A stretch of DNA of 64,000 nucleotides from contig NW_026262701.1 of NCBI RefSeq assembly GCF_021869535.1, positions 110,732,001 to 110,796,000 on the forward strand. Reading direction: 5' to 3'. The notes under the pieces are model-generated. The model made no database searches, was not told the origin of the DNA, and saw nothing but the letters and a program-made list of their open reading frames with translations. Source of the stretch: Mytilus californianus. Its lineage: Eukaryota. This document shows positions 1 through 64,000 of this stretch, piece after piece. Both the position numbers and the translations under genes were made by a program. How positions within the stretch are numbered: the first letter of the stretch is position 1; each line of letters opens with the position of its first letter.

Positions 1-394
1 TGCAATATTTTGAAATGGACATTAGCGACAAGGTTTTTTTTTAATTTCAAGCATATACATTTTAAGACAATTGAGTTGTTAATGAAAACAATGGAATAAT
101 ACTTTGAATAAATTATGCATTTTCATTAATACGTATATAAAATGGAAAAATATTCTGTGAAAAAAACTAAAATTAGAAAATGGAATAATTGTAAATTTAT
201 CACTACAAAAGTATGAAATACTGATTTTTTTGTCATGGGGGTGTTGATATAAAGTCGTGATGATGTATACAAAATGTAAATGTGATATGTGTGCTGTACA
301 ATGTGCACTGAACATGTAAACACAATCAACATGGAAGCACCATTTAGGCTACGGTAAAATAAGCACAAGTTTGTACATGACTAGATTGTAATGA

Positions 395-543
395 ATTATT
401 ACCCTCTATACTGAAAGGATTATGGAAGATGATAAATGATACCTAGTACAGGGGAGATAACTGGATTATTACCCTCTATACTGAAAGGATTATGGAAGAT
501 GATAAATGATACACAGTACAGGGGAGATAACTCGATTATTACA
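395..543. repeat. 70-bp tandem duplication (~2.1 copies) downstream of the cadherin stop
   Basis: ATTATTACCCTCTATACTGAAAGG... starts at 395 and 465, partial at 535. Confidence 0.9.
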
Positions 544-3459
544 CACTTAGATAATTTGAAAAGTTTCTTCTCTTTATAGAATTACTTGGAAGACTAATTC
601 AGTCAGCAATAGTTCATCATTCACTAAATGTGTACCTTCCTTAAATTTAAAAGGAAAAAAAGTTATCTTCACAAACATTTTTCCATTATTCTATTTTAGA
701 AATTAATTCTTCTGCAATATAAATAATTTAATTAAAATAGCCTTAAATGTTCACACAACTAGTCTAATACCAATCCAGTTAATAACAAAAATAATGTTCA
801 AAATAGACCCAGAAGTTAAAAGTAAAGTAGGAGAGGACATGTTTTTTTTAAACTACAAAGTGGAATGCAAGATGATTTTAAGTAACAACATGCAAATCAT
901 AATTAAAACGAATAAATTATTAATAAGATATGAAAAATGATTTAACAATAACTTGCACAATATCTAGCTCAACATGTTTACATCAAGAATATCTCTGTTT
1001 TCACAAAAATTATCATCATACAAAAATTGTGCTCAGTCTTCTTTATTGATGGAAAAAACATTTAAATTCAAAAGATAGAAATTCAATCTGAATAAGAGAG
1101 TTTTGTTTTAATGAAAACAGAGATAATTTTGATTGGCTCACAAAATATTTCCTTTCCTATGTACAAAAGCACACAATTACACAAACACACACTGTTTATA
1201 TTAATAACTTCTTTCATACTTAACTTGCTCCCAATTCTGATAATATATAAATTTGTTTTTAACCACACAGCAAGTATACAAAGAAAAAATCCAATACTGT
1301 TTTCAAACCTTAACATGTGCATTGGAATTTTGCTATTTTAAAAGCCTAATTAATGGAACAGTCAAATGTTCTGTAATAACTTTCAGCACTAAAAATCTAA
1401 GACAAAATATTTTGACTTTCCTGAACAAAATTTAAGTTCATTTAATTCAAGTACAACTATGAATAAATGAAGATGACAACCAAATGACAAAATACCCAAA
1501 AGACATGTAGAGATCATGATACAGTCTTAAACAATTCAAAAGTACATTTATGTTAATTTAATGTAAAAATATGAAATTTAGTTTCAGGTACTTGCTAAAA
1601 TGACAACTTATGATATGAGGTTCAAGGACAGATGAAAAAATCTAAAAATATAGAAAAAGCCAAGGTTTAACTACAATAATACAATCTGAAGAAAAAAAAC
1701 ATGATGCTAACAATTCAAACTTTTCACAACCTTTTTTTCCCACATGTATACATTCTCATGGTACATATATTGATATATTCTCCCAGTAAAGAACCGCAGA
1801 GTCTAGAATTTCAGAACTATACATACATCATAAAATACAACAACCAATGATATCTCAGTGACAAAAATTCTAAACATTTTGGCAATTGACAGCTTGATAT
1901 GTATATGAAGAATGCTAAATATCCCTATATGAATCAGATAATTTCAAACAGCAAATGAAATTCTTGACACATGTACTCGTTTTTGGTATTCAAGCATGAT
2001 TACATACTATATTTTATTTTCTATAAATACAGATTTTTTATCATGGTTTACATTAGAGATTATAACATGTACCTATAAAAGCTAACTACAACTTTAACAT
2101 AAATTTAAAGAACAAAATATTAAAAACAGATTGATTGACGAAGGTTTAATGCTGCTTCAGCTATTCCAAGGCAAACAGATCTAGCATTTATAAACCATAT
2201 GAAAATCTGTAAAAAAAGTTGTTTAGAAAAAAATGTAAAATATTGCCACAACCTTGAAAATAATACTGACTTAAAGAGACATCTGACATTGCTGAGTTAT
2301 TGCAACTAAAAATCTACAATAATAAATATACAACACAACACGACTATGTGATATTGCACTATTCTCACAACCTACACTATTTCGGCAATAAAAAATTTTC
2401 AATTGTTGCCAAGCAGAAAAATAATATTATCTGAAGAGCATTTTCATAAATAACTTTTACTGATATAAAAAAAAATCATACAGCAATAGTTAGCTAAATG
2501 ACAGCACTTTTTTGTAATGCTATTTTTAGTAACATTTTGGCTAAAAACATTCAGATAAAGGCATTACTACTTGTACGACATATATAGAAACCATGGTAAT
2601 CATAGGCAAGAAATTATCAGGCTCTTTAGTCAATGGCTAGGTGGGATATAATAATCAAAAAGGAGACATATTCTCTGATTGTTATCAAACTTGGCTATTT
2701 CCAAAAAACAATGCATGGAAGGGTTGCAGGGCTTTAAATTGAATAACGTATCCATAGTTAAGGTTTTATATCACTTTTTTGAAAACTAATACTTAGTATT
2801 TTTATCAAATTTTCATGTGAAAAAAATCCTTGCAACCCATATACATTTGGCTAAAATACCCATCAATCTGAACATGAAACAGGATAGTTAATCAGGTGTC
2901 ATATAACAAGTTATGGAAGGCATAAATGTCTCATTCGATGTATGATATGATGGTATCAAAAATAGAAAACATTTGGACATGATAATAATAATGATTAACT
3001 ATATGTTGTAACACAGCATCACAATTAATTTGATTTCAAATATATGTGATTATTTTTGGTGTGGTATATTATGTTTCTAACAAACATAACTGATGTAAAA
3101 AAAATTACTTATCTTAACCAAAAATCTTTTATCACATATAACAAATGGTATAAAGATTTATGATTAATTATAACTTTGCTTCTTAAGACTTCCTTTGTAT
3201 GCCAAATAATATACATTTCAACCCTTCTCTGCACAAAAACTTTCAAGTATTTAATTCATTTGTATAAATGTCATTACACAAGTGGACGTCATATAATGAG
3301 TTAAATATTCTAAAACACTAAGTGTTATATTACTGCTTTGATTTATCAGAGACTGATTTTTCACAGGATTTAAATGACTATAAATCAGTATTGTTTTACA
3401 TATAATAAATATAACATGATAGGATATAAAATACCCATAGTATTGAACTGAGATTATCT

Positions 3460-3779
3460 TTACAGCTTTTCTATAAAAGCATGCAAAGCAAATCTTTGAT
3501 CGACTTGCTTGCTATGTTTGCTTGGATGTTTGTAAACAAAAGGGTAGGCGGAGTTTCAGTCTGTTTAATATATACTGGTATTTGATTGGACAATAAACAT
3601 TGATATACAATGTGAAACTTAACATTTAAATGAATTAATGTTTATTGTCCAATCAAATTCCAGTATATAGTAAACAGACTGAAATAGACTACCTACCTGT
3701 TGTTTACAAACATCCAAACAAACATAGCAAGCAAATTGATCAAAGGTTTGCTTTGCATGCTTTTACAGAAAAGCTGTAA
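3460..3779. mobile_element. Palindromic (foldback) MITE-like element, TA-flanked
   Basis: Arms ~3460-3602 and ~3637-3779 are near reverse complements; ends are TA|CAGCTTTT ... AAAAGCTG|TA. Confidence 0.75.
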
Positions 3780-4244
3780 TTAATGTCGTAACAGATATGG
3801 CATCCATTGCCTCCCTTGTCATTTACTTCGGAATGTTATCAAAATTTCCCACTTTATGTAACAATGACTAAATATTAAGATACAAGAAGACATACTTTTC
3901 TATCATCTTTTTGGTATATCTAGTATCATAGATCTAATGTTGCTTGTACATTTCTTTACATAAGAACAGTTTATCTTCTTGCATCACATATTTACAAAGG
4001 AATTTTTCATGTAAAAAAAGTGAAAGGTGTATTTCTATATTAAAGTCACACCTGAAGTTTAACATGTATGAACTGGTTGATTATGACATAAAAGTTTTTT
4101 TAGTGAGATTTGATCTCGTGTGTAAACGCCAACTATGTCCTTAGACACAAGTTGAATACAAATGATTAAAGATGGTCCGAGATTAAATCTCTTCTAGATA
4201 CAATGTAATGATTAGGGGATGCTACTGTCTTTGGTCATCTCATG

Positions 4245-4486
4245 CTACAAATCTTCCTCTCCCCCTCCATACATATCTGCTAACTTAGAAAACTTTGGAC
4301 CCCAGTCTTCTAAATAGTTATAGTCTTGGTCTCCATCAGTAGATGTGTTTAGAGAACTAAGAGAACCAACATCAGTGTCCCCACCCTCGTAAGCAAACTC
4401 CATAACATTATCATGTGGAGGACCATCTTCATCTGCTTTGTCTAGTCTGTCATGAATAAAGTGCTCCACGCCCTCTCCATAAGGTC
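4245..4486 (-). CDS. CadN: Cadherin exon 35 (last coding): beta-catenin-binding domain and stop
   Basis: AG acceptor, phase 1; [13 protein letters not shown]...[19 protein letters not shown]. Confidence 0.95.
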
Positions 4487-7400
4487 CTAAAACAAAATAA
4501 AATCAACTTTTAAGCAACTGAACATATAATTTCTTTTAGAAATATCAACATTTGCACTGTTGTAGTTTCTGTGAAAAAGCGGTACATTTTATTTTCATAC
4601 CACTGTATATCATGTATAACGGTTACCAAGAAACTCTTACAACACAAACAGTACCAGATTTAAACCAAAGATTGATTGCATATGAAATTATTCAACATTT
4701 TTTGTCAATTGACTCATATAGAAAGTTAACAATCAACAAAATCAGCCATTCTTTTTATCAGTTTTTTGTCATTCATACTATTGAAAAACAAATATATAAA
4801 TACGCTTTAAGGTATAGAATAGGATGCAGATGTTGTTAATGAAAAGTGAATATATTCCACATTATAGCATGACAATTTCTAAGTATGTGGTTTTCCTTCT
4901 TTTTTTTTTTGTAAAGGTACATCTAATTTTCAACGTGACCTTAACAAACATGGCACAAGTGAACTGCTTTTATAGATTAACTGAAAGTACATCCATAGAA
5001 AATTTTTCAAGAACTACATAAAGCTGACCATTATTTTGACCTATTTATCCGACACCAGGATCTGATTTTACCTTTCCCATTAGGTAGTAACATGTAACCT
5101 TTGTCCATGTACGGCATATCTGCTCTACGTAATCTAGAAACATCATAAATATCTTTATCCTCTTCACCTATAAAAATCAAAATAATATTCAATGTAGCAA
5201 AAAGTAAAACAAATAAAACATTTTATAAATGATCATAGATACAAACACTAAAATAAAAGTGAAACACAAAACCTTAAGAACAATTAAAGCGAAGTTATGT
5301 AATACTGTCTAAAATGTGATCATCAGATTTAAATAAAAGTTTTGATAACAGAAAATAAGATGATAGATGCCTGTTTAATGTCCATTGGCAAATACATGTC
5401 TATTCAGGGTGAGAGCATAATAATGTGATAGGAATATAGACCCTGCTTTGTACAAGACTAACACACAGAGCCAGGTTTTTAACATGCTTGTTCAAACAGT
5501 AACAGACCGCCCTACCAAGACACATATTCTGACTCTTGAGCTGACCAGTCTTTGCTCTTACTTCTAAATTATGCATGCTTAGCAGAGAAACAACAATTAT
5601 GAAATACCATTTTTAAGTCTTTGGTTTGATCTGGCTAGGGATAGAACCCACGACCTCTCCCACTTGATGCAAGCATGCTACCAAGAGACCACGGTCAGAA
5701 CCAAAGACAAAACATATTTGACAAGTAATTCTATAGTTATGGAGTCTTAAAATTTCATATATACTAAGAATTTGTAATTGGTTATTTTGTTTTAATGAAA
5801 TAAAAGAGGGCAATAACTTGCTTCAAATTTTAGAGTTGAATTAATGATCCTTTAATCAAAAAGGGGCAGAAGATACCAAAAAAGGGGCACTGAAAAACCA
5901 CAAGGCGAAGAAAATCAGACACCATTGCTGAAATAAGTCAACAAAACACTCCACAGTAAAAGATAATTGAGACAAAAATGGAAGGTGAACAAATTAGATT
6001 TACCTGCTCCTTCCTCATCATGATCAATAACATTTTCTCTGATGTCATCATATTGATCATCGTACAGTATAGACTTGTCTCCTTCTCTCTTGTTACACCG
6101 AGTTATTAACAGGAATGCTATTAAAGCTATCACTAAAAATATAAAGTTAAATTTGTTATAAACAGGACTGCTATAAAAGCTATCACTGAAAATATAAATT
6201 TAAGTTTGTTATAAACTGAAGGCTATTAAACCTATCACTGGCAATAGAACTCTTAACAATTTATCATTATCACAGAAATAAATAAGTTTAATGCATTGTT
6301 TTCATACAATAATACTAACAACAATCAACTTGTCAATATATTGGTAGAAGACAGTGAGATATTTATATCAAGAAATAAACTGCCTAGTATAGTTTAAAAA
6401 AACACAATACTTAGATTGAGTTCTTCAATCCATAGTAAATAGGATGTATTATATTATATTTACACATGACTGCAATAATTCTGATAAATATAACAAGACG
6501 AACCTTGAGAAGTTGCTCACTAATGATACCCTCCTATAGTATTTGAATTAACAGGAGGTTGACGAGCAATGGAGATGGAAATTCAAGAAACAGTAAATTC
6601 AGAAATTATTGGTTTGCATGCATAAATTATTGTGATTTTTGAAGAATGGAATGGTAGATCAATTATTGCAGTTTCGGCTAAATCTGCATGAAGATATGTA
6701 TCAGATATCAGATTGTTCTTATTATTGCGATACTAACAGGAAGGACAGACTAAGGTCACATAACCAGACAGTGGTAAACAAGAATATACTGTCCTTTCGA
6801 AGTCTGTGTTTAATGACCAGTAGATCTATGATGCTACAACCTGGTGGATGAGAATGCCTTATATATGCTAGGATAAAGAGTATTATTGCGTAATAGAGGT
6901 ATATTATACTTACATGATACTGCAAATATGCTGACAAATATAATGACCAGTAGTTCTGTTGTGACCCCTCCTTGTGCTACTTCTGCAATGGCTTGTTGAT
7001 TACATAATTCTCCCGTCCATCCAGGTGGACACTTACAACGGAATGTCTTAGGGAATGGAAGCTCTATACACTTTCCTCCTGAATAACAGGGATTCTTTCC
7101 TTTACAATAAAGAATCTTATCACAGGCAACACTAGATATTGGTGTACTGTGATTTGGACATCTAAAGATAAAAAAAAAACCAAAGTAAAAATACATCCAG
7201 TAAAACAAACCAAACGTTTTTTGAAGATTTGTATTTTTTTTAATGATATTAAAAAAAGACGTTGGTGTATGTCAATTAGACAGCAACCCAATGACACAAA
7301 AATCAAAAGACATCTACAAGTCAACATATGGTCTTAACAATAGTGCTGATGCAATGATATCGTCTTACTGTTTACAAATTCATTCTGTATGGTGTTATGT

Positions 7401-10400
7401 TTATTTAATAATGTCTTTCTCTTCATCTACTGTGGATTCATTATTATGCATTGTAGATTTCATGGGTACAGGTGAACCACAAATTTAAATGTTCACAACC
7501 AGTTTCACATTTTCAGTAGGCTTGTATGCAGTGAGGCAAAACCACAAAATTAAATGTCCATCAAAATGCAAGTGTTCCTCAATCCATGAAAATAAGTACC
7601 CACGAATAAAATTAATATGGATATCTATTTCTTTGATCCAGCAATACAGTTCAATACAATTCTGTCTGTTAAGACCATTTGAAAACCACTTTGAACAGCT
7701 TATAGCTTATAGGAAATGGTTGGTGTTTTGAGTGAACTTAAAAATGCAATTTGGTGGGTGGGTTCATTTTCCCAAAGAAATCTTTTATATAACAGAACAT
7801 CTTAAATTATCGGTAGTTCAGAACTTTAAAAAGTGACTCCACAATACAAACACTCGTTAAATTATGGAGCACCTTTCTGTGTCCATGAGTAAAATGAGGT
7901 AAAAACCAATGACAACTGCTTATTAAACATGAGTATACATCTATATAAATGTCTATGTAGTATTTTAAAGTATTATTACCTGCACTCATAGGTGCCCCAC
8001 AATGGGTAACATTCTTTTCTTATTGGTTTGCCCGCTTGACATACAACACCATTGCAGTCAGGTCGATAACATCCCATTCTCACATTAGAACTAATTGTCA
8101 TCACAGCTGCAGGACTTTCGGTACTCTCTTCCATCTTCATAGGGAACCATTTGTTGTCTACTCGAATGTCAGTTACACAGGCTGTGTTGAAAGAAACAAA
8201 TATATGATATGATAAGATAATTCTTACAAAAAAACTTATCTGAGGTTAGAAGAAGAGCAAACTTTAAATCTAATTTGAAGGGAATCTGACAAGAAATATA
8301 ATTCTATCCTGAAGGAAACAAAGTATTGTATACATATGAAATTTGATTGACCATGCACAACAGTATTTTTCAGTCTAATGAAGTTCAATCAATGCCTCAT
8401 TTTAAGATTGCAAATCTCCCAACTTCTGGTGTAGCAACATAATGAAATCACAGGATTTCAATGCTGATTAAAATTAACAAAGATTCTTTTCATCAAATCT
8501 ATTATCTAATTAAGGGATTTTTCTACAACAAAGCTTTGTTTTTTTTAATTTTAACAGAAATGACCTTTCCCAAAATTTCTAGAAAAAATACTTCAAAGAC
8601 CTAAACATTTTCTTTTCACCTGAAATCATATATCAAAACTTAAACTTACTATCACTAAGACCTTTAGCTTCAAATCTTGCATTGGGATCCCACACTACTC
8701 TGGATCCAGACACAATTCGGTCTCTACTTAGCACAAAAAAGTTTCCATTATATGTGTTGTCAAATGTCTCATTGAAGAAGCGGCCTTCACCATTGTCCAT
8801 TTTGAGTTGAATCCACTGTCCAGACCTTGTCAGTGTAACAGTATGCCACTGTCCATTGTTAGCTACGGCTTCTGACAATGCTATAACATTACTAACAGAA
8901 CTATCATGGCTTCCTAGGTTATATCTACCTTGAACATGGTTATTTACAATCTGAAAAAAGGTGTATATACATTTAAGATCTGAATCATTAATGCTACTTA
9001 CGTTTGTCTTGTAAAAGTTGATTATCATAGACTCTTTCAGTCGTCACAACATACCTTTTGCAGCCACATGCCCTATGCTTATTTTTTGGAAAATCGTGTA
9101 CGGATTCCAAATTCTTACAAGCCCTATAGAAATTCCACATGTCTGGTAACATGTGGCCAAGCGTGGAGATTGTTCTTTTCTAGTTGCTGTTTCAAAAAAT
9201 ATTATTACACTAAAAGTCATTGAAGGACTAACCAATGTTCTTGGAAACACTTTATTTTGATTTTCACAAGGAGCTTTTGAAAAATAAATTGGGAGTGTGT
9301 CCATGGGACACAGATGATGCCCCCACTTGCATACAACTTTATAAAGGGACATAACTCAAGAACGGTAAAATTGAAGCTACCCAAATTCGTACTTGATCTG
9401 AGTTTTGTGGTAATAAGCATTGTGTATAAGTTTCATAAATAACATTTGGTTGCTGCTAACTTAAGTTAGAGAACGGAAACGAAAAATTCAGCAATTTTTC
9501 CATTTGTAAAGGGGCATAACTCTGGAATGGTAAAAGTGACGCCACCAAAATTCGAACTTGATCTGTGTTTTGTGGTAATAAGCAGTGTGTAAAAGTTTCA
9601 TAACATTTTATTGAGGCAAACTTAAGTTAGAGAACAGAATGAAAAAGTCAGCAATTTTTCCATTTGTAAAGGGGCATAACTCTGGAATGGTAAAAGTGAC
9701 GCCACCAAAATTCAAACTTGATCTGTGTTTTGTGGTAATGAGCATTGTGTATAAGTTTTATGACATTTGGTTGAGGCAAACTAAAGTTAGAGAACAGAAA
9801 CCAATTTCGGGACGTATGGACGCTATGGGGGGGGCATAAGTATTTGGGTATTAAAACAAAAATTAATTTACTGCTATTCAATTCAATAACGTGTACAGTC
9901 ATCTGAATAATAAAACTAATTTCTACAACTAACAAATGTTCAAATATGTCTTGATAAAGTCTATATTGAAAATGACCAAATGTAAGAAAATTGGTTAACA
10001 CAGGAATGGTTTTTACTGCAAAATAAGTCTTTTCTATCCATACCAATATATCATCGAATTTACATGCAAGTTAAAAGCTGGTTGTCAGTGTACTAATTTT
10101 TTTCTACATGTAATTCTTCAATATCTGAACATGTAACAGCATTAAGACTGAAATAATTTTGACTAAGGACGTTAGCTAATCCCTTTTGAATATTAAGAAG
10201 AGCAAGATCTTACCTCAAGCGTAATAAATTCATTTCCATTAGAAGGAAGATGTAATAATACTCCTCCATCAAAATCTCTAGTCCTGAATCGCAGCTGTAG
10301 ACTTAACTTCTGTGGATGTCTACTCGTTAAAAACTGGTCCTTCAAGTCCCATACCATGAAAGCTGATGTATTGAAATCTCTCACAGTGGTTTCTAAAAAA

Positions 10401-13400
10401 GGTATACAAATATTCATAGCATTCCCAGTCAATTAAATGAAAACAATAAATGAACTATACTTGTTGCCGTTAACAACTTAAGCCATATGAACCCACAGTG
10501 ACTAATTCGAGATTGTATTTTAATGGCAGGGAACAAGACCAGCTAGATAGATAAACTGTCCAATTCATCTATAAACAGAGATTTCATAAAAGAATAGAGA
10601 AACAAAGTAATGAAAGACTTTATATCTGATATCATACTTCAAGTTGATGAGGGGTCTCAGTTGCAGTTTGGTCAAAGTATATCATCAACTGTATCACTAG
10701 CCCATGACAACACTGAGGTTGCAAGTTCGAACCCTGCAAGTGGCAGTTGTGCTCCACTCCAATCTTAATTGACTAGTATTGTCAGTTTTCCTGCTGAAGG
10801 TGGATGGTTTCTCTCTGGGCACTCTGGCTTCCTCCAACAATTATCATTCCTTGCATAACTAATTTCATTGATTTCGTGGGTAAATGTGGACCACAAATTT
10901 AAATGTTCAACAAAGTATAAATTTCTTATAGGAATGTATGCAATATTTGGCAAAACCATGAAATCAAGTATCAACGAAAATAATTTTTTTCTTTAATTCA
11001 CGAAAATTGGTACCCACAAAAATAAATGCATCCACAGTATTAAATTTTTGATAGAATACTTTCAACAGAGTTCACACTTACCAAGCTGACATCTAATCGA
11101 GTTTTTATCTGCAGGCCTATATCCAGGATGACAAACACATTTGACATCATTGTCGTACCAGTTGACCATCTCACAAGTTCCATGTTGTCCACATTTAGAT
11201 ATACTATTGATAGAAGCACGACCACATATAGCATCCTCTCTCTGACATCCATTCTGGTGATTTTCTCCAGGGTGATTCTTACTTGTATGTAAGTCATATA
11301 GCTGAAAATGTAATATGCATATCATAATACTAAAAATGTTATATGTATAATATCATAATACTGAAAATAATAATTTATTTTAAATCAACTGAAGAACATC
11401 TCTTGATCAGCAACAATTTAAGCTCCTGTTCCTTCAAAAAGTGGATCTAAATTCTTCACATTTTAATGAAATTTTATTTTTAAATCTTTCTCACTTTTTA
11501 TATGGTCTCTTTGTATCTAGTAGAACTACAATAATATATCTAAGTCTATTATGAATTATAAAAGTTTCCTTGCTTCACTGTGTTTGTAATCAAGTGTTTT
11601 ATTCACATCAGTTATCAGAAGATCATTCTATGGTTTGTTACAAGTAATCTGAGTTCTCCCTCAGGCAAAGTTGACCATAGATGGATTTTGGCTAATATTT
11701 TAGGTCCTTTATGGTCATACAGCTCTTCAACAGTTTTGGTTCTCATACAACCTCGGCTTTCAAATATTCAGCTTTGAGCGTTCCTGATGAAGGTGAATCC
11801 AGAAAAGTGCTTTGGACACATGAAATTTATAAAGTGATGTTTTTTGTTTTTTTTTATTCTTTAGTATTTACCTCTCCATTGTGGTAGAAGTTCTTTATAC
11901 ATCCATTAAATCTGTGGTTTGTAATCCCCGTAGGAAAGGCTGGTACACTGTATCGTCCACCCATCTGTAATACTGTGTTCACGTTCAGGTATTTGTTACG
12001 TCCCAGTGTCTTACCACTGATCTCACATGACTTCCTGTCTTGAGATGGGCTACTTCCTGTGGTGGCTGATGCACAATGGTCCACAATCATAGTTACATGC
12101 TACAAAAAAATATTTTAACATTGTAAGGTTTTTTGAATTATAGATCAGTGATGTATCCTGTTTTTACGACAATCTGTTTCTTTTAAAAGTTTCACTTATC
12201 AAATGATACAGTCTTTCTGTTATTTACCAGTTTGTTTATGTGACTGTATTCCTGTTCTACATTATTTTCTTTCAAATTACTTTTTAACCACCATCCCTGA
12301 TGCCCTTTCTATCCAAATGGTTTCATAGTTTGATATAGTTTTAGTGTCTTTAATGAATTTTGACAACAAAATTATAAATCTCTACTCCCTTTTACATTTG
12401 TTCATAGAAAAACATTGATTGACTCAATTCCATTCCAATCTAACACAAAAGTATTCATGTCTTTTTGTAAATTTTTCTACTAGAAAAAAGTCCCAAATAG
12501 ATATTAAGAACCACAATTTGCATTAAACTAAAATTCAAACTCATATGTATTTCAAAAGATAAAACATCTGAAATGAATACAAATCTGACCTGTCCTTTCC
12601 TAATAAGATCGATACGACGCCAGGTTCCATCATCTAACCCTTTCATTCTTGTTATACCATCTTTTCCTTTCCCATCCAACTGTAATTTTAAGGTACCAGT
12701 TCCATGATTTATGTACAACACAGGGTAACCATCTCGTAACTCCAAGGATATGAAATCTTTAGGATGATCTGGACTGATTTTATCCACAGGACCATTATAA
12801 AACAATAGTCCATTTTTTTCTTTGGTGACAAATTCTATACTAGTTGTGCTGTCCTCACACTGGGCCAATGGCTGGTATACTGTATAACCACTGTTAAAAC
12901 TATGGTGGGTCTGTTGACAGCGTTTACCATTAAATTCACTATGACACGAACAGCTATAAGTATATAGATTCTTTCTGAGTTAACCATATAAACTATTTTG
13001 ACTACTGTGGATTCATTTATTTTTGTGGATTAAGGGAAAATTGTGTTTTCATGGATATTTGATTTCATGGTTTTGCAAAAGTCTGCATACAAGCCCATAG
13101 AAAATTGTTGTTCGTTGAACATTCAAATTTGCGATTCAACAAAAATTGGTATCCCTGAAATAATAATGAATCCACAGTATTTCATTTTTAGCTTTCTATC
13201 AAATCTGTAATACATAGGGGATAAAATTTTCTCAATAGTCAATATGAAACGAGCCATATCTCCTGGCAAATATATTGTCAAAAATTTTAAATATTTTCAC
13301 TTGCCCATTAAAAGTCAACTGAACATAGAGAAATGTCCCTAGTAAATTCAACATGTTTGAGATTGTCAGCCATTGCAGGAATCAGTGTTTTCCTGTATTA

Positions 13401-16400
13401 TTTTGGCAAATCATATCAGAAAATATTTAATGTCACAAGACTAAAAGTGATTCTTTTGTAAACAAGTTCAAAGCCTCCAACTCCAAATTGGTGCTTATAA
13501 CTGACCATTACTCATTTTTTAAACTGCTTATGAATATTTCTTGTTCCAAATCAGCAACAAAATTTTAGTAATTTGTACACAGAATATTTGTAGATTGCAT
13601 TACAATTTAGGAAAAAATTACAGCATTGAATACCTCAGATCACCAAAGTCATCTTTAAAACAAGTTCCTCCATTGAAACAATAACCAGCTGTACATGACA
13701 ATGGCTTAGAGAAGTTTTTGGCCAGACATTGACATTCAGCTACGATCTTTGTTCCTATGCCAACAAATGATTTGCCTTTAGTGTTGATCATCACTGGAGC
13801 ATGCTCATCCACATACAGAATATTGGCACACCCTCCGCTGTCACATATCTCTTTCAGACATTCGTCTATATTCACCATGGCAACATTACCTCCAGATTCC
13901 GTTTCAAACTATAGAATGGAATAAAAAAAAACAAAGTGTTAGGTGATTTATTGTAGCATCCTTATAAAAAATTAAAATTAAAAAACAGCAAAATTATTTT
14001 TGAAAATTTTGTCAACCCTTCAAATGCAGTATTGTTATTCCTATTCCAATACATTATGAGATAAATAATTTCAATAATCTTTAAATGGGATATAAAGTCC
14101 TTATAGAATAATGTTCCACAAAGTATTTAATGTTTTGCAGCTTTATAGTCGAGGAAAAACACAATATCATATAGATTAACATGTTCAATTCAATTTATTT
14201 TCCCAGTAGAAACATAACTTTTATAATTTCTCATTAAAACTGTGTTTGACGAAGGTGGCTTGTTATTTTTTCCATCATATTATTGAATACAGCTGCTCAT
14301 TCAAAATAAAACTGTAGTATGACAATTACTATGGATTTGATGGCAGATATTACCCAATTAAAAATATTTTGCTTAAAAATTAAATAAGGATCAAGCCTTT
14401 TCTTTGTTGTATCATGGTACTGCTGATTCATTTATTTTACGAGGATACCAATTTTCATGGATTGAGGGGTAAAACTGTTTTTTCATGGATATTTGATTTT
14501 GATGAAGTCTGCATGTATGCCTATAGAAAATTTGTATTTCGTTTACAAATCCATAGTATATTGTTTCTCTTATGTTCTTACAATTCTTAAGACAAATTTT
14601 ATTTATGGCTACAGAATAATCTTGAAACAAACTCTCTATAATGATACAAGAGATCTTATAACTGTTCATAAGCAAACATTCATAGTATAGGTCTTACTGT
14701 GTCACAGATTACTGAACTCTAACAAGTAGATATTTTATAAACTTCTATAAATTCACAAATCATTCTGAGGTTTATTAATGCGAATAATGCCACACCTTGA
14801 GTATCACAATAATAAGAACTTGCACTCTGATATCTGATATATATATATCTGTATGTAGCTTTTCATAAAATAGCAATAATTTAACTCGTATTTTCGTTCA
14901 TTCTTCAAAAATTGCAATAATAAATGCACGCAATAATTTCTAAATTTACAGAACTTACCTCTGTCTTATACTGTGTAACAATGCCATTTATTTTACTGGG
15001 AGGGTACCAAGGAGAACCATGAGCTGCATATCTTACATCTAAATACTGCATTGTCTTATTGTCCATCACACTGAATATATCAACATTCTCTACTGGTACC
15101 CCTAATTTCTCTGCTAACTTCTTCTGAAACTTCTCGTAATTACTTTCTGAATGTTGTGTATTACCTGCCGAGTCCATGTAGGAGGATTTTTCCATAAACT
15201 GCTCTGCTGTTATACCTAAAACGAACAGGATTTTGTAAAGTTCTTTGTTTGCTCTTTTTTAAGATTTGTACATACAGTAAAAACAGATGTGGGGAATATG
15301 TCAATGAGCTACAAAAACATAATGTAATAAATAAAGAACTCTCAACACTTGTATGTAGATTTTCAGCTAGAGTTGAATTTCTTAGCTGGAAATTTGTTAA
15401 CTGCATACAAAGACATTCAGTCTTGTCTAAACAATATAGCTGCAAATTGAAAATTATCGCTTAATAAATGCGATAAAACTCTGGCATAATTTAAGTTTAC
15501 ATACATAAATAACATTTTGACAGGAGTACAAAGTTCTGTCCAGAAATTTAAACTAGCATAATGGCAAATTAACCTAATTTTCTAATGATATAACAATTAC
15601 CTGTCAATCTAATAGTGCCAGAGCTGTACTCAGCATTATCTGATAGTTCATTACAATTACCTGTCAATCTAATAGACCAAGAGCTGTACACAGCAGTATC
15701 TGATAGTTCATTACAATTACCTGTCAATCTAAAGGAGCCAGAGCTGTACACAGCATTTTCTGATAGTTCAACTTCATTACAATTACCTGTCAATCTAATA
15801 GACCAAGAGCTGTACACAGCATTTTCTGATATTTCATTACAATTACCTGTCAATCTAATGGAGCCAGAGCTGTACACAACATTTTCTGATAGTTCATTAC
15901 AATTTCCTGTCAATCTAATCTGATAGTTCATTACAATTACCTGTCATTTTAATAGAGCCAGAGCTGTACACAGCATTTTCTGATAGTTCATTACAATTAC
16001 CTGTCAATCTAATAGAGCCAGAGCTGTACACAGCGTTATCTGATATTTCCTTTACAGTTACTTTAATGGAGGCTGTTGCATTCTTCTTATTAAACACCAC
16101 ATGATCATACACTGTCACCTTAAAATCAAATACCCCTCCTGGTACCCCTTTTTTCATGGTAATCATACCAGTTTCTCCATTTACACTGAAAGAAAAAAGT
16201 AACTGTTCCAGTTAGATGTTCATGCTTCTTCCCCTTTCTTAAATGTTACTGTGGATTCATTATTATTTGTAGGACACTAATGTTAACGGATTTCGTGAGA
16301 ATAGGTTAACCACAAATTTAAATGATCAACGAAGTACATATTTTCTATAGGCTGGTAATGGAAACTTTAAACAAGGGTAAAACTTAATGCCCCCTCCGCT

Positions 16401-19400
16401 ACGGTGGGGCCTAAAAACCACGAAATCAAATATCCTCGAAAATACAATTTTTCATCAATCCACAAAATAAATTCACTAGTAGTTTCATCATTAGTTAGGA
16501 AAGAGTTTGTTCTCTGTTTGGTTGAGGGTTTTGGTTTTTGGTTTCTCATTCATTTTGGTTGAGGGTTTTGGTTTTTGGTTTCTCATTCATTTTATCATTC
16601 ATACCAAGGATTTTAATGGTAAGGATTGGGATCTCCTGGACAGTTTGCATGCACTGTATGGAAATATGTTGCATGGCACAAGGTCTTGAAAGAGTTCTTC
16701 TTATGAAACTTATTCATTGGTTAGCTTGCCAGTTTCATGTTGGATACTTTTTTCACTTCCAAATTTATGTCAGCATTTTCTTTTTAGCATAACAAAATAT
16801 GATAGTTATATGTGTATGTTTTAAACATACAAATAAAGCATCACTGTTTTAAACTATTCTTCATTATACATTCTTTTCATCACAATTTTTTTTTCTGATT
16901 GAATAAAATAAATGGAGAATGTGTCCATGAGACAGCATTGTGTTTAAGTTTTATAACATTTGGTTGAGGCAAACTTAAGTTAGAGAACGGAAACTAATTT
17001 TGGGAAGTATGTACGGACGGATGGACAAATAGATGTATGGACGGACAAGGGTAACACTAAATGACCTCTCCGCCGTGGCGGAGGCATAAAAAGTTATGAA
17101 CACAATCTTTTGTTAAAATTTGTTTAAGAATAGTGTTCCCTAGTAAATATATTATTACCTGAAGAACTGTGTCATTGCTTTTGGTCCTTTGAATACGTAG
17201 AGTTTATCTTTATGATCCCAATCATCAAGATCCTCTGCATTAGCTCTGCCTATTTCTATGTCTCCAAACAAACCTACAATATAAAACAAATAATTAACAC
17301 TTTAGTGACCCCAATCATCGAGGTCTTCAGCATTAATTTCGGACTATGTCTATGTCTCCAAACAAACCGGCTATATAAAACAAATAATTAATACTTTGGT
17401 AAATAGAAAGTTGATGAGCGATAAATGAAATGTGAGAATGTATTACACAGTATTAAATGCTTAAACGAAGCTTGGTACCAAAAGCTCTGATTTATAGTTC
17501 CTGAGAAAAATGCAACAAAAGATTCATAAAACGGATGGACAAGGAGGTAAATAAGTATTGAAGACTGTACTTTGACCTATATAAGTTTACTTTTATAAAT
17601 TTTGACTTGGATGGAGAGTTGTCTCATTGGCACTCATACCACATCTTCTTATATCTATTTTTACAGACCGTACTTTGACCTATATTGGTTTACTTTTATA
17701 AATTTTGACTTGGATGGAGAGTTGTCTCATTGGCACTCATACCACATCTTCTCATATCTATATCTGCTAGATAGCTTGCCTTGGTTCTGAACACAAAATA
17801 TGGTTTAGGTTCTTTATCAATTCAACAATTAAAAGTAGATTTGGCATAAAAAGTACCAGTATATGCCTTTATGGTATGTGTCAAATGACATTTTCTTATT
17901 GTTAAACTTTCTTTTAAAGTGTTAACAATTCATTTCTGAAATATTTTACAATGTCCATGATACAGCGTTTAATATCAGTGTTTAACAATTCAAAAATGTT
18001 TTTTTATGAGATAGTGTATTAAAATTCTACAACTACAGACGACAGTTTTAATAACAAAAGGCATTACTTACCTTTATAATTATATACAAATATCTCTTTG
18101 AATCCATCATAATGTTGATTATTGTTTTTATCTCCAATCTCTATGGTCAGTGTACTGGTTCCTGTCTGGGACAATCGGTTGTTACCTCCCATGTCCTTCA
18201 TTATAATTGGTAAATAATAAAATTTCTGTTCTTCACGGAAAAATTTTCCAAGGGCCATTACTTTGCCTGTTCCATTTCCCCCATCGCCAGCTAATATAAT
18301 AAATAAAGAACAAATAGAGTAAAGAAATAAGTAACAAAACAATGTCAAAATTTATAAAACTGGTAAAGAAAAGCTTACGACATAAGTCCTAAAAGTTAAT
18401 TCTCATATTCAATGTTTTAATACAATTTTCTAAGCAGTCAATTATTTTAATTTGAAGCTTATTTTGTGGAAATTTTGAAGAAATAATTATTTTTTTACAT
18501 TGTAATTTTTGATCTTAGACTGTATCAGGGCTTTCAAAACATTTTGAAATTGCAATTTCAAGCTGTCCATAAACCAATTTACTGCATATAAAATTAGTCT
18601 GCAGTTGAGTGAGTTGACAGCAGCTGTAGCAGACTAGAGGGCTTCAATTTCATGGTTATGCAAAAGTTTGTAAGCCTATTGACAATTTACACTTTGTTGA
18701 ACGTTTCAATTGGTGCTTTCCCTATACCCACGAAATAAAAAAAAAATTGGTACCCCATAAATAATAATGAATAATAAGTATACATGTACAGTCAAACCTG
18801 TATTAAGCAACCACTTTTGGAAGTATCAAAATTGACTGCCCAAGGGAGGCGACCTTTTAAACGAGGTTCCAATAAATTCTAATTCCAACCTCGCCCATTC
18901 CTGGGATGGGGGCAAATTGCTTTAGTGTTTTCAATCGGTAGAGTTATTGTACTTGCGAGGAGTAAAATCAAAAATAGCAGATTCAGGTGCTGTAAATATG
19001 AAGAAAACTTTGAAAGATATTAATTTTCGTGGAGAAATAAGTCGTTGGTAAGGTTTTCAATGGAAACTGAAAGGACAGGAACACGGGGAATTCCCGAATT
19101 CACCTTCTATTGCGTGTTATTTAAAGTTGAAATGATGATTTTGTGACGAAATCAGGTGAATGCTGAAACGAGTTAAATTATATAGAGAAATTGTTTGGGA
19201 AGGTCTGAAAGTGACCACTAGAGGCAGGTGACCACTGAAACGAGGTGACCGTTAAGGCAGGCAGGTTTGTAACATGGAATCGGTAATTGTCCATCTAATT
19301 TCTCATCTGCATTACCTAACATCTCCTTTCATCATTTAAGTCAATACATTAAATTTGAGCATAAACTCTACTCTGCTAATGAAACGCCATTGTTTTCTAA

Positions 19401-22400
19401 CCTTAAATTTGACAAGAAATATTTATGTTAATTCAGTGGTCAGTTTTCTTTATTGGATCCTTATGTATTTATGGCAGATCTTTGATCATCTCTGTTTAAA
19501 CTATTCACATCTTTTTCGACTAGGGTTGATTTAGAGCTTGACAAATGTTATAGACACGGGTCTATTGTAGAAGACTCTCTTCAATTGTAAATGATCTTTG
19601 TTTATTGGTGTCATTTGGTTTCTGTCTCATTGATGTATAGCCATATCTCCCTCTATTCATATACTTATAGTTCTTTTCAAGTGAAGTGATCTGGGTATAA
19701 AAATTATATGGTAAACAACAATAGTTAAAACTTACTTGGATCAAATTCCAAACTAAACATATGATTGATGTTCTCGTTGCAAGTAGGATTTTTACAGACT
19801 GGTAATTCAAACTTGAAGGGAGGACCATATTTTTTGGTATCCCTATCTATGGCACTGAAAGTAATGACTGGTTCATGGGACGGGTCCTCATCTTCCATTA
19901 CAATTGGACGATACTGTTTGGCAAAGGTTGGTGCCTCGTCGTTTAGATCTGTTACCTTAATATACAATGTTGCAGTTCCTGTCTGTGCTGGAATTCCTAA
20001 AAAGAAAATTCTGATTGGTCACATAATTTAAACTTTTGTGATGATTTTCTTGCAGATTAAATATTTACATTGAACCATTGTTTTTGATTGCTTTATTTTA
20101 AAGCCTGTTTTCCATATGGAAACTAATTCAGAATTTACATTTAAGATAAAATTTCATGTAATTTCTATCATTAAGTACTTTATGCACATGTACTGAAGTA
20201 ATTTCTATCATTAAGTACTTTATGCACATGTACTGAAGTAATTTCTATCATTAAGTACTTTATGCACATGTACTGAAGTACAGTAGTATTATTATTGGTT
20301 CAATGAAAGGAACTCTGACCTTTATCGATTGCTAGAACTTTAACTGTATACTGGTCACTAGTCTCTCTGTCCAATGTCTGACCATCAAGTCCATTCTGTA
20401 TCTTGACCATACAATAGTCTCCATGCTGTTCTACATAAAACCTGTCTGCATGGTCAGCTATTGAAAATCTATAGTCAAAATAAATCAATAGTTATTAACC
20501 TTACCCTTAAAGTCTGGGCTTTACTGGCCATTTGTTGAAAATGTTCAGCTACTAGTCAAAATAATGATATTAACCTTATACCAAAAATTTGGGCCTTAGA
20601 GGCCTTATGTTGAAAACGTTCAGTTACTAGTCAATCTTACATACCGGTAAATCATTCTATCTTTCTCATGCAATAGGAAGGTATGTAGCAGTGAATTCCC
20701 CGATATATTTTTAACTTACGTAAATTCATTATTTGGCGGGCTATCTTTATCATGTGCTGAGAAGGTGTGTAACAATGAATTCTCTGGGATATTTTCATCC
20801 CTTGTGATGACTTCTACTTTCTTCAGGAATTCTGGTTTTTCATCATTAGCATCAGTTACTGTAATCTCAACATGGGCAATATCAAAATGATTAGGATTGG
20901 CATCTCTGGCTTTTACTGTCAGGTTGAAGAAACGTTGGGTTCTGTTTTCATAATCAACAGGCTAAAACACATTAACAGTATTAATTCAATTGTGCGTTTC
21001 TTCATACAATCAAATTATTAAACAAACCTTTTTTTCCTAAAATATGTGTCTTTGATAAAGTTGTAGTATGTATGTAATTGTTATTTTTTATCTTAATTTT
21101 AATATCTTCTTATTCTGAGAAAAGTTGGTTTATATAAACATTGTATTCATGATCCAAGAGTTAAAACATGTCATTTTAGGAAATGTTGCACACAAATAAC
21201 AGGCTCAGAATTAAAAATAAAGAGTATTAATTCATATGATACTTTTTTTCATCATAATTTTTTCAATAATATTAGCATCATAAAAATTTAAACTGAATTG
21301 TGCTGATTGATAAATGGATTCTTATTGTAAGATTTTTTGGAAATAGACTTCAGGAAGGTTTATTTATGGTATTTTATCCACATCACGGAAAGTTGAAATT
21401 ATGATGCAGAAAAAATTGAGTTTAACTTCATCAGAATATATAATGTCAACTTACATTATAGACTGTTATTACTCCATCATTGGAGGGTAAAGTTATAATT
21501 GAGAAGAAATTCAGATCGTTCTGTGTCACAATTGAGTATGTCAGCTTAGCATTGTCATCAACATCATCATCAGTTGCCACGACAGAAACAACAGGACCAC
21601 TTAACTGACTTTCAGACAAATCAACACGGTAAATCTTCTGTAGAAATTTGGGCCTTTCATCGTTTTCATCTGTAACCACTACTGTCACTGTAGCTGTTGA
21701 GCTTTGTGGATTGACACCATTGTCATATGCCACAATGGGGAGATAATAACGATCTAACGTTTCTCTGTCCAGTTTGTTAGTGTTAGACGTAATCAGACCA
21801 GTTTCTCTATCAATTAGAAACAGACTCATGGAAGTTTCTGGATCCACGGGACGATTGTCCCCGATCATATAATGTACCGTACCATTTCTACCATAATCCA
21901 CATCATTAGCACGCACTGTCATCACATTCTTACCTACAATTAGACATTTTATGCAAACATTTATAGTTATAGATTCATTGATAATGTTGAGCCGTACTAA
22001 TCAACAGATACTGTCAGTAATCTTTGCATGAAAAACTAAAAAAATCATAATTAGATTTTCCTTATGTTGGAAGTGGGTTACTCACTTAAGATAAATATTT
22101 TACAGAAATCTTGGTCTTTCCATCATATTTTTGAATGATAAACAGCCATTTGGAAAAAATATAGGCCTGTTGCATTTAGAGAACTGTTGGAATTTAGGAT
22201 CTCTGATTAAATTTAGGATCTCTGATTAAATTACTATGAATTAAAAAAAGTAAGTGTTGTATAGGTACTTTTTGTGACAATCAAATAAACCATTAAAACC
22301 AATGTGCACAAATACATTGTGTAAAACTGATATGAAGTGATGTGTTTTAGATGATATATATATATATATATATATATATTGCATATGAGTAATATTTAAG

Positions 22401-25400
22401 GCCACCCTTAAGAAATTCTTTGTTTGATGTTGCTTACCCATGCCATCTAGGGTTGGGGAGGTAGGTAGGGATTTTTTTTTTTGGCCAACAGCATAAGTTA
22501 CATGTTGTAGACAAGAAAACAACGTGTTAGCAGGAAAAATCCTTTAAAATAAAATTTGAACAATTTGTGTCATAAATATTTTGGGGTTTGATGCTTTTTA
22601 GGTGGGTAGATAGGCAACATCAAGCAATCAAAATTTTATTTTGGCTAAATTGACATATTAGTGAAACAGATGATGGCATATTGGAAAGATCTTATCTTAG
22701 ATAAATGAATAAATAAAAGCAACATTCACAAAAATTAATTTACTTAGTAAAATTAAAATGTACAAGCATTTCATTAACATTTCTTTCAACAAATAATAAA
22801 GTTGGATGAAAAATTTATGGCGAGTTAAAGATGACAATAAGCAAAATCAGGACGGAGTCAAATAAACATAAGGGATGAAAAAAATCAATGCACTTTCTTT
22901 GTACAAAAAATCAAAATCAATTGATAAGTAAAAATATCTGCCTTGACCTTGAAAAGCACACAACACCATACATACCGTACACTTTGTCTCTAAAATCTAA
23001 AAATTCAAAATGTCTAAAGCCACCTGACACAACAGATGTAATATTCCTACACAGAAATGCATGAACAACAAGCAGCAAACAGCAGATATAAATGATGGTT
23101 TGATGTTTATATGCATTTATGATATGACATTTATTCTATAATTTATATGGTGATGATATATTTGTGTTTGACATTCACTATAGTTTTTGAATGCAACATT
23201 AATATTCAGGGCTATAATGTGCTCTGGCTATAGAAGTTGATCAAGAATGTTATTCAGATAGATATATTATAACCCAAAATATCTCCATTATAATCTTGAT
23301 TTACTAATGTAAGTTAAGCTTAATAAAGATTTACTTAACCAAAGATATACAGCCACTTACCTTTAGCAGAATTTTCTGGAACATAACCTGTCAAGTTTGT
23401 GGTGAACTCTGGTCGATTATCATTAATGTCAATAGGTTTGACCTTGACATAAGCATAACCTATCAGAGACTGTGCTGAGTTCGGTTCATCCACAACCAGA
23501 ACATTAAACTGGAACTCTGCTCGTCCCTTTGGCAAGTCTCTATCCAAGGACTTCAGTAAATAGATCCTACCAGTTTTAGGCTCTATAGAGAATGTTGGAT
23601 CATTAGGTTTGTTGTCGTCACTACTAATGCTGTATACAAAATCTGTGGTTCTGGCCGTGTCCTTATCTGTTGCACCAACCTAAGAACAAACATTTAGCCC
23701 ATTAAGTCATGAAATAATTTCCAAATAATATTGTTTTTGTCCTAACTGTCCACTTGCCTGCCTGTCACAATTAGCTTGTCCACAGAAATCTGTTATAAGT
23801 TAACATTGGAATAGGATGAAACATTACAAGAATAGTTTCATTTCATGTGCATTTGTGCACCTTATGTTTGATTATTTATTAAATTGTTTTATGTGGTTCC
23901 AATAGGAAATATGGATATTGCCATTACTACATATGGTACAATTTGTCAACACTGTAATATTATACATTGGAATTGTACGAGTACTACAATGATAAAATAT
24001 ATTTCTTCAAAATCATTTGAGTTAATGAGCACACTATATATTTACCTGAACAAGAAATTGTCCTCCCTGGGGTGGGGTTTCCTCTTCCACGACTGATGTT
24101 ATAACATACTCTGATTTTGTAAATTCTGGTGCATTATCATTGACATCTTGTACATGGAGTATCACTGTTGTCATGTTGGTATAGAAACTGTCACTCACTG
24201 TTATAGTTAGGGTAAAGGTCTGAAAAAAACAGAGTGGAATCTGTCACTTAATGCTATACGTATTACAGTGACAAATAACAACACCAGTCTAAATATATAA
24301 AAAAAAAAAAAAAAAAAAAACCTTTTTGAAATATTTTGAAACTTCATTTGATTACATCAGAATGAGCAGTCCTGCCATACTTTTTACTTTAAGTATGTTT
24401 CAACATTAACCACTAATGACTTTTTCTCAAGATTTTCCTTTAAAAACTTTGTAATTCTAATGCAATTTTAATTATATTGATTGGTCAACATCATACATTT
24501 TGAGGGGCTAGATTCCACGTTCTACCAGTCTGTAACTGAGGGGAATGATCCATCATTTTAAATTCCAGAATATATTGGTATGTGATTTGTTTAATAATAA
24601 ACAAAGAGAGCAGATGTCTTACCAGAAATTATCCTGTTAAGTAATACTTGTAAGGTTCCAAAGATGAGAAGAATGACTTGCATGATTTTACTTTTAAATA
24701 AGGTCTTAAATTGAATATCTGTTAGTTTTGCAATAGAATGTAGATAACAGTATTGTATTTTATGCTTGGCCTAAGAGTTGCTAGGTGAACTCAATGACAA
24801 AGATTATCATAGAAACATGTGTAGACTATACTGTACTGACTCTGGTATCATTTTATTTTATTGACAATATCAAAATTGTTCATTAACCATTTAATAACCA
24901 AGCAATCCCATGTATAAAGCTTACATGTGACATGGTTTCATAATCCAGATCTCTGGCTACATAGATATCTCCAGTCTTCCCTCGTATACTAAATACACCA
25001 TCAGTATTACCACTGGTTATGGAGTATGTCAAGGTATCAGCTACAATATAAAGTAGTTATTTATACTATTCAGGATGACAGTTATTGTCACTTCAAGATG
25101 AAATAGTACAGCTTTACTTCTTATGCCTTTTAATAGTATCAGTAATTATTCTGGATGTCAATCTCCACTATACAAATATTAATTGTCAGAACCTATATCA
25201 TTTATAAAAGCTTTACTGTGGATTTAAGATCATTCAGAATTTTTCTACTGTATGTTCCACTAATGTCAATAAGTGGTTTTTGATGAAAAATACATTTCAA
25301 AAATTAAGATAGAAGCACAAAACTTCAAAATGAATAAATTTTAAGTAACAGCTTACACATGGGGTGTTAGTGCTAGAACCATTAGTTTCAACAACCAACT

Positions 25401-28400
25401 GCCCTTAGGCCATCATCCCTTTATGACAATTCTTATCTTAACTTACCTATATCTTTATCAGTGGCCTGTACTCTGATTATGGATTTACTACTGTCTGGGG
25501 GTTGTTCAAATACATTTGTCTCATAAAGAGGCTTCTCAAACACTGGTGGGTTGTCATTCTTATCTCCAATTATAACCTGGACTTGAGCTTGGGCTGCAAA
25601 AAAATCGTAAACTTTTATTCTTGCTCCAAATGTAATAATTCACCGGGACAGGAATAGAGCCTAGTATCTATCTTCTCATGCATCCAATCTTTTTAAATTT
25701 TATACATCTGATTTGACTGAAATCTCTTGACCAAACATTTATCTTTCTTTAACCTAACTGAATTTATAACATCAGATTTTTAGCTTTGTTTTCTTCTCAC
25801 AAAACTTACCTCAGTGTAAATTTTTATCATCATTAAAGCAATAAAATGAAAGAAACAGGTCTATTTCTTCTTCACAATGTAACATTATAAAACAGTTCTT
25901 GAACTTCAATTATTGTGAATAAATGAGGCACAAACTTTTATGGATTTTGTTGGTTCATCAAAGCCCCAAATTGTCATATGAAACTAGTAACAAGAATACG
26001 TGTCCATAGGACACAATGCTCAGTAATATTGTAGGCAGGACATAAACATGTGAATAGCATTCAGAAATTCACACCCTGCTACCACATTTGTATAGAAATG
26101 ACAAAGTCCACTTTTTGTTCCGGAAAAGGATGTACTTAGGTGAGGTTTAGGAATTTTTTGTCAACTGTTCGGACTCCTTGGTTTTTTTCCTACAATACAT
26201 GGTAAAATATTTTGCCCCATAACACCCATTTTTCTTTTGATATAAAACTTCAATAGCTCATAAAAGGTCATTTACCAACATTTAAGCAGATTCTAGATTT
26301 CCTTTATTTTGATTTGAGACCCAAATAATACCAATGCAAATACAAGGTAAAAGTCCGAGTCAGCCTTTTCCCGCCATTTTTTTAAAATTAAATATCACGA
26401 AAAGGTGCTTCATAACCTATAAATATTTTTAGCTTATTTTGTTCCTTAACTAATGCTCTTCTGACTTATAGTACCAATTTTAAATTCTAGATTTTTTTAA
26501 TTTCACCTATTAAAGTACATCCTTAATAAAAGATCAATCTAAGATTTATATTCCTGGCTTGGATTAACCTTTAATCCATGACAACTGGTACCTTACAAAT
26601 CATTGTTCTTTAACAGGCCTTTGTCTTATATTTTTTAACCACTTACCACTATTAGGTGAATTAGGTGGTTCATGATATGGGATATCAGAGTTAATACCAT
26701 CTTTAGCCATTACAGTTATAAAGTAGACATTCTCTTCCTCTCTATCAAAAGTTGTATTTGTGGTAATTAGACCTGTCTGCTGGTCAATTCTGAACTTCAG
26801 ATAGGCATTATTCTTATCTGCTACCAAGCTATAGTATACCTAGTAAAATAAAATAAAATTTTAGATTTTATAAAGAAATAATATGTTTTCAATTCAAAAG
26901 TCACAAGTTAGAAAATGTACTTTATCATGAAAAAAATTTAATTTAAAAAAGTTTTCCTATGTCAAAATGACATTAACATCTTTGACAGTTTCCAATGAGT
27001 GTTTCATTCACTGAAATTATTCATTAATTCACATATTTTTTGCAAAGAAACAAAAATATGGTATTAAAAAATAGTTCTCAAAGAACTGAACAAGTATCTG
27101 TTATAATATTCAAATCAATACAATGGGAAATAACTCACCAGATTATTTGGAAGATCTGCATCAGCATCTACAGCTTTCACTGTAAACACTGACACACCAG
27201 AAGGTTCATTTTCTGGGACACTACCACGGAACAAGTTAGCAAGTTTGGGGTCAAGTCCTTCAAACTGTGGTACTTCATTATTCATGTCACGGACACTGAT
27301 AGTTACACGCATTTCCTGTGAAAGTGGTGTCAGGCCTTGATTCTGAAAAAGAAAATATCGGTTAAAAAGTTTCAAACTTGTTCCTAAAGCTTTTATACTT
27401 GATGAAGGTGACTGGTCAATTCAAAACATGTGTTGTGTGCACCTACATTTTTTTTTTTTTATCTATCATTAAATTTCAAACAAGAATTTGTCCATAGTAC
27501 ACGGATGCACCACTCGCACTATCATTTTCTATGTTCAGTGGACAGTGAAATTGGAATCAAAACTATAATTTGGCACTAAAATTAGAAAGATCATATCATA
27601 GGGAACATGTGTACTAAGTTTCAAGTTGATTGGACTTCAACTTCATCAAAAACTACTTTTTTTTTTTTACCAAAAACTTTAACCTGAATCGGGACAGACA
27701 GACGGACGGACGAACGAACGAACGAACGGACGCACAGACCGAATAACATAATACCCATAAATGGGGCATAAAAAGTAGAACTTGTTATCTATAAACTATC
27801 AAACTATACTGGACTGGAATTTATTTGAGTGTTACTTTTAATTTTTGATTGTTTTTGCCATATATTAATCTTCTGTCGTTTAATTGATTTCTCTAAATAG
27901 TCCTATCTAAATAACTTCTTCAATTTAATATAGACATTTCTTTAAACTTACAGTTACTCTGAGACGTAGTGTATAAGTATTGTTGATCTTGTAATTCAAT
28001 GGTCCATTTAGTCGTAAATACATGTAATTGTCCCTGCCTTCAACACGGAAGTTTCCTGCAGATTGCCTAGGTTGTCCATTGGAGTCGACTATTGCAAATG
28101 AAACTCCATCTAGTGGTGGTGGTACATTAGAAGAAGCATAAAATGTAGCTATTTTGTATCCCACTTGTTCTGTTTCATTTACATTAAAACTTTGACCATT
28201 ATAGTTGTCATCCCATGTTGGGGCAGGCTGATCACCTGTCGTAACATCAATGTTGACAAGTACTGTGCTGTGAAGTGGGGGAATTCCTTTGTCTTCTGTC
28301 TTTACTTGTAATCTTATTGAACTATCCAAAAACTGGAAAAGAAAACAGTCAACTATATTAGTGATTTCAATAAGTTTTGTTTTAACAGGATAAACATTAT

Positions 28401-31400
28401 TCCTGCAAAATATATGGATTTTCATACATACTATGTGGAACAGTTAATATTAACCAGGGGCTGCTGTTAATGAAATCCACGCTGTAGAGGTTTATTTGGT
28501 TTTTGACATACAAACATAAGTCTCCCTGTATGTGAAGCAATTCTGTCATGCTTGGCACTTTCCCTCACTAGTAGACGAATTTAAGTCTGAAATGGTCATT
28601 TCGATCTTTACATCATCTGAAAAGTCTGAACCATAAACTATTCAGTGATGTTAAGTCTTTGAGTCAATTTTCAGACTTATCTACTTCTGTTAATTCAGTA
28701 CTGTTCAGTAGCTTTTCAGACAATTCAGTATGATGTTGATGTATACAGGTAAATAAAAACTACTGAAAAGTTTTAACATAGAAGGAACATATTTTAATTT
28801 ACTTCAAGCTAATTATCTAAACAGTACTGAATTTACGGCAATGGAGAAGTTTAAAATTATACTGAAAGACTGAATAAATAATTGTTCAGTCTTTTAAGAG
28901 CTGTTCAGATCAAAATGGTTTACTAGTGCCTTCAATCCAATTTAAAACTTGGATTTTTTGTACTAATTCTTAATTTATTGACTGAAGAAATATTAAAAGC
29001 CATTTTTACTGTCCCTTTTGAAGTATGCAGAGATCACTAATCATTGTCTTCTAATAGCTTTCTTTAAGGTATGGGTCTGTCCATCATTTTAAAGTTGGAA
29101 AAATTACCTCTCCATAAGATAATATTCATTGTTATGTTCTGTGATCTTTGTTGGATTGCTGCCTCATTGGCAATCACATCACATTTCATTATTTTTATAC
29201 TTAATACTTACATCAGACAAACTCTTGGTGAGGAAGATTGTACCAGCATCAGGATCAATCCTGATTCTTATATCTACATTAAATACTTACATCAGACAAA
29301 CTCTTGGTGAGGAAGATTGTACCAGTATCAGGATCGATTCTAAACCTGTCTTCTGGGTTCTCTATAAGTGAGTATTGGACTTCAGCATTTGTACCCATAT
29401 CCTGATCTGTTGCTAATAATGATGTCACAACTTTGTTCACATCTAAACTTCGCACGATTGTTGGTGTGTAAACTGACGAATCAAACTTTGGTGGATTGTC
29501 ATTCAGATCGTCAATCGTGACCCAGAATGTACACAAACTATTTAACTTCCTGGTCTGTCCCTGATCCTCAGCCATGATGGTAAGAGGATAACCTCTCATG
29601 CCCTGTTCAGATTCCCGATCAAACATTACCCTGGATGTGACAGTACCATTGTCAGGATCTACATTGAAGCTCTGTGTCTTACCAGCTGGAGTTACAACAT
29701 GGTATTTTATTTTACCATTAAAACCTCTATCATCATCTTCTGCTTGTACCTGAAAATCAAATACAATGTATAACATATTTTACTTCAACCCATTAAGATC
29801 AAACTACTTTACTGCAAATACGTCATTTTATAAATACGAAATGTGTGGAGAATCGTCCATGAAACAGAAACCAATTGTTTGATATACTAATTACTTAATC
29901 TCAGCTTCTAGAGTTTTTGTGTTTGACTTATTATATAAGACACCTGTCTTCTGATGAAGACTGTGTGTGACCCATTAGATGTCACTTGGTTTTTTTTGTG
30001 TTGTTGGGTTGCTGTTTCATTGATAAAACCATAACTCATCTTATTCATACAAAAATCAAAAGGAAGAACTAGTAAACAGTAATGATATTGGTATTGTGGT
30101 TTGCATATGTAGAAATATCTTGTTGAGATCGGTTATCGAATTGGATGCACATCTTGTAATCAAGAATGTACACAAACTATCTAACCCTGATCTTAATAAG
30201 ATGAGACAATTTTCAGTCGGATAAATAAAAATCTTTTAAAATATAGATAAACAAGAATGTGCCCATAGTACATGGATGACCCACTCGCATTATTATTTTC
30301 TATGTACAGTGGACCATGAAATTGGGGTCAAAACTCTAATTTGGCATTAAAATTAGAAAGATCATATCATAGGGAACATGTGTACTAAGTTTCAAGTTGA
30401 TTGGACTTCAACTTCATCAAAAACTACCTTGACCAACAACTTTAACCTGAAGCGGGACAGACAAACGGACGGACGAACAGAAGGACGAACAAACGAATGG
30501 ACGGACGCACAGACCAAAAAACATAATGCCCATAAATGGGGCATAAAAAGCTTTTTTCTAACATTTTAATTGACTTTACATTAACTTTGACTATAAAGCT
30601 CTATCAAATTTTATAAGTAGATAAGCAAAGTTATAAACTGATATCATAATATGAAAACTGTAATGCACATGTAATTCTATTCCTTATTGTACATTTATTT
30701 AAACAAGAAATATCTATTATACCCTGACAACAAAGGTTCCAGGAGCCATATTTTCCATGATATGAGGAGCATAGCTACAACTAGGAAATCTTGGATTGTT
30801 GTTGTTGATATCCTTTATTTCTACCACAACATAGGAATCACTCCTAAGTTTAGGAAAACCTCCACAACAGCTACCATCATCATAAGCTGTGATATTTAAT
30901 GTGTATGAAGGGATATGAGCTGGTATTATGTTTGTTAATGTTATGAGACCAGATCTTGCATCAATTCTGAATGGTCCATTTGGTGCAACTGACAATTTAT
31001 CTAAAAGAGACAAAACATTTTTATAAAAAAAAATTATAATTGGTATTTTTGAAATATTTCTATATATTCCCAATGTATCTATTGTGATTTCTTCTGAATA
31101 TGCAGAATTAACAAATTACGAATACAGCAACTTTAATGACATACCCTTATGTTGGCAATATTGCTGATTATATTCAGTCGTCATGTCACATGACTACAAA
31201 GAACTTAGAATATAAATAATGAAATCATCTATCTTTTTCAACTACATGTATCATTTTGCTAAAGACCATCTTCTAGCCCTTTTTTTTTATGAATGAGTTA
31301 CCCCAGTTGACCCAAGGTCAACCAGCGAAAATGATATCATTGAACAATTGGTACTTACTGTGACGTTATAACATAAGTATTGTGACATTGGAATGTACAG

Positions 31401-34400
31401 GAAAGTGCAAGACTTTCAAAGCTTCTATATATGAGGCCCTTAAAATAATTCAGAACATCTTTAACGTTAGACTCTACTTTGTTGCTGGCAATAAATCCAT
31501 ACATCAAATGTGAATACAGGCTGTTTTCCTAACAAAATGAAAACATTGCTAAGTATGTCATACCTTAAACTCAAGAGACTTAAAGCTTACCTGTAAAGTA
31601 ATATTCCACATTATCACCATCTGGGTCGATTGCCTGTACAGTTTTGACATAGCTTCCAGCATTTTGGTCCTCACGTATAAAGGTATGAATATCCTCCTTA
31701 GTTTTACCAAACTCTGGGGGCTCATCATTAATATTTGTAACATATATGACAACATTGGCTAGACCTGATTTCTTAAATGGTCCAGCATCTGTGGCTGTTA
31801 CATTGAACTTGTACAAACGATCAGGTCGGAAGTCATAATCGAGTCTCCTAAAAACAAAAAGTTGGCATTATAAATCATGAAAAAGACAAAGTATTTTAAG
31901 GTAATCTTATTCAAGTTTCATTGAATTGAATATAAAAATTCAACTATTTGCATCCAAACTTAGAGTATACTTATAAATCTTGCTCACAAAGTGCAAAGTA
32001 TTTCATTTTTGTATGTATCAATCAAATATCCACATGCTTCATTTGAAAAAAATGAGATTCCTTAAAACCATTTCCCTAAAACATCCTAAAATTCTATATA
32101 AGAAATGGTACCTGATGATGGTGCCCTAGGCAACGAAACATGTCAATGAATAAAATGCAGCAATCACTCAAGTGTTGTCGTTATAAGACTTTTTACATCC
32201 TAAAATTTTCTATATAATTTGAACATAAACTAACTTTGCTACTTTGATATCTCCAATGTATCGTCCCCTCTTATCCTGTCTGGTAACCACATAGAAATGA
32301 TCATCACTAACAGAGTAGGTCAGTTTGGCATTGTCCCCGGAATCTCTGTCTGTGGCAGCCACTGTAGAAGAAAACAACATGTTAAAGTAAATAATCTGCT
32401 GTGTGTCCCTTATTACCTGAAAAGTGGTTTTCAGTCAAATTTCTGTACTGGCAACAAAAAGAGTAATTATTGTATTTTACCGATAATGGTGTATGCTTCT
32501 TTTGAGTTCTTATTTCTAAACTGGAATTCAACCAAACAGTGAGTGTTTAATTTTCATTATTAATCATTTTTTTCAGGTAATTTGGATGTATAATAATATA
32601 GTTGAATTATGCTCATATATTGTATCTCTTAAACTTGCATGTCCACAAACAAACAATGGTAACTTTAAAATTTTAATAAGTTCTTATTCAAAAACTGATT
32701 AAAGTTATTTGCAAATTGAATTTTTCAAAAGACCTTTCCTAATTTGTAGGATTTAATTTTTGTGGACTACTTTAAAAGCCTCATGCTGACAATTCTAACG
32801 ATGAGCAAACCCATTTTTTGGGGTAGGCATGGTGGATGGTCATTTTTTAGGGGGTAAAACTCAATATTGATTCCTTGATATAAAGCCCCTTGGATTGAAG
32901 ACAATAGTTTTTAGTTTTTATTAGTATGATTGTTTTTTAGCTATGATTTTTAATAGAGTAGAAATTGTTTTTTATTAATTGCACTTATATTTTTGCAAGT
33001 TTAATTTTATCGTTAATTTTCAATACAATTATGTTGAAATAAAGTTACATTTTCGTCTGCTAAGATCAGTTAAAGATAATAGTATTTTCCAAAGAATTTA
33101 TTACAGTGTAGAAAGTTAATTGTTAATCTTAACGGGATTCCTAAATTTTATGACACCTTCAGTAGGTCAGTCTAGTCAGTTAGAGTTCAAATAATAGTCG
33201 TCTGCAAATGCAGCTGTGGCGATTTAATTACTTTGTTTTGATCATTTCTGGGAATCAGGTTAAATTAGTGTGAAATTTTATGTCAAATGTTCAGACGTAA
33301 ACAGATCGTCTTTATCATGCGATAAGTTAACATCGAAAACAATGTTGTGAAATTGTAATGCGCAATGATTGTAAATATTGTAAATATTGGATTAAAACGT
33401 AGTTATTAGCAAACATTCGAGTTAGTTATATGTTATGGATATAATAATGCTATTGGTATAACATTATCGTCGAACTCCCAAATCCCAAATCGTCGAACTT
33501 TATATGAACAATTTATTCCACTGCACAATTCAAATCGTCTCCGCAACATTTTGGTAGCAGAGCGTGGTTCAATGAACTGTAATCGTAATCGTATTGTGAG
33601 AAAATGAGTAATTGGGATTTGGAAATAGAAGCAGAGGCAAGCGAAGGAGACAAAATGGACGAAACCGTAATTGCTAAACCGGACGAAAGTGTACGATTAG
33701 AAGATCTAAAGAAGGAAAAAGCGAAAGCAAAATCGACATTCACAAAAACTAGACATTCATTACTACAAATTCTTGAAGAAGATTTTCCGGATCGTGAAGA
33801 AATAAAAGTATTTCAAGAGAAACTGATAAATGCGGAAGAAAAAGCGATGGATATTATGGGGAATATTTGTGATGAATATAAGCACAGGAATGATATACTA
33901 AATATGAAGAAAACAACAAAAGAGATGGAAAAAATGGAAGAGGAATTTACGGACGCAGAAAATGAGTGTCGTGATTATTTGATCGAGAGTAAGGTTGGGT
34001 CAAGCGTTGGTTCTAGTGTATCGAGAATATCGAAACGGGCTAATGTGAATTCCGGAAATAAAGTGGAAAGTAAACCTATAAATAAAGAAAAGGAAGTTAA
34101 ACCAGAATTTGAACAAACTACGAAAGAAGAAAATAACGACAAGCAATTAAATGAAACGAAATTTAGTTCAGAATTAGGACAGGATATGTGGAAACAGTTG
34201 AAAAGAGTTTCAATACCGGTTTTCACAGGAAATAAAAGGAATTATCAGAGCTGGAAAGCTGCATTCTTAGCATGTATTGACCAAGCACCGGCAACAAAGG
34301 AATATAAATTATTACAACTGAGACAATATGTGGAAGGTGAAGCTTTGCAAGTTATAGAAAATTTAGGACATTCAGCAGTTGCTTACGATGCTGCAAAGGA

Positions 34401-37400
34401 GCGTTTAGAAAGAAAGTATGGAGGACAAAGAAGACAAATAACATTGTATATCGAAGAACTTGAAAACTTTAAACCTATGAGAGAAGGATTCGCTAAAGAC
34501 ATAGAAAATTTTGCAGATTTACTGGATATAGCAGTTGTGAACTTGAAAGAAGCAGGTCGTTTTGAGGAGTTAAAGAATGGTTCTTTATACAACAAATTGC
34601 AGCGAAAGATGACAGAATCTATGTTGTCGAGGTATCATCGTTGGATATTTGAAAGCGGAAAAATAGAGTCAGTTGAATGTCTACGTGAATGGATTTTACA
34701 GGAAGCAGAGTTTCAAACTATAGCATCAGAAACTATACACGGATTAAGTGCGAACACCAGCAGCAATTCACAGCGGAATTATAAAGGAAATCGTAGGGAT
34801 GGATTTAGAACATTTTTTGGAGAATCGCAAAATAAAGAGAACATCGGAAATAGGGAATCAATAAAACATTTGTGCAAGTGTTGTAACGGTCATCATGGAG
34901 TCTGGAGATGTAATGAATTTCGGAAATTAACCGTTCACAAGAGATGGGAAACCGCAAAACGACTTCAGTTGTGTTATCGTTGCTTAGGACATGATCACGT
35001 TGGCAGACAGTGTCCGAGAAGTAGAGCGTGTAACTTGGGTGGATGCAAAGAAGTGCATAACAGACTTTTACATAGGGATAAACAATCGTTCAGTGAGCCA
35101 AAGGTTCCAGTGAGAACCGAATCGAAAACAAAACAGAACTATGCTACTGAAAAGAAGGAAGATACAGCCGCCGCCACTGAGGGGGAGAGTCAGAATCGCA
35201 CAATGATCGGCCGAGACAGAAAATCAAACTTCGTTACGCTTAGAACAGTACCCGTAATATTGAAAAATGGAAACCGTACCGTAAGCGTTAATGCATTACT
35301 GGATGACGCAAGTACGAAAACGTATATCAACGCTGATGTTGCCGCTGAATTAGGACTTCAGGGACAAGTTCAGAAAGTGACAGTTAATGTGTTAAATGAC
35401 AATGTCGAAACATTTGAAACTATGCCAGTCGAGGTTAGACTTCAAAGTCATAATGGTCAAACAGACGCCAAGATAGTCGCATTCACTACTAACCGTGTAA
35501 CCGGAAGTTTACAACCAGTTGATTGGAAACAACACGCTCGGAAATGGGAGCATCTTGCAGGGATTAAATTTCCGAATCTAGGACAAAGACCTACCGTTGA
35601 TATGTTGATTGGGCTGGACTATCCGGATCTACATTATTCTTATAGAGATATACGTGGTAAACCTGGAGAACCAATTGCTAGACTAACACCGTTAGGTTGG
35701 ACGTGCATCGGAGATCCGAATAGCGGACAGGAGCAGACACTATTTAACCGAACGTATTTTGCTCGTGGACATGAGAATCGAAATGATTTAGATAACATTG
35801 TAAGGAAGTTTTGGGAAATCGAAAATGTCAAAACACCAAGCGATAACGTATTTCTAAATAGTGATGAGCGAAAGGCATTGTCTATTGTAGAGCAATCTTT
35901 GGAATTTAAGGACGGACACTACGAAGTTAAAGTACCGTGGAAAGACGACACACCATTGTTACCGAACAATTACAACATGGCTTTGCATAGATTAGAAAAC
36001 ACAGAAAAAAGATTAAAGAAAGACCCGAGTATTGCAAAAGATTACACACAAACCATAGAGAAATACATTAAAAAAGGATATGTTCGAAAAGTGTCGGCAA
36101 AGGAGGAGACCGTAGCAGGAAAATGGTATTTGCCGCATTTCCCGGTGATTAGACCGGACAAGGAAACTACTAAAACGAGGATTGTATTTGATGCGTCTGC
36201 AAAGTTTCAGGGGATTTCGCTAAATGACACTATTCATCAAGGACCAAAGTTACAACAGGATTTATTTGATGTACTATTACGCTTCAGAAAGAATCCAGTT
36301 GCACTTGTTTGTGACATAGCCGAAATGTATTTGAGAATTAAAATTGCACCAGACGACAGACCGTTTCACAGATTTTTATGGCGTGCAATGAAAACTGAAC
36401 ATGTACCAGAGGAATATGAATTCAATAGTGTTGTTTTTGGAGTAAATTCGTCTCCATTTCAAGCTCAGTTTGTTTCTAGAAAACATGCCGAAATGACGAA
36501 AGATTCATATCCGCGAGCCGCCGAAACAGTTCTCAAATCTACATACATGGACGACAGTATGGACTCTGTAATCAACGATGAACAAGGCATCGAACTTTAT
36601 AATCAGCTATCACAGTTATGGGAAAAAGCAGGAATGTATGCACGAAAATGGCTTTCAAATTCAAAGGCAGTTTTGCAATGTATTCCAGAAGAAGATCGTG
36701 CGTCACAAGTCGATCTCGATGAGGGATATTTACCGTCCGTGAAAACTCTAGGAGTTATATGGCAGGCAGACAATGACATATTCACATTTAAAGCGAACCC
36801 ACCGGCAGATGATTTCAAATTTACTAAACGAAACATTCTAAGCAAAGTTGCTACGTTATTCGACCCGTTGGGATTTATTGCGCCGTACACAATAAGAGGA
36901 AAACTACTACTACAAGAGATGTGGACAGCAGGACTAGACTGGGACGACCAGTTAGACGAAATACTTGTTGAGAAATCAAGAGAGTGGTTCCGTGAACTTG
37001 ATGAACTATGTTGTATTAAAATACCGAGATGTTTGCAGTTAGACGATGACATTGTTTCAACGAGTCTTCACACATTCAGCGACGCTTCTCAGGAGGCTTA
37101 TGGTTCAGTGATATATGCTAGACACGAGTATAAGAGTGGCACGATATCTACGAGATTAATAGCAGCGAAATCGAGAGTTGCTCCGTTAACTTCAGTTAGC
37201 ATTCCACGACTTGAGTTGATGGCTGCAGTTTTGGGTTTAAGATTAGCACTTTCAGTTAAACACGCATTAGAAGTACCTGAGGATAACATGACATTCTGGT
37301 CAGACAGTATGAACGTTTTGTATTGGATAAGAGGTAGGAGTAGAGAGTACAAGCCGTTTGTAGCGAATCGAATCGGAGAAATTCACACTTCATCGCACCC

Positions 37401-40400
37401 TAAACAATGGCGACATGTGCCAACAAAGGTTAACCCAGCAGATTTAGTATCTAGAGGTAGGAAAATTGAACAATTACAGTCGGACGTAATTTGGTGGAAT
37501 GGACCGGAATTTCTTCAAGAAAAGGAACCGCAATGGCCGGAAACTAACATTCACATAGAAAACGTACGTGATACCGAACTTAAGTGTAAAAAGAAAACAA
37601 GCGATAAATTAACTAACTGTACTACACTGAAAAGTATTCACACTAGTGATTCAGATTGGCGTTTAGATCCCGTACGTTATTCAAGTTTTGTAAGACTAGT
37701 TCGTGTACATGCGTATGTATACAGATTTATTGACAATTGCAGACTAAAGCAAGAACAACGTCGTCAAGGAAGTTTATCTACCGTCGAATATGCAGATGCC
37801 GAACTGGAAATAATTAAAAATGCACAAAGGGAGGCATTTTCAGACGAATATAACGCTCTAATAAAAAGTAAAGATTTACCGAAAACTAGCAAATTATTAG
37901 GATTACAACCGCGAATTGATGAAAATGGATTAATCAGATGTGATGGACGTTTAGAGTACGCCGATTTTCTATCATTCGATGCTCGGTATCCGATTATATT
38001 ACCACGAAAACATTGGGTCACGAAGCTTATTGTGAAACGCTATCATGAACTTGGTAAACATGTTAGTGGGACAAATCAAATATTTTCAGCATTATCGTCA
38101 CGCTTTTGGATTATTTCAGGGAGAGAAGAAATAAGAGAATATGAACATGAGTGTTTTACGTGCCGTAAGAGGAAAGCTAAAGTTGCCGAGCAAGTTATGG
38201 CTCCGTTACCGGAAATTCGTTTCAAAACACCGTTACATGCTTTCGCTCGTACTGCAGTTGATTTTGGAGGTCCGTTCATAACAGTTCAGGGGAGAGGAAA
38301 ACGACGTCAGAAAAGATACTTATGTCTATTTACATGTTTAGCGTCACGCGCAGTGCATTTGGAAGTAGCATTTGGATTAGATACGGACTCATTTCTTAAC
38401 GCATTTTATCGGATGGTGAATAGGAGAGGTCTTCCTAAAGAGATAATTTCAGACAATGGAACTAATTTTGTTGGAGCAAATAGAGAACTGAAAGAACTAG
38501 TTGCGCTTTTAGACAATGATAAAATACAGAATTCAATAAGTAACCAAGGGATTAAGTGGCATTTTAATCCACCGCTTGCACCGCATTTTGGTGGTATTCA
38601 CGAAACAATGATAAAATCCGCAAAAAGGGCTATTTATGCAATATTAGGAAATGCAGATATTAATGATGAAGAACTTTTAACAGCATTTACCGGAGCTGAA
38701 GCGCTGATCAATTCGAGACCGCTTACGTACCAGTCAGCCGATCCGAAAGATGATACACCTTTAACACCAAATCACTTCTTACACGGACAATTAGGTGGTC
38801 ATTTCGCTCCAGAATCAGTTGATATTACTGATTTTAACCCGAGAAAACGCTGGAGAAGAATACAGGAATTAATTAGACATTTCTGGAAACGTTGGATTAG
38901 AGAATGGTTGCCGGGACTAAACAAACGTGACAAGTGGACTAAAACGAAAAGGGACATGAAAACCGATGATATTGTGCTTGTCATGAACCCGAACGTTCCG
39001 AGAGGACATTGGCCGCTTGGCAGAATAATCGAAGTTTTCCCCGGAAAAGATGGACATGTTCGAGTTGCAAAAGTTTCACTTGGACAAACTGTATTAATAA
39101 GACCGATAACAAAACTGTGTCCGTTAAACATCGAAACCTCCGAAAATGACAGTGATAAATAATTGAAGTAATGTGGACATATAGTTTCATTTTAATCTAG
39201 ACAGTTAAATATTTTGAAATAGTTTTAGATTTGATAATTTGAACTTAGATCAGAGACAGTTTTATATCGTTTAATAATTGTTTTGTTTGATTAGCTTAGA
39301 GCAATCAAGAGGGGGAGAATGGATTGAAGACAATAGTTTTTAGTTTTTATTAGTATGATTGTTTTTTAGCTATGATTTTTAATAGAGTAGAAATTGTTTT
39401 TTATTAATTGCACTTATATTTTTGCAAGTTTAATTTTATCGTTAATTTTCAATACAATTATGTTGAAATAAAGTTACATTTTCGTCTGCTAAGATCAGTT
39501 AAAGATAATAGTATTTTCCAAAGAATTTATTACAGTGTAGAAAGTTAATTGTTAATCTTAACGGGATTCCTAAATTTTATGACACCTTCAGTAGGTCAGT
39601 CTAGTCAGTTAGAGTTCAAATAATAGTCGTCTGCAAATGCAGCTGTGGCGATTTAATTACTTTGTTTTGATCATTTCTGGGAATCAGGTTAAATTAGTGT
39701 GAAATTTTATGTCAAATGTTCAGACGTAAACAGATCGTCTTTATCATGCGATAAGTTAACATCGAAAACAATGTTGTGAAATTGTAATGCGCAATGATTG
39801 TAAATATTGTAAATATTGGATTAAAACGTAGTTATTAGCAAACATTCGAGTTAGTTATATGTTATGGATATAATAATGCTATTGGTATAACATTATCGTC
39901 GAACTCCCAAATCCCAAATCGTCGAACTTTATATGAACAATTTATTCCACTGCACAATTCAAATCGTCTCCGCAACACCCCTGAATCTAGTAATCTAGTT
40001 CAAATTAATTGATGCATCATTACAGACTCAATTTACCATACATTATATGCTTTCTCATAGAACTGATGTGTTTACATAACTACTAAAAGAGTAAAGGTGT
40101 TCCAAAACAGGACACCTCTCAGGCTCTGACTCAATTGTTAATAAATGAATATACCACCAAGAATGTAATTTATATATTTAGAATGTAATCTAAATCATTT
40201 ATGACCTTACCAGAAAACAATGTGGTGTTGACAGGTGTCCCTTCCGAGGTGGTATTTGTATAGGTTGATAGTTCAAAGGTCGGGTCATTGTCATTAACAT
40301 CTATCAAATTGACTCTCAGCTGAAATCAGATACCATATATATATTAGATCATTTTGCATAAATGTATATAGGTACTTTTAAAGAGCATATCCTTACTACA

Positions 40401-43400
40401 TTGATGAAAACTAACATTTCAGTATTTTGAATTGATGGATATCACTAAAAAAGGGAAATTTTATGCTAACTCATTAATATGAAGTGTTCCAGCTTGAATC
40501 TCAGGGCAGAAGGGAGCTAGTTGTCTGAAAGAGCACTTTAGCGTTATAACCCAGATTTTAAGGGCAATGTTGGACAGTGTATAAATTACCTTGAATATTG
40601 CTAGGCTCAGCTGGAGAACATTAGTTGTATTTAAACCATATTCAGAAATTAATGTGTTCTTGATGTTGGTTCCAGTAAGAATTTTTTTTATCAAATTATC
40701 ATACCATGAAGCAAAGCATATCATTTTGATGTTAATCTAAACAAACTTGTACATTTGGTAAGGAAAATAATCATCAGAAATTTCAATGTTTTATAACTTA
40801 TACCAAAATAAACAAGTAGCTTTGAAAGATGGAGTTATACATGCAAAATTGAAGTTTTAATGTAATTAAATTATCTACATTTAAATTACTTGTTCAAACA
40901 TATAGTATATATGTTATTGAGAGTTATTTATTATCATCTGAATTGTTACAAAAAAGTATTTTTAAGTGCACACCAAAGTGCTCCTCAGTAAGGAGTTTTA
41001 TAAATATAACAGGTGAGACAGGAGATGATCATTCTTTTACTTTGGAGGGCAGAAGGGCGGGGTAAGGGCACCTAGGGCAGGCCGCCCTTCTATTTAGGGC
41101 AGGCGGGAACACTGATATGGGTATTCTTCTTTAGTGTAAATAACTATTGGTTTTTTCTGAAGTTGGCCATGGAAATCAAATTTTTATGGAAGTTATTTTA
41201 TTGTTAAAATGTACCAAACAGCAATAAATTATGAAAAGAACATGACAAGTGAGGTAAAATATAAGTACTTCACATTTCACATTTTGATTGTACTCTATTT
41301 ATTTTAGCAGTGCTATATTTCACTGTTGTTAGGCCTTATCAGTTTACATCTATATATACAATAATCATCAGATTTGATGTTTCACAGGTAAAACAAAACT
41401 ACTACTATCAGAAATTGTAAAGTTTCTAATTGCCAATTAGTTGTCTTAATGACTTCTGTCATATTTTTTTCTCTCACTTGACTTTCTACAGCTAATAAGC
41501 CTTAGACAACTTTAAAGCCATCTGTTTGATTATTTCTGAAATTTGGGTTTAAAATTTTTAATCTGTAAAAATTGAAATCCTCTCTAAGCTCAGCAAATTA
41601 AAACAAACTGCAAAAACATAGATGTTTACCATTAATCTTGGAATGTTTTTAATTGAATAGGTGTAACAAATGCCTTGCAGTTTGTCTTATATGCTATAGT
41701 GTGTACTACTTAAAAGGTCATGACTCAAACAAGCCTTGCAAGAAGGGGGAATCTTTCCCTAGGATGTCTAAGATTTTCCTGTCTTGCACTTTTTAAGTTG
41801 TTATCCTTTATATATCAACTGAAAATGTATTGACGTCCCTTGACCTTGTATATCTATATATGCCTTTTAAACCTACCTATGTGGTATGGGTTTTACTCCT
41901 AGTTGAAGGACGTACTGTGACCTGTAGTTGCTAACTACTTCATTTGTTCTCTGGTGGAGAGTTGTCTCTTGGGCAATCATACAACATCTACTTATTTTTA
42001 TACTGATGAACTGCGAAAACTTCCCCCAATTTCCCTGACATTTTATATTCAGAAGATACTTATCTTAGCCATACCCCGATTTAACTATCTTACAATACCT
42101 GTGTGGTACTCTGTAGTCCTGTTGATTCTTCTACAGCCCTGAGAGTGAGGACAAACTGATGTGCCGTGGAAGCCTCGTAGTCCATACTCTGTAAAGTAGC
42201 TACCTCTCCATCATCACTCATAGTAAATAATGTTGATGTTTGACTCCTCTCATCTAACAGTGAAAATTTAATGGTGCCATCATAATCTGTATTTTCATCT
42301 GGAGTTTTGGATTGGAATGGTTTGGCTTTGATGCTTAAAGGGCTGCCATCATCATTTGTCAGTCTATCAAAAAGGTTCAAAAACATTATTGTCAAGTTAT
42401 GAAATTCTTACTTTACAAAGATACAAATACATTTACATGGTTTTAAAACTCCTAGCATACTGTCATACAAGAGACAGTACCAAAAGTCAAGAAATTGTTT
42501 ATGTAATTTAGGTCCTTTTCCAAATTGAGACAACCAAATATAGAGTACAAACTAATGTTTTAATGACTTTGAAATGTTGTCAAAATAAAACAATATATAT
42601 TGAGTGAAAGCTTTCTTTGTTAGTGATGCAACAGCTCACATTCAATCAGTGTTATCCTTAGTAACTAAATGTTCTTGGTGAAAAAATTCATACTGCTAAG
42701 ATAAATGTACAATGATTTATACAATTGGTACAAATTTGGACCTATAAGCCAGTTTTCTTCACAAGGCCTATCAAGAAAAAAACATTATGTTTACTTTCAA
42801 TTTTTTAAGGTAACAGATGAATATACAGTTACTGCAATACTATATTTTGTCAAGGAATTATATATAACTTAAATATCAATGTTTCTGTCATATGAGACAG
42901 TTTTTTGCATGTGTATGTAGGTGTAATTATACATCATATGTCATCCAATGTGAAAATACACTTTCAGAAATATGTAAATGAGTTTTATAAAGCAATAATT
43001 CTGATATACTATTGATTATTTACAATTTGCTCATAAATTAGCTAACCACAACCTGAATTGTCTATATGTAACTTACTGCTTTCCAGGTGTAAAAAACATA
43101 AGTAAAATAGCCAGCCAAATGTATTAAATGAACCCTCAAGCAAAACACTGATGAGTAGAAGGGATGTGTGTATCCCAAGATACTACAATAATGTAAATTT
43201 TATTACTAGACAGGTTTTGGAATGGGTAACTGGCTGATCGTATTCATGCCAGCTTCATAATTCTGATAATCCAATATTTGAATATTTATTTTGACCATTT
43301 TGAAACCTTTGAACCACACTGATTGTCTTACCTTGTTCCGATAAGAGGGTCATTCCACTATCAAAAGGCCAAGTCCTTTGAACTTATGAAAGAGTGACTG

Positions 43401-46400
43401 ATATTTCTATTAGTATTTTTTTCAAGATATAAAGAACAAATTTTATAGATTTATCAATATATTCTGACTTCCATGTAGTGACTAATGTTATTTTATGTGT
43501 AACATGTTTGCAAGATTATATTTCAGGTCATAATGTCACAAATGCACAAGAGTGAATTCTGTCTTTATTTTATGTTCTAAAATGAATGACCCTCTTAAAA
43601 TTAGAGAACTTGGTTTTCTTTGTATGTAAGAAGTAATGTATGGTAGTGTATTGACAAACTGTTAGCATCTACTAAAACCTTTTCCTTTTAAAGATTGAAT
43701 CTCCTAGATATGCATTAGTTCTTCCTAAAGCATCATGGATTGAAAATCACGGAAACGTGTTCATGTCAATGAGACAGCAACCATACAATACAACATAAAA
43801 AATAATAATATCACTGCTGTAAAGGTTATTTATGCTCAAGATGTATTGAAAAGTAATTATTTATCTGTAACATAAGATCAAATTGCTGAAAGAACCCTCC
43901 TCCTAAATTACTGAAATCTATCCTTTTGCATTGACCATATCTTGGTGTAAATAAGATACACACAATCAGACTTATGCCCTCATGGTTGTATCTAATACTA
44001 ACAGAAATGTAATAAATTTACATACTTGTAGCCAGCTTGATTATTTTCCATCACATATCCAATATAGGGGTCTTCAAAGAATTGTGGAGGTCTGGATCCA
44101 ACTAAAACTTTTACAATCTCAAAATTAGATTTCTGTATAACTGTTGGTGTTACTGATGTGTCCTGAGCTGATACAACCAATGAAAATTCTCGTCCTTTCT
44201 CATATTGTCCATGTCCTGTCTTTGTGGTTACAATCCTACCAATATGGCGGCCAGCAGCAATGATGTTTTGGATGGCAAACTTCCCTTCCCCAGCTAAAAA
44301 ATAACAGCAGCAAGAATATACTAGAATGTAAGAATATAAAACTGATGTAACAAAATGAAAACCTTCTGTACATGGCCTTAAACATAGAACAGTACTATTT
44401 TTTACTGACTCCAACCTACATTTAATAATTCCTATGTCAAGGGATAATATTAAACATCTCTTATAATGGCAAATCATTGGAATCTCTGCTGAAGGCAAAT
44501 CATCAATTTCCGTTATTTTCAAAACCTTGTCTAGACATTGGCTGATTTAGTAGCTTTGCATAAAATGTTGAAAACCATATATTGTAAGATCACCTATAAA
44601 CATTTCTTTGGTGTTTTTTTGTTATTGGGTTACTGTCTCACTGACATAGACCCTACATCTCCTATTTTGATATCCAATATATATAATGTATTAGATCACC
44701 AGACTCCAGGATATACATGTTATACTAGATCCTATGTTTGGAGACTATTTTACTCACCAGACTCCAGTATATATGTAATACTAGATCCTGTGTCTGCGTC
44801 ATCAGCCATAAGTTCATACACCAGCTCTCCGGCACTTGGATTGGTGGACACTGTAGCCAGGAAAGGTCGAGGCTCATTGATAAACCTTGGTTTCTCGTCA
44901 TTGACATCCTTTACAGTTAATGTCACTTTCACCAATGTATAGTCTATAATATATAAAATAATATTGCATTAGAATATTAGTATACAGATTATACATCACA
45001 GGAACTAAAACATTCATCACAATTTTTACCAGTAATTTGTAGGAATGAATAGAAAGTGACAGTATACACTTACCCTCCTGTCCTGCATTGAAATACTATA
45101 CCCTATATATATAGTATACACTTACACTCTTGTCCTGCAATGAAATACTATATCCTATATATATAGTATACATTGACACTCCTGTCCTGCAATGAAATAC
45201 TATACCCTATATATATAGTATACATTGACACTCCTGTCCTGCAATGAAATACTATATCCTATATATATAGTATACATTGACACTCCTGTCCTGCAATGAA
45301 ATACTATACCCTATATATATAGTATACATTGACACTCCTGTCCTGCAATGAAATACTATACCCTATATATATAACTATGAAATATATACTACATCATCGT
45401 CTACATGTAAAGTATTTTCAAATTATTATAAGTTCAATGTTTTGACATTTGTCAAAATATAAGCCCCTTTAAGAATTCAACATTACAAAATCATACCTAC
45501 TACATATTGTTTTAAAATAGACATGCATTGTTATAAAACTCAGCATATATTAAAGTGGACTGCCATCTTGGGTATCTTTCTTAATAGTTGCAAGCAGTAT
45601 GTAAGAACACAAAAATAATTAACATTTTCTAAGACAAACAATATTATGTATGAAGCATGTTATTGTTTCTTCAAGAAATATTTATTGCAGAAATACACAA
45701 CAAATCTAGATTTATTCTCTAATCAAAGTATGCATGGGGAAGTAGCATTTGCACAAATGTGTTAAATTCCAGGAGAGATAATTAACACATTTGCCCTGGT
45801 CTCCCAATTTAAGGCATGATGTCAACAGCCATTCATTTTTGGCCCATATGTGCTCCATACTTTTTCAACTTTCATAGCTAACAGAACTTGGTTTACAGCC
45901 AGAACTTCAAACTTGCAAAGAAGCAAGGTTTATTAAAAAAAAAAATTCTTTCAAACAAAATAAACACTTTTGTGTACTAGAGGCATTATATATAACTTAT
46001 AACATTTACAGTATACATGTACTTTCTCACAAATGTAAATAAAGATTACCAAACATTTATTGAAAAAAAAAAACACAACTAAAAATGACTTAAAAATTTG
46101 ATACAGTTTTATCAATTAAATTACATGTATCTACATTGTCTACATTCCCAAAGACCCTTACAAGATATTTAAAGTTTAAGTTCTGCTTTTATTCCTCGAT
46201 ACTAATCTACTATACTATTATGTAACAATTTACTTCATAAATAGCTGTAAAACATACCAATTTACTGACATGTAGCTATTTTATTGCATTAACCACAAAA
46301 AAGTAAGTGTTTAATGGTGCATCACTGTAACTATTATTATCACAAAATCAGTATTCCCTAATAATTCTTTCAATTTCTCCCCTACAATAAACCTATACAG

Positions 46401-49400
46401 CTTTACGAATAGTTTGGCAGAAATTACACAAGAATGTAAGATAACATCTTTTAAAATCAGTTCAATGAATTTACTACAGAAAAACTTATCTGATAAAAAA
46501 TTTCTAAAAATATTTATTTCACTTACTTTTCCATTTTTTGACAAGTGATCTGATAAAAAGAAACAACTGTCGAGGTGGAGTAGACTAATGTTTTATTTAA
46601 TGACATAAACCCATCAAGGATAAATAAATATATAGAAAGGCAATTTTTTAGGATAAATAAATATATAGTAAGGCAATTTTTTAGTCTATCAAAACCATCT
46701 TAAATTTTTTTAGACTTTATGAGAATTTTCATATCATGAGTTTCATAAACATGAAAATTTAAGTCTAGTCTTGTATTTGCTTTTATAAACACATTTCCTA
46801 TTTTTCTCTTTTTAATTTCCATTAGCTAACATCACATTGTTTTATGAAAACACATGTTGAAATTAATGTAGTAACATGTCTATGACAAATGAAAATCTGA
46901 GATGCAATTAACTTAAACAAATTATCTTGTTGCAATATATGCAACAGAACAAAGGCAACTCGTAACTTCATTAAATATGAATAATAATGGGGAGTAACAT
47001 TTTTTTCATTCTACAATTTCATTTCATTGTGTGTACCAGACTGAAACCCATTAACATTTTTATAAATTTGACCCCAGGGAGTACCTTAAATAGATGGTTT
47101 TCTCCAATAAATTCTGTAAAAAATCAATATTGCTTAGTCTTAGAACATCCTATTCTTTCTCGTTTTTATTGTAAATATTCTAAAAATATTGTAAGAAAAT
47201 ATGTTCAATCATATAATGATCTCTATATGATTACTGGATTATAAAAACACTCATAGAAGTTGTAAGGCATGTTTTGTCTGATTAATAACATACTAAAAAC
47301 CTGGTGTCTATACTCAATTAGTCATAATAACAAAAAAATGTATAAAATGACCTAATGGTATTGATATCAAGACTTTGTAATGAAAAGAAAATATACAAAA
47401 GGCAGAATCTTGTTTGTTCTGTATAAAACCTCATCATAAACCTCATCTTATATAAAGGTCTGGGAATTAAAGGATTAAACAGTAGATTAAGTACTTCATT
47501 ACCACATCATGCACATAAGAGTTTCAACCTGTACAAATGTATATCTAATGTGTACAAATGTATATCTAATGTGTAAATGTTAACAATGTGTACAAATGTA
47601 TATCTAATGTGTAAATGTTAACAATGTGTACAAATGTATATCTAATGTGTAAATGTTGATAGTAATTCTTGTCCAGATTTCCACCAACTCATTGTAAAAA
47701 TTAATGGGGAATGTGTCCATGGGACACAGATGATGCCCCCGCTTGTCTATCATATAAAGTTATAAAGGGACATAACTGAAAAACGGTAAAAGTGACGCTA
47801 CCAAAACTTGTACTTGATCTGAGTTTTGTGGGAATAACAATTGTGTATAAGTTTCATAACATTTGGTTGAGGCAAACTTAAGTTAGATAAGGGAAACAAA
47901 AAATTCAGCAATTTTTCCATTTGTAAAGGGGCATAACTCTAGAATAATAAGAGTAACACCCCCAAAAAACAAACTTGATCTGTATTTAGTAGTTATAACA
48001 ATTGTGTATAAGTTTCATAACATTTGGTTGAGGCTAACTTAAGTTAGAGAACGGAAACGAAAAATTTAGAAATTTTTCCACTTGTAAAGGGGCATAACTC
48101 TAGAACTTTTAAGTGACACCACCAAAATTCCGACTTGATCTGTATTTTGTGGTATTAAGCATTCTGTATAAGATTCATAGCATTTGGTTGAGGCAAACTT
48201 AAGTTAATAGAACGGAAACGAAAAATTCTGCAATTTTTCAATTTGTAAAGGGGGATAACTCTAGAACGGTTAAAGTGATGCCACCAAAATTCAAACTTGA
48301 TCTGTATTTTGTGGTAATAAGCATTGTGTATAAGTTTCATAACATTTGGTTGAGGCAATCTAAAGTTAGAGAACGGAAACCAACTTCGGGACGTACGGAC
48401 GGACAAGGGTAAAACTTAATGCCCCCTCCGCTATGGTGGGGGCATAAAAATTCTATATGTACTTGTATTTTATAGCAGAAACCTTTATATTTACTGTAAC
48501 TGGTTTATGTTCCAAAAAATACCTTACAGCTAAACTTTATCATAAGTATACTAAGTTGTTCATGACTAACAGGTAATTTTTGTTGCAAAATTTTAATGAA
48601 ATGAAGGCCTGGGCTCATTTTATTTTATTTAATATAAAAGTAAAAGTTAAAGATTTTTCCTTTCACAATGGAGACTTCTAATATAAACTGGTCTACATGG
48701 ACCAAGTTAATTCTCTTTGCTCTGACATCATATGATGTGTACTAGTAGTTAATATAAAACCACCTGATTTTGGAAAATGTAAACTACATAATGTACATGC
48801 TGGTTACATAACAACAAAAACTCTGTTTAAACTCCTACTCAGTTTTTGTAGAACAGTTCTCTGATGATCAGGAATTAATTCTATATATCACACAGTAGAC
48901 TGACACAATAAACTCATCTTATGATCCTAAAATATCTTGCATGCACTTCACTGGCAGATGTTTTAACAGTCAATAGGTAAACCCTAAATAATATCTACAT
49001 CAACAGAAAATATACCAATCAGTTGTGCATCTTGTACTTTATATCTGCACATCATTTGTCTTTTATGTTATGAATACATTGATTTGTTTACAAATTATTT
49101 ATTTATATATTTATATATGTTTGTGTGTATCCTCATCACTGCTATTATAAATCATTAGTTTTATTATCTTCTACCATGTCTACATTTTATCTTTTGTCTT
49201 ATTTACCCACATCTGTAACTTTTGTCTAATCAGCTGAACCCAAGATAATATTCTTATAGGAAAAAAAGGGACTTTAAAAAATTTTGCAGCTACATGTAAC
49301 ACATGTATACACTTAGTGGTGGATTTTAAAATTCCTGAGGGATTCAGTTAACCCAGTAGGTCTTGCCTGCCCTCATTGTTGTCATACATTTTAAGAATTT

Positions 49401-52400
49401 TATACATGATGTTTCATGCATTAAGTTGATGTTTCTAAAGGTTTTTTTTTCATATCTCTGTGATTCAGTAAGACATTTACATTGTACTACATGAAGAAGT
49501 AAAATATTTGTATTCAAATGATTGAGAATTGTTTTACACTTTTCATAGAAGTCTCATTCAAATTCTATGAAATTCAATTCACATATAACCCAAGTAGATC
49601 CTGTCTAGTTATAAAAAAAAACATTGGGTTTCAAATCATAGAGAATAGTCAAACTGACTCCAGTTTATCACTTTAAAGATGCTTCTGTCAAATTCTAAAG
49701 AAATTTCTACTACACAGACTTTCAGGTAAACTTCTATTCATATGCCTAATCAATTGATGATGATGATGATGATGTCGATTGACTTTCAATCTACTACAAT
49801 GTAAATGGATGTCTTCACTGTTTTAACTTCTGTAATATGTCAACTTTCTATATAATTAAAATAATAAATTGAGTTTCTATATCTCAACAAATTTTATTAA
49901 AAAATTATTCTTGATAGAAAATTTTTAATTTACATGTAGGATGATGAATATAAAAAATACATTTGTATAGTGGATTTCTGGACATGTTAAATAAATCATT
50001 GATAGCTATATATAGTGTCCACTTCAAATGTTTGATTGACTCTCTAGAATCAATACTGTTTAACAAGATTTCTCAGAAAGGCATTCATGACAGATTCTTA
50101 ATGACTTTCACACACACAATTTTTAATTGTTCTTCAGGGAAGATTTGTCATTAGCATCTTTTATCTTCACCCCTTAAACCCAGCCTCAGTTTCATTCATT
50201 AGAGGCATAAGTGGCATTTTGATGAGCATCCATGATGAAGCCAAGTATATGGTCAATCATTCAGTAGCCTAAACCTACATTATAACCTATATTTTTCAGT
50301 CACAAACATGTGTACTCATTGATATTTTAGTCTTAGATGCATGATTTTTTTTTATTAGTTGTTATTGGCTTTGAACTAGCTGTCAGTAACTGAGAGTACT
50401 CTCAGATCTGTACTTAGTGTCTTTTTGTTGTGGGCATGTATAAGTACCTTGCCACGTCCACTCTGTTTTTTTGTTAGATGAATTTCTGCTTATGTATCAA
50501 TCTGATGAGTTAAGCCCTTTTCAACTGATTTTCATAATTTGTTCTTATGTTGTACTGTTATGAAACTGTCCAAGGTTAGGGGGAGGATTGACGCGCCTTC
50601 AAACTAGTTTAACCCTGCCACATTCTGTATGTGCCTGTCCCAAGTCAGGAGCCTGTAATTCATTGTTTGTTGCTGTATATCATATTTGTTTTTCAATTTA
50701 GATGTACTTCATACACATTAATTGAGTACTTCATACACATTAATTCTTATATAAAATGTCCTGATGACGCCTGCATACATTGTATGTAGACCATAGTAAC
50801 TAAAATTGCAGGCCATTTGAAGTGTTGTTGTCAATTTTGATTATTATTCAAGTGTTGCATTTGTTTGCATGATTTGATTTTGTTTTTCATATCATATATC
50901 TCAAAAATTTTCAATGTGAAAATGTTTGAAAATATCAGCGTAATATTTTGCATGTGAATGTCATTCTGCCCATCAAGGGCCCTTAATTGGAACAATAAAT
51001 AGTTGTGTTCTTATCTTAGACTTATTTTGGGTTGGACAGGAATATCCCATTTATTCTGTGTTTCCTGATTTATCACCCAGTGTTGATTATGATTTCTCAA
51101 TTCCATGTTCATTAATCCCTACCAATTTTTTCCCCCATTTGCAGGTATAATTATAGTCTGTCATCACTTCTTCACAAGAAATCAATCAATGAAGATCAAG
51201 GGTATCAGACTTGTTAAATGGCATGCTGTAAGATATTACATTGGGGAGAGAGGCTTTATGTAAGTCTGGGAGTAATCACAAACTAATCTGTTTCAATTAA
51301 ATATAATCTTTAATCACAAGTTTTCATATTACTAAACTTTTTCTCTCCATTTGTAAACCTATATGTAATCAAACTGAGTAATAAGTAATATGGAAAACTT
51401 CTCCCAGCCATAACCAAGGTGAGAATATTTACTTTAATGCCTTTTAAATAATTGCTAGATAATTTAAGAACAAAGGCTAAATTGTATCATCTGTTATGGA
51501 TAAATAGAGATGAGGGGTAAACCTAAGTGAAACAGCAACTTAACAACACAAGAGTGCACATGCTGAAATGTCACGCCTGCTTATTTTTTAAAATCTGACA
51601 TAATTGAATTATAATGATGAGGTCAAGGTCAAATGAACTCTCCATGACAGACATGTTCACCTTACAATCATTCCATACACCTTATATAGTTGACATATTG
51701 CTTAATGTATCTGATAAGCTGGCAAAACCATGAAAAATTAACATTGACCAATAAACAATGAAAATGAGGTCAAGGTCAGAGGATCCCTGCCAGAGTCATG
51801 TACACCTTACAATCATTCCATAAACTAATCTGGTTGACCTACTGCCTATAGTATCTGAGATATGGACTTGACCACCAAATTTTAACCTTGATCAATGATC
51901 CATGAAATGAGGTTGAAGTCAGGTGAACCCTGTGTGATGGAAATCTAGACATTGCAAGGAACCCATATACCAAATAAAGTTATCCTATTACTGATAATAA
52001 GTGAGAAATTCACATGACAAAAAAACTAATTTTGTTTTCAAGCAATCTCTGAACCATGAAAATGAGGTCAAGGACAATGGACATATGACAGACGGAAACT
52101 ACGTAACATGAGGTATCTGCATACAAGGTATGAAGCATCTAGGTCTTCTGCCTTCTGAAATATAAAGCTTTATACAAATAGTTTATGCTGTCACTGCTGC
52201 CGGATTGTAATTCATGATATGCCGTAGGCTTGACAAAAACCCAAACACATCTAGATGTCAGCATGTAACAGTCTACTGTAGAGAGAAACATATTTTTTTC
52301 AAGCATCATGCACTTAGCAAAATAATTACTATTAGGTGGGATTTTTATCGACATGTATTAAAACACACATTCAGAAGTTAACAACAATGGTTGAAAGAAA

Positions 52401-55400
52401 CCATGAAGACAATACTGTAGTAATGATACATCCAAAGAAAAAATTTGATAAGCACAAATTTTATCGGAATTGTTTTTTTTTGCACATCCTTATTTTTTTT
52501 TACAATTCTTTCATTTATTTCGATGCAAATTTACTTTAATTTCCAAGTTGATAACAAATTTGGTTGAATCCATGCTTTACACCATACCATTTTTTCTTAA
52601 AAGGAAATAATGAGAGCTATCATTAATGATTTGGTTTCTTTGGACAGCAGACTTTCCAATAGCACACTAATTAATTTTGACATGGCAATGCACACAAAGA
52701 AAATTCTTCTACAGACTCAATATCATTAAACACTTGATTGACAAAATATTTGAATATTCTATTTGGCATGGACAGACAGTCATAATGTATGAGATTATAA
52801 ATTTGGAAACTTAATTAACATGGGATTAATTAATAATGTATGAAGCCTGGTCATCACTCAGAACTTCAAAAATCAATTCTGTGTATAGTTTTAACCTCTT
52901 CACTATTTGAGTGTAATTACCTCAAAAAGTGGTCCGAATATGTAAATTCTGTAACCTTCAATTTACAATATAAGCTTACATACACTTGATATTATGTAAA
53001 TTTGTGTAACAATATTTTCAATTGCACATTTTAAGAGGCCCACTGTTGAAATTTCAAATACTGTAAATTCAGAAATTATTGCGATGTTTTTATGATGCAA
53101 AAAATGCAACAACATCAGTTTCGCAATCATAAAAACTTGCATTTATAATTTCAGTAGTGATTTTGCCTCATACAATTCTTGCAATCGCATTAGTTACATT
53201 TCACATTTTTGCCAGTGGTAAAGGATTCGCAATAATAAATGCATGCATTATTTTCTGAATGAACAGTAACAAAAGTTTTATGAATGAAGTCATTTTAAAC
53301 AGAGAATGTTTAATACATCAAAATTACAAAAAATAAAGATAAACCTCAGCAATTTCTTTTTGTGATACAAGCATCTAACTATATCTTGTTTTATCATTAA
53401 ACGTAAGGGAAGTATTCAATATTAACCTGCATGAAAATTGATGAAGAATTACAATGTAACAAGAATTTGTTAATATTTTGTCTGAGACGAATATATTTTT
53501 CAAATATAGCATGAAATACATTGAAAGATGAGCACAGATTTTGAAAATATTTTTAAGGAAAAAAAAATATAACATGGACAATGGTGAACCACAAACTGAA
53601 AACATATATGTCTGTAATTTATCCATTTAATACAATTTCAGTAAGACCTAATTTGATATTTCTCCCAAATAAAACACTTCAGACCTTATATGTACATGAT
53701 GTATCAGGGAAGAATCTCCCCCTTGTGAAATGTAAATCAAACTAATTAAATGGATGTCAAAGACAGTGTGAAATTTAACACCATATGACAAAGATGACAT
53801 GGCCCCCTGGACAGCTTTATGGCCTTTCAATTGTCCATATTTGGTAAAATGACCAATAAAATTGTATTGATTTCTCTGGACACAATTAAATTAAGAAAGT
53901 TACAAATCAGATTTGACAGTCTTAACTCCTTCCCTGAAAGAGGAAGACATAAACAGGGATAATTATCTATCTCCATATTACAATGTATCTACACATTATT
54001 ATTGGATCAGAATTTCGGTGAAAGCTACCATTACAAATTTAATCACTACCAAATCAAATTCCTGATCAAGGATTATGGACCACTATTATTGTAAACATGG
54101 TCCAATGAGCTTCAGGAAGCAACAAATAAAGTCAATTACTGGTAATAGCAGTGAACTGTCTCCGACCCTAATTACACGCTTTAATGAATGATTTATTGGG
54201 TCCACTGGACCATCTTTATCTTCTTTACATTACATAGAAAAAAGATTTCTCTAATGTTCTTATAAACTGATCCATCACTTCAAATACTCATTTACCAAAA
54301 AAATCCTCTTTTCTTAAGCTTTATTCAAATGGTACAAGATGCACGATTCCATCTAAGAATATTTCAAATGAAACCAGTAGGGATGGAGTTCTTCAAATTG
54401 ACCTTTCAACTTTTAATTTTACATTTCAATGAACAAAGTGTGAAATCTGATAAGCTTCATTAAAACTAATATGGACATCAGATCTTTTTATAAATTTCAT
54501 TGTAGACAATTCAAGGAACTTACTACTTTTATGATATTTTATGACCTGAAGAAAAGAATAAAATCTTTAGAATTATGACACATTTATGATGTGTGACAAT
54601 GTTATGTTAAGCTGACCAATAGTGTCCTAACATAAATATGCTACCATTTATTTTCTCCTTTATAGTGGAGAAATAAACACTGACAATAACAATAAAAGCT
54701 TGCTGGCAGACAACACATCAAACATGTCTGATTACCAGGTGTACCAGTAAGTTGTAATAAAATCATGTTATTTTCAAACCCTACATATACTTGCTTGTTT
54801 CTTTATGCTTACATTTTGATAAAAACAAAATACTCAGAAGGACCATAAAGCATCCTACATGTATTTAAAATTTGGTTTGGACAACAAAAGTTTAAAATGA
54901 CTATTTTGGCAAAATTTGTTCCTTTGGTAAGTATTAGATACACCTATGAGTGCATTAACCGAATAAGGTGTATCTTATTAACACCAAGATATTATATATG
55001 GTTTATGCAAAATGATAGTTTTCAATAATAGGAGGATCTTTCAGAGATTTGGATTTGACCGTATGTTATTCAAAAGCATGATAAATGCAGGGTATCTAAT
55101 TTCATTAAACATGAAATAAATCGGGAATGTGTCCATGGGACACAGATGATGCCCCCGCTTGCATATAACATTATAAAGGGTAAAACTCAAGAACTGTAAA
55201 AGTGAAGCCACAAAAATTCAAACTTGAACTGTGTTTGTGGTAATAAGCATTGTGTATAAGTTTCATAACATTTGGTTGAGGCAAACTAAAGTTAGAGAAC
55301 AGTAACAAATATTTCAGGAATTTTTCCATTTGTAAAGGGGCACAACTCTAGAACGGTAAAAGTGACGCCACCAAAATTCAAACTTGAACTGTGTTTGTGA

Positions 55401-58400
55401 TAATAAGCATTTCTGTATAAGTTTCATAACATTTGGTTGAGGCAAACTAAAGTTAGAGAACGGAAACGAAACATTCAGCAATTTTTTCATTTGTAAAGGG
55501 CCATAACTCTTAAATGTTATAAGTGACGCCACCAAAATTCAAACTTGACCTGTGTTTTGTGATAATAAGCATTGTGTATAAGTTTCATAACATTTGGTTG
55601 AGTCAAACTAAAGTTAGAGAACGGAAACGAGAAATTCAGCAATTTTTCCATTTGTAAAGGGCATAACTCTAGAACGGTTGAAGTGACGCCACCAAAATTT
55701 AAACTTGATCTGTGTTTTGTGGTAATAAGCATTGTGTTTAAGTTTCATAAGATTTGGTTGAGGCAAACTAAAGTTAGAGAACAGAAACCAATTTTGGGAC
55801 GTACGGACAGACGTACGTACAGACAGACAAGGGTAAAACTTAATGCCCTGTCTGTTACGGCAGGGGCATAAAAATCTTGGTGTAAATGATAGTTTTGACC
55901 ATGGTAGCATTGACTGAGCTAAGACTTCAATCAAAATAGAAATGTGGTCTTTTACTCAACAGTCCTAATGTATGCCCATCAGGATATTTTAAATAGGGGA
56001 GGTTTTTGGCAGACAGAAGAAAAGAAATTGAAATACCAAGAGTTTTTATCATGGTAGGAAACACAAGCTTTCAAATGAGGAAAAGACTACTGTAACAGTA
56101 CTTAAGGAGTCTAGTACAATATCATGTTTGTTCTGCTACATGTATTCAGCTTTCATTCAAATATACATTTATAAGGCTTTAAAATGATTCTTTTAATTCA
56201 ATTCAAATGGCTTAAAAGTAGCATTAAAGTTACATGCATAATTGTGTTTTCTTTTGCTTGGCCAGTAAATAAATAATCATCTTCAGATAAATATATATAT
56301 ACATGTAATTAATAGTTAAGGGCCATACATACTTCTTTGATTATATCTTAATAAAACTGCATGATGCATACCAAATGTCCAACAAGTATGTAATTAAACT
56401 GAAATCAAGTGAAACCAGAATCTTAATGGTAGAGATAAAGACAAAGACCAGCTGGGGTATCAATGATAAAGGACAGCAAATATTTACAATCTGATCCTAT
56501 CACACTAGTGTGATGTACTGGAAGGTCAGACAAGGTCCCCCCTTTTATCATCAGGGTCATTACAAGGTCCCCTCTTCTCTGAGTCATGTCTGAAGCCTTT
56601 TATCTGAAACCAATTCCCACAACTGTCTGTGAAATCAATATGTCAATGTCAAGAAAACTCTTCAAACCTCAAACACTCAAATCAGCTGTATCGCTTATTA
56701 GTAAATATTCTAAACAAACAGGCTGCCTGTTTTGGTGACTGCACATATAAAGTAACCCCAGCAAATTATTTACTAACACTATGCGATTTGTGTATACCAC
56801 CACACACCCCCCCCCCCCCCCCCCCCCCCTATGCACACATCAATTTTGTCTTTAATGTTTCAATTTATTTATTGTGTGTTAATAACATGTATATTTCCAA
56901 AAGAATATCTTCAAGTGAACCTTAGATTGACTATCTAAGTAACCTCACAAAAATTAAAAAAAAATCAAGGTAGATGTATTATGCACAGCAAACAATTACT
57001 AGATACATATTATGCAAATATACATGTAATACTATACATGTAAAACAAGAGCAGTCTTTATATCAGTATTGTCACCTTAGGTTTTATTATGTTACTGGTT
57101 TACATGTGTCCATAATTACATAAATGTAATCTTACAATAATTCACGAAAATCACATTTTAAATACCTGATTTTCCACTGCTTCAAAATCTTACATGACAC
57201 ATACACATGTAAACAAAGGTGACATTCAATTTAGTTAACATACAGGTATAATAAATGTTCAGTGCATGCTACATTTACATAATTGTGTACATCCACAGAA
57301 ATGCTGATTGACAAAACCAATATATACTCAAAACTAATAGAGAAAGTACCTTTATCTATATTGGTCACAATAACACAAATCTTACTGAGGAGGGTAAAGA
57401 TAGTCATAATAACACAATCTTATATTTATTACTATCTCAATAAACAAATAAACTGATTTATTATGCTAATTACATTTATCATACAAAGAACTGTTTATTC
57501 TAAGCTAATTACATGTACATTAGTAATATACATGTAAAGAACTTTCAAAATAAAAATTAAATTTACACCACCCTGTATGTTTTATAATCAAACTAAAATA
57601 AAAAACAGTCAAGGGTGATTGACAAAAATGAAGGGCAGTTTCTAGAAATTCAAATGCCTGAAATGGCTTATTATTAGAAGAAAATTAAGGATAGAGCTGA
57701 AAAATTCAAAGACTGAGGATACTTGTACATGTAATAATTCTTGATGGATCAATAAAACTTAAGACCAGCAAATTTTGTTTGTTTAATAATAATAAATGAT
57801 CTAAAACCTATTGGGCTAACACCTCACTCAGAACATGGTTATCAAATACGAATGTAATTGATAAAGTTCAGTGAAATTTTAAATAATGAAGAGTATATTA
57901 TATAAATACATTTTAGAGCTGTTTTTCTTGTGTATTGTCTATATTGCAATTGTTTAATATAAAAATTCGTAAGGGTTCCGCGGAACCCAGTGTCTCGCCT
58001 ACTTTTGCTGTTAATCGCAGGCTCAACAAAAATGAGGAAAAAAATTAATAAAAATATTCCTCTCTATACTATCTTTTGATTGTAAGTAGCTTCTGTCCAA
58101 GTTTGGTAAAAATTCAGGATGGTTTTTGAATCTAATAAATGTTTTTAAAACTTTAACTGCAGACTGTGTGTAAAGTTAACTGGAAGAAAAACTAAGTCCA
58201 TTTATAAGTAAAATACGGAAAAAAATGGAACAAAATTTTATCAAAATTTCCTTCTAGATACTAGCTTTTGATCATAAACAAGCTTCTGTCCAAGTGTGGT
58301 ACAAATCCAGGATAGTTTAAGAAAGTTGTTAAAGTTTTAAAAACTTTAACCACAGAGTGAATGTAATGTTAACTGGCAGAAAAACTAAGTCCATTTATAA

Positions 58401-61400
58401 GTAAAGTACGGAAAAAATGGAATTTTTTTTTTACAAAATTTACCTCTGGATACTATCTTATGATCATAAACAAACTTCTTTCCAAGTTTGGTAGAAATCC
58501 AGGATAGTTTAAGAAAGTTATTAAAATTTCAAAAACTTTAACCACAGAGTGAATGTAATGTTTCCTGGCAGAAAAACTAAGTCCATTTATAAGTAAAATA
58601 CGGAAAAAATGGAATTTTTTTTTTACAAAATTTACTTTTGAATATAATCTTATGATCATAAACAAGCTTCTGTCCAAGTTTGGTAGAAATCCAGGATAGT
58701 TTAAGAAAGTTATTAAAATTTCAAAAACTTTAACCACAGAGTGAATATTTGTGGACGCCGCCGACGACAACGACGACGCCGACGGAATGTAGGATCGCTA
58801 TGTCTCGCTTTTTCGACAAAAGTCGAAGGCTCGACAAAAATCACTGTACTGATTATGCCCATAATGGGTCCTCTATTGGAAATAAAATTTATCTTATCTT
58901 ATCTTATCTTTATAAATGTCAATAAGACAGGGTTGGAATTCAGAAGACATGGTTCTAAAGGTCAACATGAATGTATGGTCTTCAGCTAAATAGCAAAAAG
59001 CGTCTATACAAAATATCCAATTCTTAATTTCTCCACTTCTTTAAGGCTGTAGATTTTTAAACTTTCAGATACTCAAACAAGCAAGATTGGTAATGTATAG
59101 ACCAACAAAACTTGTGCTAGACTCGATTGATCTAATATTTAAGTTACATGCCCAACAGGATAGATCGATACATGAAGGTCTGGTGATTTCAGACAACATT
59201 GCACGGAAGAATTTTCATATCTCACTCAGTTTTCTGATAATGTTAAAATTTACATCATAAAAAGTGTGAATGACTCATTGATAGTATCAAAGTACAATAT
59301 TAAAGGTACTTCTACAAAATCTACTTCTACGTACATGTACCAGTATAGTGGAAGTCATAAAGGACAAATAACCTTTACAATCATGGCTCTTGAGTTCAAC
59401 ACCACCATCTCTTAGTTGGGTTAAATAGGGCTCTTTAGTTCATACCCCTCCACCCTTTTTAGCTGGGTAAATTATATGGCTTGTTAATTATAAGATTGCC
59501 TGTGTTTTAACTAGTGGACTTGACATTGTTTGTCTCTTCATCTTTTTCTTTGGCAATGGTGTTGTTTTAGCCTTTGACATTTATGACTGCACCTTTTTTT
59601 ATCTTCTGTCAATTTTCATGACAAATAGTGGGAGTCTTGTGATATTTACTTTTTAATTTAAAGAAATTTAAAAAAAGAAATAATTGAGTCATCAAGTGCA
59701 TGGCTGCATTTTTTAAATCAATACAAAGTTTAAAAACAGTCTTTAATATGGTTACATAATTCATTTCAAGCATTTTTATAATACTCATGTAAAAGAACTC
59801 AAACTGAATTCAGGAAAATTATTGGTGTAAATTAAAATAAGTTGCTTTGGCAACATCAAATCAACATGTATTTGCCCTGAAATGGTCTATTACTGTGACT
59901 TGACTGTTAATGTTGCTCTCCACCTATTGCAACTTATTAAAAATTCTGACCAAATTGCAATTTGTTTTATAAAACCAAACTGTTCAACTGGTCAGAAATT
60001 TGAACAAACTGCTGTAGAAAACCACAGTCAAGTGTGAAAGTGCAAGGTGATAAAATAAAGCATACTTACAATCCTGTAAGACTTTAATTCCACTTCAATG
60101 TCATGAATGTTATTATGGAAACTTATTAACAATGTATTGTAATTTCACATATATTTTACTGAATATACGATGTTTTAATTCAAATGATGTCTGATTCTTA
60201 TGAATAAAGAAGACTTTTAAAAAGAAAAAATTGTATGAAAGCTTAGTTTGGACATTTTTATAGCAATTCAAAGTTACTACCTATCTCCTTTAGAATGTTT
60301 AGCATGTTTAGCATGACAATAACAATAAAAAATTTCTATACAAACTGTTAGACTGATTTTTCATAATAACATTGAAGTGGAATTAAAGTCTTACAGGATT
60401 GTAAGTATGCTTTATTTTATCGCCTTGCACTTTCACGACTAGACTGTAGTTTTCTACAGCAGTTTCTTCTGACCAGATGCCTAATTTCTGTACATGTACA
60501 TGTATAATCTGATATTTTAAATGGTCATTAGTACTCCAACGTTACATTTAATAAAATGCTCCGCTGGGGAGCAGCTTGAATTACGACCGCAGAGGTCGAA
60601 CCCTGAACAGTTGGGGCAAGTATGGACACAACATTCAAGCTTGATGCAGCACTGAATTTGGATTGTAATTAAATATTTGACACAGCATAGGTTTCTGACA
60701 CAGAATGAAAGTGGTCTAAGAACTTAAAAATTTTTAATTTACCTATTCAAACCATATCATTATTATTTGCTTTCATATATAAATCAGAAATAACCAATTA
60801 AAATGGAAAATTTTAAAGAAAAAAAAATCCCCCCCCCAAATTTTTTGAACCCCCTTATGATTCATCACCCCCAAACTCAATCCCAGCTTTCCCTTTGTGG
60901 TATGGTACCTTGCAGTACAATTTCAGAGAGATCCATACACTTCAACACAAGTTATCGTCTGGAAACTAGAAAAATGCTTGTTTTTTGGCCCCTTTTTGGC
61001 CCCAAATTCCTAAACATTTAGGGCAATTACCCCCAAACTCAAACCCAGCTTTCCCTTTGTGATATGGAACCTTGCAGTACAATTTCATAGAGATCCATAC
61101 ACTTACACACAAGTAATTGTCATGAAACTAGAAAAATGCTTGTTTTTTGCCCTTTTTTGGCCCTAATTTCTAAAGTTTGGAGGCATTTACCCCCAAAATC
61201 AAACCCAGCATTCCCTTTGTGATATGGAACCTTGTGATACAATGTCAGAGAGATCCATACACTTACACACAAGTTATTGTCATGAAACTAGAAAAATGCT
61301 TGTTTTTTGCCCCTTTTTGGCCCCTAATTCCTAAAATTTGGAGGCAATTACCCCCAAAATCAATCCCAGCATTCCCTTTGTGATATGGAACCTTGTGGTA

Positions 61401-64000
61401 CAATGTCAGAGAGATCCATACACTTACACACAAGTTATGTCTGGAAGTTACAAAAATGCGTATTTTTGGCCCCTTTTTGGCCCCTAATTCCTTTACTGTT
61501 GGTACCATAACCCCCAAAATCAATCCCCATCTTCCTTTTGTGGTATTGAACCTTATGGTAAAATTTCATTGAGATCCATTCACTTAAACTAAAGTTAGAG
61601 TGCGAAAACTAATGTGTCTTCGGACAACGACGACGCCATACCAATATACGACCACAAAATTTTTTTGCGGCCGTATAAAAATTACAGGTACTTTTAACTA
61701 TATATATATGCATTCATGTAGTATTGTACATATATTGTACAGCCAGATGCAAGAAGAAAGAATTCTTTTTGGAACTGTTCGTCTTAAATAAAATAATTAT
61801 AGACACAGATATACATGTACAAATTAATGTACTTTTGTATATATGGAAGATGGTTGTGAAATCCAAAATGAATTCTTGCCTATTAAAGTTTGCTGATTTG
61901 TTAGCTATATCATGTATGTCATTGTTTAAATTCATTGTATATAAATAATAAAAATATTTTCCCTGTAAAAACCCAAAGTAAAGCCTGATGTAATTATCCA
62001 AATATTTATACTATAATCAAAGCCTTTCCATCTGACCATGAAATGACTTAACTATACAATCTATTCAAGGTGTATAACTAATTTACCAAAGTAAAAACAA
62101 TGGTTCAAATGTCAATCATAATTCATTATATACAAGTTAGGTGTAGACGATAATGTACACATACATGTAAAGCAGTGCACAAAAAGTTAATAACTTGTTA
62201 AAGGAATAGATAATTCAACAATCATAAAATAAATTATATACATGTACAGAACAATCATTGCATTAAAAAATGTAGGTCTGTTTAAATTCAAGAATTATTT
62301 AGGTGTTTTTGTATGCCATGTGTCATGTTTGTACACAAATGAACAGTGTAAAAACAAATTACTTTACATGTATGTTATAAATGTATGTATGAAATATATA
62401 AAGGATAAGTTAAATAGCCCGGAACATTTTCGTATTTGCGAAATCCCAACTCAAACATGGGTATGAAAGTTTGTGAATGCTAATACCCATATAACCATAA
62501 GGTGATCACCTCTAACATGCCTAGATTGATGTTTGCTATATGACGCCTTAGCACAAAAAGGCCCTATCTCTGTGAGACCCCCTTTAAATGATTTCTTTTT
62601 AGTTTGGTTGTTGTGGCACACAGATGTCTACCTCCACTGTTCACTTCACAGACAAAAATATTCCTGTCTTACCCAACCTCCTGGGTTCAAATGTACATGG
62701 AAGACAATGCTTATGGCAATTTTCCTGCAAGATCAAACTTTTTAAATCCATTTGAATAGATGGAAAAAAATTTACACTTGGCAAAAGGCGAGTTTGGGAA
62801 AATTTGGACACCCTCATTGGCAAGAGTTCTAGTCTTCTTATACGTATGCCTTACCATGTGGGCAACATTTCTAGTCATCTTAATATGTTTGCCTTACCAT
62901 GTGGGCAACATTTCTAGTCATCTTAATACGTTTGCCTTACCATGTGGGCAACATTTCTAGTCATCTTAATATGTTTGCCTTGCCATGTGGGCAACATCAG
63001 AGGCAGATTTAGGGGGAGCCCGTGCCCCCCCCCCCCCCCCCCCCCCCCCTTTTGGAGCTTCATTTATGGTCAATCCAGACTTTTTACCGGTTCCACTACA
63101 TATTTTGTCTACTTTGGGGGTCGTGGGCCCCCCTTTTCAAAATCCTGGATCTGGATCTGAAAATTTCTAGTCATCTTATTATCTCCTGATCTTGTAAATG
63201 TATTCAGATTGACAATATTTCCTATAATGTATATACATTTTGAGTGTTTAAGTATATTGTATTGAACTTAATATCTTACCTGTCTGACTGTTAGTATTAG
63301 TTATATTAAAATTCATGATGATGGATCTGTGACCGACTTCTTCATAATCCAAAGTATGACCTTCTTTAACAAATACATTTCCTCTTGTATCTACTTGAAA
63401 CAGGTCAACAGTTGACTCTATGAGGTGGTACTGTTCAATGCCTGTTGAAGGTGTAAGCTGGGAAGCAATGGAGAAAAGTGGTTTGCTTTTACCCTCATTT
63501 TCAAAAATTTCAAAACTTCTCTCTAATCTATTTACTGCCCGTTTTGACAAATGATGATGTGGAATAAACTTTAAATTTCCAGACAAAATATTTATTTGAA
63601 CGTTTGCTGATGACTTAAGGCCACCTTGATCAGTAGCCACTACTCTGAATTTATGATCTTTAACGGAATATGAACTTGAAGACAGTACTATATCTCCAGA
63701 CATTGAGTTAATACTGAAATCTGTTGTTCCCTCTAAATGATATGAAACTGTTCCAATGTCCTTGTCAATGGCCTGAACCTTTAAAACAGAACTCCCAACT
63801 AACAAACTAGTGGGTATATTTGTGGTATATTTTGTTTGATTAAATTTGGGAATTTCGTCATTTTCATCTTGTATATACACATGAATGACTGTTTGTGCAA
63901 TTTTTCCATCCTTTGATTTTGCTTGTAGCAGTAATGAATATGTATCTTTTTTTTCTCTGTCCAGTGGTCCATTTGTGTATATTTCTACACATTGCTTAGC
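4245..64000 (-). CDS. CadN: Neural-cadherin-like (type III classical cadherin) multi-exon gene, 5' end outside window; 35 coding exons, 2864 aa in window
   Basis: All 34 introns are GT-AG with matching phases; the summed exon length of 8595 nt is divisible by 3 and ends in TAG at 4245-4247. DXNDN/LDRE/AXDXD cadherin motifs, DDGSCC and HGSPWY motifs, two LamG domains, EGFs, TM and the C-terminal YEG...SLSSL...WGPKF..LADMYG are collinear with Drosophila DN-cadherin as recalled. Orthology versus a paralogue was not tested. Confidence 0.93.
5072..5167 (-). CDS. CadN: Cadherin exon 34: cytoplasmic
   Basis: AG/GT, phase 1-1; [15 protein letters not shown]...PNGK; not in ORF track. Confidence 0.85.
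5360..5698 (-). mobile_element. Degenerate tRNA-derived SINE (Meta-domain-like)
   Basis: Minus strand has A-box-like TGGTCTCTTGG and B-box-like GGTTCTATCCC, then GCTAAGCATGCA...GTAAGAGCAAAGACTGG; family assignment from recall. Confidence 0.55.
6004..6132 (-). CDS. CadN: Cadherin exon 33: end of TM and juxtamembrane domain
   Basis: AG/GT, phase 1-1; [16 protein letters not shown]...[15 protein letters not shown]. Confidence 0.93.
6914..7161 (-). CDS. CadN: Cadherin exon 32: EGF-like and start of TM
   Basis: AG/GT, phase 2-1; CPNHS...CYSGGKC...[12 protein letters not shown]...[13 protein letters not shown]. Confidence 0.93.
7980..8181 (-). CDS. CadN: Cadherin exon 31: end of LamG2 and Cys-rich segment
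   Basis: AG/GT, phase 1-2; [13 protein letters not shown]...[10 protein letters not shown]; not in ORF track. Confidence 0.9.
8650..8950 (-). CDS. CadN: Cadherin exon 30: LamG2
   Basis: AG/GT, phase 0-1; [13 protein letters not shown]...NNGQWHTV...[12 protein letters not shown]. Confidence 0.93.
9286..9839 (-). mobile_element. Helentron-associated non-autonomous element (HINE-like), family A, ~160-bp internal cores
   Basis: Terminal hairpin GTGTCC-ATG-GGACAC, tandem cores, GGAC microsatellite remnant, GGGGCATAA end; homologous to 47703, 55118 and 16912. Confidence 0.75.
10214..10392 (-). CDS. CadN: Cadherin exon 29: LamG2 start
   Basis: AG/GT, phase 1-0; ETTVRDF...[12 protein letters not shown]...FITLE. 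Confidence 0.93.
10650..10862 (+). mobile_element. Degenerate tRNA-derived SINE (V-domain-like)
   Basis: B-box GTTCGAACC at ~10730 followed by GGTTTCTCTCTGGGCACTCTGGCTTCCTCC; family from recall. Confidence 0.5.
11082..11301 (-). CDS. CadN: Cadherin exon 28: EGF-like between the LamG domains
   Basis: AG/GT, phase 0-1; LYDLHTSK...CGQHGTC...CVCHPGY...CQL. Confidence 0.93.
11778..11819 (+). ncRNA. Degenerate minimal type I hammerhead ribozyme-like motif (Penelope/retrozyme type)
   Basis: GCGTTC-CTGATGA-AGGTGAATCCA-GAA-AAGTGCTT-T-GGACAC: helix I, core, short helix II, near-palindromic helix III. Confidence 0.55.
11872..12099 (-). CDS. CadN: Cadherin exon 27: LamG1
   Basis: AG/GT, phase 0-0; HVTMIVDHC...[11 protein letters not shown]...[13 protein letters not shown]. 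Confidence 0.93.
12590..12953 (-). CDS. CadN: Cadherin exon 26: end of EGF1 and LamG1
   Basis: AG/GT, phase 2-0; [14 protein letters not shown]...GLLFYNGP...DFISLEL...[16 protein letters not shown]. Confidence 0.93.
13003..13179. mobile_element. TA-flanked MITE (Tc1/mariner-type ends); partial relatives near 7428, 10862-11039, 14415, 16248, 18640 and 25905
   Basis: TIRs TACTGTGGATTCATT / AATGAATCCACAGTA. Confidence 0.75.
13634..13908 (-). CDS. CadN: Cadherin exon 25: end of NC domain and EGF1
   Basis: AG/GT, phase 0-2; FETESGG...IDECLKE...CFNGGTC. Confidence 0.93.
14959..15215 (-). CDS. CadN: Cadherin exon 24: NC domain
   Basis: AG/GT, phase 1-0; GITAEQFM...NVDIFSV...[12 protein letters not shown]...KTE. 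Confidence 0.94.
15595..16045. repeat. 60-bp minisatellite spanning the exon 23 splice donor
   Basis: Units end at 16001, 15941, 15907 (34-bp truncated unit), 15847, 15787, 15721 (66 bp), 15661 and 15601. Confidence 0.92.
16001..16185 (-). CDS. CadN: Cadherin exon 23: last EC repeat into NC domain
   Basis: AG/GT, phase 2-1; [13 protein letters not shown]...[17 protein letters not shown]; first of several possible donors assumed. Confidence 0.88.
16912..17092 (-). mobile_element. HINE-like family A, internally deleted copy
   Basis: Both terminal hairpins and the GGAC repeats are present, most cores are missing. Confidence 0.7.
17159..17273 (-). CDS. CadN: Cadherin exon 22: EC
   Basis: AG/GT, phase 1-2; [20 protein letters not shown]...MTQFF; not in ORF track. 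Confidence 0.9.
17568..17762. repeat. Tandem pair of an interspersed repeat (GGAGAGTTGTCTCATTGGCA..ATACCACATCT); relatives near 29150 and 41950
   Basis: Two ~97-bp near-identical copies; the same motif occurs elsewhere in the window. Confidence 0.75.
18072..18290 (-). CDS. CadN: Cadherin exon 21: EC
   Basis: AG/GT, phase 1-1; GDGGNGTG...[14 protein letters not shown]...EIFVYNYK. Confidence 0.94.
18789..19270. mobile_element. Decayed TA-flanked MITE (CAGTCAAACCTG-type TIR)
   Basis: Left end TA|CAGTCAAACCTG; right end CAGGTTTG incomplete; GC/CpG-richer than its flanks. Confidence 0.55.
19736..19996 (-). CDS. CadN: Cadherin exon 20: EC
   Basis: AG/GT, phase 1-1; [23 protein letters not shown]...YGPPFKF...FDP. 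Confidence 0.94.
20159..20280. repeat. 40-bp tandem repeat, 3 copies
   Basis: TAATTTCTATCATTAAGTACTTTATGCACATGTACTGAAG x3. Confidence 0.92.
20320..20468 (-). CDS. CadN: Cadherin exon 19: EC
   Basis: AG/GT, phase 2-1; [10 protein letters not shown]...LDRETSDQY...AIDK. Confidence 0.92.
20720..20961 (-). CDS. CadN: Cadherin exon 18: EC
   Basis: AG/GT, phase 0-2; [12 protein letters not shown]...[10 protein letters not shown]...NEF; not in ORF track. Confidence 0.92.
21455..21933 (-). CDS. CadN: Cadherin exon 17: EC
   Basis: AG/GT, phase 1-0; [13 protein letters not shown]...LDRE...DENDERP...ITVYN. Confidence 0.95.
22398..22648. mobile_element. MITE-like element with subterminal inverted repeats
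   Basis: TGTTTGATGTTGCTTACC near the left end matches the reverse complement of GGTAGATAGGCAACATCAAGCA near the right end; AGGCCA/TGGCT termini. Confidence 0.5.
23361..23679 (-). CDS. CadN: Cadherin exon 16: EC
   Basis: AG/GT, phase 0-1; VGATDKD...[10 protein letters not shown]...IGYAYV...DINDNRP...NSAK. Confidence 0.95.
24046..24219 (-). CDS. CadN: Cadherin exon 15: EC
   Basis: AG/GT, phase 0-0; [10 protein letters not shown]...[12 protein letters not shown]...FLVQ; not in ORF track. Confidence 0.92.
24925..25040 (-). CDS. CadN: Cadherin exon 14: EC
   Basis: AG/GT, phase 1-0; [11 protein letters not shown]...[17 protein letters not shown]; not in ORF track. Confidence 0.92.
25447..25593 (-). 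CDS. CadN: Cadherin exon 13: EC
   Basis: AG/GT, phase 1-1; [18 protein letters not shown]...ATDKDI; not in ORF track. Confidence 0.92.
26127..26523. mobile_element. MITE-like element with AGGATGTACTT TIRs, TTAA at right flank (Kolobok-like ends)
   Basis: Left AGGATGTACTT-AGGTGA versus right TCACCT-ATTA-AAGTACATCCT|TAA; left target site degenerate. Confidence 0.5.
26647..26839 (-). CDS. CadN: Cadherin exon 12: EC
   Basis: AG/GT, phase 0-1; VYYSLVADK...FDREE...AKDG...SPNS. Confidence 0.94.
27139..27342 (-). CDS. CadN: Cadherin exon 11: EC
   Basis: AG/GT, phase 0-0; NQGLTPLS...DMNNEVPQF...LPNNL. Confidence 0.94.
27478..27774 (-). mobile_element. HINE-like family B
   Basis: AACAAGAA..GTCCATAGTACAC head, (GACG/AACG)n, CCC-ATAAAT-GGGGC hairpin; near-identical to 30249. 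Confidence 0.75.
27952..28332 (-). CDS. CadN: Cadherin exon 10: EC
   Basis: AG/GT, phase 0-0; [20 protein letters not shown]...PLNY...LRVT. Confidence 0.94.
29291..29749 (-). CDS. CadN: Cadherin exon 9: EC
   Basis: AG/GT, phase 0-0; [12 protein letters not shown]...FDRE...DLNDNPPKF...TKSLSD. Confidence 0.95.
30249..30549 (-). mobile_element. HINE-like family B
   Basis: Second copy of the 27478 element. Confidence 0.75.
30723..31000 (-). CDS. CadN: Cadherin exon 8: EC
   Basis: AG/GT, phase 1-0; DKLSV...YDDGSCCGG...DINNNNPRF...FVVR. Confidence 0.94.
31591..31847 (-). CDS. CadN: Cadherin exon 7: EC
   Basis: AG/GT, phase 2-1; RLDYDF...NINDEPPEF...[12 protein letters not shown]. Confidence 0.94.
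32081..32217 (+). mobile_element. 93-bp insert with hammerhead-like core and AATAAA, flanked by ~21-bp direct repeats
   Basis: DRs ACATCCTAAAATT(TT)CTATATAA at 32081 and 32195; CTGATGA 32112, GAAA 32135, ACATGT palindrome, GTC, AATAAA 32149. Confidence 0.55.
32235..32361 (-). CDS. CadN: Cadherin exon 6: EC
   Basis: AG/GT, phase 1-2; [23 protein letters not shown]...IKVA; not in ORF track. Confidence 0.92.
32891..33548 (+). repeat. 5' LTR, 658 bp
   Basis: TGGATTGAAG...CCGCAACA; no difference from the 3' LTR found by eye. Confidence 0.96.
33552..33569 (+). promoter_or_regulatory. Primer-binding site complementary to the initiator-Met tRNA 3' end
   Basis: TGGTAGCAGAGCGTGGTT, 3 nt after the LTR; its reverse complement ends in CTCTGCTACCA as eukaryotic tRNA-iMet does. 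Confidence 0.85.
33604..39162 (+). CDS. BEL/Pao Gag-Pol polyprotein, 1852 aa (Gag with three Cys/His knuckles, aspartic protease, RT, RNase H, integrase)
   Basis: CxxCx3Hx4C, CxxCx4Hx5C and Cx4Cx3Hx4H; LLDDAS; [19 protein letters not shown]; FSDAS, PRLEL, NPAD; HHCC plus VDFGGP/SDNGTNF/HETMI; PR-RT-RH-IN order. Confidence 0.97.
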   Translation: MSNWDLEIEAEASEGDKMDETVIAKPDESVRLEDLKKEKAKAKSTFTKTRHSLLQILEEDFPDREEIKVFQEKLINAEEKAMDIMGNICDEYKHRNDILNMKKTTKEMEKMEEEFTDAENECRDYLIESKVGSSVGSSVSRISKRANVNSGNKVESKPINKEKEVKPEFEQTTKEENNDKQLNETKFSSELGQDMWKQLKRVSIPVFTGNKRNYQSWKAAFLACIDQAPATKEYKLLQLRQYVEGEALQVIENLGHSAVAYDAAKERLERKYGGQRRQITLYIEELENFKPMREGFAKDIENFADLLDIAVVNLKEAGRFEELKNGSLYNKLQRKMTESMLSRYHRWIFESGKIESVECLREWILQEAEFQTIASETIHGLSANTSSNSQRNYKGNRRDGFRTFFGESQNKENIGNRESIKHLCKCCNGHHGVWRCNEFRKLTVHKRWETAKRLQLCYRCLGHDHVGRQCPRSRACNLGGCKEVHNRLLHRDKQSFSEPKVPVRTESKTKQNYATEKKEDTAAATEGESQNRTMIGRDRKSNFVTLRTVPVILKNGNRTVSVNALLDDASTKTYINADVAAELGLQGQVQKVTVNVLNDNVETFETMPVEVRLQSHNGQTDAKIVAFTTNRVTGSLQPVDWKQHARKWEHLAGIKFPNLGQRPTVDMLIGLDYPDLHYSYRDIRGKPGEPIARLTPLGWTCIGDPNSGQEQTLFNRTYFARGHENRNDLDNIVRKFWEIENVKTPSDNVFLNSDERKALSIVEQSLEFKDGHYEVKVPWKDDTPLLPNNYNMALHRLENTEKRLKKDPSIAKDYTQTIEKYIKKGYVRKVSAKEETVAGKWYLPHFPVIRPDKETTKTRIVFDASAKFQGISLNDTIHQGPKLQQDLFDVLLRFRKNPVALVCDIAEMYLRIKIAPDDRPFHRFLWRAMKTEHVPEEYEFNSVVFGVNSSPFQAQFVSRKHAEMTKDSYPRAAETVLKSTYMDDSMDSVINDEQGIELYNQLSQLWEKAGMYARKWLSNSKAVLQCIPEEDRASQVDLDEGYLPSVKTLGVIWQADNDIFTFKANPPADDFKFTKRNILSKVATLFDPLGFIAPYTIRGKLLLQEMWTAGLDWDDQLDEILVEKSREWFRELDELCCIKIPRCLQLDDDIVSTSLHTFSDASQEAYGSVIYARHEYKSGTISTRLIAAKSRVAPLTSVSIPRLELMAAVLGLRLALSVKHALEVPEDNMTFWSDSMNVLYWIRGRSREYKPFVANRIGEIHTSSHPKQWRHVPTKVNPADLVSRGRKIEQLQSDVIWWNGPEFLQEKEPQWPETNIHIENVRDTELKCKKKTSDKLTNCTTLKSIHTSDSDWRLDPVRYSSFVRLVRVHAYVYRFIDNCRLKQEQRRQGSLSTVEYADAELEIIKNAQREAFSDEYNALIKSKDLPKTSKLLGLQPRIDENGLIRCDGRLEYADFLSFDARYPIILPRKHWVTKLIVKRYHELGKHVSGTNQIFSALSSRFWIISGREEIREYEHECFTCRKRKAKVAEQVMAPLPEIRFKTPLHAFARTAVDFGGPFITVQGRGKRRQKRYLCLFTCLASRAVHLEVAFGLDTDSFLNAFYRMVNRRGLPKEIISDNGTNFVGANRELKELVALLDNDKIQNSISNQGIKWHFNPPLAPHFGGIHETMIKSAKRAIYAILGNADINDEELLTAFTGAEALINSRPLTYQSADPKDDTPLTPNHFLHGQLGGHFAPESVDITDFNPRKRWRRIQELIRHFWKRWIREWLPGLNKRDKWTKTKRDMKTDDIVLVMNPNVPRGHWPLGRIIEVFPGKDGHVRVAKVSLGQTVLIRPITKLCPLNIETSENDSDK
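39307..39319 (+). promoter_or_regulatory. Polypurine tract
   Basis: AAGAGGGGGAGAA directly before the 3' LTR. Confidence 0.9.
39320..39977 (+). repeat. 3' LTR, 658 bp
   Basis: Same length and sequence as the 5' LTR by eye. Confidence 0.96.
40211..40319 (-). CDS. CadN: Cadherin exon 5: EC
   Basis: AG/GT, phase 0-1; [15 protein letters not shown]...TTLFS; not in ORF track. Confidence 0.92.
42099..42363 (-). CDS. CadN: Cadherin exon 4: EC
   Basis: AG/GT, phase 2-0; [14 protein letters not shown]...MDYE...STTQ. Confidence 0.92.
44026..44293 (-). CDS. CadN: Cadherin exon 3: EC
   Basis: AG/GT, phase 1-2; GEGKFAI...VGSRPPQF...QAGY. Confidence 0.92.
44758..44943 (-). CDS. CadN: Cadherin exon 2: EC
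   Basis: AG/GT, phase 1-1; [24 protein letters not shown]...YILES. Confidence 0.94.
45061..45372. repeat. 52-bp minisatellite, ~6 copies
   Basis: AGTATACA..CTCCTGTCCTGCAATGAAATACTATA unit at 45061, 45113, 45165, 45217, 45269 and 45321. Confidence 0.9.
47530..47658. repeat. 21/38-bp tandem repeat
   Basis: TGTACAAATGTATATCTAATG recurs four times. Confidence 0.88.
47703..48450 (-). mobile_element. HINE-like family A, ~4 cores
   Basis: GTGTCC-ATG-GGACAC hairpin, ~161-bp cores, GGAC repeats, GCCCCC...GGGGGC hairpin, AAAAA. Confidence 0.8.
50330..50680. repeat. Interspersed repeat remnant, class uncertain
   Basis: Composition shift and motifs (GAGTACTCTCAGATC, CCCAAGTCAGGAGCCTGTAATTCA) recalled from bivalve repeats; single copy here. 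Confidence 0.35.
51545..52239 (-). mobile_element. HINE-like family C, decayed
   Basis: ACAAGAGTGCAC head; recurring AAAATGAGGTCAAGGTCA cores; GGCTTGACAAAAA end like family D. Confidence 0.6.
53059..53268. mobile_element. TA-flanked MITE (CTGTAAATTCAGAAAT-type TIR); relatives near 6590 and 14905
   Basis: TA|CTGTAAATTCAGAAATTATTGCG ... CATTATTTTCTGAATGAACAG|TA. Confidence 0.65.
55118..55874 (-). mobile_element. HINE-like family A, ~4 cores
   Basis: Same termini, cores and microsatellite as 47703. Confidence 0.8.
57961..58840 (-). mobile_element. HINE-like family D, ~190-bp cores
   Basis: GGGTTCC-GC-GGAACCC hairpin, tandem cores, (GAC/GCC)n, TCGAC-AAAA-GTCGA hairpin, AAAAA. Confidence 0.78.
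59988..60477. repeat. Long inverted repeat (arms ~120-130 bp, spacer ~240 bp)
   Basis: 59988-60118 matches the reverse complement of 60361-60477 with small indels. Confidence 0.85.
60550..61681 (-). mobile_element. HINE-like family E, ~160-bp cores x5
   Basis: GCTCC-GCTGG-GGAGC hairpin, cores with CCCTTTGTG at 60891/61053/61213/61374, (GAC)n, TATACGACC...GGCCGTATA hairpin. Confidence 0.78.
62827..62997. repeat. 43-bp tandem repeat x4, plus a partial unit resuming at 63165
   Basis: TTCTAGTCATCTTAATATGTTTGCCTTACCATGTGGGCAACAT. Confidence 0.9.
62998..63159. mobile_element. 162-bp MITE-like insert with poly-C tract
   Basis: Imperfect TIRs (12/16) CAGAGGCAGATTTAGG / CCTGGATCTGGATCTG; flanks AACAT / AAAAT. 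Confidence 0.65.
63280..64000 (-). CDS. CadN: Cadherin exon 1 in window (5'-truncated by window edge): EC repeats and a dibasic site
   Basis: Open frame from 64000 ([18 protein letters not shown]...DENDEIPKF...HLSKRAVNR...LDYEE...NSQT) to the G|GTAAG donor, phase 1. Confidence 0.93.

What the first reader, a model, noticed from the sequence alone, without database searches (positions are those of the whole stretch)
32886..39982. Intact, apparently brand-new BEL/Pao retrotransposon inside a neural-cadherin intron
Seen: the LTRs show no difference over 658 bp by eye, the TSD is perfect, PBS and PPT are intact and the 5.6-kb ORF has no stop or frameshift. CpGs are abundant compared with the CpG-poor flanking introns. 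Removing the element leaves a 757-bp intron, so the insertion enlarged it about tenfold between two exons of one EC repeat, antisense to the host. Inference: a replication-competent element, probably polymorphic or private to this individual. Bivalve LTR elements of another family (Steamer, Ty3/Gypsy) are known to amplify in transmissible neoplasia and to move horizontally, so activity and origin deserve a test.
Basis: partly seen in the sequence, partly recalled or inferred. Interest (0 to 1): 0.7.

Follow-up and report, generated by a model that had tools for sequence, protein, structure and literature searches.

The report
Young BEL/Pao retrotransposon in cadherin intron
An undamaged 7-kb jumping gene of a well-known kind sits backwards inside an intron of a cadherin gene; the site is empty in other sequenced samples, so the insertion is likely recent and the family likely still mobile, which is ordinary biology rather than a new system.

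Summary
The anatomy is confirmed. The element is 7,087 bp (32891-39977), with LTRs identical at 658 of 658 bases, a CCCCT target duplication and one open 1,852-aa Gag-Pol with BEL/Pao domains. It lies antisense in a classical-cadherin intron that grows from 757 to 7,849 bp. The insertion is real and polymorphic: 3 of 3 DNA-type runs show the exact empty site, and an LTR collapse is unlikely. It is not singular. At least 16 copies carry the LTR-primer junction, 6 keep the whole reading frame (dN/dS 0.10-0.17), another also has identical LTRs, and the copies are recombinant mosaics. 'Brand-new' is only bounded (likely under about 0.2-0.5 Myr, borrowed rate). CpG richness is a family trait, not a clock. 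Three other organisms carry the family at 97-99.7%, about as close as host DNA, so horizontal transfer is not needed. No link to neoplasia was found, and transcription is barely shown. Two details stand out: priming by initiator tRNA-Met, where the ICTV profile names Arg/Gly, and one run whose empty allele matches the window's flanks over 1,790 bp. Three look-ups found no earlier scan note on it. Verdict: new member of a known kind, modest interest.

The parts
32886..32890 (.). Left target-site duplication CCCCT
   Evidence: present once in the empty allele of runs X1, X2, X8 (joint 32885->39978, 5 letters fit either side)
32891..33548 (+). 5' LTR, 658 bp, TG...CA
   Evidence: identical to the 3' LTR at 658 of 658 bases
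33552..33569 (+). Primer-binding site, 18 nt, complementary to the 3' end (15 gene-encoded nt + CCA) of an initiator-type tRNA-Met(CAT)
   Evidence: initiator hallmarks judged from established knowledge
33604..39162 (+). Single gag-pol ORF, 1,852 aa: DUF1759 Gag (207-345), three Cys/His knuckles (424-490), protease (D567), RT (D904, YMDD 981), RNase H (Peptidase_A17 region 1074-1235), integrase H2C2 and D1553/D1617/E1667, DUF5641 (1748-1841); no env
   Evidence: Pfam; motifs; only 157 bp between the stop and the 3' LTR
39307..39319 (+). Polypurine tract
   Evidence: same position in 12 of 12 other copies, one with a change
39320..39977 (+). 3' LTR, 658 bp
39978..39982 (.). Right target-site duplication CCCCT
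40211..40319 (-). Host cadherin exon upstream of the interrupted intron (donor 228 bp from the element)
32250..32361 (-). Host cadherin exon downstream of the intron (acceptor 524 bp from the element; far end not mapped)
4266..4436 (-). Host gene's classical-cadherin cytoplasmic tail exon (PF01049), one of 2 matches in G000

Best explanation
This is an intact BEL/Pao (Belpaoviridae-type) LTR retrotransposon that is absent from the same intron in other samples, and it likely arrived recently by ordinary copy-and-paste from a family that is likely still mobile. Inferred steps: a family RNA was packaged in Gag particles, primed by initiator tRNA-Met at the PBS and by the PPT, and copied with template switches between co-packaged family RNAs, which made this copy a mosaic with two identical LTRs. 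Integrase then joined it with a 5-bp staggered cut into the cadherin intron. It likely persists as a low-frequency allele because it lies antisense and leaves both splice sites intact. Such copies later decay or shrink to solo LTRs, as seen elsewhere in this genome.
For: Shown: full anatomy and catalytic motifs. The empty allele with a single CCCCT appears in 3 of 3 DNA-type runs of organism A (X1 may be the source and is not counted as independent, which leaves 2 studies). Of 12 other two-LTR copies, 10 have their own 5-bp TSD, 1 a 6-bp TSD and 1 none. Six places in G000 keep the whole frame, with pN/pS 0.10-0.17 in 15 of 15 pairs. LTR-pair differences run from 0 to 29, and 9 of 13 are at 4 or fewer. 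Four-gamete incompatibility is 11% under 50 bp and 52-54% over 200 bp (permutation p 0.002), and identity tracts of 1.4-1.75 kb switch between copies. 4 of 7 single-LTR loci are clear solo LTRs with TSDs. Recombination during transposition is known for Onsen (PMC5668417, abstract).
Against: No identical donor is in the assembly: the nearest copy differs at 46 of 7,087 sites, though a donor may lie on the unassembled homologue or be a recombinant. The filled junction was seen only in the assembly; tables showed only part of the pieces. Transcription is thin: about 35 reads (my estimate from bin depths) in 6% of one RNA run, about two thirds element-sense, and any family member could be their source. 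Gene conversion between integrated copies could also produce the mosaics. No effect on the cadherin transcript was measured.
Confidence: 0.85

Rival explanations
1. The insertion arose de novo in the sequenced animal (somatic or mosaic) or in a parent's germ line, so it is a private event caught in the act.
For: A contig of run X1 crosses the empty site with 0 differences from the window over 1,790 bp, while X2 and X8 differ by 1.2-2.7% plus indels there. The filled haplotype is therefore much younger than ordinary allelic divergence (upper bound 0.17%). The LTRs are identical.
Against: There is no identical donor in G000, and 6 sites are private to this copy among 13. A shared young haplotype in another animal explains X1 equally well. 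Contigs drop rare alleles and cannot give allele fractions.
Confidence: 0.15
2. The family recently entered by horizontal transfer, or is amplified in a transmissible-neoplasia lineage, like Steamer.
For: Organisms B and C hold pieces 98.6-99.7% identical. Relatives at 55-67% span corals, sea cucumber, nemertean, sponge and molluscs on a poorly resolved tree, which would fit ancient transfers.
Against: In organism D the element (97-97.5%) is about as diverged as host DNA (94-97%). B's pieces are as close as A's own copies, which differ by 0.65-2.7%. Decayed copies down to about 80% lie in G000, so the family is long resident. No protein outside is above 82%. Element-to-flank depth is only about 11-18 in three runs (rough).
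Confidence: 0.06
3. Assembly artefact: collapsed LTRs or a misplaced repeat.
For: The filled junction was not seen in the listed pieces of any run.
Against: Both LTRs share 5 letters carried by only 3-6 of 28 other LTR loci, so they were not pulled to the family majority. The TSD equals the single-copy empty-site sequence exactly. The flank is single-copy in G000.
Confidence: 0.03

Closest known systems
Belpaoviridae / BEL-Pao LTR retrotransposons (ICTV profile PMC8742986, whole text read)
   Same: Length 7.1 kb (range 4.2-10), LTR 0.66 kb (range 0.2-1.2), one continuous gag-pol, order PR-RT-RH-IN, 18-nt PBS, PPT of about 10 nt, no env.
   Different: The PBS matches initiator tRNA-Met, whereas the profile names tRNA-Arg or tRNA-Gly. 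The profile's host range does not list molluscs, though later papers do.
Mollusc BEL/Pao clades Sparrow, Sinbad, Surcouf (Sailor lineage), Tas, Suzu (PMC6238403, passages read)
   Same: BEL/Pao are the second commonest LTR superfamily in molluscs, and Sailor makes up over two thirds of them.
   Different: The clade was not assigned here because no reference sequences were held. That survey found only six LTRharvest copies of any LTR element in the fragmented M. galloprovincialis draft, and its main text does not mention PBS or tRNA.
Steamer (Ty3/Gypsy) of Mya arenaria and Mytilus chilensis (PMC11046912, 10.1101/2022.08.07.503107; search listings only)
   Same: A young, intact LTR element in a bivalve-like host.
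   Different: Different superfamily. No amplification, neoplasia link or recent cross-taxon transfer was found here.
Onsen/COPIA78 intra-family recombination (PMC5668417, abstract read)
   Same: New insertions are mosaics of several family members.
   Different: That is a plant Copia element shown by experiment. Here mosaicism is inferred from standing copies only.

Membership tests
BEL/Pao (Belpaoviridae) | LTRs of 0.2-1.2 kb, genome 4.2-10 kb, TG...CA ends with a short TSD | tested here: met
   658-bp LTRs, 7,087 bp, 5-bp TSD
BEL/Pao (Belpaoviridae) | Gag-Pol with order PR-RT-RH-IN and BEL/Pao-specific domains (DUF1759, Peptidase_A17, DUF5641) | tested here: met
   Pfam (PF05380 E 1.5e-52, PF18701, PF03564 above cut-off); motifs; all 120 listed homologues carry PF05380
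BEL/Pao (Belpaoviridae) | Three Cys/His knuckles in Gag (feature recalled) | tested here: met
   aa 424, 457, 476
BEL/Pao (Belpaoviridae) | 18-nt PBS and PPT | tested here: met
BEL/Pao (Belpaoviridae) | PBS for tRNA-Arg or tRNA-Gly (as described in the ICTV profile; descriptive, not a demarcation rule) | tested here: not met
   The PBS matches an initiator-type tRNA-Met; 16 places in G000 share the LTR-PBS motif
BEL/Pao (Belpaoviridae) | RT phylogeny inside the family against other Ortervirales | tested here: inconclusive
   The tree held only BEL/Pao-type homologues with no outgroup, and the careful search was unfinished
Sailor lineage (Sparrow/Sinbad/Surcouf) | RT/RNase H tree placement with clade references | not testable with these tools
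   No reference sequences were held; supplements of PMC6238403 were not opened
Steamer-like (Ty3/Gypsy) | Gypsy-type Pol and amplification in neoplastic cells | tested here: not met
   BEL/Pao domains; modest depth ratios
Autonomous, currently active element | Full-length RNA, cDNA intermediates, new insertions | tested here: inconclusive
   Sparse RNA reads; polymorphic site; purifying selection

The most novel reading that the evidence does not exclude
The insertion happened in the sequenced animal or its parent, as a fresh recombinant of several family RNAs. It would be a de novo BEL/Pao jump, primed by initiator tRNA-Met, into one of only two classical cadherin genes, and so direct evidence that this superfamily is transposing today in a bivalve, with a ready-made allele for testing effects on cadherin splicing.
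Probability: 0.15. Interest if true: 0.55.

Novelty: new member of a known kind. Interest (0 to 1): 0.3.

Why it matters
It documents a small, recombining, selection-maintained BEL/Pao family with polymorphic insertions in genes of a bivalve-like genome. Such insertions are a proposed source of mollusc hemizygosity (10.1101/2020.09.15.298695, passages read). The filled and empty alleles give a clean marker for population genotyping and for testing the effect of a 7-kb antisense intronic insertion. Initiator-Met priming widens the primer range given in the ICTV profile. None of this is a new mechanism.

Tried and rejected
(1) Run X7 ('RNA?') as proof of expression: rejected. Its repeat-to-element depth ratio lies within that of the DNA runs, so it may be shallow DNA. 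Its contigs ending at LTR positions 421 and 450 looked like an R region, but they overlap by exactly 30 bases, which is a graph artefact. (2) The X14 contig running 3' internal-LTR-5' internal was not taken as a one-LTR circle, because graph collapse gives the same shape. (3) The empty or filled state in organisms B, C and D could not be read, because the flanks next to the site did not lay and only 15 of 116 joints were shown. (4) The indel counts from the multiple alignment were faulty (shared gap columns) and were replaced by pairwise counts. (5) CpG richness as an age marker: rejected. (6) Naming the host orthologue failed: one search covered only proteins up to 2,000 aa, and the Atlas gave no answer. 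(7) No bivalve mutation rate was found, so dates use the rice default quoted in PMC8220671. (8) Host-sense AATAAA density in the element (1.55/kb) is near the window's (1.16/kb) and says little. (9) Papers on Met-primed BEL/Pao: none surfaced. These searches are narrow, so this is not proof of novelty.

Full report
Observation. The element runs from 32891 to 39977 (7,087 bp, plus strand). Its LTRs are identical at 658 of 658 bases, begin TGGA and end AACA, and are flanked by CCCCT on both sides. A TGG-initiated PBS starts 3 nt after the 5' LTR and a 13-nt purine run precedes the 3' LTR. One ORF, 33604-39162, encodes 1,852 aa without a stop. Pfam gives DUF1759, Asp_protease_2 (weak), Peptidase_A17, Integrase_H2C2, rve (below cut-off) and DUF5641. 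Three Gag knuckles, the protease Asp, RT D/YMDD, four RNase H motifs, the integrase H2C2 and D/D/E are present. Only 157 bp lie between the stop and the 3' LTR, so there is no env. CpG o/e is 1.21 against 0.26-0.34 around it and 0.39 in host exons.

Host gene. Minus-strand exons encode many cadherin repeats, then EGF, LamG, a membrane segment and a PF01049 tail at 4266-4436. This is a classical cadherin of the long invertebrate type, one of 2 PF01049 matches in G000. The name 'neural cadherin' fits the architecture by established knowledge, but no orthologue was retrieved. The element sits antisense in a phase-1 intron, 32362-40210, inside one EC repeat. It is 228 bp from the donor and 524 bp from the acceptor, both intact; the intron is 7,849 bp with it and 757 bp without. 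The genome is 1.65 Gb in 175 contigs. An earlier scan note calls it a mussel (e1-9336355); I did not test that.

Real and polymorphic. The flank is single-copy in G000. In 3 of 3 DNA-type runs of organism A a contig joins 32885 to 39978, skipping the element and one TSD. X1 may be the source and is not counted as independent, which leaves 2 studies. The insertion is thus not fixed. The filled junction was not among the listed pieces of any run, but contigs can drop such links and only part of the pieces was shown. A collapse is unlikely: both LTRs share 5 letters found in only 3-6 of 28 other LTR loci, and the TSD equals the empty-site sequence. X1's contig matches the window's flanks with 0 differences over 1,790 bp, whereas X2 and X8 differ by 1.2-2.7% plus indels. 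The insertion therefore lies on a haplotype within 0.17% of an empty one (95% bound). This fits a young shared haplotype or a de novo event; the data cannot separate them.

Family. The LTR query gave 41 matches from 40 of 108 candidates scored, and 16 places carry the LTR-PBS motif. I compared 12 other two-LTR copies and 3 further copies. Six places, the window's included, keep the whole frame (150 of 675 candidates scored); the others carry frameshifts or stops. LTR-pair differences are 0, 0, 0 plus one gap, 1, 2, 2, 2, 4, 4, 10, 11, 22 and 29, so 9 of 13 copies are young and this one is not unique. Ten of 12 have their own 5-bp TSD, one a 6-bp TSD, and one has a damaged end. Among the 6 open frames, pN/pS is 0.10-0.17 in all 15 pairs, as expected when lineages pass through repeated replication. 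No copy is an identical donor; the nearest differs at 46 sites. The copies are mosaics: among 146 informative sites in 10 copies, four-gamete incompatibility is 11% within 50 bp and 52-54% beyond 200 bp (p 0.002), and the window's copy is identical to L036 over 1,750 bp and to L032 over a different 1,462 bp. Template switching, shown for Onsen (PMC5668417, abstract), is the likely cause; gene conversion is not excluded. Four of 7 single-LTR loci are clear solo LTRs with TSDs. All 13 copies have CpG o/e 1.19-1.26, so CpG richness does not date this copy.

Age. Zero of 658 bounds LTR divergence at 0.46%. With the rice default of 1.3e-8 per year quoted in PMC8220671 (passages read) that is under about 175,000 years, or about 0.5 Myr at a threefold lower rate; no bivalve rate was found. 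'Brand-new' is therefore possible but not shown.

Primer. The 18-nt PBS is complementary to CCA plus the last 15 nt of a tRNA-Met(CAT) gene in G000 that has initiator hallmarks. The ICTV profile gives tRNA-Arg or tRNA-Gly for the family (PMC8742986, whole text). Three searches surfaced no paper on Met-primed BEL/Pao, and the main texts of PMC3118150 and PMC6238403 do not mention PBS. Supplements were not opened and may bear on this.

Expression. In 6% of RNA run X24, depth over the element is 0-1.7, about two thirds element-sense judged by the host exon's strand; any family member could be the source. Run X7 is not usable as RNA evidence.

Origin. Organisms B and C hold pieces of the family at 98.6-99.7%, and D at 97-97.5% with further pieces at 86-92%. 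D's host DNA is 94-97% and B's 97% identical. A's own 10 youngest copies differ by up to 2.9%, and decayed copies down to about 80% lie in G000. Vertical descent or hybridisation suffices. The best outside protein is 82% over RT-RH (unnamed), then 69%, then oyster at 67%, among 7,965 candidates scored. Element-to-flank depth is roughly 11-18 in three runs, with no sign of Steamer-like amplification.

Verdict. A genuine, young, polymorphic insertion of a small, recombining and probably mobile BEL/Pao family. BEL/Pao elements are well known in molluscs (PMC6238403 and PMC10294476, passages read), and identical-LTR elements are common in such surveys (50 in PMC8220671). Three look-ups found no earlier scan note on this element. 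New member of a known kind; interest 0.3.

Noticed in passing
window 40477-41114: A 638-bp very high-copy insertion in the next intron is also polymorphic: a joint 40476->41115 with 5 shared letters appears in X1, X2 and X8. It resembles a non-autonomous DNA transposon.
   Followed up: partly
L031 (G000:C121, 317 kb before the window's copy, minus strand): The nearest relative of the element (46 differences) lies on the same contig, also has identical LTRs, and has a 6-bp rather than 5-bp TSD.
   Followed up: partly
L044-L048: Only a few, partly degenerate initiator-type tRNA-Met copies were found in G000; the best one starts with T instead of A. The working genes may be collapsed or skipped as common words.
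   Followed up: partly
G000:C154:37815164-37815343: The second, stronger PF01049 match: the genome's other classical cadherin.
   Followed up: no
window 9282-9898, 47698-48477, 55114-55875; 27478-27775, 30249-30550: Dispersed elements with internal 160-bp tandem units and conserved ends, and a very high-copy short repeat with GACG/GACA runs, in the cadherin introns.
   Followed up: no
L053: One older family copy has its 3' LTR split by a ~270-bp insertion.
   Followed up: no
P0011, P0017, P0090: RT-RH-IN relatives from a coral (65%), a sea cucumber (62%) and a sponge (57%) are as close as or closer than those of clams (57-60%), a hint of old cross-phylum transfer in this clade; the tree is unresolved.
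   Followed up: partly
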